The position numbers and the translations under genes are program-made. Positions 1-64,000 of a stretch of 64,000 bases of DNA are shown here, one piece after another. This DNA comes from a bacterium (GTDB lineage: Bacteria; Patescibacteriota; Minisyncoccia; UBA6257; JAGOQP01). Numbering within the stretch: the first letter of the stretch is position 1; the number at the start of each line of letters is the position of its first letter. The notes beneath the pieces were generated by a model, which had not been told where the DNA came from, ran no database searches, and saw only the letters and a program-made list of their open reading frames with translations. The stretch covers positions 8,920-72,919 of the forward strand of contig JAKAHY010000002.1 in the NCBI GenBank assembly GCA_021814695.1, read 5' to 3'.

Positions 1-705
1 AAAATAATAACTATTGAAGATCCAATTGAATACCATCTGGAAGGGATAGAACAAACTCAAGTTGACGAAGAGGCGGGATATACGTTTGCCGGAGGTTTGC
101 GTTCGCTGATGAGACAGGACCCGGACGTAATACTCGTTGGTGAAATCAGAGACAGAGAAACTGCCGAGATATCTGTCCAAGCGGCTCTTACGGGACACTT
201 GGTCCTTTCAACTATTCACGCCAATGAAGCTTCCGGAGCCATTCCTCGGCTTTTGGATTTGGGAGTGAAAAATGTCAGTCTTGCTCCTGCGTTAAATCTT
301 TTGATTGCCCAACGTTTGGTGAGGCGTTTGTGCAAATATTGTAAAACGGAATCCGAAATATCCGATGAATTAAGAAAAAATATCGAAACTTTTGTAAATG
401 CAATGCCCGATAGAGTCGATAAAAAACATTATCTGGAGAACATGAAGACGTACAAAGTGGTCGGGTGTGAAAAATGCAACATGACCGGATATAAAGGCAG
501 GGTTGGAATTTATGAATTATTGGAGATAAGCAAAAAAATGCAGGACATGATAGTCCAAGGTTCGGGTCAGCTGGCGATAGAAGAGGAGATAAAAAATACC
601 GATTTTGTAAACGTGCAGCAGGATGGGGTATTGAAATTTATTTCGGGAATAACCACTCTTGAAGAAGTTGAAGGGGTGGCGGGTAAAATAAACTGGAAGG
701 CATAA
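1..705 (+). CDS. pilB: Type IV pilus / type II secretion ATPase (GspE/PilB family), C-terminal fragment; the 5' end lies outside the window
   Basis: Frame 1 is open from base 1. Motifs seen: IEDPIEY, LVGEIRD, TGHLVLSTIHAN, and a C-terminal Cys tetrad (CKYC...CEKC) typical of the GspE zinc site. Confidence 0.85.
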   Translation, partial: KIITIEDPIEYHLEGIEQTQVDEEAGYTFAGGLRSLMRQDPDVILVGEIRDRETAEISVQAALTGHLVLSTIHANEASGAIPRLLDLGVKNVSLAPALNLLIAQRLVRRLCKYCKTESEISDELRKNIETFVNAMPDRVDKKHYLENMKTYKVVGCEKCNMTGYKGRVGIYELLEISKKMQDMIVQGSGQLAIEEEIKNTDFVNVQQDGVLKFISGITTLEEVEGVAGKINWKA

Positions 706-736
706 AAAAATCCCGACTTTCGTCGGGATTTTTTAT
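704..736. terminator. Bidirectional rho-independent terminator between the convergent pilB fragment and rplT
   Basis: Hairpin ATCCCGAC-tttcg-TCGGGAT flanked by an A-run and a T-run. Confidence 0.6.
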
Positions 737-1077
737 TTGACAGCCTTTACTATTTCGGAGAAAACTTTCGGATACTTATTGGCAATTTCGGCCAACACTT
801 TTCTGTCCAGAGCGATGTTGTTTTTCTTTAGGGCATCTATAAATTTACTGTAAGTTGTTCCTTCGGCTCTGACTGCGGCGTTAAGCTGGGTTTGCCATAA
901 TGCGCGGTAGTTCCTTTTGTTTTCTTTTCTTCCTTTGAACATCCGGCTTTGAGCGTGCAGCAAAGCCTCTTTTGCCGCGCGTTCTTTTGACTTGCGGCCC
1001 CATCGGTACCCCTTAACTTTTTTTAGCAGCTTCTCTCTCTTTTTATGGGCGAGAGCTCCTCTTTTGACTCTTGTCAT
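733..1077 (-). CDS. rplT: 50S ribosomal protein L20
   Basis: 114 aa; MTRVKRG...ALAHKKR...RNYRALWQ...LNAAVR is a classic bL20 sequence. Confidence 0.95.
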   Translation of the reverse strand: MTRVKRGALAHKKREKLLKKVKGYRWGRKSKERAAKEALLHAQSRMFKGRKENKRNYRALWQTQLNAAVRAEGTTYSKFIDALKKNNIALDRKVLAEIANKYPKVFSEIVKAVK

Positions 1078-1103
1078 AGCGTTTAGTAATTAGTAAATAA
1101 AAA

Positions 1104-1286
1104 TTATAAACTTCCGGGCTTTTTGAAAATTCTTTCCGAAATGGCGCGAGCTGCCGGATTCATTCCTTGCAATCTGTGAATCTGAGTTGAACTCTTTTTT
1201 GAGCGAAAATGGCACTGTGCCATAGTGCGTCTCATTACCTTTCCGTTTTTTGTTACCCTGAATCTGGTTGTAATTGATTTTTTCAT
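1104..1286 (-). CDS. rpmI: 50S ribosomal protein L35
   Basis: 60 aa, basic; sits between infC and rplT in the conserved infC-rpmI-rplT operon order. Confidence 0.85.
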   Translation of the reverse strand: MKKSITTRFRVTKNGKVMRRTMAQCHFRSKKSSTQIHRLQGMNPAARAISERIFKKPGSL

Positions 1287-1289
1287 ATT

Positions 1290-1778
1290 CTATTTTCCTT
1301 TCATTATTTGCATTATGAGGCCTCTTCCTCCCGGTCTTATTGTTGTTGTAACCTGATAATCTGCACTGATCATTTTTATAAAATCGTTGAATCTTTTTCT
1401 GGCCCAATCCTGATTGTATTTCTCCCTGCCCCTTAAGGCCATCATTATTTCAACTTTATTTCCTTTCTCAAGAAATTCTTCCGCCTGGAGTGCTCTGATT
1501 TTAAGATCGTTATCGGCAGCTCTTGGAGTTATTCTTACCTGTTTTAACTCTCCGGTTGGTTTGTGCGCACGCTTCTTCTCCTCTTTTCTTTGTTGATATC
1601 GGAATTTATCGTAGCTGATTATTTTTACTACCGGCGGTTTGATATTAGGTGCGATTTCAACCACATCCAGCCCTTTTTCTTCGGCTAGTGCAAGTGCCTC
1701 AGAGAGTTTCATAACGCCCAAATTAGCTCCTGCTTCGTCAACCACGCGCACTTCTGATGCCGTAATTCTTTGGTTGAT
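1290..1778 (-). CDS. infC: Translation initiation factor IF-3
   Basis: EVRVVDEAGANLGVM...LDVVEIAP...EIMMALRGRE matches IF-3. The track ORF begins at GTG 1751, but homology continues upstream (RINQRITASEVRVV), so a non-AUG start is likely (ATC at 1778 or 1796, or ATT at 1766). The 5' end is uncertain. Confidence 0.85.
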   Translation of the reverse strand: MNQRITASEVRVVDEAGANLGVMKLSEALALAEEKGLDVVEIAPNIKPPVVKIISYDKFRYQQRKEEKKRAHKPTGELKQVRITPRAADNDLKIRALQAEEFLEKGNKVEIMMALRGREKYNQDWARKRFNDFIKMISADYQVTTTIRPGGRGLIMQIMKGK

Positions 1779-1873
1779 TCTGACGTAGTTATCGATGGTG
1801 AGTGGCGTTACTGTTTTTAACGTCCATTAGATTAACACACAAATAAGCCGTTTGCAATACTTTTGCGGCTGAT

Positions 1874-1904
1874 AAAAAAAGCCCACCGGTGTTCTGGTGG
1901 GGCG
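1874..1904 (-). terminator. Rho-independent terminator of the small GC-rich ORF
   Basis: On the minus strand, CCCACCAG-aacac-CGGTGGG followed by TTTTTTT. Confidence 0.55.
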
Positions 1905-1930
1905 CCTCGTTGGAGGCGGTTGGGAAGCGC

Positions 1931-2152
1931 TTAGCCGCGCTTCGCTTTGGAGGATGCCGAGACCTTGTGAGTCCCGGCGACGGCCACGCCGCGGTTGGCG
2001 GTGGCCAGGTCGGCCTGAGTCCTCCGCTTGGCCGCCCGGTTCGCGTGCTTGACGCTGTGACGGTCCTTGGGCGCGGTCTTGCCGCAGCGCCCGTTGGGGT
2101 GGCGGTTGCCGCCACCCGAAACCCGACAGTGACACAGTTCGCACACGGCCAT
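1931..2152 (-). CDS. Small (73 aa) highly basic Cys/His-containing protein encoded with strongly GC-rich codons; weak N-terminal resemblance to ribosomal protein bL28 (MxVCxxC...GGNRH), otherwise unknown
   Basis: ATG with strong SD GGGAGGTG 4 nt upstream, its own sigma70-like promoter and a terminator. About 68% GC with GC3-rich codons (AAG, AAC, GAC, CAC) in a roughly 40% GC genome. Confidence 0.55.
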   Translation of the reverse strand: MAVCELCHCRVSGGGNRHPNGRCGKTAPKDRHSVKHANRAAKRRTQADLATANRGVAVAGTHKVSASSKAKRG

Positions 2153-2190
2153 ATTACACCTCCCTTGTCGTTTGATTTACCGCTTTTTAT

Positions 2191-2219
2191 AACATAGCAT
2201 AACTAACTACATTTGTCAA
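2191..2219 (-). promoter_or_regulatory. Sigma70-like promoter for the GC-rich small ORF
   Basis: Minus strand: TTGACA, 17 nt spacer, TATGTT, then GGGAGGTG and ATG. Confidence 0.5.
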
Positions 2220-2231
2220 TATTTATGGGAA

Positions 2232-2266
2232 AACAAAATCACCCGCAAGGGGTGATCTTATTTTTG
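2232..2266. terminator. Bidirectional terminator (downstream of the GIY-YIG gene)
   Basis: ATCACCC-gcaa-GGGTGAT with T-runs on both sides. Confidence 0.55.
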
Positions 2267-2290
2267 TGGAGATGGGAGAGTTGGCTCCGA

Positions 2291-2530
2291 CTAAACTAAA
2301 TGCTTGTTTCTAAAAGCTATTCCCGAACCACTTTTCAGATATTTTTCAAAGTTGATCGCCTGTTCCTTGTTATGAAAAGTGCAGTGCCAAGCAATAATAA
2401 ATGGCGCTCTACTTGAGCTATATTTGGAACCATAACTATTATGTTCCAATAGTCTTTTCTTAATATCAATTGTGATGCCCGTATAGAAACTCCCATCTTT
2501 TAAACTGCGAAGAATATAGACAAAATACAT
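2291..2530 (-). CDS. GIY-YIG nuclease-domain protein (small stand-alone UPF0213/YhbQ-like)
   Basis: 79 aa; the YFVYILRSLKDGSFYTGITIDIKKRLLEHN motif matches the GIY-YIG core. Confidence 0.85.
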   Translation of the reverse strand: MYFVYILRSLKDGSFYTGITIDIKKRLLEHNSYGSKYSSSRAPFIIAWHCTFHNKEQAINFEKYLKSGSGIAFRNKHLV

Positions 2531-2597
2531 ATTATCTATAATTATATGGCCCTCCTTCGCATAAAGCTACGGAGGACTCACTACTCGCACCATAAAA

Positions 2598-2626
2598 CTC
2601 CCCAGATGGGGAGTTTTATTGCAATG
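2598..2626 (-). terminator. Terminator downstream of tmRNA
   Basis: AAAACTCCCCA-tc-TGGGGAGTTTT, perfect 11 bp stem followed by TAT. Confidence 0.5.
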
Positions 2627-2672
2627 CTTCTTGTGCAAGGAGTGCTTGCACTACGAAGCCTTGGCGAAGTAG

Positions 2673-2988
2673 TGGAGATGGCGAGAGTTGAACTCGCGTC
2701 CAGAAAGAGGGATTGAAAGCGTCTACGGGCGTATCTTCTTTTGGAAGCTGATTTGCTTTCTGATTGTCCCTACGGATACGAAAGCGCTTTCCGTGGGTAA
2801 GCCTCAAATATAACACCGGCGATTTCCCCATGAGACATCGGGAGCCGATGGCTTACGCACGAACTAAAAAGTTCTTAAGCGTATGCAAGTGCTACATTTC
2901 TGTTAGCAGATTTGTTTTGGCGGATTTACAAGTCGCCGCTTGACCCGCAACTTTCAAAGAACTCTATCTGTCAAAGCCCAGCATCCCC
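2673..2988 (-). ncRNA. ssrA: tmRNA (SsrA)
   Basis: Minus strand: 5' GGGGATGCTGGGCTTTGACAG... and 3' ...GGACGCGAGTTCAACTCTCGCCATCTCCA (T-arm plus acceptor, CCA not encoded). Immediately downstream of smpB. Putative tag ORF GCT AAC AGA AAT GTA GCA CTT GCA TAC GCT TAA, giving ANRNVALAYA. Confidence 0.85.
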
Positions 2989-3426
2989 TTAGGCAATATG
3001 TTTTCTTACTTGGCGCTCGGTTTCCCTTTTTTTAATCGTTTCTCTCTTATCCGTTTTCTTCTTGTGAACGCCCAGTCCTATTTCAAGCTTTATTTTACCG
3101 CGCTTGTTATACAGCTTAAGGGGCACCAGAGTCAAGTTTTTGGATGATGCTTGACCGACAAGAGCGATAATTTCCGACTTTTTTGCCAAAAGTCGGCGCG
3201 ATCGGCGAGGATCGAAATCTTTGGGTGTATTTTTCTCCTGGTAGGGGCCAATTGTTGCGCCAACCAGCCAAAGCTGTCCTCCATAAATTTTAACCAACGA
3301 CCCGACAACACTGGCTTTACCGGAGCGGATAGCTTTAGCCTCATGGCCCAAAAGTTCAATTCCGGCATTTAAAGTGTCGGAAATTTCGTAATCAAAATAG
3401 GCTTTTTTGTTTTGGATTGATTCCAT
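2989..3426 (-). CDS. smpB: SsrA-binding protein SmpB
   Basis: 145 aa; KAYFDYEI...GIELLGHEAKAIR...VPLKLY is a typical SmpB sequence. Confidence 0.95.
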   Translation of the reverse strand: MESIQNKKAYFDYEISDTLNAGIELLGHEAKAIRSGKASVVGSLVKIYGGQLWLVGATIGPYQEKNTPKDFDPRRSRRLLAKKSEIIALVGQASSKNLTLVPLKLYNKRGKIKLEIGLGVHKKKTDKRETIKKRETERQVRKHIA

Positions 3427-3470
3427 CTGTTTATTTATGATAGTGCCTTGTGGGATTTTTTTGCAAGCGA

Positions 3471-3481
3471 TGTGATATAAT
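3471..3481 (+). promoter_or_regulatory. Extended -10 promoter TGTGATATAAT. The same element precedes the genes at 5697, 8397 and 52626, all with short SD-less leaders
   Basis: Identical 11-mer at 3471, 5688, 8367 and 52583; variants at 10652 (ileS) and 18999 (ppsA). Confidence 0.5.
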
Positions 3482-3498
3482 GAAACAAATAAAAAACT

Positions 3499-5643
3499 AT
3501 GAAAAAATCTTCATTAATCGTGGTCATTTTGCTTGTTGTGGCAAGCGTAGGAATGACCGTCATCTTTTCAAATCAAGTGTCGATAAAGGGATTTCTATCG
3601 AGCGTTTATTCTACTGCATCAGGCAGAAATCATATACAGCTGGCAAACGCTCAGTCCTTGGGACAGGGGGTTGTAGTTTTTAAAGCGCAATTTGGCCATT
3701 TGGAAGCAACCGGCCAAGTTGTCTCCGGTATTTCCGGACTAGCGGGGCTGCCGGTGACAAAATTTGTTCCCGACAGAGACCTTTCGGATTCTGAAAAAAA
3801 GCAGGTTGAAGTAAACATCACCGAAGAGAACACCGTTTTCGGATTTATTGTGGCAAAAAACGTTTCATTAGGGCAGGGAATCGGTTTTAACATTCCCCAA
3901 GGAGAAGTTTATAACTACGGTTTTTATGTGAATTCCGACATCCTTCCTCAAGGATGGACATATAACTCTTCTTGCGTAGAGACGGGAGGAAATATTAAAT
4001 TATCTGCCGGCCAACAAAGCGAATGCACGATAGGTTTTTATCTGAAACCAACGCCTGCGCCGGTTACTCCTCCCGCTTCGACGTCCACTCCCGTCTCACC
4101 TCAGGAAGGAGCGTCAGGTACCGTTATTAGTGAAGATTCCGGTTCTGGATCGCTGCAGTTTGTAAAAAATATTTTGGACTTAAGTACGGGGTGGAAAAAC
4201 CCCGGATCGGATAAAATATTGGACGCAAAAATCGTTGAATTATACGGAAAGAAATTTCTTATTGTTTCGACTCAAAACAAACATTTGCTTGTTTACGATG
4301 CTTCAAACCAGTTTTCGCCGGTTCTTTTGAAAGATAATGATTTATCAGGCAGTAACGTGTCGGCGTTTTATCTTGTGGTTTTAGATAATTTCAATTACGT
4401 ATTTGCCTGGGGAGGAAACTCTGCCAACTACGGATCTTTTAAGATTGAACAAGACGGATCTGCGTCTCTGGTAAAAAGTTACAAACCTGACCAATATAGC
4501 GTTACTCAACCGAATTTGGTTTTCGGGTTGTTTAGAGGGTTAGACGGTAAAGCGTATGGATTTGGAGGGAACGGGGGCGATGGATGGCTAACTATTTATG
4601 ACGTGTCCGATCCGGCAAACATCAGCGAAATTGGATCATATCAAGATGGCTTAGTCGGGAATCACTGCGGCAATTATGGTCTGATTGGATTGGACAGGCC
4701 GCTTCAATGGAATACTTCTCAACAAGGGAACAAGCTTTATCTGGTAACTCATGCGGACCAGTGCGTCCAGCGGCTGCATACTTCCGGAGACGCCAGAATT
4801 TATATTTTTGACGTTTCTGATCCAAAAAATCCGCAGCTTTCCCATCAATATGAGCTTTCCGGTTCTTTTAACCACATACCTTCGGACGCGACTAAGGCCG
4901 AACAGACATTTCTTTTTGGCGGGATCGCCGACATTGCCGTTGATTCAAATTCGGGTAAGGTTTTTGATTTTTACAGGACGGTTTTTGATTGGCAGGGGCC
5001 ATCCTGGTCTCAGATAGCAAACATAGTGCATGGTACTTTGTTTAGATACAGAACCGGACTGGTCACTCTTTCACTGCAATCGGACGGTTCTCTAAAAGAA
5101 TTGTCGCGGGCTTTATTGTGCGAACAAAAGGGCCCAATGTATGATGGTGGCGGTCCGCAATATTATCGATGCGGCGACGTGGATGGAAACGACAAAAATA
5201 CCCAAGGCGGATATGATTATTCGGCAAGAAATTCTCAACAAAATTACAACGGAGTTTTTCTCCTCAGTGGGCCGGGAAATAGCGGTCAGGTGGGCTTACT
5301 AAGGAGTGATAATAGTTTTGTTGTCATTCCCGATACCGCCGGAGAGATGACTAAATTTAAGACGGCTATTAAAGATTCATCTTATTATTCGAATATCTAT
5401 AATCCCGCTATCAATGGTGTTGTGACCCAGGTTGACAGTAAAACATTTGCCATCTATCAATTTGATAGTTATTCGTTAAGCGTCGTTAAGGTTTTGTTGT
5501 CGCAATCTCTTGTGGGGGGATCGAAAAATCCCTCTCCTCCAGTGACCGGAGTTGCGCCTTCGGCAAACGTACCACTAACATCACCCGCATTTTCATTTAA
5601 TGCGCTCCTGAACATCTTCAGAAGGATACTTAACAACTACTAA
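3499..5643 (+). CDS. Secreted/surface LVIVD-repeat (beta-propeller) protein, paralog 1
   Basis: N-terminal signal/TM segment; repeated (Y/I)xDVSDPxNP LVIVD-like motifs; Pro/Ser/Thr linker; conserved C-terminal tail AFSFNALLNIFRRILNNY. Confidence 0.7.
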   Translation: MKKSSLIVVILLVVASVGMTVIFSNQVSIKGFLSSVYSTASGRNHIQLANAQSLGQGVVVFKAQFGHLEATGQVVSGISGLAGLPVTKFVPDRDLSDSEKKQVEVNITEENTVFGFIVAKNVSLGQGIGFNIPQGEVYNYGFYVNSDILPQGWTYNSSCVETGGNIKLSAGQQSECTIGFYLKPTPAPVTPPASTSTPVSPQEGASGTVISEDSGSGSLQFVKNILDLSTGWKNPGSDKILDAKIVELYGKKFLIVSTQNKHLLVYDASNQFSPVLLKDNDLSGSNVSAFYLVVLDNFNYVFAWGGNSANYGSFKIEQDGSASLVKSYKPDQYSVTQPNLVFGLFRGLDGKAYGFGGNGGDGWLTIYDVSDPANISEIGSYQDGLVGNHCGNYGLIGLDRPLQWNTSQQGNKLYLVTHADQCVQRLHTSGDARIYIFDVSDPKNPQLSHQYELSGSFNHIPSDATKAEQTFLFGGIADIAVDSNSGKVFDFYRTVFDWQGPSWSQIANIVHGTLFRYRTGLVTLSLQSDGSLKELSRALLCEQKGPMYDGGGPQYYRCGDVDGNDKNTQGGYDYSARNSQQNYNGVFLLSGPGNSGQVGLLRSDNSFVVIPDTAGEMTKFKTAIKDSSYYSNIYNPAINGVVTQVDSKTFAIYQFDSYSLSVVKVLLSQSLVGGSKNPSPPVTGVAPSANVPLTSPAFSFNALLNIFRRILNNY

Positions 5644-5656
5644 AAATTTAAAATAA

Positions 5657-5686
5657 AGCCCCCTGTAAATACAGGGGGCTTTTTGA
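5657..5686 (+). terminator. Rho-independent terminator
   Basis: AGCCCCCTG-taaata-CAGGGGGCT followed by TTTTT. Confidence 0.6.
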
Positions 5687-5696
5687 ATGTGATATA

Positions 5697-8321
5697 ATGA
5701 AACAAATGAAAAAAACATTACTCATCGGGTTTATTGTGGTCGGCATTGTAAGCTTTTCGGCATTTACCGCGCATGCTCAGTCGGTCAATTATCTTAGTAA
5801 ATTTTTTGCAGATGTCTACGGAGCGTTTTTTGGGAATTCCCAAACGCAAAAAGTTGACGCCCAAACAGTGGGTAATGGAACACTTACTATTCATGCTCAG
5901 ATATGTCAGACGCTCGGGAATTTCGAAAATCCAAGCAGTGCGACCTGTTCTGGTACTCCTCGCGACCCCAATTCTACGGAGTCTCCGTTATTTGTTTATG
6001 ATGTCCAGCGCATAGTTGGGAATGGAGCGAGCGCTCAAGTTACCACAGTTCTTTCAGGTATCGGTCCCGGACAAAGTTATTCGTTACCGGCGAATACTCC
6101 AAACGCTAGTAATAATAACAGAGATGAGTACGTGATTGTGTTTAAGGGGGCACCGACAAATTATTTGTACGTGAGACAAGGAGGAAATTTTGATTTGCCC
6201 TATAAATTTTCAATTTCTTCCGGACAAAATACTCAAGTAAATATTCCTTATGTTATTTATACGGCGATTGAATCAACGGGTCCTGTTGGCACTACTGTTA
6301 CCGCCGATATTGTTGATGGCAATGGAAATTTTGTCAGAGCGCTGACGGCTTCAGAAATTCAATCGGTATCCTTTGACATCCAGCATTCGGTTCCGGCCAC
6401 CGGAGGATATGTCGGATCGCATGCGAACAATTTTGATACTCAAGTTTCTTCGGGAAAATTAAATACTTCATATCAGCTTGCGACCTATGTCCATTCCGGT
6501 TCAATTTTGACAAATATTAAGCCACCATCCGGTTACGTAGTCAGATCAATTAAGCCGGGAACATATTTTGATCCTACTGATGACGTTACTATTCATTTTA
6601 CCAAGTCTCCTGTTTCGTCTCAGGTTCAAAAAGTTGATCAAATGCTCTATGTTCCTAATGGAATTAGCTATGTAAAAAAAATAGCTCAAACATATTCGGA
6701 CAATGAATACAAATATTCGAATCTTGACGTTGATTTATTTGCTTATTATGGAAACAATAATCGTCCTTTTCCCTTGAACTGGACAGTTGCCAAATATTCG
6801 GGAGTTCCTTATTTGTTTATGAATGGAGCAGGAAAGATAGTTATTTATAATATTTCCGATCCTAAAAATCCCAAACAAGTTAGTGAATATGTTCTTTCCG
6901 GTTTGGAAAAATTTAATCAATACAAAGATCGTCAGGGAAATACTTATGGACAGTGTTCTCCTAACCAAGAAGGTACTCATGATTTTATAACTGGAGCCGG
7001 TAAAGTTTTTGCTCTTGATGATTCCCCTTATCTTTTGATTGACATTCAGAGACCGGGTGGGCCAGGCCCTGGAGGGACGGCAGTTTTGTCCTTAGATCCT
7101 TCAACTATGGCCATAACCGCCTATCCTCAATGGACCGAGTGTAACAGTGGTCAAGATACTCCCGGAACCGCTTTCGGAATGTATAAAGGAAGTGACGGAA
7201 ATACTTATTTTATTTCCCAATTCCCGAATAATGCATATGATACGGGTGGAGTAGATACCGGGAATATTGGTATTTACACAATCAATTCTGCTGGTATTGC
7301 CAATAAAGTTGTCGTTCTCAGCGGAATGTCCGGGATTGCTCCGAGTTTGGATTATTCTAATGGAACAATCTCTGTTGTTTCCGTTGGAAGTAAAAAATAT
7401 CTTATTGGTAATGGAAAATCATCTATCGCAAACATAAATTCGACCAGTGCACCAATTTATATTTACGATATTTCCAATCCAAAAAATATAATCAAAATCA
7501 ATCAACAGATCACGGTGTCTACGTCTGGGTCCGGCAGATTAAAAATTGACGAACAAGCCAATCGTATGTATGTTCAGTCATCCATTCCAAATCCTGCCGC
7601 AACATCAACTTCGTACACCATCCCCAAAACATTACCTATTTGGCAGGTATATGACTTGAGTGTTTTGCCCAGTACTCCAAAATTAATTGCTACTTATAAC
7701 AAACCAACCGACCTACTTAATTCAAGTCAAGTGAATGCTGATTTTTCTCAAATTACCAAGAGATTAAATATTGCATCGTCAGGTAATCTTGTGGATATAA
7801 ATAATTCTTCTTTCACTTACGGCGCCTACGGATATTCTTCTTCACTCCAGTTGATAAATGTTTCAAATAATTTAGCTTATATATCACTGTATACAAACGG
7901 AAAAAACCCTTGGGATACGATTGCCAATCAAGCCGGAGTAACGGACGGAAGCGAATACGGGACCAATGCTATTCAATTTATAGTTGACGTGTCCAATGCG
8001 TCCAGTCCCAAAATACTTGGAATGATATTCGGGCATACGGAATATTCTGCTTACGGACTTTCCGCCGGCGGATGGTTTGATGTTCCTCTTTACGGAAGTA
8101 TCTATAACTATAACGGATATATTTACCGAGCCAATTTCCGCATCGCTGATGTATGGAAATTGGGGAATCCTCCGGCCCAAAGTACGGGAGGTGCTGGAAG
8201 TGGGGCTGGTGCGAGCGGCACTGGAACTACCGAAGGAGGATCTGCGCCATCATCAGTTCAATCTCCATTTTCTTTCAGTTCTCTTTTGAAGATATTCCAG
8301 AGAGTGTTTAATAATCAATAA
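5697..8321 (+). CDS. Secreted LVIVD-repeat protein, paralog 2 (874 aa)
   Basis: Signal peptide; IYNISDPKNPK and IYDISNPKNI repeats; Gly/Ser/Thr linker; tail PFSFSSLLKIFQRVFNNQ. The likely start may be the second ATG at 5706, which would make the mRNA leaderless. Confidence 0.65.
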   Translation: MKQMKKTLLIGFIVVGIVSFSAFTAHAQSVNYLSKFFADVYGAFFGNSQTQKVDAQTVGNGTLTIHAQICQTLGNFENPSSATCSGTPRDPNSTESPLFVYDVQRIVGNGASAQVTTVLSGIGPGQSYSLPANTPNASNNNRDEYVIVFKGAPTNYLYVRQGGNFDLPYKFSISSGQNTQVNIPYVIYTAIESTGPVGTTVTADIVDGNGNFVRALTASEIQSVSFDIQHSVPATGGYVGSHANNFDTQVSSGKLNTSYQLATYVHSGSILTNIKPPSGYVVRSIKPGTYFDPTDDVTIHFTKSPVSSQVQKVDQMLYVPNGISYVKKIAQTYSDNEYKYSNLDVDLFAYYGNNNRPFPLNWTVAKYSGVPYLFMNGAGKIVIYNISDPKNPKQVSEYVLSGLEKFNQYKDRQGNTYGQCSPNQEGTHDFITGAGKVFALDDSPYLLIDIQRPGGPGPGGTAVLSLDPSTMAITAYPQWTECNSGQDTPGTAFGMYKGSDGNTYFISQFPNNAYDTGGVDTGNIGIYTINSAGIANKVVVLSGMSGIAPSLDYSNGTISVVSVGSKKYLIGNGKSSIANINSTSAPIYIYDISNPKNIIKINQQITVSTSGSGRLKIDEQANRMYVQSSIPNPAATSTSYTIPKTLPIWQVYDLSVLPSTPKLIATYNKPTDLLNSSQVNADFSQITKRLNIASSGNLVDINNSSFTYGAYGYSSSLQLINVSNNLAYISLYTNGKNPWDTIANQAGVTDGSEYGTNAIQFIVDVSNASSPKILGMIFGHTEYSAYGLSAGGWFDVPLYGSIYNYNGYIYRANFRIADVWKLGNPPAQSTGGAGSGAGASGTGTTEGGSAPSSVQSPFSFSSLLKIFQRVFNNQ

Positions 8322-8330
8322 TAATTTGAA

Positions 8331-8360
8331 ACAATCCCCCTAGCTGGGGGATTTTTTTGC
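8331..8360 (+). terminator. Rho-independent terminator
   Basis: ATCCCCCTAG-CTGGGGGAT followed by TTTTTTT. Confidence 0.6.
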
Positions 8361-8396
8361 AAGCAATGTGATATAATAAAACAAATAAAAATAACC

Positions 8397-10580
8397 ATGA
8401 AAAAATATTCATTAATTGTGATTATCTTACTTGTTGTTGCAAGTATAGGGATTACCGCTATCTTTTCAAGTCAAGTGTCGATAACCGGATTTCTTTTGAG
8501 CGTTTACTCAACTGTTTCGGGGAGCAATCAAATACAGAGAGTAAATGCACAAACGACAGGCCAAGGAACCATATTATTCCAAGGCCAATTCGGTCATCTT
8601 GAATCGACCGGAAAGGTCACTACCGGAATTTCGGGCTTATCCGGACTTCCGGTGATGAAATTTGTTAAAGACCGTGACCTATCTAGCGATGAAAAAAATC
8701 AGATTAGAGTGGATGTTATTGAACATAACACTCCTTTTGAATTTGTAGTTGCAAAAAATATTTCGCTTGGAGAGGGTGTTAATTTTAATATTCCCGTAGG
8801 TTCGACATATAGATATAGTTTTTATGTTCACCCCGACTCGATTCCCTCCGGATGGGTTTATTATTCCGGTTGTTTAGAGACCGATGGGAATGTTTCGGTA
8901 CTGGCCGGTCAGCAAAGTACTTGCAGCATAGGATTTTATTTAAAGCCCGAAACAATCTCACCCCCTCCGGTCACATCAACATCTACGATCACGTCTACTC
9001 CTTCGGTAGGTGTTTCGGGAACTGTTGTCGGTGAAGATGCCAGCGCAGGATCGTTGCAGTTTGTAAAAAACGTTTTGGATTTAAGCTCACAAAGAAAGGG
9101 CATTATTTATGGAGTTTTGGACGCAAGAACCGTTAATTTGTATGGAAAAAATCTTCTGATAGTTGCTAGAGGTGGAGCTTACTCTGCTACCACTCCAACC
9201 TGGCATATGCTTGTTTATGATATAACCGATCCGCTTGCCCCGGTTCTTTTGAAGGATAATGATATGTCCGGAAGTGGCATAATCTATAGTTCTCCAATGA
9301 CCGGTTTGGCAGTGCTTGATGGCTTTAATTATGTATTTGTCCGTGGAAATGTCGGTTACGGTTCGTTTAAAATTAATCAGGACGGAACTGCGTCTCTTGT
9401 GAAAAGCTATAAATATTCTGAAGTTCAGCAGATACAGACAGATTTAATCAGGGGATTGTTCAACGGTCTGGATGGAAATATATACGGCTACGGAGGGTTT
9501 GTGCAGGATGGAGGACTCGTGCTTTATAACGTTTCCGATCCCGCTAATATTATTCAAGTTGGAACGTATACTAATGGTCTTGAACCAGCGATTGCCATCT
9601 ATGGACAAATTGGATTGAATCGCCAGAGCACTTGGGGCGTTGTTAAAGAAGGAGGCAAACTTTATCTTATTGCTCATGCGGACCAGTTGGTTCTGCGCCT
9701 TCATACGGATTATGATGGAATGATTTATGTTTTTGATGTGTCCAATCCGGCAAGTCCGCAGCTTTCACATATCTATAAAATGTCCAGCTCCTTTAATCAC
9801 CTTCCTTCCGATATGACTTCGTATGAGAAGATGTTTCTTTACGGAGGAGAAGCTAATATATCGGTTGATCCAATATCAAATAGAGTATTTGATTTTTACA
9901 GAACGGTTTTTGATTGGCAGGGACCCAATCAGCTTAAGATAAAAGACATTCCTAAAGGAGCCTTGTTTCGTTATAGAAATGGAATAGCCGTTCTTTCAAT
10001 AGGAATCGATGGTTCTTTGAAATCAAGTTCCAGTAACATATTATTGTGCGAAAGAATAGCCATTCAAGATAATGGGACGTCAGGCGAAGATAAATGTGAT
10101 ACAAAGAGTCCCGAAACGGTTGGGGGATATTATAGTTCCAGTCTTTATGGAAACAGGAATCCTCAAGAAAATTATAACGGAGTATTTCTTCTTGGCGACG
10201 TGAATAATGTCGGACATGTAGGGCTGTTAAAAAGCGATGGTAGTTTTGTTATCATACCCGATCCAACCGGAGAAATGCTTAAATTCAAATCTGTCTTGGC
10301 TGACCCGTCGTATTATTCCGATCCTGGTTTTCGTTCGTCTCCAATCAATGGCATTGTCACTCAAGTTGATAGCAAAACCTTTGCAATATTTCAGATTGAT
10401 AATTATTCCATAAGTGTTACAAAGCTAAATCTATCACAATCCATAACGAGCGTAACACAAAAATCTTCGCCACCTACCACAAATGCCCCTAGTTCATTAA
10501 ATACATCATCTCCTACTCAGACTCCATTTTCCTTCAGCTCGCTCCTGAGAATATTTCAGAGGGTGTTCAATAGTCAGTAA
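8397..10580 (+). CDS. Secreted LVIVD-repeat protein, paralog 3 (close duplicate of paralog 1)
   Basis: The N-terminal 100 aa are nearly identical to the 3499 protein; tail PFSFSSLLRIFQRVFNSQ. Confidence 0.7.
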   Translation: MKKYSLIVIILLVVASIGITAIFSSQVSITGFLLSVYSTVSGSNQIQRVNAQTTGQGTILFQGQFGHLESTGKVTTGISGLSGLPVMKFVKDRDLSSDEKNQIRVDVIEHNTPFEFVVAKNISLGEGVNFNIPVGSTYRYSFYVHPDSIPSGWVYYSGCLETDGNVSVLAGQQSTCSIGFYLKPETISPPPVTSTSTITSTPSVGVSGTVVGEDASAGSLQFVKNVLDLSSQRKGIIYGVLDARTVNLYGKNLLIVARGGAYSATTPTWHMLVYDITDPLAPVLLKDNDMSGSGIIYSSPMTGLAVLDGFNYVFVRGNVGYGSFKINQDGTASLVKSYKYSEVQQIQTDLIRGLFNGLDGNIYGYGGFVQDGGLVLYNVSDPANIIQVGTYTNGLEPAIAIYGQIGLNRQSTWGVVKEGGKLYLIAHADQLVLRLHTDYDGMIYVFDVSNPASPQLSHIYKMSSSFNHLPSDMTSYEKMFLYGGEANISVDPISNRVFDFYRTVFDWQGPNQLKIKDIPKGALFRYRNGIAVLSIGIDGSLKSSSSNILLCERIAIQDNGTSGEDKCDTKSPETVGGYYSSSLYGNRNPQENYNGVFLLGDVNNVGHVGLLKSDGSFVIIPDPTGEMLKFKSVLADPSYYSDPGFRSSPINGIVTQVDSKTFAIFQIDNYSISVTKLNLSQSITSVTQKSSPPTTNAPSSLNTSSPTQTPFSFSSLLRIFQRVFNSQ

Positions 10581-10668
10581 AAATTAAAAATAAAATTGCT
10601 CCCATTTTAACGGATGGGGGCTGTTTTTTTATCTTTAAATCTCAAAAAAATTGTGATAAAGTAACTTA

Positions 10669-13600
10669 ATGTTGAGAAATCTTAAACACTTTAATCCGCC
10701 GGAAATTGAGGAAAAAGTTTTACAGCTTTGGAAAGAAAAAGGGATATTTCAAAAAACACTCAAAGTTCCAAAAGGAAAAAAGGCCCTGCCTACCGGCAGG
10801 CAGGCAAAAATATTTCGGTTTTGGGAAGGTCCACCGACAGCCAATGGCCGTCCCGGAATTCATCATATTTTAGCCCGTTCTTTTAAGGACGTTGTTTTGC
10901 GTTTTAAAACGATGCAAGGGTATACGGTTCCCCGTAAGGGTGGTTGGGATACTCATGGATTGCCCGTTGAAATCCAGGTTGAAAAGCAGCTCGGATTTAA
11001 AACAAAAAAAGATATAGAAGATTACGGAATAGCCGCATTCAACCAAAAATGTAAAGAATCAGTCTGGCTTTATCAAAGCGAATGGGAAAAATTGACCGAA
11101 CGCATGGGTTTTTGGCTGGATTTGAAAAATCCTTATGTCACATACCACAAAGATTACATAGAGTCGCTTTGGTGGATCATCAAACAAGTTTGGGATAAAG
11201 GGTTGATGTATCAAGGGCATAAAGTGGTTCCTTGGTGTACTCGCTGCGGGACAGCTCTTTCTTCCCATGAATTGGCTCAAGGATACAAAGAGCTTACCGA
11301 TACTTCTGTTTACATAAAATTTAAACTTCTTCCAAAACAAAAAATCGGTTCTTTTATAACCGATGATAAAACATACATCTTATCCTGGACGACGACTCCT
11401 TGGACTTTGCCCGGAAACGTCGCTTTGGCAGTCGGAAATAAAATCAAATATATTGCGGCAAAAATCGGAGGAGAGACTTTTATTATTGCGGAAGATCTTG
11501 CCGGATCGGTTTTGGGATCGGAAAATCATAAAGTTATCAATGAATTTAAAGGCGAGTCGATTTCAGGGAAAGAATACGCCCCACTTTTTGAAATTGCGGC
11601 ATTAAAAAAACCGGAATCGTACAAGGTATATCCGGCTAAATTTGTGACAACCACCGATGGAACGGGGGTGGTGCACACGGCCGTAATGTACGGAGAGGAC
11701 GATTATAACCTGGGAAAAGAAGTCGGACTTCCTCAGCATCATACGGTTACCGAACAAGGAACTTTCACAAAAGACGTTAAAGGATTTGAAGGGATGTACG
11801 TCAAAGCCAAGGAGACCGAGGATAAGATACTAGATTATCTAAAGAAAAATAATTTCCTTTTGCAAACACAGGCTTATACCCATGAATATCCTCATTGCTG
11901 GAGATGTGGAACTCCGCTTTTGTATTACGCGCGCAGTTCATGGTTTGTAGCGATGTCGAAACTGAAAGATAATCTGATCGAAAGCAACCAGGGAACCAAC
12001 TGGGTTCCGGCACATATCAAAGAGGGCAGATATGGAGAATGGCTCTCCGAAATTAAAGATTGGAATTTTTCACGGGAAAGATATTGGGGCACCCCACTGC
12101 CGATCTGGACGTGCGAGAATTGTGGAAACCATAAAGCTGTTGGAAGTTATAAAGAGCTTTCGGAACATCTTCCTTCTAGTACCAACAGATATATTCTTGT
12201 CCGTCATGGAGAAGCGGGGCAAAATGTTTCCAATATAATCAACTGCGACCCCAAAGATAAGGATAAATACCCGTTAACAACCAATGGAATAATCCAGGCG
12301 AAGAGAACTTCCCTGAGCCTCAAGAAAAAAATAAAAAAAATAGACGCGATTATCTCGTCGGATTTTATTCGGACAAAGGAAACCGCAAAAATTATCGGCG
12401 ATGAATTTGGAATAAAGAAAATAATCACCGATCCGCTTTTGAGGGAAGTTAACATGGGAGATTTTAACGGGGACAATGTTTCTCGTTACCACGAGTACTT
12501 TTCTTCGCTTGAAGAAAAATTTATGAAACGGACCCCTAACGGAGAAAACCTCAGAGATCTGGCCGCAAGAAGCTACGATTTTATACAAAAATGTGAAAAA
12601 AAATACAGCGGGAAAACTATTGTTGTGGTAGGGCATGAATATCCGCTGTGGATGGCGGAGACCGTTCTTTCTGGATGGAGTCAGGAAGAATCGGTGTCGG
12701 AAAAAGAAAAAAGAGGTCCCGATTTTATAGAAGTCGGAGGATTTGATTCCGTTACTTTTGTTCCGGCATCAAGAGATGAACAGGGAATCTGTGATTATCA
12801 TAAGCCATATGTGGATTCAATCAGCATCCCTTGCGAAAAATGCGGAAAAAAGATGAATCGAGTTAAAGAAGTTGCCGACGTATGGTTTGATTCGGGGTCA
12901 ATGCCATTTGCCCAAGATCATTATCCTTTTGAGAAGGGTGATAAAGTCGGGAAAGCGCCCCAATCGTTTCCGGCCGATTATATCTGTGAGGCAGTCGATC
13001 AGACCCGCGGGTGGTTTTACACTCTTATGGCCGTCTCTACATTATTGGATTATGAAACGCCGTATAAAAACGTCGTTTGCCTAGGGCATATAAACGACAA
13101 GCATGGACAGAAAATGTCCAAATCAAAAGGGAACATTGTTGATCCATGGATGATAATAGATAAATATGGCATTGATGCCGTTAGGTGGTATTTTTACACC
13201 GTTAATGCTCCGGGGGAGCCGAAGAATTTTGACGAGAATGAGGTTGCTAAAGTACTGAGAAAATTCAGCATGACTCTTTATAATTCGTTCGCGTTTTTGG
13301 CGCTTTATGGAAAACAGAAGGTAAGTATCCAAAAGAAACCTTCATCGCCGAATATTTTGGACAGGTGGATTTTGGCAAGGCTAAATCAAACAACTGTCGG
13401 AGTTTCGGACAAAATGGACGCATATGATTTCTTGGCTACCGGACAAATAATAGAATCGTTTATTGACGATCTTTCCAGATGGTACATTCGCCGATCGAGA
13501 AAGAGATTCCAAAAAATTTCGGATAAATCGGATTGGGGTACGGCGACCGGTGTTTTGGCGTATGTTTTGGCCGAATTTTCAAAAGTGATCGCTCCCTTTA

Positions 13601-14223
13601 CTCCATTTTTCGCCGAAGCTCTTTACAGATCCATAGCCGAATTTTGTTCGTTTAGCGCAAAAGAATCCGTTCATCTCGAATCATGGCCGGAGGGCAGGGT
13701 TTTTAATGACGATGCGGTTATGTCGGAAGCCATGAAACAGATAAGAGACTACGCCAGTGCTGTTTTGGCAAAAAGAGCCGAAGTTGGAATCAAAGTGCGG
13801 CAGCCTTTGAGCTTGTTGAAAATAAGAAGCATTAAGTCTAAAGAAAAAGACTCTAAACAATTATTAGAAGTGTTAAGGGATGAAGTTAACGTCAAAGAAG
13901 TTGTGATTGATCCAAAAATAGAAAATGAATTTGAGTTGGATATCAACATCACTCCGGAACTTAAAGCCGAAGGAATTTTGAGGGAAATAGCCCGGACAAT
14001 TCAGGAATTGAGACAAAGTTCGGCATGTGTTCCCAAGGATAAAATAGAAGTTCGCATTTCCGGACCTGCCGACATTGAAGCGGTGGTCAAAAACGGACAA
14101 GCCACGCTTTGCCAATACGTTAACGCCAAAAATATTCTTTTCGGTAAGAGCGGTAAATTTGATTCCGAAATTGAAACCAAAATTGATTCGTCAAAAATTT
14201 GGATAGGTTTAAGAAAAATATAA
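10669..14223 (+). CDS. ileS: Isoleucyl-tRNA synthetase (type 2-like) carrying an inserted histidine-phosphatase (PGAM-like) domain
   Basis: HIGH-like GRPGIHH, KMSKS, WCTRCGT and CENCG/CEKCG zinc knuckles. Residues about 505-690 (nt about 12180-12730) contain LVRHGE...VVGHE. Confidence 0.95.
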   Translation: MLRNLKHFNPPEIEEKVLQLWKEKGIFQKTLKVPKGKKALPTGRQAKIFRFWEGPPTANGRPGIHHILARSFKDVVLRFKTMQGYTVPRKGGWDTHGLPVEIQVEKQLGFKTKKDIEDYGIAAFNQKCKESVWLYQSEWEKLTERMGFWLDLKNPYVTYHKDYIESLWWIIKQVWDKGLMYQGHKVVPWCTRCGTALSSHELAQGYKELTDTSVYIKFKLLPKQKIGSFITDDKTYILSWTTTPWTLPGNVALAVGNKIKYIAAKIGGETFIIAEDLAGSVLGSENHKVINEFKGESISGKEYAPLFEIAALKKPESYKVYPAKFVTTTDGTGVVHTAVMYGEDDYNLGKEVGLPQHHTVTEQGTFTKDVKGFEGMYVKAKETEDKILDYLKKNNFLLQTQAYTHEYPHCWRCGTPLLYYARSSWFVAMSKLKDNLIESNQGTNWVPAHIKEGRYGEWLSEIKDWNFSRERYWGTPLPIWTCENCGNHKAVGSYKELSEHLPSSTNRYILVRHGEAGQNVSNIINCDPKDKDKYPLTTNGIIQAKRTSLSLKKKIKKIDAIISSDFIRTKETAKIIGDEFGIKKIITDPLLREVNMGDFNGDNVSRYHEYFSSLEEKFMKRTPNGENLRDLAARSYDFIQKCEKKYSGKTIVVVGHEYPLWMAETVLSGWSQEESVSEKEKRGPDFIEVGGFDSVTFVPASRDEQGICDYHKPYVDSISIPCEKCGKKMNRVKEVADVWFDSGSMPFAQDHYPFEKGDKVGKAPQSFPADYICEAVDQTRGWFYTLMAVSTLLDYETPYKNVVCLGHINDKHGQKMSKSKGNIVDPWMIIDKYGIDAVRWYFYTVNAPGEPKNFDENEVAKVLRKFSMTLYNSFAFLALYGKQKVSIQKKPSSPNILDRWILARLNQTTVGVSDKMDAYDFLATGQIIESFIDDLSRWYIRRSRKRFQKISDKSDWGTATGVLAYVLAEFSKVIAPFTPFFAEALYRSIAEFCSFSAKESVHLESWPEGRVFNDDAVMSEAMKQIRDYASAVLAKRAEVGIKVRQPLSLLKIRSIKSKEKDSKQLLEVLRDEVNVKEVVIDPKIENEFELDINITPELKAEGILREIARTIQELRQSSACVPKDKIEVRISGPADIEAVVKNGQATLCQYVNAKNILFGKSGKFDSEIETKIDSSKIWIGLRKI

Positions 14224-14224
14224 A

Positions 14225-15139
14225 ATGACTCCATTTTTTATATCGGTTCCCGTATTCCTGGTGATAATAGCCGGGTGGTTGTTTAAGAAGTACAAAATAG
14301 TAGACGAAGTCTGGATTCATGTTTTAAACCGATTTGTCTATCACGTTTCTCTTCCGGCGCTTATCATTGCCAGTTTTTGGAGTATCAATTTTAGCGACAA
14401 AATTTCATTAATGACCGTTGTATGGAGCGCGTCCTTTATGATTGCTTTTATGATATTAGTCGCAATCGTTTTGTCTTTTTTAAGTCTTCCTCATAAAACA
14501 AAAGCGGCCGCATTTCTAATTATTTGCACAGGAAATACTATTTACATGGGCTTTCCGATAATATCGGATGCATTCGGTGGTGGAGCGATGCCGATGGGGT
14601 CGTTAATAGCCGTTCTATATCTCATTTTACCGATATTGGCGTCGATTTTCATGATCAGAATTTGGGCCAACAGCCATCTTTCGTTATCATCCCAATTTAT
14701 TGAATTTATAAAAAATCCACTTATGATTTCGGCTGTTGCCGGGGTGATGGCAAGTTTTATTCCAAGACAGGCAGTTGGCGTGGAGTTGCTTTATAAAGCA
14801 TTGATTTTGGTTGGAGCGACGGCCTCACCGGTGGCGCTTTTTGCACTGGGGAGCTTTTTGTATAAAAGATTTCTAAAAAGTAATTTTAAACTGGTTTTTT
14901 GGTCGTCTTTTTCAAAAGTTGCCGTATTTCCGGTTGCGGTATTTATTGCAGGAAAACTAATGGGAATTGCCAAGCCGGACTTTGGGCTGATGGTCTTGCT
15001 TGCGGTCATGCCCTCTGCAGTGACTACCTTTATTATCGCCGAGAAATTTTCATTAGATGAAATAGCCGTAGGGAACGCTATATTGCTTTCAACAATCCTT
15101 TCGTTTTTTGTGATTCCTCTGGCGGCTTTAATTATTTAA
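14225..15139 (+). CDS. AEC-family (auxin efflux carrier-like) membrane transporter
   Basis: 304 aa with about 10 TM segments; composition resembles PF03547. Confidence 0.55.
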   Translation: MTPFFISVPVFLVIIAGWLFKKYKIVDEVWIHVLNRFVYHVSLPALIIASFWSINFSDKISLMTVVWSASFMIAFMILVAIVLSFLSLPHKTKAAAFLIICTGNTIYMGFPIISDAFGGGAMPMGSLIAVLYLILPILASIFMIRIWANSHLSLSSQFIEFIKNPLMISAVAGVMASFIPRQAVGVELLYKALILVGATASPVALFALGSFLYKRFLKSNFKLVFWSSFSKVAVFPVAVFIAGKLMGIAKPDFGLMVLLAVMPSAVTTFIIAEKFSLDEIAVGNAILLSTILSFFVIPLAALII

Positions 15140-15142
15140 CAG

Positions 15143-16384
15143 ATGTTTTTGAGATTTCCAAAAGATTTTTTTTGGGGAACAGCCACTTCCGCTCATCAGG
15201 TGGAGGGAAATAACCGCAACGACTGGACCGAATGGGAAAAAGATAATGCTTCTTGCCTTGCCGATGAGTCTCATAGAAAGTGGCAATCTTGGCAGCAAAA
15301 AAAATTTCCGGAAATGTTTAATCCGGACAATTATATTTCGGGAAAAGCCTGTGACCATTACAATCTTTTTGAGAAAGATTTCGATATTGCAAAAAAATTG
15401 GGCCATAATGCCCATAGATTTTCCATTGAGTGGTCTCGGATAGAGCCGGAAGAGGGGAGGTTTAACGAAAAAGAGATTGAGCATTACCGCAAGGTTATTA
15501 CTGCTCTAAAAAAAAGAGAAATGGAGCCGTTAGTAACTTTGTGGCAATTTACCCTGCCGATGTGGATCGCAAATAATGGCGGAGTCAGCCACAGAAAATT
15601 TACGTCGTATTTTGCTCGATATGCGTCAAAAATTGCCAGCGCCTTTCCGGAGGTTAAGTTATGGATTACTTTAAATGAACCAGACGTCTTTGCCGGCCGC
15701 GCCTATCTTAAAGGGTTTTGGCCGCCCGAAAAACATAACGCCTTCTCATATCTGAGGGCGCTTAACAATCTTGTACAAGCTCACAAAGCGGCGCATAAGG
15801 AAATAAAAAAGGTGAATTTGTCGGCGAGGGTTGGGATTGCTAAACACAACGTCTATTTCGAGATGGCAAAAGATACGGCACTGAACCGAATTTTAAAATT
15901 TGGGGCGGATTTATGGTGGAACCGGTACTTCCTGTGGCGGATAAAAAATTATCAGGATTTTATCGGGCTTAACTATTACAATCGTAACCTGATTAATAAC
16001 GGATATTACAAAAATAAAAATATAAAATTAACCGACTTCGGTTGGGAATATTGGCCCTCATCTTTGTACGGCGCTCTAATGGATTTAAAGATGTATAATC
16101 TTCCCGTGTATATAACCGAGAATGGAATTGCCGATTCCGACGACAACCAACGGTCCGAGTTTTTATCAATCACTCTTGAGTCAGCGGCAAAAGCCATTCG
16201 GGACGGAATTGACGTCCGCGGATATTTTTATTGGTCTTTATTGGATAATTTTGAATGGGACAAAGGTTTTTGGCCGAGGTTCGGGTTGGTTGAGGTTGAT
16301 TATAAAACTCAAAAGAGAACTATTCGCAAAAGCGCCGCGTACTATAGAGACATAATTTTAAAAAATGGAGTAGAATTGGGATAA
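15143..16384 (+). CDS. GH1 beta-glucosidase
   Basis: FFWGTATSAHQVEG N-terminal signature and ITENG nucleophile motif. Confidence 0.9.
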   Translation: MFLRFPKDFFWGTATSAHQVEGNNRNDWTEWEKDNASCLADESHRKWQSWQQKKFPEMFNPDNYISGKACDHYNLFEKDFDIAKKLGHNAHRFSIEWSRIEPEEGRFNEKEIEHYRKVITALKKREMEPLVTLWQFTLPMWIANNGGVSHRKFTSYFARYASKIASAFPEVKLWITLNEPDVFAGRAYLKGFWPPEKHNAFSYLRALNNLVQAHKAAHKEIKKVNLSARVGIAKHNVYFEMAKDTALNRILKFGADLWWNRYFLWRIKNYQDFIGLNYYNRNLINNGYYKNKNIKLTDFGWEYWPSSLYGALMDLKMYNLPVYITENGIADSDDNQRSEFLSITLESAAKAIRDGIDVRGYFYWSLLDNFEWDKGFWPRFGLVEVDYKTQKRTIRKSAAYYRDIILKNGVELG

Positions 16385-16385
16385 T

Positions 16386-17696
16386 ATGATAATTCGTAAT
16401 TACAAATCTCTGGCAACAACGAAACTTCGCAGAGACGGGCTAAAAATTATCGAGAGCGCTTATGAGGCGATTGATATCGAAAAACTTATTAAAAGACGTT
16501 TTTTGCTCAATGGACGAACTCTCGAGGTAAGGGACTTGGCCCAAAAAAACAAAATATTATTGGATAAATATAAGCGGGTTTTTGTAATTGGTTTTGGAAA
16601 GGGGTCATACGCGGCGGTTTCCAAAATGTCGGATATTTTGGGAAAGAAACTTTACGGAGCGATATCGCTTGATATTAATTCTTCGTACAAACCAAAAAGA
16701 CCAAATAAAAAAGTTACAGCTTTTTGGGGGACTCATCCTACGCCATCTAAGGAAAATGTAGAGGCGACAACGACAATAACTTCAATTGCCAGAGATGCGA
16801 ATAAAGACGATTTGATAATTTATTTTATAGGAGGGGGAGGCTCATCTCTTTTGTGCGGTTCTTTGGGAGAGTTGGATTATTCAGGATGGCTTTTTAAAAA
16901 ACTAACCAAGAAGGGAGCGACGATAGAGGAAATCAATACGGTCAGAAAACACATCTCGGAGGTTAAGGGCGGTAATCTGGCCAAGCTTACATATCCGGCA
17001 GACTCCTTTTCACTCATAGTTTCCGATGTTTGCGGCAATTCTTTGGGAACGATCGCTTCGGGCCCCACAATCTATGATAAATCAAAAGTTGAAGATGCTC
17101 TGATGGTGTTGAAAAAATATAAAATACCTGTCGGAAATATCATTTTCACAAAAACTCCCAAAGAAAAGAAATATTTTTCTAAATGTAAGTATTTTCTTCT
17201 GGCTTGTAATCAAGACGCTGTTTTAGCGATGGTAAATACGGCGAGAAAAATCGGATACGATGCTTCCATAGGCTCTCTTCTTGTTAATGGTGAGGCAAGG
17301 AAAGCTATTTTCCCTTTCATTAAAAAAACTAAAGTTGGTCAGGCAACAATTCTTGCCGGTGAAACAACGGTAGTGATAAGAGGAAGGGGAAAGGGCGGCA
17401 GAAATCAGGAGTTGGTACTTTCGGTTATCGCGGCGGCAAGTGATAAAAAAATAGATATGACAGGAACGTTTCTGGCCAGCTTTAATTCGGATGGATTTGA
17501 TAATACTCCGGTTGCCGGAGCGATTGCCGACGATGTTTCGTTTAAAAATTGTAAAAAAAGGAAACTTAATCCTGCCAAATATTTGAATAATAACGACTCG
17601 TTTACTTTCTTCCAAAAAACCGGAGATTTCATCCGGACAGAGAGGAGAGCATTTAATGTTGCCGATTTGATGCTGATTTTGATATCAGATAAATAA
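16386..17696 (+). CDS. Glycerate kinase (MOFRL family)
   Basis: GFGKGS, IGGGGSSLL, VRKHISEVKGG and GRGKGGRNQE motifs. Confidence 0.85.
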   Translation: MIIRNYKSLATTKLRRDGLKIIESAYEAIDIEKLIKRRFLLNGRTLEVRDLAQKNKILLDKYKRVFVIGFGKGSYAAVSKMSDILGKKLYGAISLDINSSYKPKRPNKKVTAFWGTHPTPSKENVEATTTITSIARDANKDDLIIYFIGGGGSSLLCGSLGELDYSGWLFKKLTKKGATIEEINTVRKHISEVKGGNLAKLTYPADSFSLIVSDVCGNSLGTIASGPTIYDKSKVEDALMVLKKYKIPVGNIIFTKTPKEKKYFSKCKYFLLACNQDAVLAMVNTARKIGYDASIGSLLVNGEARKAIFPFIKKTKVGQATILAGETTVVIRGRGKGGRNQELVLSVIAAASDKKIDMTGTFLASFNSDGFDNTPVAGAIADDVSFKNCKKRKLNPAKYLNNNDSFTFFQKTGDFIRTERRAFNVADLMLILISDK

Positions 17697-17980
17697 AAAA
17701 ATCGCTTAGTTCCGTGGACAACTGTGTGGATGTGAGACCTTTGCCAACAGCAAAGGAGTTCAGAATCTTTCAGAGGTGCACCTCAGCCGGAACCGAGATA
17801 TCCTATGCGTAGAAAAATTCCAAGATTGTCCACGAAACCAAACGATCTTCTATAAGCTAAATATTATCATAAATAATGGAATTTGTCAAGCATGGGAACA
17901 TTCCATTATCTTTAAAATATTTACTTTTATAATGAGCTCTTTTTTGATACAGTTAGGAATAATAGTGGCATAAGTAAATC

Positions 17981-18979
17981 ATGTCAAGTGGAAAAACTGT
18001 GAACAATTCAACACTTCTGTCAAGAGATGAAACTGTAGATTCGGCATTGAGGCCGCTTAATTTTGGCGATTATATAGGACAGGATAGGGTGAAGGGAAAT
18101 CTTAGGATGATGATAGAAGCGGCCAAAAAAAGAACCGAGCCGATAGATCACCTGCTTTTTTACGGTCAGGCGGGGCTTGGCAAAACTACGCTGGCAATGA
18201 TTGTTGCCAAAGAAATGAATGCAAATATAAAAGTTACTTCTGGTCCCGTTCTGGAAAAAACCGGAGATTTGGCAGCGATTCTGTCGACTTTGGACGAAGG
18301 GGATATTCTTTTTATAGACGAAGCTCATAGAATAAACAGAACTATTGAAGAGATGCTTTATCCGGCGATGGAATCAAGAAAGCTTCACTTGGTTATTGGT
18401 AAGGGTCCGGCAGCTCGGATGATGACTCTGGATTTACCGCAATTTACTCTTATTGCGGCGACGACTCGGGTTAATCTTTTAACGTCTCCGCTTCGTTCCC
18501 GATTCGGGGGATTGTTTAAGCTTGATTACTATAATCCGGTAGATATCGAAAAAATTATCGAACGTTCGGCCAAGATATTGGGAGTTTCTATTAGCCCGGA
18601 GGCGATTACCATACTCGCGTCTGCGTCGCGATTTACGCCAAGAATAGCAAACCGTCTTTTAAAACGCGTTCGCGATCTGGTTGAGGTAAGCGATCGAAGA
18701 GTGGTCGACGAAAATGCGGCGCACAAAGTCCTTTCCATGTTTGAGATAGATGAGCTCGGACTCGAAGAGCATGACCGAAAGCTTCTTTACACTATTATAG
18801 AAAGATTTAATGGAGGCCCTGTCGGTCTGGGGTCAATCTCGGCGGCTTTAGGCGAAGACAGGGGGACTATAGAAGACGTCTACGAGCCCTATCTGCTTAA
18901 AATAGGACTTCTCTCCAGGACTTCTCAGGGAAGGATAGCTACAAAAGAGGCTTATAATCATTTAAAAAAAGACAGATAA
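17981..18979 (+). CDS. ruvB: Holliday junction helicase RuvB
   Basis: LRPLNFGDYIGQ...LFYGQAGLGKTTLA Walker A, sensor regions and a winged-helix C-terminus. Confidence 0.95.
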   Translation: MSSGKTVNNSTLLSRDETVDSALRPLNFGDYIGQDRVKGNLRMMIEAAKKRTEPIDHLLFYGQAGLGKTTLAMIVAKEMNANIKVTSGPVLEKTGDLAAILSTLDEGDILFIDEAHRINRTIEEMLYPAMESRKLHLVIGKGPAARMMTLDLPQFTLIAATTRVNLLTSPLRSRFGGLFKLDYYNPVDIEKIIERSAKILGVSISPEAITILASASRFTPRIANRLLKRVRDLVEVSDRRVVDENAAHKVLSMFEIDELGLEEHDRKLLYTIIERFNGGPVGLGSISAALGEDRGTIEDVYEPYLLKIGLLSRTSQGRIATKEAYNHLKKDR

Positions 18980-19041
18980 TTCCCCGTTCGAGGCCTCTTG
19001 TGATACAATATAAGCGTTATTAATAACGTTTTTTATTTATT

Positions 19042-21477
19042 ATGGCAAAACCTTTTATTCGTGAGATGGCTTCATTAACAATTAAAGATGTTCCTGAAGC
19101 AGGAGGGAAAAATGCATCACTTGGAGAAATGCTTAAGGTCTTGAGGCCCAAAGGAGTTAACATTCCCGATGGCTTTGTGGTTACAGCCACGGCTTATAGG
19201 CATTTTATAAACGAAGGGATGGTTGTAACCAACGGAGAAAAAGTTAACTTAAAGAAATTTATCAAGGATACCCTTAAAGGACTGGACACTAAAAATGTCA
19301 GGGATTTGTATGCTCGTGGAAAATCAATCAGACAAGCAATTGTTTCGGCGGAACTACCTAAAGATCTACAGCGCCAGATTGTAAATTTTTACAGAAAAAT
19401 GGAAAAACAGTATTTTCCCAACGTCGACGTTGCTGTTCGTTCTTCGGCCACGGCCGAAGATCTTCCAGGGGCATCCTTTGCCGGACAGCAGGAAACTTAT
19501 TTGAACGTAGTCGGAGATGAGAAGTTGCTTGAGGCTGTTAAAAAATGCATCGCTTCTCTTTTTACCGACAGAGCCATATCTTACAGGCAGGATAAGGGAT
19601 TTGATCATCTTAAAATTGCGCTCTCGGTCGGGGTTCAAAAAATGGTTCGTTCGGACAAGGCGGCGTCGGGAGTTATGTTTACTGTCGACACCGAATCGGG
19701 GTTTAAAGACATAGTTATTGTCACGGCTACCTTTGGTTTGGGCGAGTTGATTGTTCAGGGAGAAATAGTCCCGGACGAATATCTGGTACACAAATCTTTT
19801 TTGGGCAAAAAAGACATCGTCCCGATAATCAGCAAAAAACACGGCTCAAAGGACAGAAAAATGATTTATTCGTTTGGCGGAAATAAATCCACAAAAATTA
19901 TCGATACGACTCCTAAAGAGAGAGACTCGTACGTCTTGACCGACGAAGAAATCCTAACTCTTTCAAAGTGGGCAACTCTTGTGGAAGAACATTACACGCG
20001 CGTCAGGAAAACGTGGACGCCCATGGACCTTGAGTGGGCCAAAGACGGCAAAAGCGGGAAACTTTATATAGTTCAGGCAAGGCCCGAGACGGTTCAGGCC
20101 GGGAGAGACTTTTCTAAAATTAAGGAATTTGAACTGTTGGGAAAAGGAAGTTTGCTTTGTAAGGGAACTTCCGTGGGAAGCCAAATTGCATCAGGCAAGG
20201 CCCAGATTATTCTTGATGTAAAACATATTGAATCGTTCAAAGCGGGGGAGGTATTGGTAACGGACATGACCGATCCGGACTGGGAGCCAATAATGAAGAT
20301 TGCGTCGGCAATAATTACGGATAAAGGCGGGCGTACTTCGCATGCGGCAATAGTTTCCCGGGAACTAGGAATTCCCTGTATTGTCGGGACGGAAAATGCC
20401 ACTAAAAAAATAAAAACTGGGCAAGCCGTAACGGTGGATACTACCGGAGGCGAGGGGTATGTGTATGATGGATTGATTAAATTTAAAGTTATCGAGCATG
20501 ACGTAAAACACATCCCTAAACTTAAAACGAAGATAATGATGAACATAGCTACTCCTGATACTGCTTTTGAAAAATCATTTTTACCCAATAGCGGGGTAGG
20601 ATTGGCTCGTGAAGAATTTATTATAGCTTCCGATATCGGAATTCATCCGATGGCCCTGCTCGAATTTCCGGAATTGGAAAAAAGAGCCAAGCGGGATCCA
20701 AAAATAAAGAAAATAGTGACGGAAATAGAAAAGCGGACTCGGGGATGGAAAGATAAAAAGAAATATTATGTTGAGAATTTGGCTTATGGGATTGCAAAAA
20801 TCGCCACAGCTTTTTACCCCAAGGATATTATTGTCAGATTCTCGGATTTTAAGACCAATGAGTATAGGCAACTTGTGGGCGGAGAATTATATGAACCACA
20901 CGAAGAAAATCCGATGATAGGATGGCGCGGAGCTTCCCGATATTATAATCCTTCGTTTGCCCCGGCATTTGCTCTTGAAGTAAAAGCCATAAATAAAGTC
21001 AGGGAGGAAATGGGACTCTCTAATGTCCAGGTGATGATTCCTGTATGCCGAACTGTGGATGAGGGTAAAAAAGTTGTTGCGTTGATGGCAAAATACGGCC
21101 TCAAAAAACACGATGGATTTAAAATCTACGTAATGTGTGAAATTCCATCAAATGTTATCTTGGCGGATGATTTTCTGGATATTTTTGATGGTATGAGCAT
21201 TGGCTCCAACGATCTCACCCAAATGACTTTGGGTCTGGACAGAGACGGAAATGAGCGCATCAGAGGTATTGGGAATGAAAAGAACGAAGCGGTAAAGACT
21301 CTGATTTCTCAGGTAATAAAGCGCTGCAATGCCAGAAAAAAATATATAGGCATCTGCGGACAAGCCCCCAGCGATTATCCTGATTTCGCCAAGTTCCTGG
21401 TGGATGAAGGAATTCAAAGCATGTCACTTAATCCCGACTCAATCGTAAAAACAATTTTGTATTTGGCCAAAAAATAA
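19042..21477 (+). CDS. ppsA: Phosphoenolpyruvate synthase (pyruvate, water dikinase)
   Basis: 811 aa; N-terminal ATP-grasp, central GGRTSHAAIVSRELGIPCIVG phosphohistidine domain and C-terminal PEP-utilizing domain. Confidence 0.9.
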   Translation: MAKPFIREMASLTIKDVPEAGGKNASLGEMLKVLRPKGVNIPDGFVVTATAYRHFINEGMVVTNGEKVNLKKFIKDTLKGLDTKNVRDLYARGKSIRQAIVSAELPKDLQRQIVNFYRKMEKQYFPNVDVAVRSSATAEDLPGASFAGQQETYLNVVGDEKLLEAVKKCIASLFTDRAISYRQDKGFDHLKIALSVGVQKMVRSDKAASGVMFTVDTESGFKDIVIVTATFGLGELIVQGEIVPDEYLVHKSFLGKKDIVPIISKKHGSKDRKMIYSFGGNKSTKIIDTTPKERDSYVLTDEEILTLSKWATLVEEHYTRVRKTWTPMDLEWAKDGKSGKLYIVQARPETVQAGRDFSKIKEFELLGKGSLLCKGTSVGSQIASGKAQIILDVKHIESFKAGEVLVTDMTDPDWEPIMKIASAIITDKGGRTSHAAIVSRELGIPCIVGTENATKKIKTGQAVTVDTTGGEGYVYDGLIKFKVIEHDVKHIPKLKTKIMMNIATPDTAFEKSFLPNSGVGLAREEFIIASDIGIHPMALLEFPELEKRAKRDPKIKKIVTEIEKRTRGWKDKKKYYVENLAYGIAKIATAFYPKDIIVRFSDFKTNEYRQLVGGELYEPHEENPMIGWRGASRYYNPSFAPAFALEVKAINKVREEMGLSNVQVMIPVCRTVDEGKKVVALMAKYGLKKHDGFKIYVMCEIPSNVILADDFLDIFDGMSIGSNDLTQMTLGLDRDGNERIRGIGNEKNEAVKTLISQVIKRCNARKKYIGICGQAPSDYPDFAKFLVDEGIQSMSLNPDSIVKTILYLAKK

Positions 21478-22746
21478 ATGATTCTTTCGGAAACAAAAAT
21501 CGTAGCCATTAAAGATTCAAGAGGCAGTCAAACGCTTGAAGCGCACATCACAGCCCATGAAGGCGATAGTAAGGAAATTTCCGTTGTGGCAAGCGTTCCT
21601 GCCGGGAAAAGTACCGGAATTCACGAAGTAAAGTCGTTGAGTCCGGCTCTTGCATTTGAACAGTTTGAAAAAATAAAACGCAATATCATCGGAGTTAACT
21701 TTCATGACCAGCAGGAATTTGATGCTTTGTTGATCGCATTAGACGGAAGTTTGGATAAGCATGTTTTGGGAGGTAATTTAATCCTTGTTTTGTCGGAAGG
21801 ATTTGCGCGGGCTTTTGCTGCAACCCGAGATCTAGGGCTTAACCAATACCTTCATCAGCTGCTTGGGTCAAAACATAAAATTCCGGACCGGTTTCCCAGA
21901 CCTTTATTTAATATAATAAACGGAGGGGCTCATGTGACGATTCCCTCGGACTGGGATAAAAAATTCGGAGTTTCAAAATCTCTGGATATCCAGGAATTTC
22001 AGGTGGTTCCAGCGACAGATGATTTTGCTTTAGGATTAAGTGTGGGAAAAGAATTTTATTCAAAACTTGGATATGAGCTTGGAAAAATATATGGAGCAGA
22101 AAATGTAATCTTAGGGGATGAGGCGGGATATGTCTGTCCGTTTAAAACAAATGAAGAAGCGCTCGAAATTATCCAAGAGCTGATTAATCGGTATTTATAT
22201 CCACTCAAAATAGGGCTGGATGCGGCAGCATCCCAATTTCATAATGATGCCGACGATTCTTATATGATAGAAGGAGCCGAAAGGACCCCAGAAGAGTTGA
22301 CGATGCTTTATTACGACCTTGCTCATGCTTACGAATTGATATCGCTTGAGGATCCTTTTAACGAAGAGGCATTTGATGATTTTGCCGGTCTTCAAGAAAA
22401 AATTCCCAAGACTATTCTTATTACCGACGATCTTACGACAACCAATCCCGAAAGATTATCCAAGGCGATTTCTAAAAAATCGGCCAATGCCATACTTATT
22501 AAACCCAATCAAATCGGAACAATAACAGAAACGATTGATGTTATTTCTATGGCTTATGAAAACGGATGGAAGACAATAGTCAGTCACCGGAGCGGTGAAA
22601 CCAAAGATGATTTTATCGCCGACTTAGCTGTTGGTGTCGGAGCTTGGGGATTAAAATCCGGAGCGCCGGCGACAGAATACAGAATGGCAAAATATTCCAG
22701 GGCTCTCGATCTATGGCAAAAAATTAACCCTTCCGGCCCCTTTTAA
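21478..22746 (+). CDS. eno: Enolase
   Basis: DSRGSQTLEA...SHRSGETKDDFIADLAVG matches enolase; the start abuts the ppsA stop. Confidence 0.9.
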   Translation: MILSETKIVAIKDSRGSQTLEAHITAHEGDSKEISVVASVPAGKSTGIHEVKSLSPALAFEQFEKIKRNIIGVNFHDQQEFDALLIALDGSLDKHVLGGNLILVLSEGFARAFAATRDLGLNQYLHQLLGSKHKIPDRFPRPLFNIINGGAHVTIPSDWDKKFGVSKSLDIQEFQVVPATDDFALGLSVGKEFYSKLGYELGKIYGAENVILGDEAGYVCPFKTNEEALEIIQELINRYLYPLKIGLDAAASQFHNDADDSYMIEGAERTPEELTMLYYDLAHAYELISLEDPFNEEAFDDFAGLQEKIPKTILITDDLTTTNPERLSKAISKKSANAILIKPNQIGTITETIDVISMAYENGWKTIVSHRSGETKDDFIADLAVGVGAWGLKSGAPATEYRMAKYSRALDLWQKINPSGPF

Positions 22747-22788
22747 ATATTTTCAGGTATGAGGCGACGGATTTCTGCCCTAGCTTTT

Positions 22789-24330
22789 TTATTGCAAAAG
22801 CTGTTTTATCAGGCTCTCTCCGGTCATGTCTTGAGGTTTAGGAAGTTCCATTAGTTCAAGAATTGTCGGTCCTATATCGGCCAACATTCCGGACATAAAA
22901 CGCTCCCTTTCTTTTACATCAAATGGATTTTGGGGTTTTTTGTATTTGCTTCCCACTAAGTAAATCGGCACCGGACTCGTGTCATGTTTAGTCTCCGGCT
23001 CTCCGGTAAGAGGATTAAAAAGCCGTTCTATGTTGCCATGGTCGGACGTTATAATAGCCGTTGAATTGTGCTGAAGTATCGTTTGGACGATTTTTCCTAT
23101 TTGCTCATCAATTACTTCGATAGCTTTCATAGAGGCGTCAAAATTTCCGGTATGTGCAACCATATCGGCATTGGCATAGTTAACCAATATAAAATCGAAA
23201 GTTTCTTCTTCAATTGCCTGTAGCAGGCGAGTTGTTATTTCGGGAGCCATCATTACCGGATCCTGGTCCTGCTGAGGGACGATTCTCGATGGAATCAAAA
23301 TTCTATATTCATTTTGAAACGCCTTATCGTTAAGACCATTGAAAAAGAAAGTAACATGAGCATATTTTTGAGTTTCGGCCATTCTGAGCTGGCTTTTCTG
23401 GTTGTCAGCGATAACTTTTCCTACGGGATTATTCACTCGTTGGGGTGGAAAAGCTACGGGGATGGTAAAATCTTCCCTGAGCTGAGTCATGGAAGCGACC
23501 AAAAGATTATCGAACTTTTTTATAGGAAATTGGGTAAATGACGGATTAATAAACCCTTCGGCCAGTTGTCTGGTTCGGTCTTCCCTAAAATTAAAAAAGA
23601 AAATCGAATCTCCGTCTTTGATGGCATTGTCGGCCGAACCAATAAGCGCCGGTAATATAAACTCATCATCCAATTTTTTATCGTAGGCTTGTTGAAGATG
23701 GTTTTTTATCTCCGTAATAGGCATTATTGTTCCGTTACCGACAAGCATTTCATAAGCCCGCTGGGTCAGGTCCCACCTGCTGTCTCTGTCCATTGCATAA
23801 AATCTTCCCGCAATACTTCCGATTTTATCTTGGGGAAGTTTTTCTATAAGTGAAAAGGCCGATTGGGGAGCGCTGTCACGACCGTCGGTTATGACATGAA
23901 TTCTGTAGTCAATTTTGCGCCTATTTGCCAGATCTATTAAAGCTTGGAGGTGTTCCATTGAAGAATGAACATTGGCTTCTCCAACGAGGCCTATTAAATT
24001 TATTTTGGAGTTGTTTTTTTGGGCATGGTCAAAAGCGCCGTTAATCGTCGGATTAGAAAAAAAAGAACCGTCCCGAATCGCCAAGCTTATGCGGGGATAG
24101 TGTTGGTAAATTATTTTCCCCGCCCCCATTGTCAAATGGCCCACTTCGCTGTTACCCTCCTCTCCCCAAGGGAGGCCTACGGCAATGCCGGATGCCTGCA
24201 AGGCTCCGGAAGGAAAGTTGTTTTTTACATATTCTATATTTTTAGGCTTGGCAACATGAATCGGGTTCGAGTCGCCCTCCACTCCAATTCCCCAGCCATC
24301 AAGAACTATAAGAACTACGGTATTTCGCAT
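22789..24330 (-). CDS. gpmI: 2,3-bisphosphoglycerate-independent phosphoglycerate mutase
   Basis: LIVLDGWGIG N-terminus, 513 aa. Confidence 0.9.
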   Translation of the reverse strand: MRNTVVLIVLDGWGIGVEGDSNPIHVAKPKNIEYVKNNFPSGALQASGIAVGLPWGEEGNSEVGHLTMGAGKIIYQHYPRISLAIRDGSFFSNPTINGAFDHAQKNNSKINLIGLVGEANVHSSMEHLQALIDLANRRKIDYRIHVITDGRDSAPQSAFSLIEKLPQDKIGSIAGRFYAMDRDSRWDLTQRAYEMLVGNGTIMPITEIKNHLQQAYDKKLDDEFILPALIGSADNAIKDGDSIFFFNFREDRTRQLAEGFINPSFTQFPIKKFDNLLVASMTQLREDFTIPVAFPPQRVNNPVGKVIADNQKSQLRMAETQKYAHVTFFFNGLNDKAFQNEYRILIPSRIVPQQDQDPVMMAPEITTRLLQAIEEETFDFILVNYANADMVAHTGNFDASMKAIEVIDEQIGKIVQTILQHNSTAIITSDHGNIERLFNPLTGEPETKHDTSPVPIYLVGSKYKKPQNPFDVKERERFMSGMLADIGPTILELMELPKPQDMTGESLIKQLLQ

Positions 24331-24513
24331 TCATTAAGTATAACAAATAAAGACTATTTTTCATTATATTGACGTCGCTATTCCACAATAGTATTATAGA
24401 TTTGTGAAACTAAATTAACTTTTGACTTGAGATGAATTCTCGGATTTTATTTGGTCAGCCAATTTCAAAACTGAATAAAGCAGAAGGGAAGAGTCTGCAA
24501 GCCAGCAAAACGT

Positions 24514-26040
24514 ATGAACACGATAGATTTTATGTATCTTGGAATAGCCCTACTTGCGGGAGCGGTAGTCGGCTACATTGTTAGGCAAAACGTCGTTTCA
24601 AAACAAGCGGCGTCGGTCGAAGAAAAAATAAAGCATCAACTTGAGGAAAGTAGGGCCAAATCGAAAGAGGTCATCTTGGAGGCACAGCAAAAATCAGCTC
24701 AAATTCTTGAAGATATAAAACGCGACGAGCGTGACAGGAAGTTGCAGCTGGATAAAGTAGAAGAGAGACTTTTAAAAAAAGAAGAACTCTTGGAACGCGA
24801 AGGGCTTGAGTTGAAGGACAAGGAAAAATCCATACAGACGGATGTCCAAAAATTAATCGACGCCAAAGCTCATATTGAAGAGCTTAAGTCGAATGTTATC
24901 AAGGAGTTGGAAAAAGTATCCGGTCTCAGCGCTGAAGAGGCTAAAAAAATCATTTTAAAGGACGTTGAACAAAAATATCAGCAGGATTTGGCCGAATACG
25001 TCAAAAAAATGATGGGCGAAAGACGGGAAGAAATCGAAAAACAGGCAATCGGAATTTTATCCACGGCAATCCAGCGCTACAGCCGCTCATCGGCAGCTGA
25101 ATTGACAACTACCACCGTTCAGTTACCCGACGAAGAATTTAAGGGTAAAATTATCGGAAAAGAGGGCAGAAACATCCGGACGTTCGAAAAAGTTACGGGC
25201 GTTGAGCTCGTTATCGACGAAACTCCAGATAGTATAGTTATTTCTTCGTTTGATCCGGTCAGAAGAGAAGTGGCCAGGATGGCATTGGAGAAACTTATAA
25301 AAGACGGAAGAATCCAGCCGGCAAAAATCGAGGAAAAAGTGGAAGAGGCTACTCAGGAAATAAACAAAAAAATCGGAGAAGCCGGAGAAGCGGCAGCTTA
25401 TGAAGTCGGAGTTTATGACTTACCCAAAGAAATAATCCAACTTCTCGGTCGGCTTAATTTCAGAACCAGCTATGGTCAAAATGTTCTCAGGCATTCAACG
25501 GAAGTTGCTCATTTTGCCGGAATGATTGCCGAAGAGCTTGGTCTTAATGCCGATATCGCCAAAAAAGGAGCGCTTCTGCATGATATCGGAAAATCGATTG
25601 ACCACGAGGTTGCCGGAAGCCACGTAGACATAGGAAGAAAAATCTTAAAAAAATATGGAGTCAGTGATGTCGTTATCCAGTCAATGGAGGCTCATCATGA
25701 GGAATATCCTTTTGCAATACCCGAAGCGTATGTAGTAGCTGCAGCTGATGCATTATCTGCGGCCAGGCCGGGAGCCAGAAGGGATACTCTTGAAAACTAC
25801 ATCAAACGCCTGGGAGATTTGGAAAATATCGCTTCCGGATTTGAAGGAGTTAAGAATGCATATGCCATTTCTGCGGGAAGAGAGCTTAGGATATTCGTCA
25901 CTCCGGAAAAAATAGACGATTTCGGATCACTCCAATTGGCCCGTGAAATCGCAAAGAAAATAGAGTCGGAATTGAAATATCCCGGAGAAATCAAGGTTGT
26001 AGTTATGAGGGAGACCAGGGCGGTAGAATACGCCAAATAA
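24514..26040 (+). CDS. rny: Ribonuclease Y
   Basis: N-terminal TM segment, coiled coil, KH domain (GKIIGKEGRNIR) and HD domain (LLHDIGK). Confidence 0.9.
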   Translation: MNTIDFMYLGIALLAGAVVGYIVRQNVVSKQAASVEEKIKHQLEESRAKSKEVILEAQQKSAQILEDIKRDERDRKLQLDKVEERLLKKEELLEREGLELKDKEKSIQTDVQKLIDAKAHIEELKSNVIKELEKVSGLSAEEAKKIILKDVEQKYQQDLAEYVKKMMGERREEIEKQAIGILSTAIQRYSRSSAAELTTTTVQLPDEEFKGKIIGKEGRNIRTFEKVTGVELVIDETPDSIVISSFDPVRREVARMALEKLIKDGRIQPAKIEEKVEEATQEINKKIGEAGEAAAYEVGVYDLPKEIIQLLGRLNFRTSYGQNVLRHSTEVAHFAGMIAEELGLNADIAKKGALLHDIGKSIDHEVAGSHVDIGRKILKKYGVSDVVIQSMEAHHEEYPFAIPEAYVVAAADALSAARPGARRDTLENYIKRLGDLENIASGFEGVKNAYAISAGRELRIFVTPEKIDDFGSLQLAREIAKKIESELKYPGEIKVVVMRETRAVEYAK

Positions 26041-26258
26041 AATAATAAGAAAATAAGCCAATTTTGTGTGAATAACCAAAAAACCGGACATTAATTCCGG
26101 TTTTTTGTTATAAAAAAGTGAGTATTTAAGCGGTTTTTTGCTATTTCACAGGAAATGCACAAAACACCGCATATTTGCTTGTTTTTTTAAAACAGTATCT
26201 GCTACAATTATCTAAAGTAATAAAAGGTCGTTTATTTAGCGCGTAAAATGTGTTTAAT

Positions 26259-26534
26259 ATGAAAAAGCCAGAATTAGTAGAAGCAGTAATGAAAGCGGCT
26301 GGACTCGAAGTGAAAAAGCAAGCGACAGAAGCCGTTGAAGCTGTATTCGATACTATCTCAAAGGTTTTGAGCAAGGGAGAAGAGGTTGCTATTTCGGGAT
26401 TTGGAACTTTTAAAGTCGCCAAGAGAGCGGCTCGCGAAGGAATCAATCCTCGAACCGGAGAAAAAATCCAGATTGCAGCTTCAATCAAGCCCAAGTTCAG
26501 AGCAGCAAAAGCACTTAAGGAAGCTGTCAAATAA
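26259..26534 (+). CDS. hup: DNA-binding protein HU
   Basis: MKKPELVEAV...GFGTFKV...RTGEKIQIAAS. The track ORF starts 9 nt upstream at 26250. Confidence 0.9.
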   Translation: MKKPELVEAVMKAAGLEVKKQATEAVEAVFDTISKVLSKGEEVAISGFGTFKVAKRAAREGINPRTGEKIQIAASIKPKFRAAKALKEAVK

Positions 26535-26643
26535 TCGTTTCTATAGAAATATAAAAATAACCCTAAGGTGAGGTCTTTGGGGTTATTTTTTATATACAAA
26601 GACAAACAAAAAACCGCTTTCAGCGGCTTTTTAGAAAAGATGT

Positions 26644-27585
26644 TTATTGAAGATATTTTTTAACGTTGACGCTCATATTGATGAATGTATCGTAAGCGTT
26701 CTTTATGTTGTTGTATGCTTCCGAAACGGTGTTTGCGATGTAAGAATCTATATCATCCTGGGTAACTCTAATGGTTGAGGTGTCCGTAAGGGGATACTGA
26801 GCTTCAATTGAGGATATTTTTTGGGAAAGTATTTTTTCCTTAAGTGTAGCCACAAATTCGTCAGTTGAGGTGGTGGTTGTGCTCGTATAAAGATTCAGTA
26901 TTGCCTGGCTTGAATCGTCGTTGAGTGCGTGGGCATTCTTTAGATTTTCGGCCGCTTGATTATAAAGGTTTCTGAGCGCCTGATTTTGGGTCAATTTATT
27001 CGAATAAATTCTATTAACGTCGATTCCTACCTTGGACAATCTGTCATCGGCCACCGAAAGGACGCTATTTATATTAACTGCCGCCAAGACATTGTTGGCT
27101 CTCGCTACGTCTTTGTCTATGTTGTTGGATTTCATCGCCTCAAGAGCTCTGGCAAAGCTTTTCAGATCCGCAGCCGTCATATCCTGATTATCTTGGAGTG
27201 AGGATTGGGTATTGTCGTAGTAGGATGAGTCTTGATTTAAAATGTTCAAAAGGTAATTACGAACGTTATTCCATTCGTCGTTTTTCGGAAGAGTGCTGCT
27301 GGAAAGTTGATTCTGGACATCTGAAAGTTGGGATTGAGCGACATCAATTACATTGGATATGATTTCGCGCCTGAGATCAATTTCCATCTTTTGTTTAGGT
27401 CCCGTGGGGATAGTCATGTCGTCCTGAATCTTGAGAAGCTTGGCTACATCATCTTTAGTCTGGGAAAGCTTTGCGTTTATTGAGTCGTCGGCAAACGCCG
27501 ATTTTGTACCGGCTAAGGTCGTTAAAATTAATACTGTCACGAACAATACGACCAGGACATGTTTTGTTTTATAAAAAATTTTCAT
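26644..27585 (-). CDS. Hypothetical secreted protein (signal peptide, coiled-coil-rich); last gene of the ECF sigma operon
   Basis: 313 aa with an N-terminal hydrophobic signal; no recognizable domain. Confidence 0.45.
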   Translation of the reverse strand: MKIFYKTKHVLVVLFVTVLILTTLAGTKSAFADDSINAKLSQTKDDVAKLLKIQDDMTIPTGPKQKMEIDLRREIISNVIDVAQSQLSDVQNQLSSSTLPKNDEWNNVRNYLLNILNQDSSYYDNTQSSLQDNQDMTAADLKSFARALEAMKSNNIDKDVARANNVLAAVNINSVLSVADDRLSKVGIDVNRIYSNKLTQNQALRNLYNQAAENLKNAHALNDDSSQAILNLYTSTTTTSTDEFVATLKEKILSQKISSIEAQYPLTDTSTIRVTQDDIDSYIANTVSEAYNNIKNAYDTFINMSVNVKKYLQ

Positions 27586-27587
27586 AT

Positions 27588-28133
27588 TTATTTAGTAATT
27601 GAATTTAAAATATCATTCACGTCGCTTGTAGTAGATGACGTCGAATCGGATGGATTTGCCGAATTTATCTTTGTTTGCTCCCCTTTAATCACGGACTCGC
27701 TTAAATGAGCGGGGGTGTTGGCAGCTACCTCTTTAAGGGCTGACGCGCTTTCGCTCGCGTCTTGTTCAAAGCGTTGTATATGTGAAAGTTGAACGTCTAT
27801 TGATGCGTTTATCATATCGGCCTCCGCTACAACTCCGCGCTGGTTTAATCCGGGCAAAAATAGGGGAGAAAGCTGGGAGGTGGCCAAATAAATTATTATA
27901 AATAAGCCGACGGTTGCAGTTGCAACGGCTAATCCGCGCCACACATTTTGGAACAAAGAAGTGAATGAAATCGTTCTCAAATCTGCGGTAGCAGCGGCAA
28001 ATGACGGGCTTTCCTGGATAGTGGGTGTAAATGGAGTAGCCAGAATTATATTTTTGGAACGCTCCGAATACGCCTTATCGGGCGTTATGGTTCTGAATTG
28101 TTCCAATATTTTTATAATTTGATTATGCTTCAT
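27588..28133 (-). CDS. Putative anti-sigma factor (single-pass membrane protein)
   Basis: Overlaps the stop of the sigma gene; has a central TM helix and sits immediately downstream of the ECF sigma. Confidence 0.4.
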   Translation of the reverse strand: MKHNQIIKILEQFRTITPDKAYSERSKNIILATPFTPTIQESPSFAAATADLRTISFTSLFQNVWRGLAVATATVGLFIIIYLATSQLSPLFLPGLNQRGVVAEADMINASIDVQLSHIQRFEQDASESASALKEVAANTPAHLSESVIKGEQTKINSANPSDSTSSTTSDVNDILNSITK

Positions 28134-28683
28134 ATTTTTCCAGTTCCTTTTTCAGTTGCCGGAGCGCCCTGAATTGCAGCACGCGTACGGCGCCATGGTT
28201 TTTTCCGGTGATTTTAGCTATTTCTTTGGGAGATAGTCCTTCTACGAACCTCATAAGTATAATTTCCTGATAATCCGATGGTAGTCGCTTGATTGTTTTG
28301 TAAACCGTTTCCACCTCTAATTTATTGGAGAGCATTTCCTCGCTGCTTTTTGTGGTCAGTGACAAAACTTCATCGGGGATATCATCAATGTTGGTTATTT
28401 GTTTTTTTGTCCTATAAAAATCAATGACCTTATTTCTGGCAATTTTATATAACCAACTTGCCATAGGAAGGCCCTGATCCTGAAACATCTCAATGTTCTG
28501 CCAAGCACTTAAAAATACCTGATGGGTGAGGTCCTCAGCTTCCTCACGCTGGCTTACTTTTAGGAATATAAACCGAAATAGTTTCGGTTGATATTTGTCG
28601 TAAAGCAAGCCAAAAGCCGAGGCCTCACCCCGGATAGCGCGCTCTAGTAAGTCTCTTTCGTTGTCTATGCGCTCATCTTTCAT
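28123..28683 (-). CDS. ECF-family RNA polymerase sigma factor (sigma-70 regions 2 and 4)
   Basis: LYDKYQPKLFRF...DLTHQVFLSAW region 2; EIAKITGKNHGAVRVLQFRALRQL region 4 helix-turn-helix. Confidence 0.85.
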   Translation of the reverse strand: MKDERIDNERDLLERAIRGEASAFGLLYDKYQPKLFRFIFLKVSQREEAEDLTHQVFLSAWQNIEMFQDQGLPMASWLYKIARNKVIDFYRTKKQITNIDDIPDEVLSLTTKSSEEMLSNKLEVETVYKTIKRLPSDYQEIILMRFVEGLSPKEIAKITGKNHGAVRVLQFRALRQLKKELEKYEA

Positions 28684-28897
28684 AATAAACGAATAAGAAT
28701 GCCTTGTGTTTCAGTTGTTTTAGCAGGCATTCTCGTAGTTTTAAGCCCCCTTTTCTGGGGGCATACCACATTATGGCATATATCCTTGAGAAAGGGAAGG
28801 AATATTCAAAGGATGGCTACTTTAGTAACCGAACGGAATAGTAGTATTGACTAATATGTTATATTATGTTAATATTATGGCAGAAAGGAGATTGCCC

Positions 28898-29116
28898 ATG
28901 AACAGCACGAATAAGCGGAGGGGTTGGATCGGCGTGATCGGGGCGGCGGGGTTGGCGGTTCTGTTATACGCCAACACTCTCAATGTTGTGGCTCATATGG
29001 CCAGCGGCCGCGGCTCGTTGGGTTTGGGCATCCCGCTCGCCCTCATATTCGGTGGCGGGACCTACTTCTTCGGGGACATCGCGCTCAAGAAGGCGAGGTA
29101 TCTCGCCAGCCACTAG
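28898..29116 (+). CDS. Small (72 aa) two-TM membrane protein encoded with GC-rich codons
   Basis: ATG with SD AAAGGAG; promoter TTGACT-17-TAATAT at 28847-28875; terminator hairpin at about 29135-29165; about 62% GC. Confidence 0.5.
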   Translation: MNSTNKRRGWIGVIGAAGLAVLLYANTLNVVAHMASGRGSLGLGIPLALIFGGGTYFFGDIALKKARYLASH

Positions 29117-29233
29117 CAGTTCTTTGTTTCGTTCGACGTGAACGGTTCTACGGAGCCGTTCCTTTTTTTATCCCACACCTTTTATTTGCAAATAAAAGAT
29201 GCGGGATTTTATAAACCCTGGTAATATGAGGCA

Positions 29234-30157
29234 ATGCTTTTTTCGCGAATAACAAAAAAAGATATTTTGATATTTATCGTCGTTTTCCTGGTTTTGGGCG
29301 CTATTTTTGTTTTACATAAGCCCACATCGTTTATCGGAGATAATTATGCCGTTGTGGAAAATTCGAGCATCCCCAAACTTCAGGTGGCTACCTCATTTCC
29401 ATTGGCGGCTGATTGGATAAATTCCGTCGGCAAAGACCGGGTTCAGGTACAGGTTTTTGCATCACCCACGGATGATGGGCTGATTCAGTGGCTAAAAAAG
29501 CCCTCTTCGGATGCTCCACAGGAGACCAAAGTTTTTGTTTCTATGGGAAATAATTTTGACCAATGGGCCCAAGAACTGTCCGGGGGAGATCCCAAAATAA
29601 AAATTGATGTTATGATTTTGAGTAATTTTGCGTCTCCGGTTAAAACATATCCTACTTTATCGGGTTCTTCTAAGAACGCTGAAAATTCCTCACCTTACTA
29701 TTGGCTTTCACTTGAGAATGTCCGGGAGTCAGTTCAGGGCATTGCCCGGGAATTTGGAAAAGTTGATGCTGCCGATAGGGAATATTTTATAAACAATGCA
29801 TATGAATATTCTGTCAGACTCGATTCGCTGCTGCACGAAACTGTGGATGTTTTGGGAAGTATCAGAAATACCGCAGTGGCACTTGATGGCGCCAGATGGG
29901 CTCCTTTTGTAGACAGTTTGCAGTTGCGGGTTGTCGGGTTGTTTGATTCAAACTCCACAGAAGACATCAAGGCTATTCTTAAAAAAAATAAAATCACCAC
30001 AGTTGTGACCGATAGCGATTCGAACGGCCGATTTTTGGAACCGGCATTATCCGGGACGACCGTATCGGTTGCTGTCATAGATCCCTGGGGACTTAATAGC
30101 AATAACTACGTGGATTTTATGCGCTCTAATATTTCGGAACTGATGAAAGCGCTTTAG
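29234..30157 (+). CDS. TroA/ZnuA-like periplasmic solute-binding protein, divergent. The metal-ligand His residues found in the znuA at 43054 appear to be replaced
   Basis: VATSFPLAADWINSVGKD..VQVFASPTDD and SPYYWLSLENV align to the ZnuA IATTIFPV...VVPPGASPH and DPHYWLALNN. Confidence 0.45.
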   Translation: MLFSRITKKDILIFIVVFLVLGAIFVLHKPTSFIGDNYAVVENSSIPKLQVATSFPLAADWINSVGKDRVQVQVFASPTDDGLIQWLKKPSSDAPQETKVFVSMGNNFDQWAQELSGGDPKIKIDVMILSNFASPVKTYPTLSGSSKNAENSSPYYWLSLENVRESVQGIAREFGKVDAADREYFINNAYEYSVRLDSLLHETVDVLGSIRNTAVALDGARWAPFVDSLQLRVVGLFDSNSTEDIKAILKKNKITTVVTDSDSNGRFLEPALSGTTVSVAVIDPWGLNSNNYVDFMRSNISELMKAL

Positions 30158-30227
30158 TTTTTATAAAAAAGTTTATTAACATGATGGACTTTTTTTAAAA
30201 ATCACGATAACATAAACTCACAAATTT

Positions 30228-30299
30228 GCGGGTATCGTATAGCGGCTATTATACTTCCTTGCCAAGGAAGAGATACGGGTCCGACTCCCGTTACCCGCT
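30228..30299 (+). tRNA. tRNA-Gly(GCC)
   Basis: Cloverleaf: acceptor GCGGGTA/TACCCGC, anticodon loop TTGCCAA, discriminator T, CCA not encoded. The T-loop TCCGACT is unusual because position 55 is C. Confidence 0.7.
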
Positions 30300-30340
30300 C
30301 AAAAACAAAAATTACCCAAACGGGTAATTTTTGTTTTGGG

Positions 30341-30466
30341 TGTTGACGGGGTAGGATGCGGGGTGGTCGAGGGGCTGCAAGCCCCTCGTGTTGGAAATTA
30401 TTCAAAACCGAGGGTTTTGAAGGAGCGAATATAATGAGCGACGTCCGATTTCCCGTTACCCGCTCA
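30341..30466 (+). repeat. tRNA-trailer mini-element copy E1 (ends with a duplicate of the tRNA-Gly(GCC) 3' end)
   Basis: Contains hairpin CGAGGGGC-tgcaa-GCCCCTCG, then tgttggaaatt, then aaaccgagggtttt, ending in tcccgttacccgctca. Confidence 0.6.
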
Positions 30467-30502
30467 AAAACAAAAAGCACCACAAGGGTGTTTTTTGTTT
30501 TC

Positions 30503-30650
30503 TGTCCGCCCGGAAGGGAGTCTCACGTCGCTCCGACATTGCGTCGGAGCTCCCAAGACACCCTCGGTTTCTTGACGCTCCTCCGGAGCTTTTTCCTACA
30601 CGGGAGATTAAGCATCTCCCGACCCCTCTCTATTCAATTCCTTGTTGACG
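30503..30650 (-). repeat. tRNA-trailer mini-element copy E2 (minus orientation; ends with a tRNA-Lys 3' end duplicate)
   Basis: Minus strand: aattgaatagagaggggtcgg, hairpin GGAGATGCTTAATCTCC, cgtgtaggaaaaag, cgtcaagaaaccgagggtgtcttggg, then gtgagactCCCTTCCGGGCGGACA. Confidence 0.6.
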
Positions 30651-30689
30651 AACAAAACAAAAAATATTCACAAAGGATATTTCTTATTT

Positions 30690-30826
30690 TGTCCGCCCGG
30701 AAGGGAATCTCACGTCGCTCCGACCTTGCGTCGGAGCTCCTTAAAACCATTCGGTTTTAATATTTCCTCCACGGAAAACCTTCGGTTTCCCGACCCCATC
30801 CGATTTGATTCCTTTACTGACGAATA
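30690..30826 (-). repeat. tRNA-trailer mini-element copy E3 (minus orientation; ends with a tRNA-Lys 3' end duplicate)
   Basis: Minus strand: ggaatcaaatcggatggggtcgg, hairpin GGAAACCgaaGGTTTTCC, gtggaggaaatat, hairpin TAAAACCgaatGGTTTTA, then gtgagattCCCTTCCGGGCGGACA. Confidence 0.6.
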
Positions 30827-30865
30827 TAAAACAAAAAGCACCACAAGGGTGTTTTTTGTTTTCTG

Positions 30866-30938
30866 TCCGCCCGGAAGGGATCGAACCTTCGACCGTCTCC
30901 TTAAGAGGGAGCTGCTCTACCAGCTGAGCTACGGGCGG
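30866..30938 (-). tRNA. tRNA-Lys(CTT)
   Basis: Minus strand: CCGCCCGTAGCTCAGCTGGTAGAGC...CTCTTAA...GGTTCGATCCCTTCCGGGCGGA; anticodon CTT. Confidence 0.85.
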
Positions 30939-30978
30939 TACGAAACCATTCTGCCATCAAAAAAATAATTTTGCAATC

Positions 30979-31920
30979 TTATGGCTGAAAAATCGGTTGG
31001 GTTTGTCCATCAATTGAAAGCGTTATGGATTTTATTGTTGGAAATTGAAGGAGTGTTTGTTTTATTTGTGCCACACGCATTGCCATGGAACATGAACCGC
31101 CCCCAGATTCTGTTAGCGAATTAAAATCGGCATGCGCATTGTCGTTGCTGTCTATGGAAAGAGAATTTAAATCAGAACCTGGTGGCAAGGAGCTTGTATA
31201 TCCGGAATCACTTTCGTCTTGAGTTGGCCCGGCAAAAAGCAATTCCAGTGCTGCCGTCGCTATTTTGGGAGTGGTTATTATCTGTCTTTCTACGGGAACA
31301 ACTTCTTTGCAGGTTTTTTCCGGCTTTATTTTATTGTTGGCAAAATAAACCTTGATTGAAACGAATTCCGGCATGGACGATTTGGAAGAGCTTACTTGTA
31401 AAGATTGGATAATTTTTAATGATTCATCAACCGGTTTCTTCAGATGAGCAATGACAAAACCGGGTGTTTGGGCAAAAATTATCCATTCGTCGGTAATATT
31501 TGAATAAGTAGCAACATCATTCGTCTTATAAGAAAAATTATTTAAAGAAGGTAAACAATCCGGACATTGTGACTTATATTGATTTTCCCAAAAATCTTTT
31601 GCCGAAGGGAAACCGGCAGCACCGTTATAGAAAAAAGAAACCGTATTTATCTGATTATTTGAAAGATTTTCTATGGTAACAAGCGATGGCAATGTAACTT
31701 TTGACTTAAGAGAAAATTTATCTTTGGGGTATGAAAATTGGTAAGCGATATTTTGAAAATCGCCTTCATATCCGACAACGTAAGAGTTTGAGAAGGTTGC
31801 CAGTTCCGGAGAAGGAGATGGGGCATTAACGGTTGAAATGGGATTATTTTTTATGAATCCAAAATAAGCGGCTATTGTCGCCAATAAAAATAATAAAATA
31901 AAAATAATTGTTTTCTTCAT
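30979..31920 (-). CDS. Secreted GerMN-domain protein (lipoprotein-like)
   Basis: Signal peptide; the C-terminal region VYFANNK...VPVERQI...AALELLFAGPT resembles a GerMN domain. Confidence 0.45.
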   Translation of the reverse strand: MKKTIIFILLFLLATIAAYFGFIKNNPISTVNAPSPSPELATFSNSYVVGYEGDFQNIAYQFSYPKDKFSLKSKVTLPSLVTIENLSNNQINTVSFFYNGAAGFPSAKDFWENQYKSQCPDCLPSLNNFSYKTNDVATYSNITDEWIIFAQTPGFVIAHLKKPVDESLKIIQSLQVSSSKSSMPEFVSIKVYFANNKIKPEKTCKEVVPVERQIITTPKIATAALELLFAGPTQDESDSGYTSSLPPGSDLNSLSIDSNDNAHADFNSLTESGGGSCSMAMRVAQIKQTLLQFPTIKSITLSIDGQTQPIFQP

Positions 31921-31925
31921 TGTTG

Positions 31926-31997
31926 TGCCCCCGCCAGGATTTGAACCCGGAATTCATGGTTCGAAGCCATGCGTGATATCCATTTCACTACAGGGGC
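31926..31997 (-). tRNA. tRNA-Arg(TCG)
   Basis: Minus strand: GCCCCTGTAGTGAAATGGATATCACG CATGG CTTCGAA CCATG ... TTCAAAT ... CGGGGGCA. Confidence 0.85.
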
Positions 31998-32149
31998 AAA
32001 TTTCGGCGGGCAGGGAAGCCAGATATTCTACCTGCCCCGTTAAAATTGCTATGCAATTTTTTCGGGGTCCGTTGAAATAAGGGGGCTTATTTTTTTCAGT
32101 AATTTTACTATGCCAGTATGGTATGATTTAATCAATACCTCTTATTAAT

Positions 32150-33643
32150 ATGGATACTAACCTGAAAATTCCCAAAGAAATTTTAGAAATAGTAGGAACG
32201 CTCGGAAAAGCGGGTTTTGAGGCATATCCGGTAGGAGGATGTGTTAGGGATTTACTTATTAAAAAAGAACCTAAAGATTGGGATGTTGCCACCAATGCCA
32301 GACCAGAGGAAATCCAAAAAATATTTCCGGATAGTGTTTATGAGAATAATTTTGGCACTGTTGGAATCAAAACCAGATCCGATGAATCATCCTTAAAAAT
32401 CGTTGAGGTTACTACATTCAGAATTGAAGGGGGGTATAGCGATAGCCGTCACCCGGATTTGGTTAAATTTGCGGACAATTTACAAGACGACCTTTCCAGG
32501 CGTGACTTTACAATAAATGCGCTTGCATTGGAAATTCAAAATGAAAATATCAGAAATAAAAATAGTAATCAAAAATTCAAAATTATTGATCCGTATGAAG
32601 GGGGGACGGATATAAAGAATAAAATCATTAAAGCCGTAGGAGACCCGAATAAAAGGTTTGGAGAGGATGCTTTAAGAATGCTTAGAGCTGTCAGACTTGC
32701 TTGTCAGCTTGAGTTTGATATAGAGAAAAAAACGGAAGAAGAGATAAGGGAAAATGCTCACCTACTCAAAAAAATATCTAAAGAAAGAATAAGGGATGAA
32801 TTTTCTAAAATCATAATGACCGATTATGCCGAGCGGGGAGTTCGAATGCTCCAAAATCTTGGATTGATGAAATTTATTATCCCCGAGTTAATTGAGGGCG
32901 TCGGCGTTGCACAAAATAAACACCATATTTATACGGTTTGGGAACATAACGTTTTGGCATTGGGATACTCTGTTGCCAAGAGATATTCGTTTGAAGTCAG
33001 ATTGGCATCTCTTTTGCACGATGTCGGCAAACCGAGAACAAAACAAGGAGAGGGGCCCGATTCCACTTTTTATCAGCATGAATATGTCGGGGCCAAGATG
33101 ACAAGAAAAATTTTGGAAGATCTTAAATTTCCAAAACACATTGTTGATTATGTAACTCATCTGGTTAAATCACATCTTTTTTATTACAATGTCGGCGAAG
33201 TAACCGAGGCCGGAGTCAGAAGATTTTTGGCCAGAGTTGGACCGGAAAATGTTGACGACCTTATAAAGGTCAGAGAGGCGGACAGAATCGGTTCGGGCGT
33301 CCCCAAAGCATTCCCTTATAAATTGAGACATCTCCTTTTTATGATAGACAAGGTTAGACGGGACCCGATTTCTCCAAAAATGCTTAAAATAAACGGCAAT
33401 GATTTGATGAAAATCCTATCAATCGATCCCGGACCAAAAATCGGCCACATTCTCAATGCTCTTTTGGAAGAAGTTATTGAAGACCCGGAAAAAAACTCAA
33501 AAAAATATCTGGAAAAAAGAGCCGGAGAGTTAAATCGGCTTTCTGTTAAAGAACTTGAAAATTTGAGAAAAAGAGCAGAGAATGCCAAAGAAGAATTTGA
33601 GACGGGTATTGAAAAGGAAATGAAGCGCAGACATCACGTTTAA
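32150..33643 (+). CDS. cca: CCA-adding tRNA nucleotidyltransferase with HD domain
   Basis: GGCVRDLLL nucleotidyltransferase head and LLHDVGK HD domain. Consistent with the tRNA genes here lacking an encoded CCA. Confidence 0.85.
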   Translation: MDTNLKIPKEILEIVGTLGKAGFEAYPVGGCVRDLLIKKEPKDWDVATNARPEEIQKIFPDSVYENNFGTVGIKTRSDESSLKIVEVTTFRIEGGYSDSRHPDLVKFADNLQDDLSRRDFTINALALEIQNENIRNKNSNQKFKIIDPYEGGTDIKNKIIKAVGDPNKRFGEDALRMLRAVRLACQLEFDIEKKTEEEIRENAHLLKKISKERIRDEFSKIIMTDYAERGVRMLQNLGLMKFIIPELIEGVGVAQNKHHIYTVWEHNVLALGYSVAKRYSFEVRLASLLHDVGKPRTKQGEGPDSTFYQHEYVGAKMTRKILEDLKFPKHIVDYVTHLVKSHLFYYNVGEVTEAGVRRFLARVGPENVDDLIKVREADRIGSGVPKAFPYKLRHLLFMIDKVRRDPISPKMLKINGNDLMKILSIDPGPKIGHILNALLEEVIEDPEKNSKKYLEKRAGELNRLSVKELENLRKRAENAKEEFETGIEKEMKRRHHV

Positions 33644-33677
33644 ATCTTTTTATTAAATTAAATACAAAATATAGATT

Positions 33678-33956
33678 ATGAAATATGCCAGGCATTTTAT
33701 AGTTACATTGTTGATTTTTTTGGCTCTTTTGGTTGCCGGAATTTTTCTGACCAACCAACCGTCAGTTAGTTATTCCATGTCGCCTGTTTATTCAAAACCG
33801 GTAACAATTGATGTTTGTAATCAAAATATTACAAGGAGCTGGACTGGGGCTTATGAATCGCAAGGATGCGCTACCACGGTTGGTCACGATTGGAACTATT
33901 ATTATCAAAGCACCGTAAACAACGGTTCCGGAACTTATGTTCCGTATATGAATTAA
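33678..33956 (+). CDS. Hypothetical small secreted protein
   Basis: 92 aa with an N-terminal TM/signal segment. Confidence 0.3.
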   Translation: MKYARHFIVTLLIFLALLVAGIFLTNQPSVSYSMSPVYSKPVTIDVCNQNITRSWTGAYESQGCATTVGHDWNYYYQSTVNNGSGTYVPYMN

Positions 33957-34022
33957 TGACCGCTCCGGCGGTCTTCTTTTTTTGATCTTTAAATTTTAAA
34001 CTTTCCGCCCTATACTTTATCT

Positions 34023-34340
34023 ATGTTTGATTTTCTTAACTTTCACATTGCTCAACAATGGAGTGAATTTAACTTCATAACTGCAATGCTGGTGTTTGTC
34101 GTCTATATTTTTATTGACGCGCTTTATTCGGGCTATACTTTGAGTGTTGCCGGACACAAACCTTACGCCGCTGCTACTATGGGCTCTTTAATTTATTTTT
34201 TTACCGCGCTCGGAGTAATAAGTTACACACAAAATTATTTGTATATTATTCCCATAGCTGCTGGTTCATGGGTCGGTACGTTTGCGGTAGTATACAACGC
34301 CAGAAAGCATTCAATCAAAAAGAATATAACTGAAAAATAA
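34023..34340 (+). CDS. Hypothetical membrane protein
   Basis: 105 aa with 3 predicted TM segments. Confidence 0.3.
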   Translation: MFDFLNFHIAQQWSEFNFITAMLVFVVYIFIDALYSGYTLSVAGHKPYAAATMGSLIYFFTALGVISYTQNYLYIIPIAAGSWVGTFAVVYNARKHSIKKNITEK

Positions 34341-34341
34341 C

Positions 34342-35154
34342 ATGCTGGGATTTTTTGATTCGGGACTTGGGGGACTGGCGGTTTTAAAAGAGGTTGAAAA
34401 AGCAATGCCGCAGTATTCGTATATTTATCTTGGAGATAATGCCAGGACTCCTTATGGTTCACATAGCCACGACACGATTTATAAATTTACCAGGCAAGGG
34501 GTGGCTTATTTATTTAAAAAAGGGGCCGAAGTCGTGATATTGGCGTGTAACACGGCATCCTCATCGGCGCTGAGAAGAATCCAGCAGGAATTTTTGCCGA
34601 AATATTATCCCAAAAATAAAGTATTGGGAATTATTATACCGACAGCAGAAGAGGTAATATCCAAAACCAAAACCGGAGAAATCGGAATTTTGGCGACCGA
34701 AGCAACAGTCCACTCCTTTGCTTATCCGAAAGAAATAACCAAGATGGACGAATCTTTAAGAGTTCATCAGCAAGCCGGAACTTTGTTGGTCCCTATAATT
34801 GAGGCGGGAGAATTGGATTGGGACGGACTTGATTCGATTATAAAAAAATACCTAAACGAATTATTTGAAAGAAGTAAAAAAATAGATACTTTAGTTTTGG
34901 CTTGCACTCACTACGCTTTAATTGAAGATAAAATAAGAAAGCATACGCCATCCAAAGTCCAAATTATATCCCAAGGCCAAATTGTTGCACAAAAATTGAA
35001 AGAATATCTTGAAAGGCATCCGGAAATTGAATCCCGATTAAAAAAAAGTAACAGGAGAGATTTTTATTCTACCGAAGATTCCTGGAGAGTAAGAAATCTT
35101 TTTAAGCTTTTTTACGGCAGGCCGGTTGAGATAAAAAAGATTTCTCTTGAGTGA
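34342..35154 (+). CDS. murI: Glutamate racemase
   Basis: FFDSGLGGL, ILACNTAS and ACTHY motifs. Confidence 0.9.
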   Translation: MLGFFDSGLGGLAVLKEVEKAMPQYSYIYLGDNARTPYGSHSHDTIYKFTRQGVAYLFKKGAEVVILACNTASSSALRRIQQEFLPKYYPKNKVLGIIIPTAEEVISKTKTGEIGILATEATVHSFAYPKEITKMDESLRVHQQAGTLLVPIIEAGELDWDGLDSIIKKYLNELFERSKKIDTLVLACTHYALIEDKIRKHTPSKVQIISQGQIVAQKLKEYLERHPEIESRLKKSNRRDFYSTEDSWRVRNLFKLFYGRPVEIKKISLE

Positions 35155-35438
35155 TTTGATATTTGACGAAGTCAATATATTCTGTTTTTATATTCTTTCG
35201 GACTGGTAATGTGGACAGTTTTCTGAAACAATAAATATGACACTGTGTGGGTGTCGAGCGTTCACGTTCTTTGTTTTAATTATCTATCGGTCTTGAGCCG
35301 AAGAGTTTTTTACACGCATTTATTTGTTTATTTGAATTAAAATTGGAAATTGGTATTTTTTCTTGTATTTCACCCGTGGTGAGGCATAGTATGTCGGTAG
35401 TACGTGCATTCGTTACGTTAGATAAATATCGGGCTGTA

Positions 35439-35509
35439 GTATACCGGTAGTACGTGCGCTTCGGGTGCGTAAAGACCGGGTTCGATTCCCGGCAGCCCGA
35501 CTAAAATAG
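35439..35509 (+). tRNA. tRNA-Pro(CGG)
   Basis: CGGGCTG acceptor, anticodon loop TTCGGGT (G37), T-arm CCGGGTTCGATTCCCGG. Preceded by a TTGTAT-17-TAGTAT promoter. Confidence 0.85.
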
Positions 35510-35544
35510 AAATCCCATTCGGGATTTTTATTTTTGCTTGGACT

Positions 35545-35681
35545 CCGGAAATTGAATCAGAAGGGGTCGGGGAACCTGTGGTTCCCCGTGTAGGAAAAAG
35601 TCCGCCCTGGGCGGACGTCAAGAAACCGAGGGTGTTTTGGGAGGAGTGAAACGACGACGTGAGATTCCCGGCAGCCCGACG
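35545..35681 (+). repeat. tRNA-trailer mini-element copy E4 (ends with a tRNA-Pro 3' end duplicate; followed by a second terminator and a 5' fragment of another copy at 35730-35748)
   Basis: ggaaattgaatcagaaggggtcgg, hairpin GGAACCtgtGGTTCC, cgtgtaggaaaaag, hairpin GTCCGCCctgGGCGGAC, cgtcaagaaaccgagggtgttttggg, ending gtgagATTCCCGGCAGCCCGAC. Confidence 0.6.
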
Positions 35682-35772
35682 AAAATAAAATTCCCCTTTA
35701 GGGGAGTTTTATTTATGTTTGGGTTTCAGGGGAATTGAATCGGAAGAAAAATGTTCTTAAATTTGATATACT

Positions 35773-36822
35773 TTGTTTATGTCTTCGAATAAATCTCAAT
35801 CTATTCTGATAGTTCTTTTGCTGGTTTTTTTGCTGGCTATTTCTTTTTTTGTTATTGAACCATATTTAACCTCTATAATATTGGCAACGGTTTTTGCCAT
35901 TGTTTTTTGGCCGGTTTACAGACGGCTTTCTGGAATTATCAAGCTCGGGGGATTTGATGCGTTGATAATGGTCTTTCTTGTACTTGTCGTTTTTTTAATA
36001 CCTCTTACTTTTGTCGGTTCGAGGGTTTTAAGTGAAGCTTACAGCGCCTATAATTCAATTTTTAATGCAAACGGAAATGCTCAAATAACCTCCACTATCA
36101 GCTGGCTAAATCAAAAGATAAATGAATCAGCCCCGACTTTTATCGGTCCAATTGATTTGACTGGATATGCCAAGTCAATATTGGAATGGTTTTTGGGAAA
36201 TCTTGGCACAATCTTTACTGGAGTTGCCAGGGGATTATTTACTTTTGTTCTAAGCTTGTTTATGCTCTTTTATTTTTTCAGGGATGGAAACAAAATAAAA
36301 AAATTTCTTATTGAACATAGTCCGCTGAACGAACCTTACAATACCCGGCTTATAGAAAAAATACGGGAAGCAATTAATTCGGTAGTGAGAGGATCGCTTA
36401 TTGTGGCTTTGCTTCAAAGTATCGTGAGCGGAATCGGATTTTATATATTTGGAGTTCCCAATCCGTCTTTATGGGGAGGTCTGACTTTTGTTGCCGCTTT
36501 CGTTCCAACACTCGGGACTTCTTTAGTAATCGTTCCGGTGATTGTTTATATGTTTTTTGCATCAAACACTCTGATGGCCTTAGGTCTTGCCGTCTGGGGA
36601 ATACTTGCCGTTGGTTTGATAGATAATACTTTAGGGCCGATACTTGTCGGAAGGGGAATGAAAATCCATCCCTTGGTTGTCTTTATTGGAGTTTTGGGAG
36701 GAGTCAGTTTGTTTGGGCCGATAGGTTTTATTGTGGGACCGATAGTTTTTGCTCTTCTATACGCAGTATCGGATATTTATTTTGAATTTATAAAAAAAGA
36801 CAATCAATCCTCCGAAACTTGA
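35773..36822 (+). CDS. AI-2E family transporter (UPF0118, PerM-like)
   Basis: 349 aa with about 8 TM segments; LFMLFYFFRDG-type motif. Confidence 0.65.
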   Translation: MFMSSNKSQSILIVLLLVFLLAISFFVIEPYLTSIILATVFAIVFWPVYRRLSGIIKLGGFDALIMVFLVLVVFLIPLTFVGSRVLSEAYSAYNSIFNANGNAQITSTISWLNQKINESAPTFIGPIDLTGYAKSILEWFLGNLGTIFTGVARGLFTFVLSLFMLFYFFRDGNKIKKFLIEHSPLNEPYNTRLIEKIREAINSVVRGSLIVALLQSIVSGIGFYIFGVPNPSLWGGLTFVAAFVPTLGTSLVIVPVIVYMFFASNTLMALGLAVWGILAVGLIDNTLGPILVGRGMKIHPLVVFIGVLGGVSLFGPIGFIVGPIVFALLYAVSDIYFEFIKKDNQSSET

Positions 36823-36855
36823 TTTTGCCCTTAAATTCAATAGAATTGAAACGTT

Positions 36856-37200
36856 ATGATAAATTATGAAACTTTTAAACAAGTTGAGTTAAAAGTCGCT
36901 AAAGTTTTAGAGGCCGAAAGAGTTGAGGGTTCCGAGAAGCTTTTAAAACTCAGGGTGTCTTTGGGAGCGGAGGAAGAAGCGGACCTGCCTGCCGGCAGGC
37001 AGGTTATTGCCGGTGTCGGAATCAAGTATCAGCCGGAAAATTTGGTCGGCAAAAACATTATTATTGTCGCCAACTTGGAACCGAGAAAGCTTATGGGATT
37101 GGAAAGCCAGGGGATGCTTTTGGCGGCAAGCAACGAAAATGAAGGGCCGATATTGTTGACGACAATGGAAGATATTTTGCCCGGTTCAAATATAAATTGA
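36856..37200 (+). CDS. tRNA-binding protein (CsaA/Trbp111-like EMAP domain)
   Basis: VAKVLEAERVEGSEKLLKLRV...VANLEPRKLMGLESQGMLLAA. Confidence 0.8.
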   Translation: MINYETFKQVELKVAKVLEAERVEGSEKLLKLRVSLGAEEEADLPAGRQVIAGVGIKYQPENLVGKNIIIVANLEPRKLMGLESQGMLLAASNENEGPILLTTMEDILPGSNIN

Positions 37201-37281
37201 TCCAGAAATTACTAAATTCCGATTATAAAAATTTTGGTATTTGAATATTGAAGTTTGGAATTTGCCACATTTGTGGCTTTT

Positions 37282-37355
37282 GGGCCTGTAGTAAAACGGT
37301 ATTACGCAGCATTCGCATTGCTGAAGTAGGGGTTCAATTCCCCTCAGGTCCACCA
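37282..37355 (+). tRNA. tRNA-Ala(CGC), with CCA encoded
   Basis: G3:U70 identity pair, anticodon loop TTCGCAT, ends ACCA. Confidence 0.85.
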
Positions 37356-37462
37356 AAATTATAGTGACATTGCATGAGTGTGGGTTCGGTTCTCGCTGGA
37401 TCTACCAAAAACAAATCCCCCCTTAGTTATCTAGTTGACTTTCGGATAACTTTTGATTACTA

Positions 37463-37482
37463 TATCAATATAAATTGATATA
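37463..37482. promoter_or_regulatory. Candidate ArsR/SmtB operator (perfect inverted repeat ATATCAAT-ataa-ATTGATAT) overlapping the promoter of the arsR-like gene
   Basis: Palindrome 10 nt upstream of the ATG; a TTGATT -35 box lies just upstream. Confidence 0.4.
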
Positions 37483-37491
37483 GTTTATCAT

Positions 37492-37833
37492 TTGCATATG
37501 AATAAAATAAAAAAATTAACTTCTGCGACAGTCATGTCGGAATGCTGCCTTCCTGGAAAAACTTTAAAAAAAGTCAAAAAAACATCCGATCTTTTGAAAA
37601 TAATTTCCGAAGCCAATCGTCTGAAGATTCTGTGTATTCTAAAAAGGGGTGAGCGATGTGCCTGCGATATTGCTCGTGATATTGGTGTTTCTCAAAATCT
37701 GGCATCGCACCACTTAAAGACATTAAAAGAAGGGGGGGTGGTTGAATCGCGTCGAAAGGGTCTCGAAATTATTTATCGCTTAAGAAAAGAATCACTAAAC
37801 AAATTTAATTCAATATTAAACAATCTTTTTTAA
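37492..37833 (+). CDS. ArsR/SmtB-family metal-sensing transcriptional repressor
   Basis: Helix-turn-helix LKILCILKRGERCACDIARDIGVSQNLASHHLKTLKEGGVV plus an N-terminal CC pair. Confidence 0.8.
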   Translation: MHMNKIKKLTSATVMSECCLPGKTLKKVKKTSDLLKIISEANRLKILCILKRGERCACDIARDIGVSQNLASHHLKTLKEGGVVESRRKGLEIIYRLRKESLNKFNSILNNLF

Positions 37834-37837
37834 TTTT

Positions 37838-38086
37838 ATGGAAAATAACATTATTCAGGTTCTGGGTTCCGGTTGTCCCACTTGCCAAAAACTTTATGAA
37901 ATAACTAAAAAAACAGTAGGCGAGCTTGGGCTGAATATAGAAGTTGATTATATTACCGACGTTCAAAAAATATTGGATATGGGGCTTATGCAAAGTCCGG
38001 TTTTGGCGATAAATGGCAAGCCGGCTATGGTTGGCTTTACACCCGATATGGCGAAAATAAAAAAAATAATTAAGGACAACCTATAG
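37838..38086 (+). CDS. Thioredoxin-fold redox-active disulfide protein (Thioredoxin_3 family)
   Basis: 82 aa with a GSGCPTCQ CxxC motif. Confidence 0.7.
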   Translation: MENNIIQVLGSGCPTCQKLYEITKKTVGELGLNIEVDYITDVQKILDMGLMQSPVLAINGKPAMVGFTPDMAKIKKIIKDNL

Positions 38087-38090
38087 TTTT

Positions 38091-38990
38091 ATGGAAAATC
38101 ATAAACACACATCTTCTCCAAAAAATCTCGTTGTCGCAATCGTCATAAATGCTGTAATTGTTGTGACAGAAATCATCTTCGGTGTAATTGCCAGAAGCAT
38201 GGCTTTAATTTCCGAAGCACTGCACAATTTTACCGATATCGGTTCTATGACCTTAAGTTGGTATGGTGAAAAGGTGACTAACAGGCCAAAAACAAGCACA
38301 AAAACTTACGGCTATAAACGTGCGGAAGTTATTATTGCTTTTGTTAATGGTGGCGTACTTTTGGGGGTGAGTGGCTGGGTTTTGATTGAATCGGTCATGA
38401 GAATATTTAACCCGGAACCGGTTGGCGGATTTATTATGCTCGTCGTGGCCATTATATCGCTTTTAGGCAACGGTCTGGCCGCATATATTCTTGAGAGAGA
38501 TTCTAAAAAGAACCTGAATCTAAAAAGTACCTGGCTTCATTCATTGCAAGACGCTCTGTTTTCACTTGGCGTTGTCATGGCGGCCGTTATTATCTACTAC
38601 ACCGGATGGAATATTGTTGACCCCATTGTTTCCATCGTGGTGTCGCTATTTCTGCTCAAGGAGGTTTACAAAATTTTGTCAGAGTCGGTTAGTATGCTTT
38701 TGGACTCGGTACCGGACGATTTGGATTTTGAGGAGATTAAAGAAGCCCTGAAAAAATTTGATGGAGTGACAAATATCAATGATTTACATATATGGCAGAC
38801 GGGATCGCATGATCGTTTTTTGAGCGTGCACATGGTCATTAGCGAAATGCCGGAAGCGGAAAGAGTAAAAATTCTGGCTAAGGTCATGGTTTTACTAAAA
38901 GATAAATACAACATCCAACATCCAACGCTTCAGATGGTATCGGCACGGGAAATAAAAGAGATCGGACTGGAACGTGAGCATTGCAATTAG
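38091..38990 (+). CDS. Cation diffusion facilitator (CzcD/ZitB-like) transporter
   Basis: 6 TM segments, HNFTD motif and a C-terminal cytoplasmic domain. Confidence 0.85.
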   Translation: MENHKHTSSPKNLVVAIVINAVIVVTEIIFGVIARSMALISEALHNFTDIGSMTLSWYGEKVTNRPKTSTKTYGYKRAEVIIAFVNGGVLLGVSGWVLIESVMRIFNPEPVGGFIMLVVAIISLLGNGLAAYILERDSKKNLNLKSTWLHSLQDALFSLGVVMAAVIIYYTGWNIVDPIVSIVVSLFLLKEVYKILSESVSMLLDSVPDDLDFEEIKEALKKFDGVTNINDLHIWQTGSHDRFLSVHMVISEMPEAERVKILAKVMVLLKDKYNIQHPTLQMVSAREIKEIGLEREHCN

Positions 38991-39019
38991 AATTAACATT
39001 AATTTGACTGATAAGGATT

Positions 39020-39799
39020 ATGTCTCTTATTACAATTATTATTTTAAGCTCAATCGTTGGTATTATCACCGCCGGTCTTTCTATTAGATTTGACCGATTT
39101 TTTGTCATGCTTCTGCTATTGTTTTTGGCTGGTGTGGAAATAAAAAATGCAGTTAATATTTTTTTGATAATTATTTTTTTGGGTGCGGCGATGATCTTAG
39201 TTGAAAACAAGGAAAATTTAAGAAAAATACCGGCTGAAAATATAACTAAATTTTTGACAATTATACCAATGCTTACATGGCTCTTCTCTTTTTTAGGGAC
39301 GTGGGCATTTATGAGCGTTTCCTCGGTAACATTAATCGCAACGTTTGGTGTGCTGACTTTTTTTTATGGCCTGCGCATGACTCTCATACATTTCAAGGAG
39401 GAAGAAAAAAATCACATACACGGAATGCCGGTAATGCAAAAATTTTGCGGATTGGCTGGACCTATGATCAGCGGATTTTTTGTGGGTTTTATTGGCACCT
39501 CGCTTAAATCGCTTAAGATCCCATTTGCGGTAAAGTTTGGGAAAATGAATTTGTCGCAAGTATATATCGGAAACGCTATTACGGCTGCATATGCGTCTTT
39601 GTTTGCTATTATGTGGCGTTTTGTTTTTGGTATTGGCAATGTTTTATTTCTGTTATATGGCGTGGCGATTTGGGGTACGATCCATGGAGTTTCGGATTTA
39701 GTCTCGCCGGTATTCCCAGGGCGTTGGAAAAAGGGTTTTCAAATTATCGTCGGTCTAGCTTTGTTAATCGCGGCAGTTAAGGTTTTCAAACTGATATAA
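39020..39799 (+). CDS. Hypothetical polytopic membrane protein (possibly a TauE-like exporter)
   Basis: 259 aa with about 7 TM segments. Confidence 0.3.
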   Translation: MSLITIIILSSIVGIITAGLSIRFDRFFVMLLLLFLAGVEIKNAVNIFLIIIFLGAAMILVENKENLRKIPAENITKFLTIIPMLTWLFSFLGTWAFMSVSSVTLIATFGVLTFFYGLRMTLIHFKEEEKNHIHGMPVMQKFCGLAGPMISGFFVGFIGTSLKSLKIPFAVKFGKMNLSQVYIGNAITAAYASLFAIMWRFVFGIGNVLFLLYGVAIWGTIHGVSDLVSPVFPGRWKKGFQIIVGLALLIAAVKVFKLI

Positions 39800-39813
39800 A
39801 ATTAAAAATAACT

Positions 39814-40239
39814 ATGGAAAAGATATTTAATGTAAGAGTAAGGCAAATAAATGGAGGTCGAGTCGAATCCGAAGCGCATGGACAGAAAATAATTCTTTCT
39901 ACAAATGGCAATGATCCAAATTTGGGGATTACAGCTCCGGAAACTGTTTTGGCGGCTTTGGGAACTTGTATTGTCTCTAATATAAATAAAATTGCCAGTG
40001 AGTTGGGATTAAAAATTGACGACGTAGTCATTACGTTTGAGGCAAAAAAACGTTTGGATCCTTTGGGAATTAAAGATTTATACTACACGGTTAAAATTCA
40101 AAGTCCGGAACCGGTAGAAAAATTGCAGACATTGTATGAAATGGCGACTACTAATGGGACCGCTACCAATGCTCTCTTGGAGGGGATTGAGCCTATTGGA
40201 AAATTATTAATAAATGTAGCAAGTAATGCCGTGCAATAA
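39814..40239 (+). CDS. OsmC/Ohr-family protein
   Basis: PETVLAALGTCIVSNI motif. Confidence 0.65.
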   Translation: MEKIFNVRVRQINGGRVESEAHGQKIILSTNGNDPNLGITAPETVLAALGTCIVSNINKIASELGLKIDDVVITFEAKKRLDPLGIKDLYYTVKIQSPEPVEKLQTLYEMATTNGTATNALLEGIEPIGKLLINVASNAVQ

Positions 40240-40254
40240 TAGCACAACGTAGTT

Positions 40255-41457
40255 ATGAAAAAACCAACCCTATCGGAACTTTTTAAAACAGCTCTTTATA
40301 TAGGTGCTATCGGCTACGGCGGAGCAGCAAATTTGGCACTGATGAAAAAGACCTTTGTACATGAAAAGGAATGGATCTCAGAAAAGGATTTTATGGAAGC
40401 GCTTAGTTTATCGCAGATTATTCCAGGTTCTACGGGGGTTAGTTTGATGGGAAATATTGGATTTAGATTTCACCGCATATTGGGTGGCATTTTAATCCCA
40501 CTTGCATTTATGTTCCCGGCAACTATCGCGATTCTTATTCTTTCGTGGGCATATTTTTATTTTGGCAACACTTCATTTGTTCAGTCGTTATTTCTCGGTT
40601 TGGGCGCGCTGGTAGTAGCGCTTCTGGTTAATGCGACGTGGATGTTGGGTAAATCGGTTTTTAAAAAGGTATCTATTAATGATTGGAAAGGTTTCTTTAT
40701 TACTATAATTACCTTTGTTGGTGTTTTTTTTATTAAGGTTAATGTGATTTATCTTATTCTAACCGCTGGATTGTTGGGTTTTGTATTTTATTATTTTACT
40801 AAAGAATTTGAAGGTGAAAAGACAAAAGAGGGAAAATCAATTTTATCCGAACCGACGATATCGGCATGGAAATTAATGAGTGTTGAAGATTGGGGTGCGT
40901 TGTCCATATTACTCATTCTTGTTGTTATTGGATTTATCTTTCCATTAGTTAGTAAATTGTTTGCGACATTCGTTAAAATCGGGCTCTTTGCTTTTGGTGG
41001 AGGATTTGCGGTTATCCCTCTTATTCAGAATCAGGTTGTTGCCGTTCATGGCTGGATGACCACTAAAGAATTTATCGACGGAATCGCGCTGGGACAAGTA
41101 ACGCCGGGACCGGTATTGGTAACCGCAACGTTTGTGGGGTATCGCGTGGCCGGAATTTTGGGTGCGCTGTTTTCTACATTGGCTATATTTTTGATTCCGA
41201 TTCTTTCAGTGATCGCTCTCGCCGATATTCATGCAAAAGTCCGTAATTTAAAAGCGGTAAAAGTTGTCGTAAAGGGATTTTTGTCTGGTTTTATTGGATT
41301 ATTGATTGCCATAACTTTACAATTTGCCTCCAAATCTTTATTGGGTTGGCAAACGTGGCTAATTTTTATCGCGTCATTGGTGTGGATCATGTATTTAAAA
41401 AAAGATTCCATTTGGGCGATATTGGGAACGATCGCGCTATCGTTATTAATATTTTAA
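40255..41457 (+). CDS. chrA: Chromate transporter ChrA (two fused halves)
   Basis: IGAIGYGGAANLALM and IPGSTG in the first half, repeated (FGGGFAV, VTPGP) in the second half. Confidence 0.8.
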   Translation: MKKPTLSELFKTALYIGAIGYGGAANLALMKKTFVHEKEWISEKDFMEALSLSQIIPGSTGVSLMGNIGFRFHRILGGILIPLAFMFPATIAILILSWAYFYFGNTSFVQSLFLGLGALVVALLVNATWMLGKSVFKKVSINDWKGFFITIITFVGVFFIKVNVIYLILTAGLLGFVFYYFTKEFEGEKTKEGKSILSEPTISAWKLMSVEDWGALSILLILVVIGFIFPLVSKLFATFVKIGLFAFGGGFAVIPLIQNQVVAVHGWMTTKEFIDGIALGQVTPGPVLVTATFVGYRVAGILGALFSTLAIFLIPILSVIALADIHAKVRNLKAVKVVVKGFLSGFIGLLIAITLQFASKSLLGWQTWLIFIASLVWIMYLKKDSIWAILGTIALSLLIF

Positions 41458-41467
41458 AAATAATTTT

Positions 41468-42436
41468 ATGGACATTTTTTATCCTTTACAGGCGCTTGCC
41501 GATTGGCTGACTTATTCGGTTTTCGGTATTATTCCCAAAACGCTTCTGGCCAGCGCGGTAAATTTTTTTATTTTTGACACGACAAAGATATTAGTTCTTT
41601 TGTCGGTGATTATATTTTTTGTTTCAATTATCCGCTCATATCTGCCACCGGAAAAAATCAGGGCTGTTTTGGCACACAAAAATGAATTTGTTGGGAATAT
41701 TTTAGCGTCTCTCTTGGGGATAATTACTCCGTTTTGTTCCTGCTCGGCCATCCCGCTTTTTTTGGGATTTGTTCAGGCTGGAGTTCCATTGGGGACAACT
41801 TTTTCTTTTTTGGTTTCTTCGCCTATGGTCAACGAGGTGGCCTTGGTAATGCTTCTTGGACTTTTTGGCTGGAAAATTGCCCTAATTTATATTATCAGCG
41901 GACTGATTATTGCCATTTTTTCCGGAATTGTTATTGGAAAAATGAAAATGGAAAATTTAGTTGAGCCATTTGTTTATCAGAACGCTCTTAGTGGTGACAG
42001 CATTGATTTTCCGAGAATGTCTTGTAAGGAAAGAATAATTTACGCCAAAGATTACACGTTGGATATTTTAAAAAAAGTTTGGTTGTATGTTTTAATCGGT
42101 ATTGGTATGGGAGCTTGGATACATGGTTATGTGCCAGCAGATTTTTTGGCACAATACGCCGGATCGGGAAAGTGGTATGCAGTTCCATTGGCGGTACTGA
42201 TTGGCATTCCGCTTTATTCCAATGCCGCCGGAGTAATTCCACTGGTTAGTGCTTTAACCGAAAAAGGAGTGGCAATGGGAACAACGTTGGCTTTCATGAT
42301 GTCGGTAACGGCACTTTCGTTGCCGGAGTTTATGATTTTAAAAAAAGTTATGAAAGTCAGGTTAATTTTGATTTTTGCTGGAATTGTTGGTATTGGAATT
42401 ATGCTCATCGGATTTTTGTTTAACTGGATTTTGTAA
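41468..42436 (+). CDS. Predicted permease (DUF318/YraQ family)
   Basis: ITPFCSCSAIPLF motif, 8 TM segments; commonly linked to thioredoxin-like genes. Confidence 0.6.
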   Translation: MDIFYPLQALADWLTYSVFGIIPKTLLASAVNFFIFDTTKILVLLSVIIFFVSIIRSYLPPEKIRAVLAHKNEFVGNILASLLGIITPFCSCSAIPLFLGFVQAGVPLGTTFSFLVSSPMVNEVALVMLLGLFGWKIALIYIISGLIIAIFSGIVIGKMKMENLVEPFVYQNALSGDSIDFPRMSCKERIIYAKDYTLDILKKVWLYVLIGIGMGAWIHGYVPADFLAQYAGSGKWYAVPLAVLIGIPLYSNAAGVIPLVSALTEKGVAMGTTLAFMMSVTALSLPEFMILKKVMKVRLILIFAGIVGIGIMLIGFLFNWIL

Positions 42437-42519
42437 TTTAATTAAATTTTAAACCCTTGCCAGTCGTTCATTTTTGACGTATTGTTTGGTTAGTATTTTT
42501 CAAACGAAAGGAGACAATA

Positions 42520-43005
42520 ATGGACGCCGACGATGTTGTTATCAATGATAGTATGGAAGTCGTTTATGAAGATGATTATCACATCAAGAAATGCCCGACT
42601 GATGGATTTATCCAATTCAGCGAAGTGGTTGAATTAGAAGACCAGAAAATTTACAGATCGGTTCTTTTGGATGAATCTAAAAAAGAGATAGCGGTCGGAT
42701 TTTTCCACCGTTCGGAAATTAAACCATTTGATGCGGTTTATGTAAAAATCATGGACGAAAAAAAGGGTGGATATTTGGTTTATTACAATGCCACATCCCA
42801 AAGCTATGGGTTTATGCAGGGGGGCGCTGTCTGGATTCCCAAGGATTTGTTATCGGTAATGACAAATCGCACAATCAGAGGTATTGTCGATGGCAGAATG
42901 GTAACTCTCAAGTGCAAATGCGGGGAAGAACTGGTGATGGCTGCTGGCCTGCCGAGAACTTTGGCCGCGTGTCCCAAGTGCAAACGTGCTGATCATGTTG
43001 TTTAA
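42520..43005 (+). CDS. Hypothetical protein with a C-terminal Cys4 zinc ribbon
   Basis: CKCGEE...CPKCKRA. Confidence 0.4.
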   Translation: MDADDVVINDSMEVVYEDDYHIKKCPTDGFIQFSEVVELEDQKIYRSVLLDESKKEIAVGFFHRSEIKPFDAVYVKIMDEKKGGYLVYYNATSQSYGFMQGGAVWIPKDLLSVMTNRTIRGIVDGRMVTLKCKCGEELVMAAGLPRTLAACPKCKRADHVV

Positions 43006-43053
43006 TTAATATATTTTTGGGCGCGAAGCGCCCTTTTTTGTTACAATAAAATA

Positions 43054-43938
43054 ATGAGAAAAACATTTTATATTATCTTAATCATACTGCCGGTTGTATT
43101 CGCAGTAGCCATTTATTTATTTTCAAGAAGTTCCACTTCAAAAGAAAGCGGATTAAAAATAGCGACGACTATTTTCCCTGTTTTTGACATCGCAAGAAAT
43201 ATTGTTGGCGATAAAATTCAGGTTATTCAGGTAGTTCCTCCGGGAGCCAGTCCGCATACTTTTGAGGTAACTCCCCAAACGGCATTGGAACTGCAAGGCG
43301 TCAAGGCGATATTTAAAATAGGAAATGGGCTTGATGACTGGATTGACGGCGTTGCCCAAAGCGGCGCCCCAAACGCTCGGATTTTTACGCTCTCGCAAGG
43401 AATAGATTTGAGGAAATTTTCAGACGGCAGTGTTGATCCTCACTACTGGCTGGCGTTAAATAATGCGCAAATAATCGCTCAAAATATTTTTCAGGATGTT
43501 TTGGAAATTGATCCTGCCAATAAAGATTATTATCAATCTAATCTGGATGCTTACTTGAAAAAACTTGATACTGCCGACAAAAAGATATCGGCAACTTTGG
43601 CCGACGTTTCTCAAAAAAACATCGCCACTTTCCATGATGCTTGGTATTATTTTGCCCAAAGATATGGACTTAACGTTATCACCGCTTTTGAGCCGTTTCC
43701 CGGAAAAGAACCCACCCCCCAATATCTTTCGCAATTTATAAACGATATAAAAAAATATAATTTGAAAGTTGTTTTTATAGAACCTCAATTTTCGTCTCAA
43801 AGTTTGGAACAAATCGCTAAAGACCAGGGAGTTAATTTGGTCTTAATCAATCCGGCTGATGGCGGAGCTTCGGGAAATGACGATTTGATAACGCTGCTTG
43901 AAAATGATGCTCAAATAATGGCTTCCGTGCTAAAATAG
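43054..43938 (+). CDS. znuA: Zinc/manganese ABC transporter substrate-binding protein
   Basis: IATTIFPVFDIARNIVGD...PGASPHTFE...DPHYWL. Confidence 0.85.
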   Translation: MRKTFYIILIILPVVFAVAIYLFSRSSTSKESGLKIATTIFPVFDIARNIVGDKIQVIQVVPPGASPHTFEVTPQTALELQGVKAIFKIGNGLDDWIDGVAQSGAPNARIFTLSQGIDLRKFSDGSVDPHYWLALNNAQIIAQNIFQDVLEIDPANKDYYQSNLDAYLKKLDTADKKISATLADVSQKNIATFHDAWYYFAQRYGLNVITAFEPFPGKEPTPQYLSQFINDIKKYNLKVVFIEPQFSSQSLEQIAKDQGVNLVLINPADGGASGNDDLITLLENDAQIMASVLK

Positions 43939-43942
43939 AAAA

Positions 43943-44653
43943 ATGGATCCGCTACTGGATGTTAAAAATTTATCGGTAAAATTTGGTGATGTTTCCGTCT
44001 TGGAAAACGTCAATTTTTCTTTGAACAAGGGAGATATCTTGACGATTATCGGTCCTAACGGAGCCGGCAAAACGGTATTGGTAAAATCCATACTCGGATT
44101 AATTAGTCACGAGGGAATAGTTGAATTTAACGGCCGACCGGTTTTGTCCCAACTTTCAAAAATAGGTTATGTTCCTCAGCGGCTTGATTTTGACCGGACA
44201 TTTCCGATTACCGCCAAAGAATTACTGGATTTGGTTTCAAAAAAAACAACTTCCGAAGAAACAAAAACCGTTTGTCAGCATCTTGAAATAGAAAATATTC
44301 TTTCAAAAAAGATTGGAACGCTTTCAGGTGGTCAAATGCAAAGAGTTTTAATCGCTCGGGCGGTTATGGGTGGTCCCGAACTTTTGATTATGGATGAGCC
44401 GACGGCGGGAGTGGATATCGGCGGCGTTAAAAATTTTTACGACATAGTCGGTCATTTAAACAAAGAACACGGGATGACGATTATATTAATATCCCATGAA
44501 ATAAATATGGTCTATTCGCTGGCAAGCAAGGTTTTGTGTTTGAATAAACAAATGCTTTGCGTTGGAACTCCCAAGCAGGCGATTACCAGAAAAATTTTGG
44601 ATAAGCTTTATGGAGGAAGTGTCGGCCCCAGGGAACATAATCACTTAAATTAG
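43943..44653 (+). CDS. znuC: Zinc ABC transporter ATP-binding protein
   Basis: GPNGAGKT, LSGGQMQR and LIMDEPTAGVD motifs. Confidence 0.9.
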   Translation: MDPLLDVKNLSVKFGDVSVLENVNFSLNKGDILTIIGPNGAGKTVLVKSILGLISHEGIVEFNGRPVLSQLSKIGYVPQRLDFDRTFPITAKELLDLVSKKTTSEETKTVCQHLEIENILSKKIGTLSGGQMQRVLIARAVMGGPELLIMDEPTAGVDIGGVKNFYDIVGHLNKEHGMTIILISHEINMVYSLASKVLCLNKQMLCVGTPKQAITRKILDKLYGGSVGPREHNHLN

Positions 44654-44677
44654 CAAGCAATAATCGATATTCGATAA

Positions 44678-45487
44678 ATGGAAAACATAATCAATCTAAT
44701 TTCATATCCGTTTGTTTTGAGGGCAATATTTGCCGGAATTGTTACTGCGGCACTGCTGGCTTTCTTAGGGGTTTTTGTGGTGTTAAGAAAAATGTCTTTT
44801 TACAGCGACGGTATCGCGCATGCGTCTTTGGCCGGAGTGGCGGCGGGAATTTTGCTTTCCAGCCAGCCGCTTTTGTGGGCAATGATTGTTGGAATTATTT
44901 TTGCGATTTTGGTTTTTTGGCTGGAAAAAAGAACTTCGGTTTCGGTTGATGCGATTATCGGAGTTTTGTTTACCGCTAGTTTGGCCTTGGGTGTGGTTTT
45001 GATGAATTTCAAATCGGGATATCAGCCAGATTTAATCAGTTTTCTTTTTGGAAATATTCTGACGATTCAATATTCGGATATCTGGCTTATTTTAATTATC
45101 GCTTTAATTACCGGAATTTTTATGACAATTAATTACAAAAAATATTTGCTTTTATCGTTAAATAAGGACTTGGCTTATCTTTCGGGAATAAATCTTTCTT
45201 TATATCAATTGTTGTTTTATATCGCCTTATCGGTTTCGGTTATTTTGGGAATAAAAATTGTAGGAGTGGTTTTGGTTAGTGCTTTAGTGATTATTCCCGT
45301 TTCTATCGCGAAACTTTTTTCGGTCTCAGCAAAGTCCTTGGTAGTTTGGAGCATTGTCTTATCGGAAATAATTATGCTTTTAGGCGTAATGCTGTCTTTA
45401 ATATTTAATTTGCCTACCGGAGCGACAATCGTTCTTGTTGGAGCAGTTATATTTTTTGGAGGAGTTTTAATTTTAAAAAAATTATAA
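44678..45487 (+). CDS. znuB: Zinc ABC transporter permease (ABC-3 family)
   Basis: 269 aa with 8 TM segments, following znuC. Confidence 0.85.
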   Translation: MENIINLISYPFVLRAIFAGIVTAALLAFLGVFVVLRKMSFYSDGIAHASLAGVAAGILLSSQPLLWAMIVGIIFAILVFWLEKRTSVSVDAIIGVLFTASLALGVVLMNFKSGYQPDLISFLFGNILTIQYSDIWLILIIALITGIFMTINYKKYLLLSLNKDLAYLSGINLSLYQLLFYIALSVSVILGIKIVGVVLVSALVIIPVSIAKLFSVSAKSLVVWSIVLSEIIMLLGVMLSLIFNLPTGATIVLVGAVIFFGGVLILKKL

Positions 45488-45539
45488 TTTTAACCGGCTG
45501 GAAATGCCGGAGCACAAGTGTATAATCAAGTTAATTTTT

Positions 45540-46055
45540 ATGAATAAGAAAAAATTTTTACCGGCAGCTATAGTGGCTTTTTTTGTGGGAATTTTCTGGG
45601 CATTTCCCGCTCAAGCCGTATGTCCCGTTTGCACCGTTGCCGTTGGGGCGGGCGTGGGATTGGCGAGGTATCTTGGAGTTGACGATACAATTACCGGAAC
45701 TTGGATAGGAGGATTAATGATTTCGTTAATATTTTGGACTCTCAGTTGGTTTGATAAAAAAAAGATATTCTTTAAAGGCAAAGTCGCACTAACGGTAGTC
45801 TTGTATTACGGATTGGTTGTCGTTCCTCTCGTCTGGATAGATGTCATTGGCCACCCTCTCAATAAATTATGGGGTTTTGACAAATTATTGCTTGGGATAA
45901 CATTCGGCAGCGCGGTATTTCTCGCGGCGAATTATTTGTACGAAATATTAAAAAGAAAAAACGGAGGGAGGGCTTGGTTTCCATTCCAAAAAATAATTAT
46001 GCCTGTTTTAGCTCTTATAATAACAAGCGGAATATTTTATTTTATAACCAAATAA
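45540..46055 (+). CDS. Hypothetical membrane protein with a CPVC motif. The track ORF starts at 45504; the ATG at 45540 is the likely start
   Basis: Signal/TM segment, AVCPVCTVAV, 4 TM segments. Confidence 0.35.
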   Translation: MNKKKFLPAAIVAFFVGIFWAFPAQAVCPVCTVAVGAGVGLARYLGVDDTITGTWIGGLMISLIFWTLSWFDKKKIFFKGKVALTVVLYYGLVVVPLVWIDVIGHPLNKLWGFDKLLLGITFGSAVFLAANYLYEILKRKNGGRAWFPFQKIIMPVLALIITSGIFYFITK

Positions 46056-46059
46056 ATCT

Positions 46060-46590
46060 ATGAATAATCCGATAAAAAACGTTGACGAGTTCATAAAAAA
46101 AGTCGGTGAAATGAAAAAACAAGACAAGTTCGATTTGTCTTCGGACGAAGACCTGTCTATTGCGGTCATGAATCTGGTTAGTATAGAGGAGCATTTTTTC
46201 TTTACGGCCGAGAAAACCGGCAGGAGTGAATATTTTGACCTGCTCAAGGAGGTGAGAGAAATGCGCAAAGAACTCCTTAAGAAATTAATAAAAGAATATG
46301 AAGGCGAAGTCTGGTGTATTTCAAAACATTTATTGGCTGCTTCTATGCGATTAATGGAGGTTGGCACAAAACAGCTTGGGGCCGGAAATAAAAAGGAGGC
46401 AAGAGAACTTTTTGAAAAGGCCTACAATCTTTATTCGTTGTTCTGGGGAGTAAATATGAAATTAATCGGTTCCAAGGATTTGAAAAAAATAGACGATAAC
46501 GCCTTAAATCGTCATGATTCCAAAAAAAGCGGATTCATGGGCAAACTAGGAGAATTGGTCAAAAAAGCGATTGATTGTTGCATTGAATAA
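46060..46590 (+). CDS. Hypothetical cytoplasmic protein
   Basis: 176 aa, no recognizable motif. Confidence 0.35.
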   Translation: MNNPIKNVDEFIKKVGEMKKQDKFDLSSDEDLSIAVMNLVSIEEHFFFTAEKTGRSEYFDLLKEVREMRKELLKKLIKEYEGEVWCISKHLLAASMRLMEVGTKQLGAGNKKEARELFEKAYNLYSLFWGVNMKLIGSKDLKKIDDNALNRHDSKKSGFMGKLGELVKKAIDCCIE

Positions 46591-46672
46591 AACCTCCAGT
46601 GAGTAGCCACAGATAAATACGGATTAAACAGATTTATGCGGATAATAAAAAAGAGTCGCTAACAGCGATTCT

Positions 46673-46993
46673 TTATTTTTTGGATTTATTTGCGGCTCGG
46701 CGCAGCTGCCAATTGATGTGACGGTAAAAACGGGGAAGGTGCTTACGATCAGTTGCGCGAAGCAAGGATTCCAACCCCCGTTTATCAAGAGACAATCCCA
46801 AGCATCTGAATTTATTCAGCAAAGCGGCATCTTCCTTATAGCCGCACGGATAAAAATTTAATACGCGCTTGAATTGTTTAAATGTTTCAACAAGTTCAAT
46901 GAGCCGTATGATTCTTGGGTCGTTTTTGTCCAATAACGGGATTTGGCTTGTGTGGATATTGCGCAGTTGTTTTCCGAAGGCAGTAGGAACCAC
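46673..46993 (-). CDS. Hypothetical basic protein (106 aa)
   Basis: The ORF has a terminator on each side; no confident family assignment. Confidence 0.3.
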   Translation of the reverse strand: MVPTAFGKQLRNIHTSQIPLLDKNDPRIIRLIELVETFKQFKRVLNFYPCGYKEDAALLNKFRCLGLSLDKRGLESLLRATDRKHLPRFYRHINWQLRRAANKSKK

Positions 46994-47125
46994 AAGACCT
47001 CCTTGTGATAAGTTCTAACGGGTAGTATCTGATATTTTTGGATATGAATCAAGTATTTGGTCCAATTGTTTATCGGGATAATTATTGACATTATTCTTTT
47101 ATAGTGGTATAAAATAATCAGCAGC

Positions 47126-47791
47126 TTGATTCAAATACGGCTGCGGAAAAGGACGGACATACACATGTCCGAAGAAGCTATCCGCATCAGCAACACCGCA
47201 GGGATTTTTCTGGTTATTCTTCCATCTTCAGGCGAGACGGAAGTGAAGACGGTATTGGTATTGGGAAAGTCTGAATTGGTAGAGCAGAGCAACGGCACTG
47301 TTTTTTCCAAGCCGCGCATGTGGGGATTGCCCAAGGGAAGGATGAAGTCCGATACGGATGAAGACGTTGTCACAACCGCCCTCCGAGAGTTTCAGGAGGA
47401 AACCGGAATCACCGAGATTTCCAAGGGTATGATCAATTGGGAGTTGTCCGTAACGGAGAAGGAATGTTCACTCCGTCCGGGCTCAGACGAACATCACAAG
47501 ACGTTTTTCCTGGTGGTTATGAAGAAAACGCCCAAGATCGGAATTCCTGTCGATCCCAAGATTGAGAAAGCCCAGATTTTTTCCATCAGCGAACTTCCCA
47601 TCACGGGCGGAACAAAGTTGGCCAAAAGTCATGCTCGGGCCATGAGCGCACTTCTGGAAAAGTGCCGGCCACAGCTTTTGGCAGAAGGCGTCCATCCCAT
47701 GGTTTTGGCTATGTGCGAGGTAGGCCTGTCCCACAAGCCGGGAGAAAATAAACCCGATGACGAAAAGAACAATTTCCGCAATCAGCGGTAA
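47126..47791 (+). CDS. NUDIX hydrolase (GC-richer than its surroundings)
   Basis: Nudix box GLPKGRMKSDTDEDVVTTALREFQEETGI. The start may be the ATG at 47164. A TTGACA-17-TATAAA promoter lies at 47089-47117. Confidence 0.75.
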   Translation: MIQIRLRKRTDIHMSEEAIRISNTAGIFLVILPSSGETEVKTVLVLGKSELVEQSNGTVFSKPRMWGLPKGRMKSDTDEDVVTTALREFQEETGITEISKGMINWELSVTEKECSLRPGSDEHHKTFFLVVMKKTPKIGIPVDPKIEKAQIFSISELPITGGTKLAKSHARAMSALLEKCRPQLLAEGVHPMVLAMCEVGLSHKPGENKPDDEKNNFRNQR

Positions 47792-47839
47792 CTCCGAGCA
47801 TGTCTCGGAGATTTTTTTAATCAAAAAATAATATTTGAA

Positions 47840-47960
47840 AATATCCCGACAAGTGAGGGGATTTTGTATAGTCCTTCTTCGCATAAAGCTTCGAAGGACA
47901 CTTTTCGTCTGGCTTGCACTTCGTAGCTCGCCAGGGCGAAGAAGTGAGCGGGTAAGGGGA
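47840..47960. repeat. Perfect about 121 bp direct repeat, copy 1 (duplicate of the tRNA-Gly(TCC) 3' end plus about 105 nt of trailer)
   Basis: Identical to 48069-48188. Confidence 0.8.
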
Positions 47961-48068
47961 AGTCTTACGCTCACCCCCGACCCCCGCTTAAGAAACCTTC
48001 GGGTTTCTTACGTCCCTATTTTCCAACACGGGGGTTCGCATTCGACTCCCAAACTCACCCACAAAAAA
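47961..48068 (-). repeat. tRNA-trailer mini-element copy E5 (rearranged family member) sitting between the two 121 bp direct repeats
   Basis: Minus strand carries gtgttggaaaatagg, hairpin GACGTAAGAAACC-cgaa-GGTTTCTTAAGC and gggggtcggggg modules. Confidence 0.5.
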
Positions 48069-48188
48069 ATATCCCGACAAGTGAGGGGATTTTGTATAGT
48101 CCTTCTTCGCATAAAGCTTCGAAGGACACTTTTCGTCTGGCTTGCACTTCGTAGCTCGCCAGGGCGAAGAAGTGAGCGGGTAAGGGGA
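48069..48188. repeat. Perfect about 121 bp direct repeat, copy 2 (overlaps the true tRNA-Gly(TCC) 3' end and trailer)
   Basis: Identical to 47840-47960. Confidence 0.8.
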
Positions 48189-48245
48189 GTCGGACCCCTC
48201 TCATCAGCTTGGAAAGCTGAGGTAATACCGATATACGATACCCGC
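48175..48245 (-). tRNA. tRNA-Gly(TCC)
   Basis: Minus strand: GCGGGTATCGTATATCGGTATTACC TCAGC TTTCCAA GCTGA TGAG AGGGG TCCGACT CCCCT TACCCGC T. Same unusual T-loop as tRNA-Gly(GCC). Confidence 0.7.
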
Positions 48246-48307
48246 TTAATGTGAATAAAGGTAACAAATTTTCTTGATTTTTTCAATAACTCAGGTAATC
48301 TGAGCGT

Positions 48308-48922
48308 ATGTTTTTGGACAGGTTCGATAGATTGCCTAAAAAAATTAGAAGGACCGCATGGGTTGTTATCGGATTGGTGGTTTTGATGTTGATTGCATAT
48401 TTGGCGTGGAGTTACTTCGGTTCCCATGTGCCGGGAGATTTCAACGAGGCCAGGATAGCGGCGTCCGTGGAAGCTAAAACGATTGCCGATACCCTGAAAG
48501 ATTCTCCTGAGAATCTTCAAAAAATACAACAACTTCAGGAAAAGTGGAAAGACGATCAGGCGCTGACACTTTTGGTTGCGGAGTTCCAAAAAAACCAGGC
48601 AGCCAGAGATGCATCGGTTAAACTTGCGGGAGAACTGGAAAGAATGGCTCAGGCCATTCCCGACATTCGTCCCAAAAAATCCGCCGAAAATGCTTTAGTT
48701 GCAATAACTACCGAAACTCAGTTGATTTATAAACTGGTCTCGTTTAATGATGATATGAGTCAGTTGCTTAAGTTGATGCAGGATAAAATTACGAATAAAA
48801 TCTACGGGGTGGATAAAGTAAATCAATTAGTGGATGCCATTAATTCCGAAGTCGATTCGATAAATCAGCTCAATAATCAGTTTGAAGATTATCTGAAAAC
48901 GTTTGACGGGTCGTTTAATTAA
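48308..48922 (+). CDS. Hypothetical membrane-anchored coiled-coil protein
   Basis: N-terminal TM segment; Q/E/K-rich. Confidence 0.4.
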   Translation: MFLDRFDRLPKKIRRTAWVVIGLVVLMLIAYLAWSYFGSHVPGDFNEARIAASVEAKTIADTLKDSPENLQKIQQLQEKWKDDQALTLLVAEFQKNQAARDASVKLAGELERMAQAIPDIRPKKSAENALVAITTETQLIYKLVSFNDDMSQLLKLMQDKITNKIYGVDKVNQLVDAINSEVDSINQLNNQFEDYLKTFDGSFN

Positions 48923-48941
48923 TTTAGGTTTTTATAAAATT

Positions 48942-49014
48942 GGGCCGTTAGCTTAGTTGGTAGAGCGCCTCGTTTGCAACGAGGAGGTCACCGGTTCGAA
49001 TCCGGTACGGTCCA
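48942..49014 (+). tRNA. tRNA-Ala(TGC)
   Basis: GGGCCGTTAGCTTAGTTGGTAGAGC... anticodon loop TTTGCAA, G3:U70, T-loop TTCGAAT. Confidence 0.9.
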
Positions 49015-49060
49015 CATAACAAAAAAATTGCCTAGCGCAATTTTTTTGTTATGATGAATC

Positions 49061-49184
49061 AGGGTCGGTTTGAATATTTAGGGGTCGGGGTATTTGTAAA
49101 TACCCCGAGTAAGAAAATTTGAGAAACCGTGGGTTTCTCACGAACGAATGAAATGAGTGAGGTGAGATTCCGGTACGGTCCACA
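49061..49184 (+). repeat. tRNA-trailer mini-element copy E6 (ends with a tRNA-Ala(TGC) 3' end duplicate)
   Basis: tttgaatatttaggggtcgg, hairpin GGTATTtgtaAATACC, cgagtaagaaaatt, hairpin TGAGAAACCgtgGGTTTCTCA, ...ggtgagaTTCCGGTACGGTCCACA. Confidence 0.6.
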
Positions 49185-49188
49185 AAAT

Positions 49189-49500
49189 ATGAAAAAATCA
49201 GAATATCTTTTGAGAAGTTTTATAAATGCGGCTGGAGTATTTGTTTATGTAGCATTGATTGCCTGGCTGGGTTTTAACAGCAAAACAATTTTTGGAGAAG
49301 CTCCAAGTTTTATTGCGCCATTGTTTATGCTTCTTTTGTTTGTCGTGTCGGCTTGTATAACGGGCCTATTGGTCTTGGGTAAGCCAATTCTTATGTATTT
49401 GAACAATCAGAGAAGAGAGGCCATTGTTTTATTTTCGGTTACTCTTAGCTGGCTCGTATTGTTTTTGGCGATTATCGCGACTGCTCTTGCCTTAAGATAA
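49189..49500 (+). CDS. Small hypothetical membrane protein (3 TM segments)
   Basis: ATG immediately after element E6. The track ORF from 49129 would read through the repeat and is unlikely. Confidence 0.4.
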   Translation: MKKSEYLLRSFINAAGVFVYVALIAWLGFNSKTIFGEAPSFIAPLFMLLLFVVSACITGLLVLGKPILMYLNNQRREAIVLFSVTLSWLVLFLAIIATALALR

Positions 49501-49569
49501 ATTAATATAGAAGGCGGTTAATTTGCATTTGGAAAAAAGTGCGCTATTTTATAACCAGAACGCAAAGAG

Positions 49570-50097
49570 GTGAGCGTGCGCGCTCTTTCCCATCCGATAT
49601 CCGTTTTTGTTTGCGGTTTTGAGGAACTGGACGAACAGGAGCAGGCGTTACTGCTTGTAGCGGCGGATGCTATGACTAAGGCTCAAGCGCCGTATTCGCA
49701 TTATCTGGTTGGTGCTGCCGTGTTGGATGGTGACGGCCACATAACTGCCGGATGTAACGTTGAGCGGTGTACGTATACGCAGACGACGCATGCGGAACAG
49801 GCGGCCGTGGATGCGATGGTTGTTCATGGCAAATCCAGAAAAATTCAAGCGGTTGCGGTTGTCGGGGGACCGGATGGCACGATCAATGGACCCATTGAGA
49901 GATTTCCCAAAGGAGAAGTTGTTGCTTCTTTTGATGAAATTCCGGCGCCATCTTGCGGGCATTGCCTTCAGATTATCTGGGAGAATTGCCGGGGCGATAA
50001 CAAGGTTAAGTTGTATTCCTGGGCCGATGGCTGGGTTTACATCACGACCATTGGTGATGCGCTTCCGATGAAGTTCGGGCCCAATGATTTGTTGTAA
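49570..50097 (+). CDS. Cytidine/deoxycytidylate deaminase-fold zinc deaminase (CDA-like), GC-rich
   Basis: APYSHYLVGAAVLDGDGHITAGCNVE, HAEQAAV and PSCGHCLQ motifs; GTG start near 49570-49576 with SD AAGAGGTG; about 56% GC. Confidence 0.7.
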   Translation: MSVRALSHPISVFVCGFEELDEQEQALLLVAADAMTKAQAPYSHYLVGAAVLDGDGHITAGCNVERCTYTQTTHAEQAAVDAMVVHGKSRKIQAVAVVGGPDGTINGPIERFPKGEVVASFDEIPAPSCGHCLQIIWENCRGDNKVKLYSWADGWVYITTIGDALPMKFGPNDLL

Positions 50098-50171
50098 TTT
50101 GCGAGTGCTCTTGTTTGGAGCACTTTTTCTTTGACTGAATTTCGGGTATCGTGTATAAAAGTAACATTACT

Positions 50172-50258
50172 GGAGGGGTGTGTGAGTGGTTGAAACAAAC
50201 GGTCTTGAAAACCGTTATGCCCGCAAGGGCATCGCGAGTTCGAATCTCGCCCCCTCCG
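50172..50258 (+). tRNA. tRNA-Ser(TGA)
   Basis: Long variable arm; anticodon loop CTTGAAA; preceded by a TTGACT-17-TATAAA promoter. Confidence 0.85.
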
Positions 50259-50342
50259 CTTTGTGCGGAAAATAAAATATCACCATTTTTTTGACAGTTG
50301 TATTTTATATGATATCTTTTTGTCAGTACTAAAAAACATGGA

Positions 50343-50960
50343 GTGACCGTGCCTGACAACTGCGTGTTTTGCGATCGGGTGAAGGTTGAAGAAAGAATCG
50401 TCGGAGAGACTGCCGATTTCTTTATTGTTGCAACTATTGGCCAGATCAGTGACGGGGGATATCTTCTTTTGATCCCCAAGCGTCATGTGGCATGCATTGC
50501 CGCAATGAGTGAACCGGAAATTCGTCTTGCTTATTACGCGATTCAAGAAGTGCGCACGGCAGTTTCATGGGAATATTCATTCGCGCCAGTGACGATTTTT
50601 GAACATGGGATTGTCGGACAAACGGTAGAGCATGCGCACATTCATTTTGTTCCTGCTGCGTGCGACATTACCGCCAGAGTTAGAAAGGATTTTCCGGATT
50701 GCAGAATCATCTCTCCGATAACGCTGGAGGAAATCCGACATTCTTATTTGATTGATCCTCGTCCGTATTTGATGTGGCGGGACCAGAATTTTAACATCAG
50801 TGTTTGCTGGAATCCTCCTGCTCCGCCAATGTACTTTAGGATTGTTGTCGCCGAAGCGCTTGGGCGTCCCGAAAGAGCCAACTGGCGCACGATGGACAGG
50901 GAAGTCGATAATCGTCTGGTCTCTGAAACTATTGCCCATTTGAAGCCGTATTTTTCATAA
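50343..50960 (+). CDS. HIT-superfamily (histidine triad) nucleotide hydrolase/transferase-like protein
   Basis: CVFCD N-terminus and HAHIHFVP HxHxHxx motif; GTG start. Confidence 0.65.
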   Translation: MTVPDNCVFCDRVKVEERIVGETADFFIVATIGQISDGGYLLLIPKRHVACIAAMSEPEIRLAYYAIQEVRTAVSWEYSFAPVTIFEHGIVGQTVEHAHIHFVPAACDITARVRKDFPDCRIISPITLEEIRHSYLIDPRPYLMWRDQNFNISVCWNPPAPPMYFRIVVAEALGRPERANWRTMDREVDNRLVSETIAHLKPYFS

Positions 50961-51099
50961 GCCCGCATATTTGGGGCTTTTATTTTAGAGCCATAATATT
51001 TGACAAAAATATAAATATGTATTATCTTATAAATATCTTTAGTGAGAATCCTGCACATAGTAGCAATAAAAGGTTCTTACCCGAGGATTTTTTATTTCT

Positions 51100-52479
51100 A
51101 TGAACAACAGATTCGGCAACAAAAGGCCCGTTCACGGGCACAGTAATCACGCAGGCTCGTCTCATTCTTCCAGCTCATATCCGCAGCATAATGCCGGCGG
51201 CAGTTCGAGGCGGAGAAATTTCGGTCGTGGCCGCGGCGCATCGTCAAAAAGCCAAAGGATCAATGAAACGCGATTTATAAACAAATCAAGCGTTGTAAAC
51301 TCGACTCTTGCTTATGAACCCAAAAATTCTTTTGCCGATTTTGAAATCGACGGCCGCTTAAAAGAAAATATTGCCAAAAAAGGATTTACAAAACCGACTT
51401 CAATCCAGGACAAAACCATCCCGGAGATTTTATCCGGCAAGGATGTTGCGGGACTGGCAGATACCGGCACCGGAAAAACCGCAGCTTTTCTTATTCCATT
51501 AATAAATAAAATACTTAAAGATAAAAACCAGAGAATATTGATTTTGGCTCCGACAAGAGAGTTGGCGTTACAGATAAATGCCGAGTCAATGGATTTTTGC
51601 AGAGGGTTGGGAATTTATTCAGTTGAGGCTGTGGGAGGCGAAAGCATCCGCGAACAAATATACCAGATAAGGAGGGGATTCAACCTGCTTATAGGCACTC
51701 CCGGAAGACTTCGGGATTTGGCCGACCGCAAAGCGGTGAACTTGGGAATTTTTCAAAACGTTGTATTGGATGAAGCCGATAGAATGTTGGATATGGGATT
51801 TTTGCCGGATGTTAAATTTTTACTCGGCTTATTGAGAAAGGAGCGGCAAACCGTATTTTTCTCGGCGACATTTTCTCAGGAGATTAGCGACCTGACCAAA
51901 CAATTTTCTCAAAATCCGATAAAGATAGAAACCAAGATCAGAGATACCTCATCCGATGTTGACCAGGATATAGTACGTGTCGGGCTTTCTGATAATAAAA
52001 TAGAGATATTGGAAGAATTATTGAACAAGAAAGAATTTCAAAAAGTTCTGATCTTCGGAAAAACAAAAGTCGGCGTTCAGCACGTGGCCGATGAATTGAA
52101 AAAACATGGATTTGCTGCAGAGGCTATTCATGGAGATAAGTATCAGGCCAGTAGAGAAAAAACCCTCCGCGCCTTCAAGCAGGGGAGATTTAACATTCTT
52201 GTAGCAACCGATGTGGCCGCCAGAGGACTGGATATTCCCGATGTCACTCATGTAATAAACTATGACATTCCATCGACATATGAAGATTATATTCATCGTA
52301 TCGGTAGAACTGGGCGTGCGGGTAAGAAAGGAATGGCGCTCACTTTTATCGGCGGGAAAGAGCATCGTCACGATCTAAGGGCTCAAGGGGGAAATAAAAA
52401 GTTTTTCGGATCAAGTCACGGGCATCCGGGAAGGCGGCCGTTTTCCAAAAGAGGCCGCAGAGATAGAAGGGGAAGATAG
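51100..52479 (+). CDS. DEAD-box ATP-dependent RNA helicase with RG-rich N- and C-terminal tails
   Basis: Q motif, DTGTGKTAAF, DEAD, SAT and HRIGRTGRAG motifs. Confidence 0.9.
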   Translation: MNNRFGNKRPVHGHSNHAGSSHSSSSYPQHNAGGSSRRRNFGRGRGASSKSQRINETRFINKSSVVNSTLAYEPKNSFADFEIDGRLKENIAKKGFTKPTSIQDKTIPEILSGKDVAGLADTGTGKTAAFLIPLINKILKDKNQRILILAPTRELALQINAESMDFCRGLGIYSVEAVGGESIREQIYQIRRGFNLLIGTPGRLRDLADRKAVNLGIFQNVVLDEADRMLDMGFLPDVKFLLGLLRKERQTVFFSATFSQEISDLTKQFSQNPIKIETKIRDTSSDVDQDIVRVGLSDNKIEILEELLNKKEFQKVLIFGKTKVGVQHVADELKKHGFAAEAIHGDKYQASREKTLRAFKQGRFNILVATDVAARGLDIPDVTHVINYDIPSTYEDYIHRIGRTGRAGKKGMALTFIGGKEHRHDLRAQGGNKKFFGSSHGHPGRRPFSKRGRRDRRGR

Positions 52480-52625
52480 GCGCAAAGCCTTGCTGCGGGA
52501 GTCAGTATACCAAGGGTGGCGGGAATTTTTCCGCCACTTGTTTTTATCGGATGAATTTTGACCTAAGCTATTAAGGCAATAATGTGATATAATAATAACT
52601 TAGGATAATAATTAAAAAAACAAAC

Positions 52626-53384
52626 ATGAGAAACAAATTATTTGTATTATTCGTAGCAGTGGCTCTTGTTTTCGGTGGAATATACTATGCTTTCGCTCAA
52701 GAAAGCGGAGGAGCAAAAGTCCAACTACAAGGACAAGTCGAGACCCAAAACAGTGGGGGAGAAGTCCAGGTTCAGGTCCAATCCCGGAACGAGGTACAAA
52801 GTGGGAATGACAGCGAAAAGAATTCTACCGGCACCGAGTCCGAGATGAACCAGAAAAACGAAATTCAAGGCCAGAATGAGATTAAGGGAGAAAATGAAAT
52901 TGAAGCAACGAGCTCACAGGAAGGAACGAGCAGCGATCAGGAAGTCGAAAAAACCGAGCCGGTAAAAATGGCCGAGCAAACCAGAAGCGAAGTCGCTAAC
53001 GCAGTTCAGGAAATGCTTAGCGTTGCCGACAGAGCCGGAGGAATCGGAAGCGAAATCAAAGTTATTGCACAAGCCCAAAATGAAAATCAGCTGAAAATAG
53101 AAAACAGCATAAAAAATATTGAAGGGCGAAACGGCTTCGTTAAATTTTTGATAGGTCCGGACTACAATGAAGTTGATAATGCCCAAAAGGCCTTGAGCCA
53201 AAACAAGGAACAAATTACCCAACTCAACCAAATTAAGGCTAAAATTACCAATCAGGCCGATCAGCAGGTGTTGGCTAACCAAATCTCCATTCTTGAAAAA
53301 GCCAACGTGAATATTGAAACGTCTCTGAATCAATCGCAAGGAGGTTTTAGTCTTTTTGGCTGGCTGTTTAGGATAGTTAAATAA
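52626..53384 (+). CDS. Secreted low-complexity protein whose C-terminal hydrophobic tail (GGFSLFGWLFRIVK) is reminiscent of the LVIVD-protein tails
   Basis: Signal peptide; TGTGATATAAT promoter at 52583; terminator at about 53395-53435. Confidence 0.45.
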   Translation: MRNKLFVLFVAVALVFGGIYYAFAQESGGAKVQLQGQVETQNSGGEVQVQVQSRNEVQSGNDSEKNSTGTESEMNQKNEIQGQNEIKGENEIEATSSQEGTSSDQEVEKTEPVKMAEQTRSEVANAVQEMLSVADRAGGIGSEIKVIAQAQNENQLKIENSIKNIEGRNGFVKFLIGPDYNEVDNAQKALSQNKEQITQLNQIKAKITNQADQQVLANQISILEKANVNIETSLNQSQGGFSLFGWLFRIVK

Positions 53385-53765
53385 TAGCGAACAAAAAAGC
53401 CGCGAAAGATAAATGTCCGAGCGGCTTTTTGTTTTATCGGCGGGTATTGTAATGAATATATGAAAAATATAATTATAAGCGTTGTTATAACGCCGTTGGT
53501 TGTGGCAGCGGGTTTTTCGCTTGGCAGTATTTTACAAATAAAAACCAAGCGCCGTTTATGATATAAACTCAAAAACTTATCAGACGCCAGAAACGTCATT
53601 TCCGATGGAACTTAAGACGGGGGCAATATCGGATGTGGTACTTTGTCCCAGCAGGTGGGAGTATATGAATACAAATTATATCTGGACAATATTCTCGTGG
53701 AGATTATTCCGTTTCGGGTTAAATAGATTATAATAAGCAAAAGGTCATAAAATTAGAAAAATAAT

Positions 53766-54158
53766 ATGAGTATTACAGATGCGATTTTTCTTATCGGCCG
53801 GATAATTTACGGCGGGTATCTTATAAAAAGTTCCTGGAACCATTTTGCCCATCATAAAGATTTGGTCGGATACGCTTCGTCAAAAAATGTCCCGATGCCA
53901 AATATTTCTGTCTTGTTAGCGGGGATATTTTTACTACTTGGTGGATTGGGAATAGTATTTGGGGTTTATGTGCAATGGGCGGTTATCTCTATCGCATTAT
54001 TCTTTATTCCGGTGACATTTATGATGCACCAATATTGGAAAGAGCAGGATGGCCAAAGAATGTCGGATAATGTCAATTTTTACAAAAACTTGGCATTGCT
54101 TGGAGCAGCGCTGATATTTTTGGCGATTCCGCTCCCTTGGCCGTTGGCGTTATTTTAA
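53766..54158 (+). CDS. DoxX-family membrane protein
   Basis: 130 aa with 4 TM segments; GGYLIKSSWNHF motif. Confidence 0.7.
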   Translation: MSITDAIFLIGRIIYGGYLIKSSWNHFAHHKDLVGYASSKNVPMPNISVLLAGIFLLLGGLGIVFGVYVQWAVISIALFFIPVTFMMHQYWKEQDGQRMSDNVNFYKNLALLGAALIFLAIPLPWPLALF

Positions 54159-54261
54159 AGCTGTCAGTTATCAGGATATTATGCGGATAAAAACACCCCA
54201 AATAATTTGGGGTGTTTTCCACTTTTTATTTTGTATAAAAAGGTACAATTAAAGGAAAACT

Positions 54262-54495
54262 ATGTCTACTAAAAAAACAACAATTGTGATTATTCTCCTG
54301 GTTATACTGGTGGCAGCAGCCATTCTTGCATATTCCTGGTATACAAAGAAAGCTTCGGTTTCTACTACAGAAACATCTACCGCGCCCACATCCGGATTGG
54401 GTAGTCAATTATATCAGCAGACAGGAGCTCCGGCAGCCAGCCCGCTTCAAAATACCAACCCCTTCGACAAGGTAAAAACTAATCCTTTTGAGTAA
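54262..54495 (+). CDS. Small membrane-anchored hypothetical protein
   Basis: 77 aa with an N-terminal TM segment; overlaps the next gene's start. Confidence 0.3.
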   Translation: MSTKKTTIVIILLVILVAAAILAYSWYTKKASVSTTETSTAPTSGLGSQLYQQTGAPAASPLQNTNPFDKVKTNPFE

Positions 54496-56239
54496 TATGA
54501 AAAAAAATATCTTACGGCACCTTCCTCATTTGATTATTTTTTCCGCAATCATTATTTCGGGGATAATTATCGGAGGGGCTGCTTATGCTCAACAAGTAAG
54601 TTCGACATCGACATCAAATATAACTTTTCCGATAGCGGAATTGGGAAATTGTACTGATCAGGTAGCTTGTAAGGCGTATTGTGATATTGATGCCAATAAG
54701 ATTGCCTGCGTCAATTACGCTCAATCTCATGGACTAATGTCTTCTGATGATACCAATCGTGCCAAAAAATTTCTGCAGGCCGGTCCGGGACCGGGAGGCT
54801 GTACCGATGCCCAAACTTGTCGTTCGTATTGTTCCGATATTAATCATATCGATGAATGTTTAGCTTATGCCAAGAAAACGGGAATCCTTTCGAGTAGTGA
54901 ATTGGACGAAGCCCAAAAAATCGCCAGCGCACTTTCTCAAGGCGCACAACTTCCGGGCGGGTGCACCACTAAGGATCAATGCGAGGCTTATTGTAAAGAC
55001 TCGTCTCATTTAACCGAATGCGTTGCCTTTGCCGAAAAGGCGGGAATGATTTCCCAGCAAGAGGCCGACATAGTCCGTAAAACCGGAGGCAAGGGTCCCG
55101 GCGGATGTGATTCACAACAATCGTGTGATGCCTATTGTAACAATAAAGATAATGCCAATACGTGTTTCGCATTTGCCCAGGAACACGGATTGATATCACA
55201 AGATCAGATTGACCAAATGAAAGAAGGAATGACTCGTCTACGAGCGGGATTAACTCAGGCTCCTGAGGAAGTTGTCCAGTGTCTAAAAGATGCTTTGGGC
55301 TCGGATATTATAGGGAAAATAGAGTCGGGAAATTTTACTCCGACACAATCGGACGGACAGACAATCCAAAATTGCTTCAATCAGTTTAAGAGTCAATCAA
55401 CACAAAAAATGTTGGAAGGATTTAATCAGGTTCCTGGCGCTGAGGCGTGTATTCAAAATAAATTAGGCACCAGCACTCTTGACCAAATAAAACAGGGGAA
55501 TATGCCAAATGACCCCAATATTGGAGATCAAATCCGATCCTGTTTTGAAGAAAATGCAAAAGAGGCCCAACAAAAAGGATTGGAGCAGATAAAAAATGCC
55601 CTTGAAAACGCTCCCGAATCGGTCAAGGCGTGTCTTCAAGATGCGATAGGAGCTGACGGTCTTGCCAAAATTCAACAGGGAGATTCATCGGTTTTAACTC
55701 AAGATTCGGAAAATAAAATCAAACTGTGTTTTTCCCAGATGCAGCAACAGGGAGTTAACCAACTACAAAGCGCCCCCGCCGAGATTCAAAGTTGCCTCAA
55801 AGAACAAATGGGTAGTGAGAGATACGGCAGAATTATAAGCGGCCAGGGAACAGCCGAAGACCAAAAAGAAATGCCTCAGGCAATCCAGGAATGCACAAAA
55901 AAATATCAGGAACAAATGCAGAATCAGATTCAGGAAAGAATGCAGCAAATCCCCGGATCCGGAGAGGGATTGCCGGGAATGCCGATTAACGGACTTAATG
56001 TTATTCAGAATCAGGGAGGGTCCGGCACTCAGGGAATGATGCCTCCGCAAGGACAGCAAGGAATAACCGGCCAGCAAGTTCCTTCGTTTCCCAGTGGTGT
56101 AAAAGATTGTTTGGAACAAGTATATGGAAGCGATATAGTGGATAAAATTCAAAGCGGACAGTCTCAACTTCCGGCTGATTATATGCAAAAGATAGGCTCT
56201 TGCATGGCTCAAAAAATGGGAGCTCCGAGCGGTAATTAG
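54488..56239 (+). CDS. Secreted Cys-rich repeat protein (four about 45 aa CxxxC...YC...EC repeats followed by five about 38 aa C..G..KI..G...C repeats)
   Basis: Signal peptide; the internal tandem repeats are visible in the translation. Confidence 0.5.
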   Translation: MSNMKKNILRHLPHLIIFSAIIISGIIIGGAAYAQQVSSTSTSNITFPIAELGNCTDQVACKAYCDIDANKIACVNYAQSHGLMSSDDTNRAKKFLQAGPGPGGCTDAQTCRSYCSDINHIDECLAYAKKTGILSSSELDEAQKIASALSQGAQLPGGCTTKDQCEAYCKDSSHLTECVAFAEKAGMISQQEADIVRKTGGKGPGGCDSQQSCDAYCNNKDNANTCFAFAQEHGLISQDQIDQMKEGMTRLRAGLTQAPEEVVQCLKDALGSDIIGKIESGNFTPTQSDGQTIQNCFNQFKSQSTQKMLEGFNQVPGAEACIQNKLGTSTLDQIKQGNMPNDPNIGDQIRSCFEENAKEAQQKGLEQIKNALENAPESVKACLQDAIGADGLAKIQQGDSSVLTQDSENKIKLCFSQMQQQGVNQLQSAPAEIQSCLKEQMGSERYGRIISGQGTAEDQKEMPQAIQECTKKYQEQMQNQIQERMQQIPGSGEGLPGMPINGLNVIQNQGGSGTQGMMPPQGQQGITGQQVPSFPSGVKDCLEQVYGSDIVDKIQSGQSQLPADYMQKIGSCMAQKMGAPSGN

Positions 56240-56279
56240 TGATGAGTAAAAAATATCCCGAATCGATTCGGGATATTTT

Positions 56280-56978
56280 TTATGCCTTTGCCACCACTAA
56301 GCCGATTATTTTTTGGGCGCCATATTTTTTAAGAAGAAGAGAAATTTCGTTAAGCGTTGCCCCTGATGTTGAAACGTCATCTATCAGGATAATGTTTTTG
56401 CCCGAAACCGACTCCGGGCCGGTAATTTGAAAACATTCGGAAATATTTTTTATTCTTTCGGAAAAATCTTTGGTTTTGGCCTGGGGTGGATTATTTTTTA
56501 CTCTTTTCAGGACATCAAGACAGGGGAGAGAAAAATAATCCGAAACAACAGAGGCAATAATTTGCGCCTGATTGAATCCTCGGGCGCGAAATTTGGATTT
56601 ATGAAGGGGAACGAATGTTATAACATATCGGCTCAAATCGATTCCGGTTTCTTTAAGATATGAAATTAACATGGCACATAATATTGTTCCTATGCCCTCT
56701 ATTTTTTTATATTTAAATGTATGGATCAGGGACGGTATGGGTGCTTCAAATCTGCTTGCGGGCGCCAAGACATAGCTTGTGTCGTGGCATTTATCTGTCC
56801 CCGGCAGGCGGGACATACACTTCGGGCAATAAAGAGCCGAGTTGAGACGTATTTCATCAAAGCATGATTGGCAAAGAAATTGTTTCTGATCGGGAATGGA
56901 GGATTTGCAGTTTACGCATACAGGAGGAAAAACGGTGTCCGAGGCTAATTTATTCAATTGAGCGATGATTTTTATCAT
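56280..56978 (-). CDS. comFC: ComF-like competence protein (phosphoribosyltransferase domain plus N-terminal zinc finger)
   Basis: CxxC pairs at the N-terminus; PRTase motif IILIDDVSTSGATL. Confidence 0.75.
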   Translation of the reverse strand: MIKIIAQLNKLASDTVFPPVCVNCKSSIPDQKQFLCQSCFDEIRLNSALYCPKCMSRLPGTDKCHDTSYVLAPASRFEAPIPSLIHTFKYKKIEGIGTILCAMLISYLKETGIDLSRYVITFVPLHKSKFRARGFNQAQIIASVVSDYFSLPCLDVLKRVKNNPPQAKTKDFSERIKNISECFQITGPESVSGKNIILIDDVSTSGATLNEISLLLKKYGAQKIIGLVVAKA

Positions 56979-57062
56979 AAATTCGGATATAATAATTATA
57001 AAAGATAGAGGTTACCGGTTTCCAGATCTTCGTGATCGGCAATCTTTTTGTCTTATACGACC

Positions 57063-58142
57063 ATGTTTGATCTCTTAAAAAAAATTATTCCCGGACGATC
57101 TTCTTATCTTGGCGTTGATATCGGGACTACCTCAATTAAAGCTGTCGAACTTACCAAAGGAGCGCAAAATCCGACTCTGACGAATTACGGACTTTTGGAA
57201 AGTTATGGCCACTTTGAGCGTGCTAATAATGTCATACAGGCCAACGCCCTTAAGCTTTCAGAAAAAGAGACAACGTTTATGCTTAAGACTCTTGTAAAAC
57301 AATCGGGATTTAAAACCAGCGCGGCGATTGCATCCATTCCTTCGTTTGCTTCTTTCATAACAATGATTGAAATGCCCTCCATGTCAGAAGAAGAGACTAA
57401 TAAAGCTATGGGATTTCAGATAAGACAGAGCGTTCCTCTGCCCCTATCGGAAATTGCCGTAGATTGGATTAGGGTCGGCGAACGCAATGATGAAAACGGG
57501 TTTGCTAAACAGCAGATGGTTCTCATCGCAATTCCAAACGAAACGGTTTCCAGATATAAATCTATTTTCAAGGGAGCGGGACTTTCTTTAAAAGCGCTCG
57601 AAGTGGAAAGCCTGTCCTATATACGATCGGTTATTGGAGGAGATAAAACTCCTTCGATGATTATTGATATCGGTGCGCGCTCCACAAACATCACTGTCGT
57701 TGACCAGGGATTTTTGAAACATAATTCTCAGATAGATTATGCCGGAGATTCTTTAACGCAAGCGATTACCAAGGGACTGGGTATAAGCTACAAGAGAGCC
57801 GAGGAGCTCAAGAAACAACGGGGCATAAGCGGAGGGTCCGGAGAATATGAGTTATCCACATTGGAACTACCTTTCATAGATGTTATAATTAGTGAGGTAA
57901 ATAAGGTTAAGGACAATTTTGAGTCCAATTTTGGCTTAAAAATTCAGCGGGCCATACTCATAGGGGGAGGCTCAAGCTTGATAGGAATAGATAAATATTT
58001 TGAAAGCCAAATGCAAATAACCTCAGTGTTGGGCAATGGATTACTTTTTGTGAATACTCCAAGTCAGTTGAACGTTGTTGAAAAAGAGTTGCAGGTAAGA
58101 TTTGCGACAGCGATAGGGCTTGCGATAAAGAATTTCGTTTAG
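57063..58142 (+). CDS. pilM: Type IV pilus assembly protein PilM (actin-like ATPase)
   Basis: YLGVDIGTTSIKAVEL and IDIGARSTNI motifs. The track ORF begins at TTG 57048. Confidence 0.8.
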   Translation: MFDLLKKIIPGRSSYLGVDIGTTSIKAVELTKGAQNPTLTNYGLLESYGHFERANNVIQANALKLSEKETTFMLKTLVKQSGFKTSAAIASIPSFASFITMIEMPSMSEEETNKAMGFQIRQSVPLPLSEIAVDWIRVGERNDENGFAKQQMVLIAIPNETVSRYKSIFKGAGLSLKALEVESLSYIRSVIGGDKTPSMIIDIGARSTNITVVDQGFLKHNSQIDYAGDSLTQAITKGLGISYKRAEELKKQRGISGGSGEYELSTLELPFIDVIISEVNKVKDNFESNFGLKIQRAILIGGGSSLIGIDKYFESQMQITSVLGNGLLFVNTPSQLNVVEKELQVRFATAIGLAIKNFV

Positions 58143-58155
58143 TTTTAAATTTTTC

Positions 58156-58719
58156 ATGGCAGATTTAAATACAACAGTAAATCGAGCGCGAGCGGCAGGA
58201 GCGGCATCCGCCGGTTTTCCTTGGCGGCTTTTAATTATATCTTTCGTTGTGTTCGGGCTGACGATTCTTGTCTGGGCCGGAATTCAATTTGGATACATTC
58301 CGTTTTTGAATTCCCAGTTATCGAACGCTATGGCTAATTTTAATTCCCTTTCCGGAAAAATCAGCGAGCAACAGCAGAAAGACCTGACCGGTTTTTATTC
58401 TCAGCTCTATAATATTCAGTCTTTGCAAGCGTCACATATTTATTCCGCGAAACTGTTTGATTTTTTGGAGAAAAATATTTATCCCAACGTTGTTTTAACC
58501 AGTTTTCAGGCGAGCCTTACCGGAGGAAGTATCCGTTTTGATGGAATTGCTTCCGACTACTCTACCCTAACTAACGAGCTGGCAATACTTAAATCCGATC
58601 CGAACGTAACTTTGGTAACGCTGGATTCGTCGCGCCAAAAAGATGTTAAAGAAGGAGGGGGAGTGGCATTTACAATAAGCGTATCCATTTCGCCAAAATT
58701 ATTTGATTCCGCCCAATAA
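58156..58719 (+). CDS. pilN: PilN-like pilus assembly protein
   Basis: Single N-terminal TM segment followed by a coiled coil; position after pilM. Confidence 0.5.
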   Translation: MADLNTTVNRARAAGAASAGFPWRLLIISFVVFGLTILVWAGIQFGYIPFLNSQLSNAMANFNSLSGKISEQQQKDLTGFYSQLYNIQSLQASHIYSAKLFDFLEKNIYPNVVLTSFQASLTGGSIRFDGIASDYSTLTNELAILKSDPNVTLVTLDSSRQKDVKEGGGVAFTISVSISPKLFDSAQ

Positions 58720-59305
58720 TATGAAAACAAGCTCCAGAAGAATTCTATTTGTCATATTATCTCTAACCTTGGTTATTGCGGCTGCTTTTGTATATTCCTC
58801 TTTTATTTCTCCGGCCTATGACAATGTCATGACTTTAAGAAGCCAAATTGCGTCCCAGAACTCCGTTATTCAGAGATTCCAGATTACATTCGGAAAGGTG
58901 CAAAAACTTTTATCGGATCTTCAGACCGCTCCGGATGTCCAAAAACAGGTATCTCTGATTCTCCCGACGTCCCGTGACGTGAGTTATTTGGTCGGCCAGA
59001 TTTCAGGACTTGCCGAAGCAAACGGAATGACGCTTTCGCTTCTTTCAACAAATGTTCTTCCGGTTCAGCCGGCACAATCCAAAGTTATTCAGTCTGTGGG
59101 AAAATTGCGAGCGGATATCAAGTTGAACGGAAGTTATGCCGGATTCAAATCTTTTCTGAGGCAATTGCAATCAAATATTCTTCTGCTTGATGTGACGGAT
59201 ATTAAAATAGACAGCAGCGTGGTCAGTGGCACTACCGGTAGGGCCGGCTCAACATCTTTATCGTATTCCATATCTGTAAATAGTTATTATCAAACGAGTC
59301 AATAA
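58703..59305 (+). CDS. pilO: PilO-like pilus assembly protein
   Basis: N-terminal TM segment; position in the locus. Confidence 0.45.
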   Translation: MIPPNNMKTSSRRILFVILSLTLVIAAAFVYSSFISPAYDNVMTLRSQIASQNSVIQRFQITFGKVQKLLSDLQTAPDVQKQVSLILPTSRDVSYLVGQISGLAEANGMTLSLLSTNVLPVQPAQSKVIQSVGKLRADIKLNGSYAGFKSFLRQLQSNILLLDVTDIKIDSSVVSGTTGRAGSTSLSYSISVNSYYQTSQ

Positions 59306-59308
59306 TTT

Positions 59309-59605
59309 ATGGCAATTTTTATTGAAGAAGAAAAAAAGGGAGGTGGCAGGTGGTTTGGTTTCGGGATAATATTTATTTCCCTCATAATTGTTGGGGCAGC
59401 GGTTTATTATCTGTTTTTTGTACAGACTCAATTATTCAACGTAGTCCTTCCGATAAAACTTCAATCCATTGACGAACTGACAAAGATCGCGAATTTTGAC
59501 CCTCAGACGGTTATCAACAGCGATTTTTATAAAAGTCTAAGACAGGTGATTCCGCCGCCGAGTCCTCCTCCGGCCGGCAACGCATCCCCATTTAATGTTT
59601 TTTAG
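59309..59605 (+). CDS. Small membrane protein within the pilus locus
   Basis: 98 aa, one TM segment, Pro-rich C-terminus. Confidence 0.3.
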   Translation: MAIFIEEEKKGGGRWFGFGIIFISLIIVGAAVYYLFFVQTQLFNVVLPIKLQSIDELTKIANFDPQTVINSDFYKSLRQVIPPPSPPPAGNASPFNVF

Positions 59606-59607
59606 AT

Positions 59608-61344
59608 ATGGAGAACAAAGTTCTCATTGACAAGTTAATTGCATCGGGCGCACTGAGTCAGGATAACGGGCAGAAGCTTCTTCAAGAAGCTTCTTTTGCC
59701 AAACGACCAGTGGAAGAACTCATGTACGAAAGGAGAATTATTCCCGAACAAGCGCTGATGGATGCAAAGAGCCAGCTTCTTAAAGCGCCGTATAAAAAAA
59801 TTGACCCGCAGTCTATTACCGACCAAGTTTTGAAAACAATTCCGGAAACTACCGTAAGAAATTTTAAAGTTGTTCCGATTGAGTTAAAAGAAGATCTGTT
59901 AGTTGTCGGTATGGTTAATCCCGACGATGAGAAGGCCCAGGATGCGCTAAAATTCATAGCCAGGCAACTGAGGGTGAATCTTGGAATATATCTTATTCCC
60001 ATGTCTTTGTGGGACACGATCCTGAGAAGATATTCTCCATACCGGAGTGAAGTTGAAGCGGCAGTGAAATCTATTTCGGCTTTTGGTAAAAAAATGACGC
60101 CGGCATCCCAGATTGTTCAATTGGAAGCTGGCCAGACCGGAGCGGAAGATGCTCCAATCATCCGCATAGTGGCATCAACTTTAAAAGAAGCGGTTTTTGA
60201 GCAGGCGTCAGATATACATATAGAGCCTCAGCGTAATCGACTGCGTATTCGTTTCAGGCTTGATGGGGAATTGAGGGAAGTGGCCTCAATGCCTCTTGAG
60301 CTTTATCAGCCAATCGTTTCGCGCATAAAAGTCCTTTCGGATTTGAAAATAGACGAGACTCGTGTTCCTCAAGATGGGCGCTTTAGGACAATGTTAATGG
60401 GAAGGGATATAGACTTTCGTGTTGCGACATTTCCGACTCCGGTAGGGGAAAAAGTAGCAATACGTGTTTTGGACCCGACTGTCGGGCTGAAGGGGCTTAA
60501 GGAGCTGGGGCTTATGGGAAGAAATTTGGATATTATTCAGCAGGGAATAGAAAAGCCTTACGGCATGGTACTTATCACCGGACCAACCGGTTCGGGTAAA
60601 ACAACGACGCTGTATGCTTTGATGCAGGGACTTAACAACGATTCGGTTAATATCGTCAGCTTGGAAGATCCTGTGGAATATTATATGGACGGATTAAACC
60701 AGTCCCAAGTACACCCCGAAATAGGATACGACTTTGCTTCCGGACTCAGACAGATTCTAAGACAAGATCCCGATATTATTATGGTCGGTGAAATTCGCGA
60801 TAATGAAACTGCGGCACTGGCCGTTCATGCGGCTCTGACCGGACACATTGTTCTATCGACGCTGCACACCAATAACGCAGTCGGAGTTATTCCTCGTCTT
60901 TTGGATATGAAAGTCGATTCATTCCTTATCCCGGCATCGCTAAACTTGATGGTTGGCCAGCGCCTGATTCCAAAACTTTGCCAGCAATGCAAAGAAGAGA
61001 AGCAACTCACTCCGGATTTAACCAGAGAAATGGAAGCTACTCTTAAGGAAATATCCGAAGAGGACAAAAAATCTTTTGGTATAGAAGCTCCTTATAAAGT
61101 TTACGAATCCAAGGGTTGCTCCGCGTGTAAGGGCAAAGGAATTTCCGGACGTATAGCAATGTTTGAAATATTAAGAATGACTCGGGAATTGGCGGAAGTC
61201 ATCAGTCGTAAGGGAACCGAGGGCGATATTGTTAAGGAGGCGGAGCGACAACATATGATTACTTTGCGCCAGGATGGGGTGATGAAGGCGGTTAAAGGTT
61301 TGGTATCTTTGGAAACCGTTCTTCGTGAAACGGAATTGATGTAA
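59608..61344 (+). CDS. pilB: Type IV pilus assembly ATPase PilB (GspE family, full length)
   Basis: N-terminal GSPII_E_N-like domain, Walker A GPTGSGKTTT and a C-terminal Cys tetrad. Confidence 0.9.
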   Translation: MENKVLIDKLIASGALSQDNGQKLLQEASFAKRPVEELMYERRIIPEQALMDAKSQLLKAPYKKIDPQSITDQVLKTIPETTVRNFKVVPIELKEDLLVVGMVNPDDEKAQDALKFIARQLRVNLGIYLIPMSLWDTILRRYSPYRSEVEAAVKSISAFGKKMTPASQIVQLEAGQTGAEDAPIIRIVASTLKEAVFEQASDIHIEPQRNRLRIRFRLDGELREVASMPLELYQPIVSRIKVLSDLKIDETRVPQDGRFRTMLMGRDIDFRVATFPTPVGEKVAIRVLDPTVGLKGLKELGLMGRNLDIIQQGIEKPYGMVLITGPTGSGKTTTLYALMQGLNNDSVNIVSLEDPVEYYMDGLNQSQVHPEIGYDFASGLRQILRQDPDIIMVGEIRDNETAALAVHAALTGHIVLSTLHTNNAVGVIPRLLDMKVDSFLIPASLNLMVGQRLIPKLCQQCKEEKQLTPDLTREMEATLKEISEEDKKSFGIEAPYKVYESKGCSACKGKGISGRIAMFEILRMTRELAEVISRKGTEGDIVKEAERQHMITLRQDGVMKAVKGLVSLETVLRETELM

Positions 61345-61382
61345 ATTAGCCAATAAATATTCGATAAGTTATACTTAAATAT

Positions 61383-62453
61383 ATGACTGACTACAAACAG
61401 AAACTGAACGATCTTTTGTTGATGTGCGCCAAACAAGATGCTTCCGACCTGCATATTGCCGTTGGGCGCCACCCGACTTTGCGTATAGACGGAGCATTGG
61501 TTCCGCTGACAAAAGAATTAATATTGACACCCCAGGATGCCGAAGGCCTTGTTTTGGCTTTATTGACCGAATCTCAGAAGGGCGAACTTGCCTTGAAAAA
61601 ACAAGTCGACTTTTCTTATTCCTATGAAGACAAAGCGCGGTTCAGGGTAAATACTTATTATCAGCGCGGATATATGGCTGCGGCTTTGCGTTTAATTCCG
61701 GCCCAAATCAGAACAATTGAGGAACTTAAATTACCTCCGATACTGCATGATTTTGCCAATCTGTCACAGGGATTCGTGCTTGTTGTGGGTCCGGCGGGAC
61801 ACGGCAAGTCAACGACGCTGGCCGCCGTTTTGGATGAGGTAAACCATAATCGCACGGAACACATTGTCACCATTGAAGATCCGATAGAATATATTTTCGT
61901 TCAGGATAAAAGTATCGTTTCCCAAAGAGAGGTGCGGACCGATGCTATGGATTTTTCGCAGGCATTGAGATCGCTTCTCAGACAGGACCCGGACGTAGTT
62001 ATGATAGGAGAAATGCGCGATACGGAATCTATTGCAACTGCCTTAACCGCAGCCGAAACCGGACACTTGGTTCTTTCAACTCTTCACACCAACTCCGCTT
62101 CTCAAACAATCGACAGAATCATAGACAGCTTTCCGGCCGAACAGCAAAGTCAGATAGCTTCTCAACTTGCGGCAACGCTTGTGGGAATCGTTTCCGAGCG
62201 TCTTATTCCACGAATCGAAGGAGGCCGTGTTCCGACTTGTGAAATTATGATAGCCAATCCGGCCATAAGAAATTTAATTCGGGAAAGAAAAACCTATCAG
62301 ATAGATTTGGTTATAGAAACTAATGCTCAAGAAGGAATGATCACGCTCAATCGTTCGTTGGCGGATTTGGTGCGCCGCAGGGAAATAAGCTTGGAAAATG
62401 CCGAGTTGTACTCTCTCAATCCTTCCGAGTTAAGAATCCTTTTGGAAAAATAA
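61383..62453 (+). CDS. pilT: Twitching-motility retraction ATPase PilT
   Basis: GPAGHGKSTT and LVLSTLHTNSA motifs. Confidence 0.9.
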   Translation: MTDYKQKLNDLLLMCAKQDASDLHIAVGRHPTLRIDGALVPLTKELILTPQDAEGLVLALLTESQKGELALKKQVDFSYSYEDKARFRVNTYYQRGYMAAALRLIPAQIRTIEELKLPPILHDFANLSQGFVLVVGPAGHGKSTTLAAVLDEVNHNRTEHIVTIEDPIEYIFVQDKSIVSQREVRTDAMDFSQALRSLLRQDPDVVMIGEMRDTESIATALTAAETGHLVLSTLHTNSASQTIDRIIDSFPAEQQSQIASQLAATLVGIVSERLIPRIEGGRVPTCEIMIANPAIRNLIRERKTYQIDLVIETNAQEGMITLNRSLADLVRRREISLENAELYSLNPSELRILLEK

Positions 62454-62459
62454 ATAGAA

Positions 62460-63674
62460 ATGAAGTTCAAATATCAAGCCAGAAATAAAACAGGGGAATT
62501 ACAGGTGGGATTTGTTGAGGCTACCACGAGAGATGCGGCTTCCAACACCCTTACTTCCCATGACCTCTACGTTCTTAGCATTGAATCGGCGGAGAAAAAG
62601 AGCGTCTTTGACGCACTAACCAAAGTTTTCAAGAGAGTAAAAACAAAAGACCTGATGATATTTACCAGACAGCTGGCGACTCTTTTGGAATCCCAAATGC
62701 CTCTTAATAATGCACTGCAATCTTTGTATCAGCAGACTAATAACGAAACACTCAAAGAGTCGGTTTTTTTGATACTTCAGGACGTAGAAGCGGGACTTTC
62801 TTTGTCACAAGCTCTTGAGAGGCAGCGGCCGATATTTTCCGAATTTTATGTGAGCATGGTACGTTCGGCCGAAGTCACCGGACGTCTTGAGGAGGCGATG
62901 ACTTTTTTGGCTTATTACATAGAACGCGAAGCTAAATGGAAAGGAAAAATCGGCAATGCTCTTATTTATCCGGCAGTTCTTTTGGGTATGTTTGTCATAG
63001 TTGCCGGAATTATGGTTGCGGTGGTATTTCCTAAAATTCAGCCTGTTTTTACCGAAAGCAATGTCCAGCTTCCGTTTGTCACCCAGGCTTTAATGTCCGG
63101 GGGACAGTTAATTAGCAATTGGTGGTGGTTGGTGATTTTGGTTATGGCGGGCATAGTTTTTATTATCGTCGACTATCTTAGGAGCAATGAAGGAAAGGCG
63201 GTGGGCAACCAGCTGATATTGGTCATCCCCGTATTTGGAGAGCTTTTTAAAAAAATATATATCGCCCGTTTTTGCCAATCCCTTAGCGTTTTAATCAAAG
63301 GAGGCATTCCCATAACTCAGGCAATCGAAATAGCATCTTCTACTATTAACAACGTTATATACGAAGAAGTATTAAAACAAATAGCCGAAGGCGTCAGAGG
63401 TGGCGCGCTGTTTTCCCAGCTTCTGGGGGACAACATTAAATATTTTCCGATAATGGTCAGTCAAATGGCGGCAGTAGGAGAAACTACCGGCAGAGTGGAC
63501 GAAATGATGAATAAAATCGCGGATTTTTATGACAGCGAAGTAAACGATATGATGGCCAATCTTTCGGAATTAATTCAACCTATTTTAATTCTTATTATCG
63601 GCGTATTAATTGCCCTGCTATTTGCCGCCATTCTTCTTCCTATTTACAATATGGCCCAAACATTTAAAATATAA
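62460..63674 (+). CDS. pilC: Type IV pilus platform protein PilC (GspF family)
   Basis: Two GspF repeats and 3 TM segments. Confidence 0.9.
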   Translation: MKFKYQARNKTGELQVGFVEATTRDAASNTLTSHDLYVLSIESAEKKSVFDALTKVFKRVKTKDLMIFTRQLATLLESQMPLNNALQSLYQQTNNETLKESVFLILQDVEAGLSLSQALERQRPIFSEFYVSMVRSAEVTGRLEEAMTFLAYYIEREAKWKGKIGNALIYPAVLLGMFVIVAGIMVAVVFPKIQPVFTESNVQLPFVTQALMSGGQLISNWWWLVILVMAGIVFIIVDYLRSNEGKAVGNQLILVIPVFGELFKKIYIARFCQSLSVLIKGGIPITQAIEIASSTINNVIYEEVLKQIAEGVRGGALFSQLLGDNIKYFPIMVSQMAAVGETTGRVDEMMNKIADFYDSEVNDMMANLSELIQPILILIIGVLIALLFAAILLPIYNMAQTFKI

Positions 63675-63709
63675 TTATAAATTTATAAATAAAATAAGTA
63701 TGAAAAAAA

Positions 63710-64000
63710 TATTTTTATCGGCATCGGGATTCACTTTGATCGAAATGATGGTCGTTATCGCAATTATCGCAATTTTGGCGTCCATCTTCCTGGTGGGACT
63801 GGGAGGATTTAGAAGCAGCGCTTACGACACCAGAAGGATTTCCGACTTACAACACGTCCAAAGCTATCTTGAGCTTTATTATAATAGCGCTCATCATTAT
63901 CCGTCATCTGTGGACTATACGGCTCTTGGCACGGATTTGATTGGGGCCGGAATTGGAGTTACGGCATTGCCTCAAGATCCTCAATACAGTAATGGAACCG
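63710..64000 (+). CDS. Type IV (pseudo)pilin with class III signal (GFTLIEMMVVIAIIAILAS); the 3' end lies outside the window
   Basis: N-terminal methylation motif. Confidence 0.8.

Follow-up and report, generated by a model that had tools for sequence, protein, structure and literature searches.

What does a complete phosphatase domain do inside an isoleucyl-tRNA synthetase (IleRS)? Aminoacyl-tRNA synthetases are among the most conserved enzymes, nested catalytic domains in their Rossmann-fold core are rare, and we know of no synthetase reaction that needs a phosphomonoesterase. In the window, a stretch of 64,000 nucleotides of DNA from an uncultivated CPR bacterium analysed here as a whole (GCA_021814695.1, JAKAHY010000002.1:8920-72919), a preliminary description had placed a PGAM-like histidine phosphatase within one IleS frame, between the two cysteine pairs of the zinc knuckle. 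It named a His_Phos_1 profile search, an alignment with type-2 IleS and a structure model as ways to examine the fusion, and two genes joined by a frameshift or assembly error as the case that would undo it. Whether the fusion is genuine, whether the embedded domain is still a working enzyme and whether its chemistry belongs to that of the synthetase are the questions addressed below.

The frame is continuous, as had been claimed: ileS runs from ATG to stop over 1184 aa with zero internal stops or frameshifts, and a motif search returns CENCG, RHGE, GHE, CEKCG, DVWFDSG and KMSKS in the order first given (Table 1). The Pfam scan of the protein finds tRNA-synt_1 in two stretches, His_Phos_1, Anticodon_1 and, at the C-terminus, DUF5915, which corresponds to the type-2 C-terminus. 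The NCBIfam equivalog for ileS, TIGR00392, is passed with 859.4 bits (cut-off 621.4), likewise in two stretches with the insert between them. The best PDB sequence matches are type-2 enzymes (1ILE, 4.5e-242; 8C8W, 2.3e-232), with the type-1 enzyme 1FFY at 7.8e-96, and the full-length AF2 model reaches a pLDDT of 89.1 and a pTM of 0.82. The window IleRS falls into the GXHH subgroup of type 2, having a type-2 body and C-terminus and positions 1 and 3 of the HXGH motif swapped. Among relatives, C482 of the Zn hairpin is kept in 100% and C485 in 98%, C722 and C725 are 100% conserved, and the CP1 editing-domain motifs TTTPWT (aa 241-246) and GTGVVH (approximately aa 331-336) are conserved as well. 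Judged by its motifs, the window enzyme has GIHH, KMSKS, the editing-domain motifs and both Zn sites all intact. Acquired mupirocin resistance of the MupA/MupB kind was considered and rejected, the NCBIfam exception models scoring 776.6 and 758.6 bits where 1900 is required. Brkic et al. 2023 (PMC10485003) show for IleRS2 that the GXHH motif confers mupirocin hyper-resistance; the motif predicts intrinsic hyper-resistance in the fused clade.

Alignment with the type-2 structure 1ILE locates the insertion point. Query residues 6-499 correspond to chain residues 6-478 and query residues 709-1038 to chain residues 489-818, leaving 209 residues at the tip of the Zn hairpin in place of a loop of about ten residues (T. 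thermophilus residues 479-488), between the Zn ligand pairs C461/C464 and C502/C504 (T. thermophilus IleRS numbering). The span of 12180-12730 and about 180 aa proposed earlier lies inside this insert and approximates its Pfam core; the whole insert is longer, at 209 aa (12166-12792). In the full-length AF2 model the stretch has pLDDT values of 86-97. The junction residues N506, Y508, R702 and G706 are conserved in at least 96% of relatives. In the insert-less relative L009 the hairpin comprises only 58 aa, and in L003 all four hairpin cysteines are lost and the phosphatase domain is still there.

A chimeric assembly or a frameshift can be excluded, because the identical 1184-aa protein is found on 11 contigs from several samples and different assemblers. 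That the insert is such an artefact, or alternatively a selfish, intein-like mobile insertion, has nothing in its favour beyond the odd architecture, and we give it next to no probability: hundreds of diverged homologues share the same junctions, GC content is continuous across the insert with no break, the Zn hairpin continues on both of its sides, and the Pfam scan contains no Hint or endonuclease domain. An intein or other self-splicing insertion was rejected on the same scan, in which the whole protein gives synthetase domains and His_Phos_1 only, the insert being a complete metabolic-type enzyme fold.

Table 1. Features of the ileS locus; nucleotide positions are counted from the first letter of the window, residues from the start of IleRS.
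Feature	Residues (aa)	Position (nt)	Strand	Evidence
ileS, type-2 isoleucyl-tRNA synthetase with embedded phosphatase domain		10669..14223	+	ORF, Pfam, TIGR00392, PDB matches, AF2
GIHH, GXHH variant of the class I HIGH signature	63-66	10855..10866	+	G-I-H-H in 116/119 relatives
CENCG, first Cys pair of Zn hairpin	482-486	12112..12126	+	equivalent to T. thermophilus C461/C464
Insert: N-linker, histidine-phosphatase domain, C-linker with conserved R702 and G706	500-708	12166..12792	+	alignment break against 1ILE
Pfam His_Phos_1 (PF00300) core	509-673	12193..12687	+	E = 4.3e-28, Foldseek, AF2
RHGE, catalytic Arg and nucleophilic His of the RHG motif	512-515	12202..12213	+	R512 and H513 in 100% of 119 relatives
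R568, second phosphate-binding Arg, in SSDFIRTKETA	568	12370..12372	+	100% conserved; invariant in A1, A2 and A5 too
E593, putative proton-donor Glu, in LLREVNMG	593	12445..12447	+	100% conserved
GHE, holding H656, the second catalytic His	655-657	12631..12639	+	H656 100% conserved
CEKCG, second Cys pair of Zn hairpin	722-726	12832..12846	+	equivalent to T. thermophilus C502/C504
DVWFDSG, Rossmann-fold strand where the IleRS core resumes past the hairpin	737-743	12877..12897	+	motif search, 1ILE alignment
Site B loop, empty in the window IleRS	754-767	12928..12969	+	His_Phos_1 there in Peregrinibacteria-like IleRS
KMSKS, class I signature loop, intact	815-819	13111..13125	+	100% conserved in relatives
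Site C loop, empty in the window IleRS	881-890	13309..13338	+	His_Phos_1 there in P0317, P0336, P0306, P0273

The claim of a complete histidine-phosphatase domain between the zinc-knuckle pairs was well founded. PF00300 matches with 98.7 bits against a gathering cut-off of 21.7 (profile positions 2-164 of 194), flanked on both sides by tRNA-synt_1 stretches. Modelled alone, the insert gives a pLDDT of 94.9 and a pTM of 0.91, and the predicted fold is intact. Foldseek relates it with a probability of 1.00 and TM values of 0.67-0.77 to 6S2Q, 4IJ5, 4PZ9, 6E4B and 1H2E, the closest structures being the short small-molecule phosphatases PspA, GpgP, CobC and PhoE, with mutases ranking lower. The profile score, the R-H/R/E/H residue set and the complete alpha/beta/alpha fold place the insert among the branch-1 histidine phosphatases. 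Together, profile and predicted structure show that the insert encodes a complete domain of this branch, of the short PhoE/PspA/GpgP/CobC type and with all five catalytic residues; the domain is apparently active. It scores below every NCBIfam equivalog cut-off, including those of PspA (57 vs 350), CobC (64 vs 163), GpmB (63 vs 261), the RNase H/acid phosphatase NF005567 (60 vs 326) and SixA (34 vs 74.5), and it belongs to a CPR-specific histidine-phosphatase subfamily.

The earlier label 'PGAM-like' holds at the level of the superfamily and not beyond it. A glycolytic cofactor-dependent phosphoglycerate mutase (dPGM) housed in IleRS is suggested by the best NCBIfam match, the archaeal dPGM model (dPGM_arch, NF038349), and by the best PDB sequence match, S. 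pombe PGM (1FZT). The dPGM cut-offs are all missed, however (NF038349, 92.9 vs 225 bits; TIGR01258, 23.1 vs 81.7; NF002339, 47.2 vs 316; NF010718, 18.6 vs 366). In the phmmer alignment, the mutase segment ERYYGDLQGLNK of 1FZT faces REVNMGDFNGDN in the insert, and the mutase-type substrate-binding segment that follows the catalytic Glu (ER.YG.LQGLNK in S. pombe PGM) is absent from the insert. In the fold search, too, phosphatases come out ahead of mutases, and an iPGM of its own is encoded in the window, adjoining enolase and PPDK. We consider a mutase exceedingly unlikely.

How widespread is this architecture? The best 120 full-length relatives (52-83% identity), from Wolfe-, Jorgensen-, Lipton- and Nealsonbacteria and Paceibacterota, all carry the PF00300 insert, and 563 representatives of 50%-identity clusters match the fusion profile at E ≤ 1e-30. 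In a large CPR clade (Paceibacteria/Parcubacteria), this fused form is what IleRS ordinarily looks like. A fusion that the preliminary description called unusual is so for synthetases in general, but it is the normal state of IleRS in this clade. In 119/119 relatives R512, H513, R568, E593 and H656 are invariant, and S564, E626 and R634 likewise. Mean identity to the window protein in the same relatives is 44% for the insert, 50% for the anticodon-binding domain, 44% for the C-terminal domain and 65% for the catalytic core. A non-catalytic module (a structural spacer or an RNA-binding surface) or a decaying remnant could be read from the lower average conservation of the insert relative to the catalytic core (0.44 vs 0.65 identity), and a 'relic of domain capture' had been among the first suggestions. 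We reject the relic because not one of the 119 relatives deviates at any of the five catalytic residues, even though their inserts average only 44% identity to that of the window, and consider the non-catalytic readings as a group very unlikely: the catalytic set is kept in every copy at every site, the conservation of the insert equals that of the anticodon-binding and C-terminal domains, and AF2 confidence is very high. The insert is not a one-off and, by this pattern of conservation, is clade-wide and under selection.

As side observations, many fused proteins are named just 'class I tRNA ligase family protein' by the NCBI pipeline because of the insert, and in marker-gene alignments of CPR genomes the insert makes IleRS longer and splits it.

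Related His_Phos_1 domains have, as their positions in homologous proteins show, entered IleRS at no fewer than two other surface loops and also one ValRS-like protein. Counted in residues along the sequence from KMSKS, the site occupied in the window (site A) spans -315 to -107; site B falls near -50 to -60, and site C near +65 to +75. Site B carriers are P0397/P0359, P0306, P0336 and the second copy of P0300; the corresponding empty loop has low pLDDT in the model of the window IleRS. Individual proteins hold one to four His_Phos_1 copies, tandem in some CPR lineages, and the R-H...R...E...H set is kept in every copy at every site. The ValRS-like protein, P0318, has four His_Phos_1 copies and is a sole case, a partial protein on a 3.9-kb contig. 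At least two His_Phos sequence subtypes were recruited into IleRS, according to a neighbour-joining tree used for the subtype count only, since it is crude (BLOSUM distances, 182 columns, no support values).

The closest relatives of the insert are free-standing Moranbacteria genes (P0006, P0015 and kin; 33-37% identity), which lie in a conserved order: argS, a small membrane ORF, the histidine-phosphatase gene (hisphos), variable genes and ileS. At the free-standing loci argS is upstream in 6/6 and ileS downstream in 6/6, and a metagenome scan gave argS upstream in 14/14 and ileS downstream in 11/13 evaluable cases (L033 and L036 have no ileS downstream). All free-standing loci with a name come from Moranbacteria, however, and the metagenome set includes near-duplicates (L041-L043), so that common descent, and not selection, may account for part of the synteny. 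Among fused loci, argS is directly upstream in 9 of 11 metagenome loci and in L003; it is not upstream at the window locus, L001, L002, L056 or L107, and the window contains neither a second His_Phos gene nor argS. Such neighbours are missing from both sets of negative controls, about 45 generic His_Phos loci and 19 IleS loci without the insert. The small membrane ORF was looked for in the fused loci and was not found there.

Three further candidate signals were dismissed. No constant third gene lies between hisphos and ileS; the interval holds AOX, 23S-rRNA-IVP, HIT, NUDIX, hemerythrin, DUF805 and unknowns. HIT and NUDIX each occur in two of these intervals, a weak but suggestive hint of nucleotide chemistry. 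The median pI is 5.5 for free-standing phosphatases and 9.2 for fused inserts, a difference that could have pointed to contact with tRNA. However, IleRS and ArgRS of Moranbacteria are just as acidic as the former, and the core of the fused IleRS is just as basic as the latter; domain charge therefore follows lineage and says nothing about tRNA contact. Nor is the Moranbacteria IleRS a special sister of the fused IleRS, being no closer to it (41-43% identity) than Firmicutes IleRS2; the closest insert-less relative among those compared is L009, with 48% identity.

Based on these findings, we propose, with a probability of roughly 0.6, that the protein is bifunctional, combining an active IleRS with an active phosphomonoesterase, and that the phosphatase works with the class Ia synthetase and not independently of it. 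Gene fusion together with gene neighbourhood is a classical signature of functional partnership, and we posit such a partnership between phosphatase and IleRS because of the recurrent insertions, the tandem copies, the ValRS-like case and the argS/ileS neighbourhood. In the hypothetical mechanism, H513 would attack the phosphomonoester to form a phospho-histidine intermediate, while R512, R568 and H656 would hold the phosphate and E593 would act as acid/base; hydrolysis of the intermediate would complete the reaction. The substrate would be a phosphate borne by a molecule that binds to the synthetase. A nucleotide-type or tRNA-end phosphomonoester is a tentative candidate, to which we would assign appreciably less than an even chance. 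In other bacteria, the HD domain of the CCA-adding enzyme provides tRNA 3'-end phosphatase activity, and the idea of a tRNA-end substrate is weakened because such an HD-containing CCA-adding enzyme is present in the window, besides iPGM, enolase and PPDK. An unrelated small metabolite is an unlikely substrate, and a phospho-residue on the synthetase itself is, if anything, slightly less likely again.

Two rivals to this reading carry some weight. The domain may be an ordinary small-molecule phosphatase whose chemistry is unrelated to aminoacylation, acting for instance on phosphoserine, a phosphorylated sugar or a phosphorylated cofactor precursor of the kind that CobC or HFP use, and fused in a streamlined CPR genome into an essential, constitutively expressed gene at a loop that tolerates it. 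Its nearest structures are all small-metabolite phosphatases (PspA, with the top identity of 26%, GpgP, CobC, riboflavin HFP and PhoE), its free-standing relatives are ordinary soluble proteins (about 190 aa), and the genes around these include unrelated functions (AOX, hemerythrin, DUF805). The nearest solved structures also speak against the coupled reading, since they all belong to enzymes of small metabolites and not of RNA or proteins. However, an unrelated enzyme that merely shares a gene leaves unexplained the use of three IleRS loops, the tandem arrays of at least two copies, the recruitment of at least two subfamilies, the ValRS-like case and the conserved argS-hisphos-ileS frame, which is absent from the approximately 45 generic His_Phos loci. 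Moreover, an operon or an end-to-end fusion would secure co-expression at less cost than insertion inside a catalytic core. The preliminary description had offered a regulatory or moonlighting module as one possibility; the recurrent insertion at several sites and the link in gene neighbourhood favour a synthetase-coupled role over unrelated moonlighting, which we regard as unlikely.

A more doubtful proposition is a built-in protein phosphatase that takes an inhibitory phosphate off its own synthetase, such as one on a Ser of the KMSKS loop. A kinase toxin of the HipA/HipT type or a regulatory kinase could have put it there, and in the domain IleRS would have a reset or antidote acting in cis. 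In GltX and TrpS, the KMSKS-type Ser is a target of Hip kinases, and the histidine phosphatase superfamily includes protein phosphatases (PGAM5, Sts-1, SixA). Along the sequence, the three insertion sites flank KMSKS; the ValRS-like fusion and the argS neighbour widen the association to other class Ia enzymes; and the best structural matches include PspA-like phosphoserine phosphatases. Against this, none of the approximately 30 neighbourhoods examined contains a kinase gene, and we know of no IleRS-directed kinase; the protein-phosphatase members of the superfamily are absent from the top 50 structural matches, and arrays of two to four copies would be needless for a single target in cis.

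Within a bacterial radiation that ranks among the largest, IleRS is visible in no other form than one with a second active site, intact in sequence and in the predicted fold. On the preferred reading, in which phosphatase and synthetase work together, an essential translation enzyme would have a second chemistry. The free-standing genes between argS and ileS are ancestor-like. A wider interpretation, possible and in our estimate rather unlikely in this specific form, is that CPR bacteria have a dedicated phosphatase partner of class Ia aminoacyl-tRNA synthetases that erases a phosphate by which charging is blocked, either on KMSKS-side residues of the synthetase, as an antidote in cis to kinase toxins or as a regulatory switch, or on the tRNA acceptor end. 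Such a partner would be free-standing by argS/ileS in Moranbacteria and elsewhere built into IleRS and at least one ValRS; if true, a dedicated synthetase phosphatase would be a new layer of translation control or repair. The substrate could point to a new regulatory, repair or defence step in the translation of uncultured organisms.

The fusion design, standard across a large clade, seems to have gone undescribed so far. No description of a synthetase-histidine phosphatase fusion was found by full-text literature searches, and such an insert is mentioned neither in PMC10485003 nor in a 2026 preprint on IleRS domain evolution. In fold, size and catalytic set the insert resembles PhoE (1H2E/1EBB), PspA (4IJ5), GpgP Rv2419c (4PZ9), CobC (6E4B/6NRU) and the riboflavin HFP (9MMH). 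It differs from these short branch-1 phosphatases in sequence (20-26% identity) and in being embedded in another enzyme instead of free-standing. Its subfamily motifs are RHGEaexNV without the usual 'QG..D.PL', 'G.FN' in place of 'G.WEG', and a C-terminal GW, all of them common to the free-standing Moranbacteria proteins P0006 and P0015. The latter are encoded by separate genes of 185-198 aa between argS and ileS. Ahead of these genes lies the conserved small membrane ORF (about 50 aa) that the fused loci were not found to have. After the second catalytic His, the free-standing proteins read HGDPLEQL, in contrast to HEYPLWM in the fused form.

A His_Phos_1 domain joined to a nucleic-acid enzyme is also known from the bifunctional RNase H/acid phosphatase (Rv2228c type, NF005567), which is among the matches of the insert; that protein is an end-to-end fusion with another partner enzyme, and the insert scores 60 against its 326. 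Extra domains are likewise tolerated in IleRS and its kin, as in ileS_w_GNAT (NF040702) and the leucine-specific domain of LeuRS. Both differ from the insert in domain type. The former is matched through the IleRS part only (302 bits vs a cut-off of 1999); the bacterial LeuRS module, which we take to sit just before KMSKS, roughly at the position of site B, is not an independent enzyme. With the type-2 GXHH enzymes (1ILE; P. megaterium IleRS2, 8C8U-8C9D) the window IleRS shares its whole body, the Zn ligand pairs, the type-2 C-terminus and KMSKS, and it differs from them by 209 residues that form a second enzyme at the tip of the Zn hairpin.

The window's IleRS is a single protein with a histidine-phosphatase domain nested in the zinc hairpin of its catalytic core. 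One ORF without interruption encodes it, and Pfam recognises His_Phos_1 alongside tRNA-synt_1 split in two stretches, Anticodon_1 and DUF5915. The alignment to T. thermophilus IleRS (1ILE) pairs residues 6-499 with chain positions 6-478 and residues 709-1038 with positions 489-818, so that 209 residues stand in place of the 10-residue hairpin tip. The T. thermophilus hairpin holds the Cys pairs C461/C464 and C502/C504. In the closest insert-less relative among those retrieved (L009, a Patescibacteria MAG; 48% identity), the hairpin measures 58 aa and has both Cys pairs as in the fused enzyme, which places the insertion point between 'GSxxEL' and 'DxHxPYxD'. The preliminary description had proposed such a domain within one continuous IleS frame, to be given up if a frameshift or assembly error came to light. 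Its motifs, from CENCG to KMSKS, all lie where it put them, and the profile score and the alignments bear out both the domain and its position. A chimera or frameshift is excluded, since GC content does not shift over the insert region and 11 contigs of up to 244 kb, from different samples and assemblers, encode the identical 1184-aa protein. The original observation is thus confirmed and its core interpretation supported.

Features of the window and of related loci (L numbers, retrieved contigs)
Sequence	Feature	Nucleotides	Residues	Detail
Window	ileS ORF	10669-14223 (+)		1184 aa
Window	GIHH	10855-10866	63-66	GXHH variant of class I HIGH signature
Window	CENCG		482	
Window	Insert	12166-12792	500-708	
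Window	His_Phos_1		509-673	E = 4.3e-28; 98.7 bits vs cut-off 21.7
Window	RHGE		512	
Window	GHE		655-657	
Window	CEKCG		722	
Window	DVWFDSG		737	
Window	KMSKS		815	
Window	Three tandem ORFs	3499-10580		714, 874, 727 aa
Window	Third of these	8397-10580		727 aa
Window	tmRNA	2670-2988 (-)		
Window	Eight tRNA genes	30228-50258		
Window	Pilus/T2SS-like set	54488-63674		
Window	CCA-adding enzyme	32150-33643		with HD domain
L027	Small ORF	7791-7976		
L028	Small ORF	1341-1496		
L029	Small ORF	~5840-5995		uncalled
L030	Small ORF	5845-5994		
L031	Small ORF	5821-5994		
L032	Small ORF	5833-5988		
L027	Slot gene	8564-9343		
L029	Slot genes	6610-7456; 10712-11251		
L030	Slot gene	6611-7063		
L031	Slot gene	6582-7729		
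L035	Slot gene	8053-8427		
L038	Slot gene	596-1045		
L044	Slot genes	3824-4303; 5971-6666		
L047	Slot gene	9570-10184		
L054	Slot gene	3111-3791		

The AlphaFold2 model of the full-length protein (60-sequence alignment) reached a mean pLDDT of 89.1 and a pTM of 0.82, with 86-97 over the insert, and that of the insert alone (51-sequence alignment) a pLDDT of 94.9 and a pTM of 0.91. Foldseek matched short histidine phosphatases in the PDB with probability 1.00 and TM values of 0.67-0.77, namely the mycobacterial hydrolases 6S2Q/6S2R, PspA (4IJ5; highest identity, 26%), GpgP Rv2419c, CobC, the riboflavin-pathway HFP and PhoE; true mutases ranked below them. On these models the phosphatase fold, whose integrity the preliminary description proposed to check, is predicted to be intact. 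The insert scored below every NCBIfam equivalog cut-off (best, archaeal dPGM, 92.9 bits vs 225), and as judged by its profile scores it is a member of Pfam His_Phos_1 and of no characterised equivalog. A role as glycolytic mutase (dPGM) was rejected on the missed cut-offs, a different mutase substrate segment in the 1FZT alignment and the window's own iPGM. The window carries a glycolytic cluster (PPDK 19042-21477, enolase 21478-22746, cofactor-independent PGM 22789-24330 on the minus strand). It also contains a tmRNA, eight tRNA genes and genes resembling a type IV pilus/T2SS (PilM, T2SSF and two T2SSE ATPases), a set typical of CPR episymbionts.

The synthetase part scores above the ileS equivalog cut-off (859 vs 621 bits) and keeps KMSKS, the editing motifs and both zinc sites. 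It belongs to the type-2 GXHH group of IleRS, in which this variant confers hyper-resistance to mupirocin (Brkic et al. 2023, PMC10485003). Of the 119 fused relatives 116 have GIHH, as does the insert-less L009, and intrinsic mupirocin resistance is therefore predicted across the clade.

Among at least 120 matches listed for the full protein, identities were 52-83% and all proteins had PF00300 together with IleRS domains; named matches came from Ca. Wolfebacteria, Jorgensenbacteria, Liptonbacteria, Parcubacteria, Paceibacterota and Minisyncoccia, with one further, separate fragment from Nealsonbacteria. When 1.84 billion cluster representatives were searched exhaustively with an HMM profile of the insert and its flanks, 563 proteins reached E <= 1e-30; among the top 150, essentially all were IleRS with the insert. 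Across 119 full-length relatives, R512, H513, R568, E593 and H656 are invariant, as are S564, E626 and R634, and the four flanking Cys are 98-100% conserved. Mean identity to the window protein is 44% for the insert, 50% for the anticodon-binding domain, 44% for the C-terminal domain and 65% for the catalytic core. A complete histidine-phosphatase site is present, i.e. the chemistry is available. The conservation pattern indicates that the insert is an ancient, selected and apparently catalytically competent part of IleRS; the suggestion in the preliminary description that it might be a relic of domain capture does not hold, given the invariant catalytic residues and clade-wide presence. A deep-branching fused IleRS (L003, Ca. 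Paceibacteria JBFIHK010000002, ~6000-6800; 39% identity in this region) has lost all four Cys of the hairpin (WQDAQGQ... / ILNEQGET), but its phosphatase domain is still there with the catalytic residues in place.

The association recurs at several positions. At the window's position (site A), P0316, P0329, P0339 and P0362 hold two tandem copies. Site B, a loop equivalent to residues 754-767 in the DxWFES to KMSKS interval, is used by P0397/P0359 (named Ca. Peregrinibacteria), P0306, P0336 and the second copy of P0300, and site C, equivalent to residues 881-890 and leading from the post-KMSKS helix to the anticodon-binding bundle, by P0317, P0306, P0336 and P0273. P0317, P0365, P0306 and P0397 exceed the ileS cut-off. 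Every domain copy keeps the R-H...R...E...H set, and a crude tree separates two sequence subtypes, the window's 'RHGEaexNV' and the canonical 'RHGETxWN...QG'. By best match, most site variants come from other Patescibacteria lineages and P0317 is nearest to Firmicutes-type IleRS2. The P0365 cluster (1561 aa; contigs of up to 2.1 Mb, above typical CPR genome size) combines a site-A phosphatase with two more insertions, of ~160 aa in the CP1 region and ~128 aa before KMSKS. P0318 (1161 aa, partial; 3.9-kb ENA contig) has four tandem His_Phos_1 domains from about residue 425 and is best matched by ValRS models (valS 411 bits vs ileS 199); this single case suggests that the association may not be confined to IleRS.

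The closest non-fused relatives of the insert (33-37% identity) belong to a large family of proteins 185-198 aa long, and those named are all Ca. Moranbacteria. In 6/6 contigs the same-strand order is argS, a small ORF, the phosphatase, one to three variable genes and an insert-less ileS. Metagenomes scanned with a profile of 29 sequences gave 80 loci. For the free-standing subfamily, argS is directly upstream in 14/14 evaluable loci (L041-L043 being mutual near-duplicates) and ileS downstream in 11/13 evaluable ones; in L033 and L036 no ileS follows within 6-7 kb. Eleven of the 13 fused loci could be evaluated, and in 9 of these the fused ileS comes directly after argS, as it does in L003; L001, L002, L056, L107 and the window, whose 64 kb contain no argS, lack this arrangement. 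Two sets of loci served as negative controls: roughly 45 with a generic His_Phos, from that scan, had neither synthetase nearby, and 19 with an insert-less IleS (Firmicutes, DPANN archaea, two Patescibacteria) had no His_Phos nearby. Gene neighbourhood thus links the insert to both IleRS and ArgRS.

Several features of these loci deserve mention. The small ORF of the Moranbacteria argS-phosphatase interval is conserved and encodes ~50 residues, basic at the N-terminus (MIRRIPKKYRxKY...) and with a single hydrophobic helix (FAFKVVGPVALFFIAAIG); no such ORF was found in fused loci. Directly upstream of the window's ileS, at the place of argS in many relatives, three large tandem ORFs probably encode cell-surface proteins; they have no Pfam match bar one LVIVD repeat, and the N-terminus of the third is hydrophobic. 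In L036, of Moranbacteria type, a 623-aa ORF without Pfam match (2865-4733) takes the usual ileS place between the phosphatase and recO/tgt, and within 6 kb no IleRS can be detected. The phosphatase-ileS slot of free-standing loci is a hotspot of variable genes: HIT-family (2 loci), NUDIX (2, once after ileS), AOX-family (3), hemerythrin (2) and 23S-rRNA-IVP four-helix proteins (three). In some of these loci the phosphatase and ileS are separated by a gap of 0.7-1.1 kb without a convincing coding-strand ORF (L041 4178-4878; L045 1132-2246; L049 735-1853), which may harbour an RNA element or a gene whose start is atypical.

The simplest history would begin with an ancestral argS-phosphatase-ileS neighbourhood, from which the phosphatase coding sequence then moved into ileS. 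Gene fusion and conserved neighbourhood are together a classical signature of functional partnership, and the phosphatase is an evolutionary partner of IleRS. A piggy-back phosphatase, unrelated to synthetase function, would agree with structural neighbours that are all small-metabolite enzymes, but leaves unexplained why three loops received insertions, why copies stand in tandem, why two subtypes were recruited, and equally the ValRS case and the conserved neighbourhood. Because it fails on these points, we favour a synthetase-coupled role, in which a predicted active phosphomonoesterase would act on something that binds the synthetase.

For this synthetase-coupled enzyme, a nucleotide-type or tRNA-end phosphate would be our first candidate substrate. 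The substrates of CobC and HFP are nucleotide-like, and HIT and NUDIX proteins, which are nucleotide hydrolases, recur in the variable slot (two loci each), although their position beside synthetases may or may not be meaningful and a CCA-adding enzyme with an HD domain is already encoded in the window. Our second candidate would be a phosphorylated residue of the synthetase: each of the three insertion sites flanks KMSKS along the sequence, and in other class I enzymes the KMSKS Ser is a target of Hip-type kinases, yet no neighbourhood examined contains a kinase gene and the top structural matches include no protein-phosphatase relatives. Domain charge as a sign of tRNA contact failed its control.

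In summary, our analysis describes a synthetase with an accreted domain that is clade-wide, selected and recurrent at several sites. Fused examples have been public in GenBank/UniProt since 2015 (e.g. KKS82181.1 / UniRef100_A0A0G1EGL4) and appear to have gone unrecognised, named only isoleucine-tRNA ligase or 'class I tRNA ligase family protein'. P0117, P0124, P0130, P0134 and others bear only the latter name from the NCBI pipeline, likely because the insert splits the HMM match, and automated annotation of CPR genomes may make IleRS look absent. A full-text literature search, which included recent IleRS structure and evolution studies and left most subscription journals outside, returned no description of a synthetase-histidine phosphatase fusion. 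Precedents for an extra module in a synthetase are the NCBIfam ileS_w_GNAT model, which does not describe a nested histidine phosphatase, and the leucine-specific domain of LeuRS, which is not a histidine phosphatase. The RNase H/acid phosphatase fusion is a precedent as well, but in contrast to the IleRS described here its phosphatase is not nested in a Rossmann fold.

Follow-up and report, generated by a model that had tools for sequence, protein, structure and literature searches.

Two convergent tRNA genes, tRNA-Gly(GCC) and tRNA-Lys(CTT), face each other in the 64-kb stretch of DNA analysed here (the window), and the question raised by this locus is what kind of sequence fills the space between them. 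An earlier note, made by reading the letters alone, had described at this place three copies of a small element, each with a structured body and a duplicate of the 3′ end of the adjoining tRNA, and had proposed either a non-autonomous element mobilised in trans, in the manner of CIMEs or MITEs, or a new family of structured RNA linked to tRNAs. The structured body and the copy of the tRNA end were rightly described, but the complementarity of the 5′ arm to the duplicated tRNA end was overlooked. On our best reading, base pairing directs the element to its target or, at the least, has been kept between the two.

Copies of the element in the window

ARAGORN and Rfam locate eight tRNA genes and one tmRNA gene in the 64 kb, and five of the eight tRNA loci (Gly-GCC, Lys-CTT, Pro-CGG, Ala-TGC and Gly-TCC) carry the element, in one or two copies per tRNA and in the tRNA's own orientation. 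The order is the same at every one of them: the tRNA is followed by an A/T-flanked hairpin terminator, the 5′ arm, a purine-rich linker, the core and the copy of the tRNA end, which comprises the end of the T-loop and the 3′ strands of the T-stem and the acceptor, a second terminator usually coming next. When the window was scanned with a covariance model trained on 24 copies, all from other genomes, the five standard copies scored 43-80 bits (E 6e-19 to 5e-9) and the tRNA-Gly(TCC) copy was a weak match (17.8 bits, E 0.02), with no other credible match in the whole 64 kb. Since the model returned those six places alone, the earlier note was exact in counting six copies and five tRNA loci. The flank motifs quoted in the earlier note are likewise all present in the window, and the hairpin A stems listed there are correct, every one of them being base-paired. 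Three copies lie on the (+) strand and three on the (−) strand; as GC skew is positive across the window, the idea that orientation is tied to replication was rejected.

Between tRNA-Gly(GCC) and tRNA-Lys(CTT), the repeat layout and the ARAGORN and Rfam results confirmed three copies, one oriented like tRNA-Gly and two, in tandem, oriented like tRNA-Lys. The gene tRNA-Gly(GCC) (30228-30300), with its A/T-flanked terminator hairpin (an inverted repeat of 16 nt, 100% complementary), forms an intact gene end, denoted X-Y, at 30228..30337 on the (+) strand. Copy 1, of the standard type, occupies 30338..30465 (+), with the arm at 30338-30354, the core at 30355-30442 and the copy of the tRNA-Gly 3′ end, X′, at 30443-30465 (80.1 bits, E 6e-19), and its arm pairs as GGGUGUUGACGGGG with CCCGUUACCC. 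A hairpin terminator at 30466..30502, identical to the one adjoining tRNA-Lys (a 53-nt repeat, 100%), is common to copy 1 and to the distal Lys copy. The latter, copy 3, spans 30503..30689 (−), with X′ at 30524-30503, the core at 30634-30525 and the arm at 30652-30635 (42.7 bits), and has a second terminator, unlike the first, at 30689-30653. The proximal Lys copy, copy 2, spans 30690..30864 (−), with X′ at 30711-30690, the core at 30805-30712, the arm at 30827-30806 and the terminator at 30864-30828 (57.6 bits), and abuts tRNA-Lys(CTT) (30865..30938, −), the target of copies 2 and 3.

At the tRNA-Pro(CGG) locus (35430..35750, +), the tRNA (35430-35501) and its terminator (35502-35537) precede copy 4, with the arm at 35538-35554, the core at 35555-35657, X′ at 35658-35682 and a second terminator at 35683-35718 (43.5 bits); beyond it lies a solitary arm and linker without a core (35719-35750, +). 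The tRNA-Ala(TGC) locus (48942..49186, +) holds the tRNA (48942-49015), its terminator (49016-49051) and copy 5, with the arm at 49052-49072, the core at 49073-49163 and X′ at 49164-49186 (57.4 bits). The tRNA-Gly(TCC) locus (47838..48245, −) departs from this scheme: the tRNA lies at 48245-48174, a first repeat unit containing the tRNA 3′ end, trailer and terminator at 48188-48066, the arm and core of copy 6, of a rearranged ('permuted') subtype, at 48065-47961 (17.8 bits), and a second repeat unit, a perfect 123-nt copy of the first, at 47960-47838. The duplicate of 16-17 nt claimed in the earlier note is indeed an exact copy of the T-stem and acceptor 3′ strands of the element's own tRNA, but that size does not hold at Gly(TCC); the second terminator-like hairpin also exists, but as part of the duplicated segment. 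These direct repeats of gene ends support the resemblance to attL and attR that had been pointed out.

A family spread across the Patescibacteria

A pattern scan of genome contigs, with one genome per species, returned at least 120 matching loci, almost all in MAGs of Patescibacteria. A covariance search beyond the window, which the earlier note had suggested while allowing for a lack of further hits, recovered 113 copies in 96 sources (model R1), including copies outside the selection made by the search pattern, and hundreds of matches were found elsewhere. Three pattern matches in high-GC, non-CPR sequence (L042, L070 and L086) were rejected by the same model. The family's range takes in many CPR lineages, with Paceibacteria at one end and MAGs labelled Saccharibacteria at the other, and tandem arrays such as the Lys pair of the window recur at L025, L048 and L126. 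Contigs often break at these loci in assemblies of this species, which might be taken for the mark of chance similarity or of an assembly artefact; such an origin is extremely improbable, since the same loci were recovered in independent ENA, NCBI, JGI and Logan assemblies, hundreds of copies occur in unrelated MAGs, and zero matches of the 20-mer motif are expected from shuffled controls.

In the window, Rfam 15 at the gathering threshold recognises tRNA and tmRNA alone, with no match to the element, and at E up to 10 it gives nothing meaningful within 30200-31000. Searches with blastn of the INPHARED phages and of the PLSDB plasmids gave no match to the element, and the 14 viral-contig matches of the two-motif pattern were discarded, all being random high-GC sequence. 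A full-text literature search found no description of such an element, the nearest paper dealing with group I introns in CPR tRNAs, which are unrelated to it (PMC13011429). With no match in Rfam 15 or in the literature search, the family is apparently undescribed.

A covarying single-stranded core

The core consists, in this order, of GGGGUCG, a variable hairpin A, GUGNNGGAAA, an optional hairpin B, a conserved hairpin C (AAACCGNGGGUUU), GGAG, an optional hairpin D and CGAC. In an alignment of the 113 copies of model R1, 92.6% of the cells are paired and both sides have changed in 215 cells, with changes on both sides at 12 of the 18 pairs; the observed covariation values were reached by none of 500 shuffles, and the slid controls were all far lower. 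Hairpins A and C show strong covariation, and the helix GUC:GAC, which displays one-sided (wobble) changes alone, is tentative. The covariation of the hairpins argues for selection on single-strand structure, as had been deduced from compensatory changes among the window copies, and it holds in the larger alignment, where the earlier note had envisaged that it might be lost. As G.U pairs exceed A.C pairs (48 versus 21), the fold appears to be adopted by the sense strand, either as RNA or as single-stranded DNA. Sense-strand RNA is the most likely form; ssDNA is the alternative, and it stays in play because GCGAAGC mini-hairpins, which are unusually stable DNA hairpins, recur among the copies.

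Two further features concern the architecture of the core. The junction nucleotides are identical between the Pro copy and the Lys-distal copy, despite wholly different stems. In the rearranged subtype, found at Gly-TCC and in three other genomes, the open helix is that of hairpin A; since the order of hairpin C and the GGAG..CGAC module is exchanged, the subtype cannot be derived by simple circular permutation.

The arm, the duplicated gene end and the junction

When the six window copies were folded, each was seen to pair its 5′ flank with the duplicated tRNA end; the element is thus a closed structure whose long outer helix consists of target sequence. At Gly-GCC, for instance, GGGUG-UUG-ACGGGG faces CCCGU-UACCC, and at Gly-TCC GUGGGUGAG..GGGAGUC faces GACUUCCCCUUACCCGC. 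In tRNA copies, this outer helix imitates the acceptor stem stacked on the T stem in the adjacent tRNA, often with a 3-nt bulge at the acceptor/T junction, a position occupied by a hairpin in other families. Exact-seed searches and searches for the complement of the acceptor end being too strict for arm detection, duplex energies were used: across the family, the value for a copy's own flanks is -21.2 kcal/mol, compared to -15.0 kcal/mol with mismatched partners (p = 2e-14).

The layout across the family can be written as gene, X-Y, arm, core and X′-Y′, and the gene remains functional because the intact terminus X-Y is kept on one side, while X′-Y′ is the displaced one on the other. In nearly all cases the downstream copy of the target starts immediately 3′ of the CGAC of the core, with 1-2 nt of microhomology occasionally found at the CGAC/X′ junction; at L092, X is followed directly by the arm. 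The duplicated segment ranges from 15 to 123 nt, with perfect long repeats of 123, 112 and 90 nt.

The arm could be a guide that existed beforehand, or it could be a product of the insertion itself, made for example by snap-back copying of the flank, and there are examples favouring a pre-existing arm and others favouring an arm made at insertion. In many tRNA copies, the displaced copy has GUGAGAUUCC and the arm is the perfect complement of GUUCGAUUCC, so that the live tRNA is a better match to the arm than is the displaced copy with which it closes the element. Snap-back synthesis from the terminator hairpin was dropped as a general origin of the arm, as the segment from X to the arm is non-palindromic in protein-gene copies. 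A similar duality concerns X-Y, some examples favouring its import and others a long target duplication. In L034, L124 and L110, the two copies of the coding terminus differ mainly at synonymous sites, which indicates that both evolved as coding sequence in different lineages, as predicted by import via recombination. The perfect repeats of 90-123 nt have the appearance of recent target-site duplications, and the termini with synonymous differences that of imports, so that the two routes may coexist or both models may be wrong.

Targets at the ends of conserved genes

The element had been described as linked to tRNAs, a notion that does not survive the wider sample: 55 of the 103 scorable copies lie downstream of a same-strand tRNA, representing 29 different isoacceptors, and about half of the 103 are found at protein-gene ends, most of the copies away from tRNAs being placed at the 3′ end of a same-strand ORF. 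Recognisable protein-gene targets include S7 (before fusA), L11, L33, a Mur ligase, a DeoC-like protein and small membrane proteins. In these copies, CGAC is followed by a repeat of the gene's final stretch, 15 to more than 100 nt in length, and the arm is the reverse complement of the start of the duplicated segment. A clean case is provided by L101, where the tight rpsG-fusA junction, uninterrupted in L082, is split by approximately 125 nt with a 15-nt repeat and with the stop codon just inside the insertion. Two copies are antisense: L110 is found at the 5′ end of a LepA-like GTPase gene, whose first 14 codons are duplicated together with a new ribosome-binding site, and L023 adjoins an opposite-strand tRNA at its 3′ end. 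No motif common to the copies was found in the sequence 5′ of X. A range of at least 29 tRNA isoacceptors and several protein genes argues against a classical site-specific integrase.

Presence and absence in relatives

A comparison of the same tRNAs between relatives had been proposed earlier as a check for mobility, and it was made with genomes chosen through MurI homologues of 96-80% identity, which place the organism among the Paceibacterota; it revealed empty sites, different copies and exchanges of subtype. At tRNA-Pro, the 96% relative carries the same tRNA and terminator with a different arm and hairpin A, and its arm matches the solitary arm of the window at 35719-35750. One 84% relative is empty at tRNA-Pro and another has there the rearranged subtype and a trailing partial copy. 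The 81% relative is empty at tRNA-Lys and has, at tRNA-Gly(GCC), the rearranged subtype in place of the standard type of the window.

A metagenome scan with the exact 28-nt 3′ end of tRNA-Pro yielded 120 loci, and the core was present at 4-5 of approximately 100 tRNA-Pro genes with this identical 3′ end. Several other tRNA-Pro loci present different bodies within the same frame, which runs from the terminator through the inverted T-arm and the body to the copy of the tRNA end; loci with other body types are L189, L191, L203, L209, L213 and L272. Bodies that look unrelated in the same layout suggest that the layout may be dictated by something besides this core. The differences between relatives and the few occupied tRNA-Pro genes indicate a sporadic element with quick turnover, in a layout common to other cores. 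Copy density is six per 64 kb in the window and about one per 83 kb in metagenome contigs that were chosen only for the tRNA-Pro 3′ end.

The search for a mobilising enzyme

According to precomputed Pfam lists, the window encodes housekeeping genes, metal transporters and a type IV pilus/competence cluster, and in its 64 kb no integrase, transposase or reverse transcriptase is listed, in agreement with the earlier statement that it has no integrase; tnpA and tnpB are equally absent from the lists. Clustering of the ORFs around 120 copies found no mobility gene consistently near them. The recurrent neighbours are EF-G, explained by the S7 target, an ABC transporter, large serine recombinases and a small ORF, seen at five loci, which we guess to be LAGLIDADG-like. 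Large serine recombinases, a putative assignment from ORF clusters, lie within 8 kb at 5 of the 120 listed loci, without consistent placement, and they sit at tRNA ends in their own right.

The locus L073, with its serine-recombinase island, prompted the idea that such an enzyme might be the general mobiliser, which was rejected after the five loci were read. Given the remnant of a tRNA-Met end before the old terminator, the island is best read as a separate element that entered tRNA-Met later, upstream of a mini-element already in place. Viral contigs, phages, plasmids and neighbouring ORFs yielded no autonomous relative. A scan for sigma-70-like promoters and for terminators, which is ill suited to these AT-rich hairpins, found no such promoter, and in tRNA contexts a terminator precedes the element.

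Comparison with known systems

In broad terms, the element belongs with small structured non-autonomous repeats or mini integrative elements. It resembles tRNA islands, CIMEs and satellites in its sites, from the tRNA T-loop to the 3′ end or at the 3′ ends of conserved genes, in the restoration of the gene with a displaced end on the far side, and in its tandem arrays; direct gene-end repeats of the attL/attR kind are present. However, it measures 100-190 bp and has no integrase, a cognate gene being absent from the 64-kb window, and a single family reaches dozens of targets (the 29 isoacceptors and the protein genes) instead of one or a few att sequences; a single-stranded fold and a target-complementary arm are found between repeats of variable length. 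With MITEs, Correia, ERIC, Rickettsia palindromic elements and REP/REPIN it shares a high copy number, a size of ~100-150 nt, strong structure, the lack of an ORF, and residence at or inside genes without killing them, and several of those families also have an unknown route of mobilisation. These repeats have conserved terminal inverted repeats and short, fixed or no duplications, whereas the present family has target sequence as its terminal inverted repeat, with a different one at each site, the duplication is a gene terminus of 15-123 nt, and the searches described above found no autonomous transposon that would share the ends of a MITE.

Guided elements (group II introns with EBS/IBS, IS110 with bridge or seek RNA, IS200/IS605 guides and TnpB with omega-RNA) also contain an internal segment complementary or identical to the flanking target, and a structured RNA beside a target-derived segment recalls a scaffold beside its guide. 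Unlike in those systems, no reverse transcriptase, IS110 recombinase, TnpA or TnpB lies nearby, the pairing forms one continuous closing helix of 10-20 nt in place of internal loops or a free guide, and the target is duplicated. As for single members of this group, the duplication, the absence of a common motif 5′ of X and the lack of tnpA/tnpB in the window do not fit IS200/IS605 PATEs or omega-RNAs; no DEDD recombinase gene was found in the window or its neighbours, and the pairing segment is a closing helix, which does not fit IS110 bridge or seek RNAs; and neither an Rfam match nor a reverse transcriptase in the window or among the neighbours points to a group II intron, a retron or another retroelement.

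Small self-cleaving ribozymes (hammerhead, twister and others) and viroid-like RNAs are likewise compact multi-helix structures with invariant junctions, covarying stems and an alternative open helix, but the element has no Rfam match, it lacks the hammerhead CUGANGA box, and its rearranged subtype is not a clean permutation. Inspection of the junctions did not reveal integron attC sites, the protein-gene targets having no GTT and no cassette array being seen. Hammerhead, hairpin, HDV, twister, pistol and hatchet ribozymes, the K-turn, integron attC and retron a1/a2 were discarded on comparison by eye, and so was a TR/VR pair of a DGR, as the differences between the two copies are not adenine-specific. 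What sets the element apart from the named families is the combination of an inverted repeat made of target, a variable duplication of a gene terminus and a very wide range of targets within one family.

The nature of the element

The tRNA T-loop is a classical crossover site for integration, and the intact gene end on one side with a displaced copy on the other is the layout of a tRNA island. These facts, together with the tandem arrays, as expected from repeated integration into attL, and the putative large serine recombinases at five of the listed loci, would suit miniature integrative elements (CIME-like remnants or satellites) served by a tyrosine or serine integrase encoded elsewhere, for which the gene end would be the att identity segment and the core and arm would provide attP arms or accessory sites. 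We consider this unlikely: an integrase recognises one att sequence, and here at least 29 isoacceptors and unrelated protein genes are used, with repeats of 15 to 123 nt that have no fixed core; the covarying stems and the G.U preference indicate a single-stranded fold and not duplex sites for protein binding; the window encodes no such enzyme; and the L073 island is best read as a separate, later element. A SINE-like retroelement, in which a reverse transcriptase acting in trans would copy the core RNA into a nicked target whose staggered 3′ overhangs are each paired with one end of the RNA, the arm or X′, would account for the flank-matching arm, the variable and sometimes perfect repeats, the precise CGAC/X′ junction with its occasional microhomology and the arrangement of L092, and is compatible with a sense-strand fold. 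It nevertheless appears improbable, given the lack of a reverse transcriptase in the window or among the neighbours and of an evident promoter in the sigma-70 scan with its poor suitability for such hairpins, as well as the cases with synonymous differences, which are not simple target duplications; moreover, a survey of 95 complete Patescibacteria genomes found zero group II introns (PMC13011429).

The retention of junction nucleotides between the Pro and Lys-distal copies and the different helix that is open in the rearranged subtypes, as in small ribozymes, would instead befit a structured RNA useful to the host, multiplied by local duplication and recombination: a module for 3′-end processing or stability, a self-cleaving ribozyme, or a minihelix mimicking the acceptor and T-stem that engages RNase P, RNase Z or the CCA-adding enzyme. 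The arm of the tRNA copies contains an acceptor-5′-like segment, a 3-nt linker or a hairpin, and a T-stem-5′-like segment, an order by which the helix copies the coaxial acceptor/T stack, and the density of copies in the window, compared to that of the tRNA-Pro-selected contigs, speaks on the same side. Such a role is rather unlikely, though, for a sporadic sequence that most identical tRNA-Pro genes lack and in which close relatives differ; the antisense cases at a gene 5′ end (L110) and beside an opposite-strand tRNA (L023) and the lack of a match to any Rfam ribozyme or RNA family also weigh against it, and the duplication of a gene terminus with its junction exactly after CGAC would be left unexplained.

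The presence or absence of the element at the same tRNAs between relatives makes a non-autonomous mobile element the best reading. To that extent the earlier proposal of a trans-mobilised element stands, but the target-complementary arm falls outside the CIME/MITE picture that accompanied it. In the form that we give it, to which we assign about an even chance, the single-stranded core is recognised in trans, the arm pairs with the target at the insertion point, and the element is spread by recombination. The model works from these facts: the element sits at the extreme end of highly conserved genes, either between the T-loop and the 3′ end of tRNAs or at the final or initial codons of housekeeping genes, those for ribosomal proteins among them, and its conserved fold is closed by a helix between the arm and the target sequence immediately 3′ of CGAC. 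A factor supplied in trans would recognise the conserved core, and the arm-target pairing would define or stabilise the insertion point. From an established target, the element could pass from lineage to lineage by recombination on either side of it, in the conserved body of the gene and in X′, the duplicated terminus; such homologous exchange fits DNA uptake by competence pili in CPR bacteria.

A more radical version of this mobile-element reading, possible but doubtful in our view, is that of a protein-less class of elements programmed by nucleic acid. In it, a core of ~90 nt, RNA or ssDNA and possibly catalytic, would bear an exchangeable target-complementary arm that chooses or fixes the insertion point, the gene end would be rebuilt on insertion, and only host enzymes and the DNA-uptake and recombination machinery of CPR bacteria would be used. 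Other types of core may share the same plan.

Significance

With their tiny genomes, CPR bacteria, or Patescibacteria, are considered to harbour few transposons; a single element nevertheless occupies five of the eight tRNA loci of the window. It may, though less likely than not, represent something categorically new, either an element that can be programmed and encodes no protein, or an unknown kind of ribozyme. If the arm programmes the insertion site, the element would be a natural, minimal and retargetable insertion system without a dedicated protein gene, and, if the core is catalytic, it would represent a new class of ribozyme. Whatever the mechanism, these elements break assemblies and leave pseudo-fragments of tRNA ends and gene ends that confuse annotation, and they mark recombination between lineages; the covariance model offers a direct route to annotating them.

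Partial Copies and Other Probable Elements at tRNA Genes

The tRNA-Pro(CGG) locus carries more than its full copy of the mini-element family. A solitary arm with its linker (GGGGAATTGAATCGGAAG) occupies positions 35719-35750 of the window and stops precisely where a core would be expected to start. At the same locus in a 96% relative (L143), the element has an arm matching this one, and trailing partial copies of a similar kind were also found in the loci L111 and L149. On the other side, immediately upstream of the tRNA-Pro gene, the 5′ half of this tRNA is duplicated in degenerate form (35386-35425). In L149, an 84% relative, a small ORF, which by eye looks like a putative GIY-YIG-like protein, lies near a 5′-half copy of the tRNA, with inverted repeats on both sides (3480-3990), and a 38-nt copy of the 3′ half of the tRNA follows the gene. 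The half-tRNA copies of the window and of L149 appear to represent a second, different mobile element using the same tRNA.

After tRNA-Ala(CGC), positions 37356-37412 hold a 3′ fragment of another tRNA (GTGGGTTCGGTTCTCGCTGGATCTACCA, CCA included) with no adjoining core, and this fragment looks like the att scar of an element other than the main family. At four loci in other genomes or contigs (L073, positions 1606-3260; L121, L128 and L137), genes for putative large serine recombinases point towards the 3′ end of a tRNA gene, and their ORFs extend into this opposite-strand tRNA. They represent integrative islands distinct from the mini-elements, with which they have tRNA ends in common as targets.

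Among the loci recovered by their tRNA-Pro 3′ end, six (L189, L191, L203, L209, L213 and L272) carry dissimilar bodies 3′ of the tRNA. The arrangement around these bodies is that of the main family, with a terminator and an inverted T-arm in front and a tRNA-end copy behind, and some have an extra hairpin in the 5′ arm, exactly at the acceptor/T junction. Together with the main family, they may constitute a superfamily. In L171, L212 and L222, tRNA-Pro is directly followed by a tandem array whose repeat unit (GAGCGAAGCGAAGGAGGYACTGAGCATGAATGCGTATGTACAAGACTA) is about 47 nt long. The GCGAAGC mini-hairpin seen there is found again in the main family, both within the displaced tRNA-end copies and as part of hairpins B and D.

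Other Genes of the Window

The tmRNA gene (2672-2988) adjoins smpB, and the tag peptide predicted for it by ARAGORN, EAYPRKALSYP, does not have the usual alanine-rich C-terminal end. Precomputed Pfam hits place a histidine-phosphatase (His_Phos_1) domain as an insertion within the 1184-residue isoleucyl-tRNA synthetase (10669-14223). Finally, a type IV pilus or competence-like cluster, comprising PilM, PilN, two T2SSE ATPases and T2SSF, spans positions 57048-63674, and it bears on the idea that the elements spread via DNA uptake and recombination.

Follow-up and report, generated by a model that had tools for sequence, protein, structure and literature searches.

The 64-kb stretch of DNA analysed here (the window) carries, between murI and an AI-2E transporter gene, an intact tRNA-Pro(CGG) gene followed by a mini-element, E4, that is enclosed by two direct repeats (Table 1). 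All four features listed in the original prediction are present and non-random, but their coordinates shift. The tRNA gene itself, predicted at 35439-35509, was placed by ARAGORN and Rfam several positions upstream, and the predicted terminators correspond to terminator-like hairpins. The second copy of the tRNA 3' end and its terminator is real but longer than reported: it forms part of an extended direct repeat (~80% identity between the copies), to which the motif previously read as a fragment of the 5' end of another element also belongs, as a remnant of arm X. The tRNA 3' end GATTCCCGGCAGCCCGAC is present exactly twice in the window (0 matches in shuffles), and the two occurrences are separated by only ~120–160 nt. 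Judged by its complementarity, the motif ggaaattgaatc is an antisense copy of the T-arm, and arm X with its flanks forms 13 Watson-Crick and 2 G-U pairs over 19 positions with the T-arm of tRNA-Pro. The E4 scaffold consists, in order, of the linker AGAAG, GGGTC, P2, GTGTAGGAAAAA, P3, P4, GGAG, a short P5 and CGACGTGAGA, the last of which resembles a T-loop with GA in place of TC. The site thus holds one full unit and the first third of a second; partial second units of this kind are also found in loci L127, L137 and L072. No promoter-like site was found between terminator 1 and arm X, so expression of the element would need read-through. Neither the upstream tRNA relic nor the tRNA 3' copy was called as a tRNA.

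Table 1. Features of the tRNA-Pro locus and sister copies of E4 in the window
Feature	Position	Strand	Evidence or content
5'-half relic of an older, displaced tRNA-Pro	35383-35410	+	19/21 match to tRNA; colinear with L137; acceptor 5' strand remnant, D-arm, anticodon stem 5' strand
Degenerate left inverted repeat CGTTACGTTAGATAAATAT of the putative tRNA-Pro-bringing cassette	35411-35429	+	Aligns with CATCCCGTTAGAGAATCAC in L137
Intact tRNA-Pro(CGG), acceptor CGGGCTG/CAGCCCG	35430-35501	+	ARAGORN; Rfam RF00005, 55.8 bits (threshold 29 bits)
Direct repeat copy 1	35484-35567	+	tRNA 3' end from T-loop, terminator 1, spacer, arm X, linker
tRNA 3' end, first occurrence	35484-35501		
Terminator-like hairpin 1	35510-35527		Stem, followed by T-tract
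Whole mini-element E4	35545-35664		
Arm X CCGGAAATTGAATC, antisense to tRNA-Pro T-arm	35545-35558	+	Pairing with T-arm
Mini-element scaffold, conserved	35559-35664	+	Family alignment, covariation
P2	35568-35588		
P3	35600-35616		
P4	35619-35639		
Direct repeat copy 2, start of truncated second unit	35663-35747	+	tRNA 3' end, terminator 2, X remnant
tRNA 3' end copy	35663-35680		
Terminator-like hairpin 2	35691-35705		Followed by T-tract
X remnant	35729-35746		
AI-2E transporter gene native trailer and promoter region	35748-35778	+	Aligns with empty site L141; right-hand edge of insertion
Sister copy at tRNA-Gly(GCC) (tRNA 30228-30300)	30337-30467	+	X, scaffold, tRNA 3' end copy
Two tandem sister units at tRNA-Lys(CTT) (tRNA 30865-30938, minus)	30504-30815	-	Scaffolds 30520-30643, 30707-30815; tRNA 3' end copies 30504-30519, 30691-30706
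Circularly permuted sister copy at tRNA-Gly(TCC)	47838-48065	-	228-bp unit: 105-nt element (47961-48065) plus distal copy (47838-47960) of perfect 123-bp repeat
Sister copy at tRNA-Ala(TGC) (tRNA 48942-49015)	49066-49174	+	X, scaffold, tRNA 3' end copy 49159-49174

Two related genomes (L133/L134 and L141) share the order murI, tRNA-Pro, AI-2E gene and carry empty sites, in which the promoter and ATG of the next gene come straight after a bare tRNA-Pro; in L141, the sequence matching the right-hand edge of the insertion directly follows tRNA-Pro. By contrast, the mini-element occupies the tRNA-Pro site in L127 and L121, each of which has its own tRNA-Pro sequence variant. Comparison with relatives lacking the insertion, as originally recommended, thus revealed bare tRNA-Pro genes, and these empty sites, the filled sites and a split tRNA in L137 support the earlier suggestion of repeated recombination or insertion at this tRNA. 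The upstream partial tRNA copy is likewise real (0 chance matches expected), but it spans 35387-35407 (TAGTATGTCGGTAGTACGTGC) with 19 of 21 positions matching, rather than 35392-35425 with 22 of 25. Chance overlap of a promoter -10 box with the D-arm consensus, raised with the original prediction as an objection, does not hold, as 35383-35429 is colinear with the 5' half of the old tRNA-Pro and the cassette inverted repeat in L137. In that locus, two cassettes interrupt the older tRNA-Pro, one a GIY-YIG cassette and the other flanked by hairpins; the latter carries the same tRNA-Pro allele as the window, and CATCCCGTTAGAGAATCAC pairs with ATTCTCTAACGGG across the new tRNA. By its sequence, L137 appears to show an intermediate of tRNA replacement. 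An L137-like intermediate comprises old tRNA halves flanking CCCGTTAGAGAAT ... ATTCTCTAACGGG. We propose that a small hairpin-flanked cassette brought the present tRNA-Pro allele and split the older gene, of which the 5' half would survive at 35383-35429 together with the left inverted repeat of the cassette. The relic is missing from the empty sites L133, L134 and L141. The upstream half-tRNA stems from this separate event, tRNA gene replacement, and not from the mini-element.

Six copies of the E4 family are found within the window, at five of its eight tRNA genes. The copy at tRNA-Gly(TCC) is circularly permuted and retains the conserved junction sequences, and some copies display one-nucleotide irregularities at the T-loop junction. 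A sequence-pattern scan for the family yielded at least 120 matching stretches, 16 of which are chance matches in other phyla; the remainder are labelled as Patescibacteria or as unclassified bacterium, save three with other labels (L044, L084 and L109). The family occupies at least 100 loci in Patescibacteria, with matches in Yonath-, Ryan-, Nealson-, Staskawicz-, Kaiser-, Colwell-, Taylor-, Vogel-, Berkel- and Moranii-bacteria, and its junction sequences are strongly conserved phylum-wide. Among the matches listed, ~45 lie 30–85 nt past a same-strand tRNA, with most isotypes represented, and in ~30 of these the tRNA 3' end is repeated after the element. Targets comprise T-loops of tRNAs of most isotypes and 3' ends of protein genes, with equal anatomy at EF-G, the S7/fusA spacer, gyrB, a histidine kinase and an L28-like gene. 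Furthermore, some copies form leaders right before start codons or lie directly between two tRNAs, where complementary flanks are absent. The E4 family is very large, structured and not restricted to tRNAs, which goes beyond the original prediction. It is apparently undescribed, as searches of the literature turned up none. Rfam searches gave no match to the element at the gathering threshold or, on the E4 locus, at E up to 10, recovering only tRNA and tmRNA, and eight further loci had no relevant match at E up to 0.1; specifically, no covariance-model match to HEARO or IS200/IS605 omega RNA, or to any ribozyme or intron model, was obtained. The family was also absent from 2.9 million viral contigs, where the sole match was a chance one in a Gly/Arg-rich coding region. 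At tRNA loci the repeats cause short-read assemblies to break, and the contigs L005, L006 and L150 end inside them.

Each unit consists of a 5' arm X (10–26 nt), a purine-rich linker of 6–9 nt, a scaffold of ~95–150 nt and a second copy of the target, which begins at the junction and extends to the end of the gene or its terminator. The scaffold consensus is GGGGUC-P2-GUGKAGGAAA-[P3]-P4-RGAG-[P5]-CGAC. P2 and P4 covary: with loops replaced by filler and the P4 register picked for best pairing, 95.9% of cells are paired, and double-change cells number 233 compared with 60.5 ± 14.6 in shuffles, none of 500 of which reaches 233. Sliding the helix partners abolishes this signal. On the tRNA-sense strand, P2 has 907 Watson-Crick and 15 G-U pairs and almost no A-C, with G-U exceeding A-C. 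Thus, in its pairing the scaffold behaves as a structured functional RNA, a signal that would fit RNA and folded single-stranded DNA alike. Single-sequence folding of E4 gave z = -1.06 for the plus strand and -1.33 for the minus strand. RNAalifold on a MAFFT alignment recovered P2 alone, because the variable P1, P3 and P5 misalign, and anchor-based extraction was therefore used. At the core 3' end, GTGAGA shares microhomology with the T-loop GTTCGA, and a conserved 2-nt GA/AG mismatch is located beside the junction.

Arm X is antisense to the uninterrupted neighbouring gene and crosses the junction, by about 5–9 nt on the left; for tRNA targets, the junction corresponds to T-loop position 59/60. 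Among the matches listed, an antisense arm scoring at least 20 against the repeat start is found in 44 of 51 copies, compared with 6 of 153 shifted controls, and the arm usually begins 5–9 nt before the repeat. Its pairing is stronger with the intact gene than with the 3' flank in ~25 named loci, among them L045, L046 and L124, whose arms pair at 21 of 21 positions; the arms of the window are imperfect. Direct repeats of at least 14 nt are present in 49 of 90 copies and in 1 of 90 controls, so that about half of the copies among the matches listed have no detectable repeat. Repeat lengths range from 14 to 123 nt, some of 96–123 nt being 100% identical, and the duplications often stop at a terminator or stop codon. 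In protein genes, the two copies of the tail differ almost only at synonymous sites: those of L015 encode 26/26 identical amino acids with 6 nt differences and those of L028 encode 20/20 with 8. A terminator usually lies between the element and the upstream gene. Units can be stacked in tandem or truncated, and truncated units retain the 5' part, not the 3' part.

The element is, or recently was, mobile, since exactly one 228-bp unit at tRNA-Gly(TCC) distinguishes near-identical strains. The presence or absence of this unit is exact, two near-identical haplotypes lack it, and the DNA duplicated in this recent event is native sequence. As generally seen for mobile elements, there is polymorphism with exact boundaries together with empty orthologous sites. 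Equally, a unit could have been deleted precisely between the perfect 123-bp repeats, which would give the same strain polymorphism. Neither the tRNA-Pro locus nor the Lys/Gly(GCC) array is polymorphic in the strain comparison.

On balance, we favour the view that the locus is a layered insertion hotspot, in which a tRNA-replacing cassette was followed by duplicative integration of a mini-element directed by base pairing. E4 would be a single unit of a mobile family that occurs widely in Patescibacteria and is not autonomous. Acting as RNA or as folded single-stranded DNA, arm X would choose the site through base pairing, and an enzyme acting in trans would join the 3' end of the scaffold at the junction. 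The stretch from the junction to past the gene end would finish up on both sides, so that the gene is kept intact. Units might then move between lineages via recombination in the flanking homology, so that the tail beside the gene would be an import and the native one would lie displaced downstream. The anatomy, covariation, target-antisense arm, repeats, empty and filled sites and strain polymorphism are shown by the data; that X serves as a guide, whether the intermediate is RNA or DNA, and that a trans factor exists are inferred.

Part of this evidence can be read in other ways. The tRNA 3' repeat flanks the insert and the intact tRNA lies at one end, as at att sites, and the repeats might accordingly be the attL and attR of a tyrosine-integrase island or prophage that has since been deleted. 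Indeed, the repeats begin in the T-loop, and tRNA-targeting integrases usually leave the intact tRNA as the promoter-proximal copy, which is also its position here; imported and displaced tails in protein genes and a large serine recombinase within ~500 nt in four loci would agree with such an origin. It is nevertheless highly unlikely and already largely refuted: a single covarying scaffold of ~100 nt lies between the repeats at most isotypes and in unrelated protein genes, there is no adjacent integrase and the polymorphic unit is merely 228 bp, 44 of 51 copies bear an arm antisense to their own target, and the viral contigs are devoid of the family. At tRNA-Pro, the insert contains neither an integrase gene nor kilobase-sized cargo, and no recombinase was found in its Pfam-annotated neighbourhood. 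A different possibility is that the scaffold is a structured RNA module of the host (a processing signal, 3'-end stabiliser or leader) that multiplied passively, its repeats and arms arising from template switching at strong hairpins, by slippage or quasipalindrome correction, with no dedicated insertion mechanism. Phylum-wide conservation of the junction sequences, copies before start codons or between two tRNAs (where RNase P and RNase Z would cut them free), the failure to find a mobility enzyme, the duplication of native sequence in the recent event and the GTGAGA/GTTCGA microhomology all speak for it. Template switching, however, does not predict regular arms of 10–26 nt that are positioned 6–9 nt from the scaffold and cross the junction; nor does it predict tails diverging only at synonymous sites or dozens of unrelated target genes, and a terminator usually parts the element from the upstream gene. 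We therefore regard a host RNA origin as unlikely.

Target-primed reverse transcription of a SINE-like retroelement at an X-paired nick, with a second, staggered nick generating the long variable duplication, appears quite improbable. It would account for the precise 3' junction, the variable 5' junction with short spacers, the native duplications of 14–123 nt that often end at a terminator or stop codon, and the one-nucleotide irregularities at the T-loop junction. Yet no reverse transcriptase is found near any copy, reverse transcriptase fall-off would spare the 3' part of a truncated unit and not the 5' part that is actually kept, and the reprogramming of the arm is left without account. 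Finally, X might act as the internal guide (P1/P10) of a group I-like intron or self-cleaving ribozyme, with RNA cleavage or splicing joining the gene body and tail. This we consider the least credible alternative, even though the arm crosses the junction with the polarity of a group I guide and conserved junctions with circular permutation are typical of small ribozymes: no ribozyme or intron family of Rfam matches even with the E cutoff raised to 10, a group I or group II core would need a far larger scaffold, and splicing would be pointless, as the upstream tail already completes the gene. Other candidates were rejected. A GIY-YIG ORF placed in the loop of P4 within a full element was dismissed because P4-like inverted repeats are confined to the L137 cassette, which lacks the conserved junctions; a DGR-like template and variable repeat, because differences between repeat copies are not adenine-specific; and insertion in a pre-existing hairpin loop, for tRNAs, because the left arm is antisense, not sense, to the T-arm.

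Returning to base-pair-directed insertion, a more specific and tentative possibility is that the scaffold and antisense arm constitute the nucleic-acid part of an undescribed system, widespread in Patescibacteria, for insertion or recombination programmed by base pairing. The arm would specify a junction in an essential gene, the duplicated or carried tail would serve as a built-in rescue, and the protein partner would be encoded elsewhere in the ~1-Mb genome. Neighbour-protein clustering of the loci revealed no recombinase, nuclease or reverse transcriptase recurring beside copies; the neighbours are housekeeping genes, with GIY-YIG in seven loci and a large serine recombinase in four. Pfam annotation of 47 kb of the window likewise revealed none of these enzymes, and no split or ORF-bearing 'autonomous' copies were found among the fetched loci. 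Guided insertion meets several difficulties. It gives no account of how X is made for a new target. The perfect 21-nt arms include tRNA-specific acceptor sequence, suggesting that the arm is copied from the target and is not merely a fixed matching guide. Moreover, X matches an intact gene in its own chromosome, so a plain RNA-guided nuclease would cut its own genome. The imperfect arms of the window, the copies lacking repeats, and the leader or between-tRNA copies with no complementary flanks also argue against it.

Patescibacteria have tiny genomes and few recognised mobile elements. Against this background, an element of ~100 nt is located at five of the eight tRNA genes within 64 kb and is found again in many orders of the phylum. 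Were insertion directed by the antisense arm, the family would provide a compact programmable targeting system with a partner enzyme and a new way for a selfish element to occupy essential genes harmlessly; should the programmed-insertion reading be true, engineered 'home-and-rescue' drives would have a counterpart in nature. Replacement of tRNA genes via small hairpin-flanked cassettes is, in turn, a little-known route of tRNA evolution. In practical terms, the pseudo-tRNA fragments and duplicated gene tails produced by the repeats confuse annotation.

Several known systems share individual properties with the E4 family. Like IS200/IS605 elements, PATEs and the omega RNAs of TnpB and IscB, it has small structured ends and apparent site choice by base pairing, and, as among those systems, stand-alone copies with no protein gene occur; its guide-then-scaffold order is that of IscB omega RNA. 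The guides of omega RNAs copy the flank in the sense orientation, the known guide sequences of IS200/IS605 comprise 4 nt and, to our knowledge, IS200/IS605 insertion involves no target duplication. The E4 arm, by contrast, is longer and antisense to the nearby gene, is accompanied by a target duplication and has no TnpA, TnpB or IscB nearby. The bridge RNA of IS110 is similarly a non-coding RNA with guide segments across the target recombination point. It has two internal loops, for target and donor, and lies beside its recombinase in a transposon of >1 kb, whereas E4 has a single continuous 5' arm, no recurring adjacent DEDD or serine recombinase and a long target duplication. Folded single-stranded att sites, such as integron attC and CTX-phi attP (XerCD), offer another parallel: X and the 3' flank would rebuild a double-stranded target, and the GA/AG mismatch recalls the unpaired bases directing strand choice. 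Integron attC and CTX-phi attP are recognised by a dedicated recombinase and have one fixed sequence or structure, whereas here the stem differs per target.

GIY-YIG cassettes use the same hotspots in these genomes and duplicate tRNA or tmRNA ends (window 2265-2530, L082 and L137), but the mini-element encodes no protein. The PF01541 GIY-YIG domain is detected in the window ORF 2291-2530 on the minus strand (E = 5e-14) and in L137 (E = 5e-16); GIY-YIG ORFs beside the mini-element show no enrichment beyond the level expected of a shared hotspot. A free-standing GIY-YIG homing cassette in a tRNA cluster is exemplified by SegB of phage T4 (PMC2330249). Bacterial structured intergenic repeats and MITEs, including REP/BIME, ERIC, Correia/NEMIS and RPE (reviewed in PMC10969869), resemble the E4 family in size (100–170 nt), multiple copies, location at gene 3' ends and potential for RNA structure. 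MITEs, however, have conserved terminal inverted repeats and short fixed duplications, whereas in the E4 family the termini (X/X') vary per locus, the interior is conserved and the duplications span 14–123 nt. Close parallels in anatomy are provided by integrative elements targeting the 3' ends of tRNA and tmRNA genes, with insertion in the T-loop, a replacement 3' end that keeps the gene intact, a displaced 3' repeat downstream and tandem arrays. Tyrosine integrases acting at such genes use crossover sites in the T-loop or anticodon loop. The E4 unit differs in its size of only ~105–230 bp, its lack of an integrase and its variable duplication of 14–123 nt, and a single family scaffold, combined with a target-specific antisense arm, serves most tRNA isotypes and protein genes as well.

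At tRNA-Pro(CGG), comparison with related loci indicates that the insert is one complete unit of a mini-element and, after it, the first part of another (tRNA 3' end, terminator and a remnant of X, the 5' arm antisense to the target gene). The original prediction placed a tRNA-Pro gene here with a second copy of its 3' end; both are present, but ARAGORN and Rfam put the gene ~9 nt further left, and the repeat extends further than claimed. The two copies align with ~80% identity and share an 18-mer, GATTCCCGGCAGCCCGAC, which occurs exactly twice and has no match in any shuffle. The predicted motif ggaaattgaatc also exists and turns out to be arm X, an antisense T-arm. More distant relatives form a graded series. 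The site is empty in L141 (L numbers denote fetched loci or contigs), where the neighbouring transporter is 81% identical, and in L133/L134 (66%); in all of these the transporter promoter and ATG lie within 19–30 nt 3' of tRNA-Pro. The same site is filled in L127 (transporter 86%) and L121, the tRNA-Pro allele differing in each, and six contigs of the window's strain are all identical. The segment following the insert aligns with the trailer that is native to L141, which means that all sequence between the T-loop and 35747 was inserted. Arrangements of such '1.4 units' recur in L127, L137 and L072. In its behaviour the locus resembles a tRNA integration hotspot, a kind already known. Three short-read contigs of this strain (L005, L006 and L150) break off within the tRNA-Pro and tRNA-Lys repeat regions, and thus the elements fragment short-read assemblies at tRNA loci. 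Moreover, a hairpin-forming sequence between murI and tRNA-Pro, GACACTGTGTGGGTGTC, has the same position in L127, L133, L137 and L141, is kept in all orthologous loci, empty ones included, and may act as the terminator of murI or have a regulatory role.

The tRNA-like copy predicted 5' of the gene is likewise real, although its span differs, with 19/21 positions matching where none is expected by chance. In L137 (1560-2080) an older tRNA-Pro, with the acceptor CGGGGCG of the empty-site allele, is split at two places. Window 35383-35429 is colinear with the 5' half of this older gene plus the left inverted repeat of the tRNA-Pro cassette, and thus the upstream half-tRNA records a tRNA gene replacement, an event distinct from the mini-element copy 3' of tRNA-Pro (E4). 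The L137 arrangement looks like a mobile hairpin-flanked cassette replacing a whole tRNA gene. A stray tRNA-like 3' fragment with an encoded CCA, GGGTTCGGTTCTCGCTGGATCTACCA, lies 27 nt 3' of tRNA-Ala(CGC) and has no scaffold adjoining it.

Positions and make-up of the features (window coordinates unless a locus is named)
Feature	Position	Strand	Content
tmRNA gene	2672-2988	minus
tmRNA 3' region	2265-2690	minus	conserved leader module, GIY-YIG ORF, second tmRNA 3' end, terminator
GIY-YIG ORF	2291-2530	minus	79 aa; Pfam E = 5e-14
Second tmRNA 3'-end copy	2265-2283	minus	from its T-loop
Leader module	2542-2577; 47864-47899; 48092-48127		GTCCTYCGWAGCTTTATGCGAAGGAGGRC...; last two after tRNA-Gly(TCC), without ORF
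Paralogous ORFs	3499-10580		714, 874, 727 aa
murI/tRNA-Pro hairpin	35239-35255		GACACTGTGTGGGTGTC
Upstream tRNA-like copy	35387-35407
tRNA-Pro(CGG)	35430-35501
18-mer	35484-35501; 35663-35680		GATTCCCGGCAGCCCGAC
tRNA-Pro direct repeat	35484-35567; 35663-35747		tRNA 3' end from T-loop, terminator hairpin, motif GGAAATTGAATC / GGGAATTGAATC
Terminator hairpins of the repeat	35510-35527; 35691-35705
Native trailer	35748-35775
tRNA-like 3' fragment	37382-37407		GGGTTCGGTTCTCGCTGGATCTACCA
L137 split 1	after position 10 of old tRNA-Pro		GIY-YIG ORF cassette, flanks CCCCGTTAGAAAC/GTTTCTAACGGGG
L137 split 2	anticodon loop		cassette CCCGTTAGAGAAT - complete tRNA-Pro (acceptor CGGGCTG = window allele) - ATTCTCTAACGGG
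Unit layout			tRNA, terminator, ~110-nt body, tRNA 3' end from T-loop, usually terminator
Hosts of window units			tRNA-Gly(GCC), tRNA-Lys(CTT) (two in tandem), tRNA-Pro, tRNA-Gly(TCC), tRNA-Ala(TGC)
Unit consensus, 5' part		tRNA-sense	[X] - purine-rich linker - GGGGTC - P2 hairpin - GTGKAGGAAA
Unit consensus, 3' part			(optional P3 hairpin) - P4 hairpin (TTAGAAACC...GGTTTCTAA) - RGAG - (P5 hairpin) - CGAC - [X' onward]

Six units of one layout are found in the window. A degenerate pattern of the conserved body, run against one genome per prokaryotic species, gave at least 120 matching stretches; 16 among the matches listed are chance matches in other phyla, and the remaining listed ones are labelled Patescibacteria or unclassified bacterium, except three with other labels (L044, L084, L109). 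Paceibacteria/Parcubacteria orders dominate the listed non-chance matches. Among 2.9 million viral contigs the sole match is a chance one inside a coding region. None of the Rfam 15 families fits, whichever of the thresholds is applied, and the full-text literature, as far as our incomplete coverage reached, yielded no description, so that an earlier one is possible. The element is not tied to tRNAs: genes for EF-G, gyrB, a histidine kinase and an L28-like protein show this anatomy at their 3' ends, as does the S7/fusA spacer. Some scaffold copies (L082 570-660; L081) lie directly between two tRNA genes without complementary flanks, where processing by RNase Z and RNase P would free a ~95-nt RNA. 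Another subgroup (L021, L039, L064, L108) has the 3' end GCGAGCGACTAAC ~25 nt 5' of a start codon (e.g. of ribosomal protein S14), as if serving as a 5' leader.

The family has a conserved folded scaffold. P2 has 74 distinct sequences in 103 copies and forms 907 Watson–Crick and 15 G–U pairs with hardly any mismatch, and P4 covaries at positions 6-9. In an alignment of 80 distinct copies, extracted by anchors and with filler in place of loops, 95.9% of cells are paired, and double-change cells number 233 versus 60.5 ± 14.6 after shuffling (0/500 shuffles attain 233); shifting the partner strand by one column lowers pairing to ~59%. Single-sequence folding energies are uninformative. Furthermore, three copies (the window tRNA-Gly(TCC) copy, L137 and L099 position 2502) are circularly permuted, with ends open at the P2 loop, the P1/P5 side closed and the conserved junction sequences unchanged. 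Together, the covariation and the permuted copies with the same junctions argue that selection acts on a folded single strand, which may be RNA or ssDNA. The variable hairpins P3 and P5 are often runs of GCGAA/GCGAG units (GAGCGAAGCGAGCGAAGCG..., e.g. in L125, L007, L051 and L123) that include the GCGAAGC mini-hairpin motif, and in some copies their AGCGAAGCG insert is also found within the T-loop-like 3' end.

The element comes with a duplication of variable length that always reaches the gene end, and units may be tandem or truncated. In 49/90 copies (controls, 1/90) a stretch of 14 nt or more from the 400 nt upstream recurs as a direct repeat in the 3' flank, and about half of the copies have no detectable repeat; the longest repeats, 100% identical, measure 96 nt (fetched loci) and 123 nt (window). 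The 3' junction is precise, the scaffold ending where the downstream repeat copy starts; upstream, the intact gene's own tail serves as the other copy, usually ending at a stop codon or terminator. Immediately 5' of the linker lies arm X, 10–26 nt long (median 15), with its 3' limit 6–9 nt ahead of GGTC. X and the beginning of the upstream repeat reach an inverted-repeat score of 20 or more in 44 of 51 repeat-bearing copies, as against 6/153 shifted control windows. The complementary site usually starts 5–9 nt upstream of the repeat, and X thus reaches across the junction in the uninterrupted target. In ~25 named loci the intact gene is a better pairing partner for X than the decayed 3' flank is, with arms pairing at 21/21 (L045, L046, L124) or 16/16 (L036) positions. 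In the tRNA class, the junction is T-loop position 59/60, and the donor side is always GTGAGAT or GTGAAAT, a version of the T-loop GTTCGAA in which GA stands for TC and which gives a tandem G–A mismatch against X.

In protein genes both tails are in frame and differ almost solely by synonymous substitutions (L015, 26/26 residues identical with 6 nt differences; L028, 20/20 with 8; similarly L018, L025 and L033), and thus each evolved in a lineage of its own as a functional gene end; one was imported with the element and the other displaced. Presence/absence polymorphism is recent at tRNA-Gly(TCC), where a 228-bp unit, consisting of a 105-nt permuted element and a perfect second copy (123 bp) of the native stretch from T-loop to terminator end, occurs in the window as well as in L142 and L145 and is exactly absent from L143 (GCA_027423305.1) and L144, near-identical haplotypes. 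Loss by exact deletion from one perfect repeat to the other could also have produced this polymorphism; the existence of two distinct empty haplotypes speaks for a recent gain.

We propose that X would pick the insertion site through base pairing, that a trans-acting enzyme would join the element there, leaving the gene tail on both sides, and that subsequent movement between lineages would proceed via flanking homology. Three routes would fit the geometry: one by staggered nicks, resembling target-primed reverse transcription, folded-ssDNA recombination like that of attC or CTX-phi, and a guide-dependent recombinase. Arm X also matches the intact gene on its own chromosome, which is a problem for guided insertion. 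No mobility enzyme was found to recur among genes next to family copies or to lie in the annotated part of the window, nor was a promoter found 5' of X at the tRNA-Pro locus. We rate the mini-element as a non-autonomous integrative element; that it represents a new type of insertion system, programmed by base pairing, seems to us less likely than not.

The window also holds three adjacent paralogous ORFs, with ~70% identical DNA segments 4.9 kb apart, similar promoter/leader regions and a faint LVIVD-repeat as the sole recorded Pfam match. The GIY-YIG cassette at tmRNA is protein-coding and has the same layout as the mini-element, in which the 3' end of the gene is duplicated. The ORF-less leader modules at tRNA-Gly(TCC) are probably a decayed GIY-YIG cassette, later duplicated along with the mini-element. 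By their defining tests, the mini-element belongs to neither integrase islands, MITEs, IS200/IS605 omega RNAs, IS110 bridge RNAs nor known ribozymes; it has single features in common with each of them.
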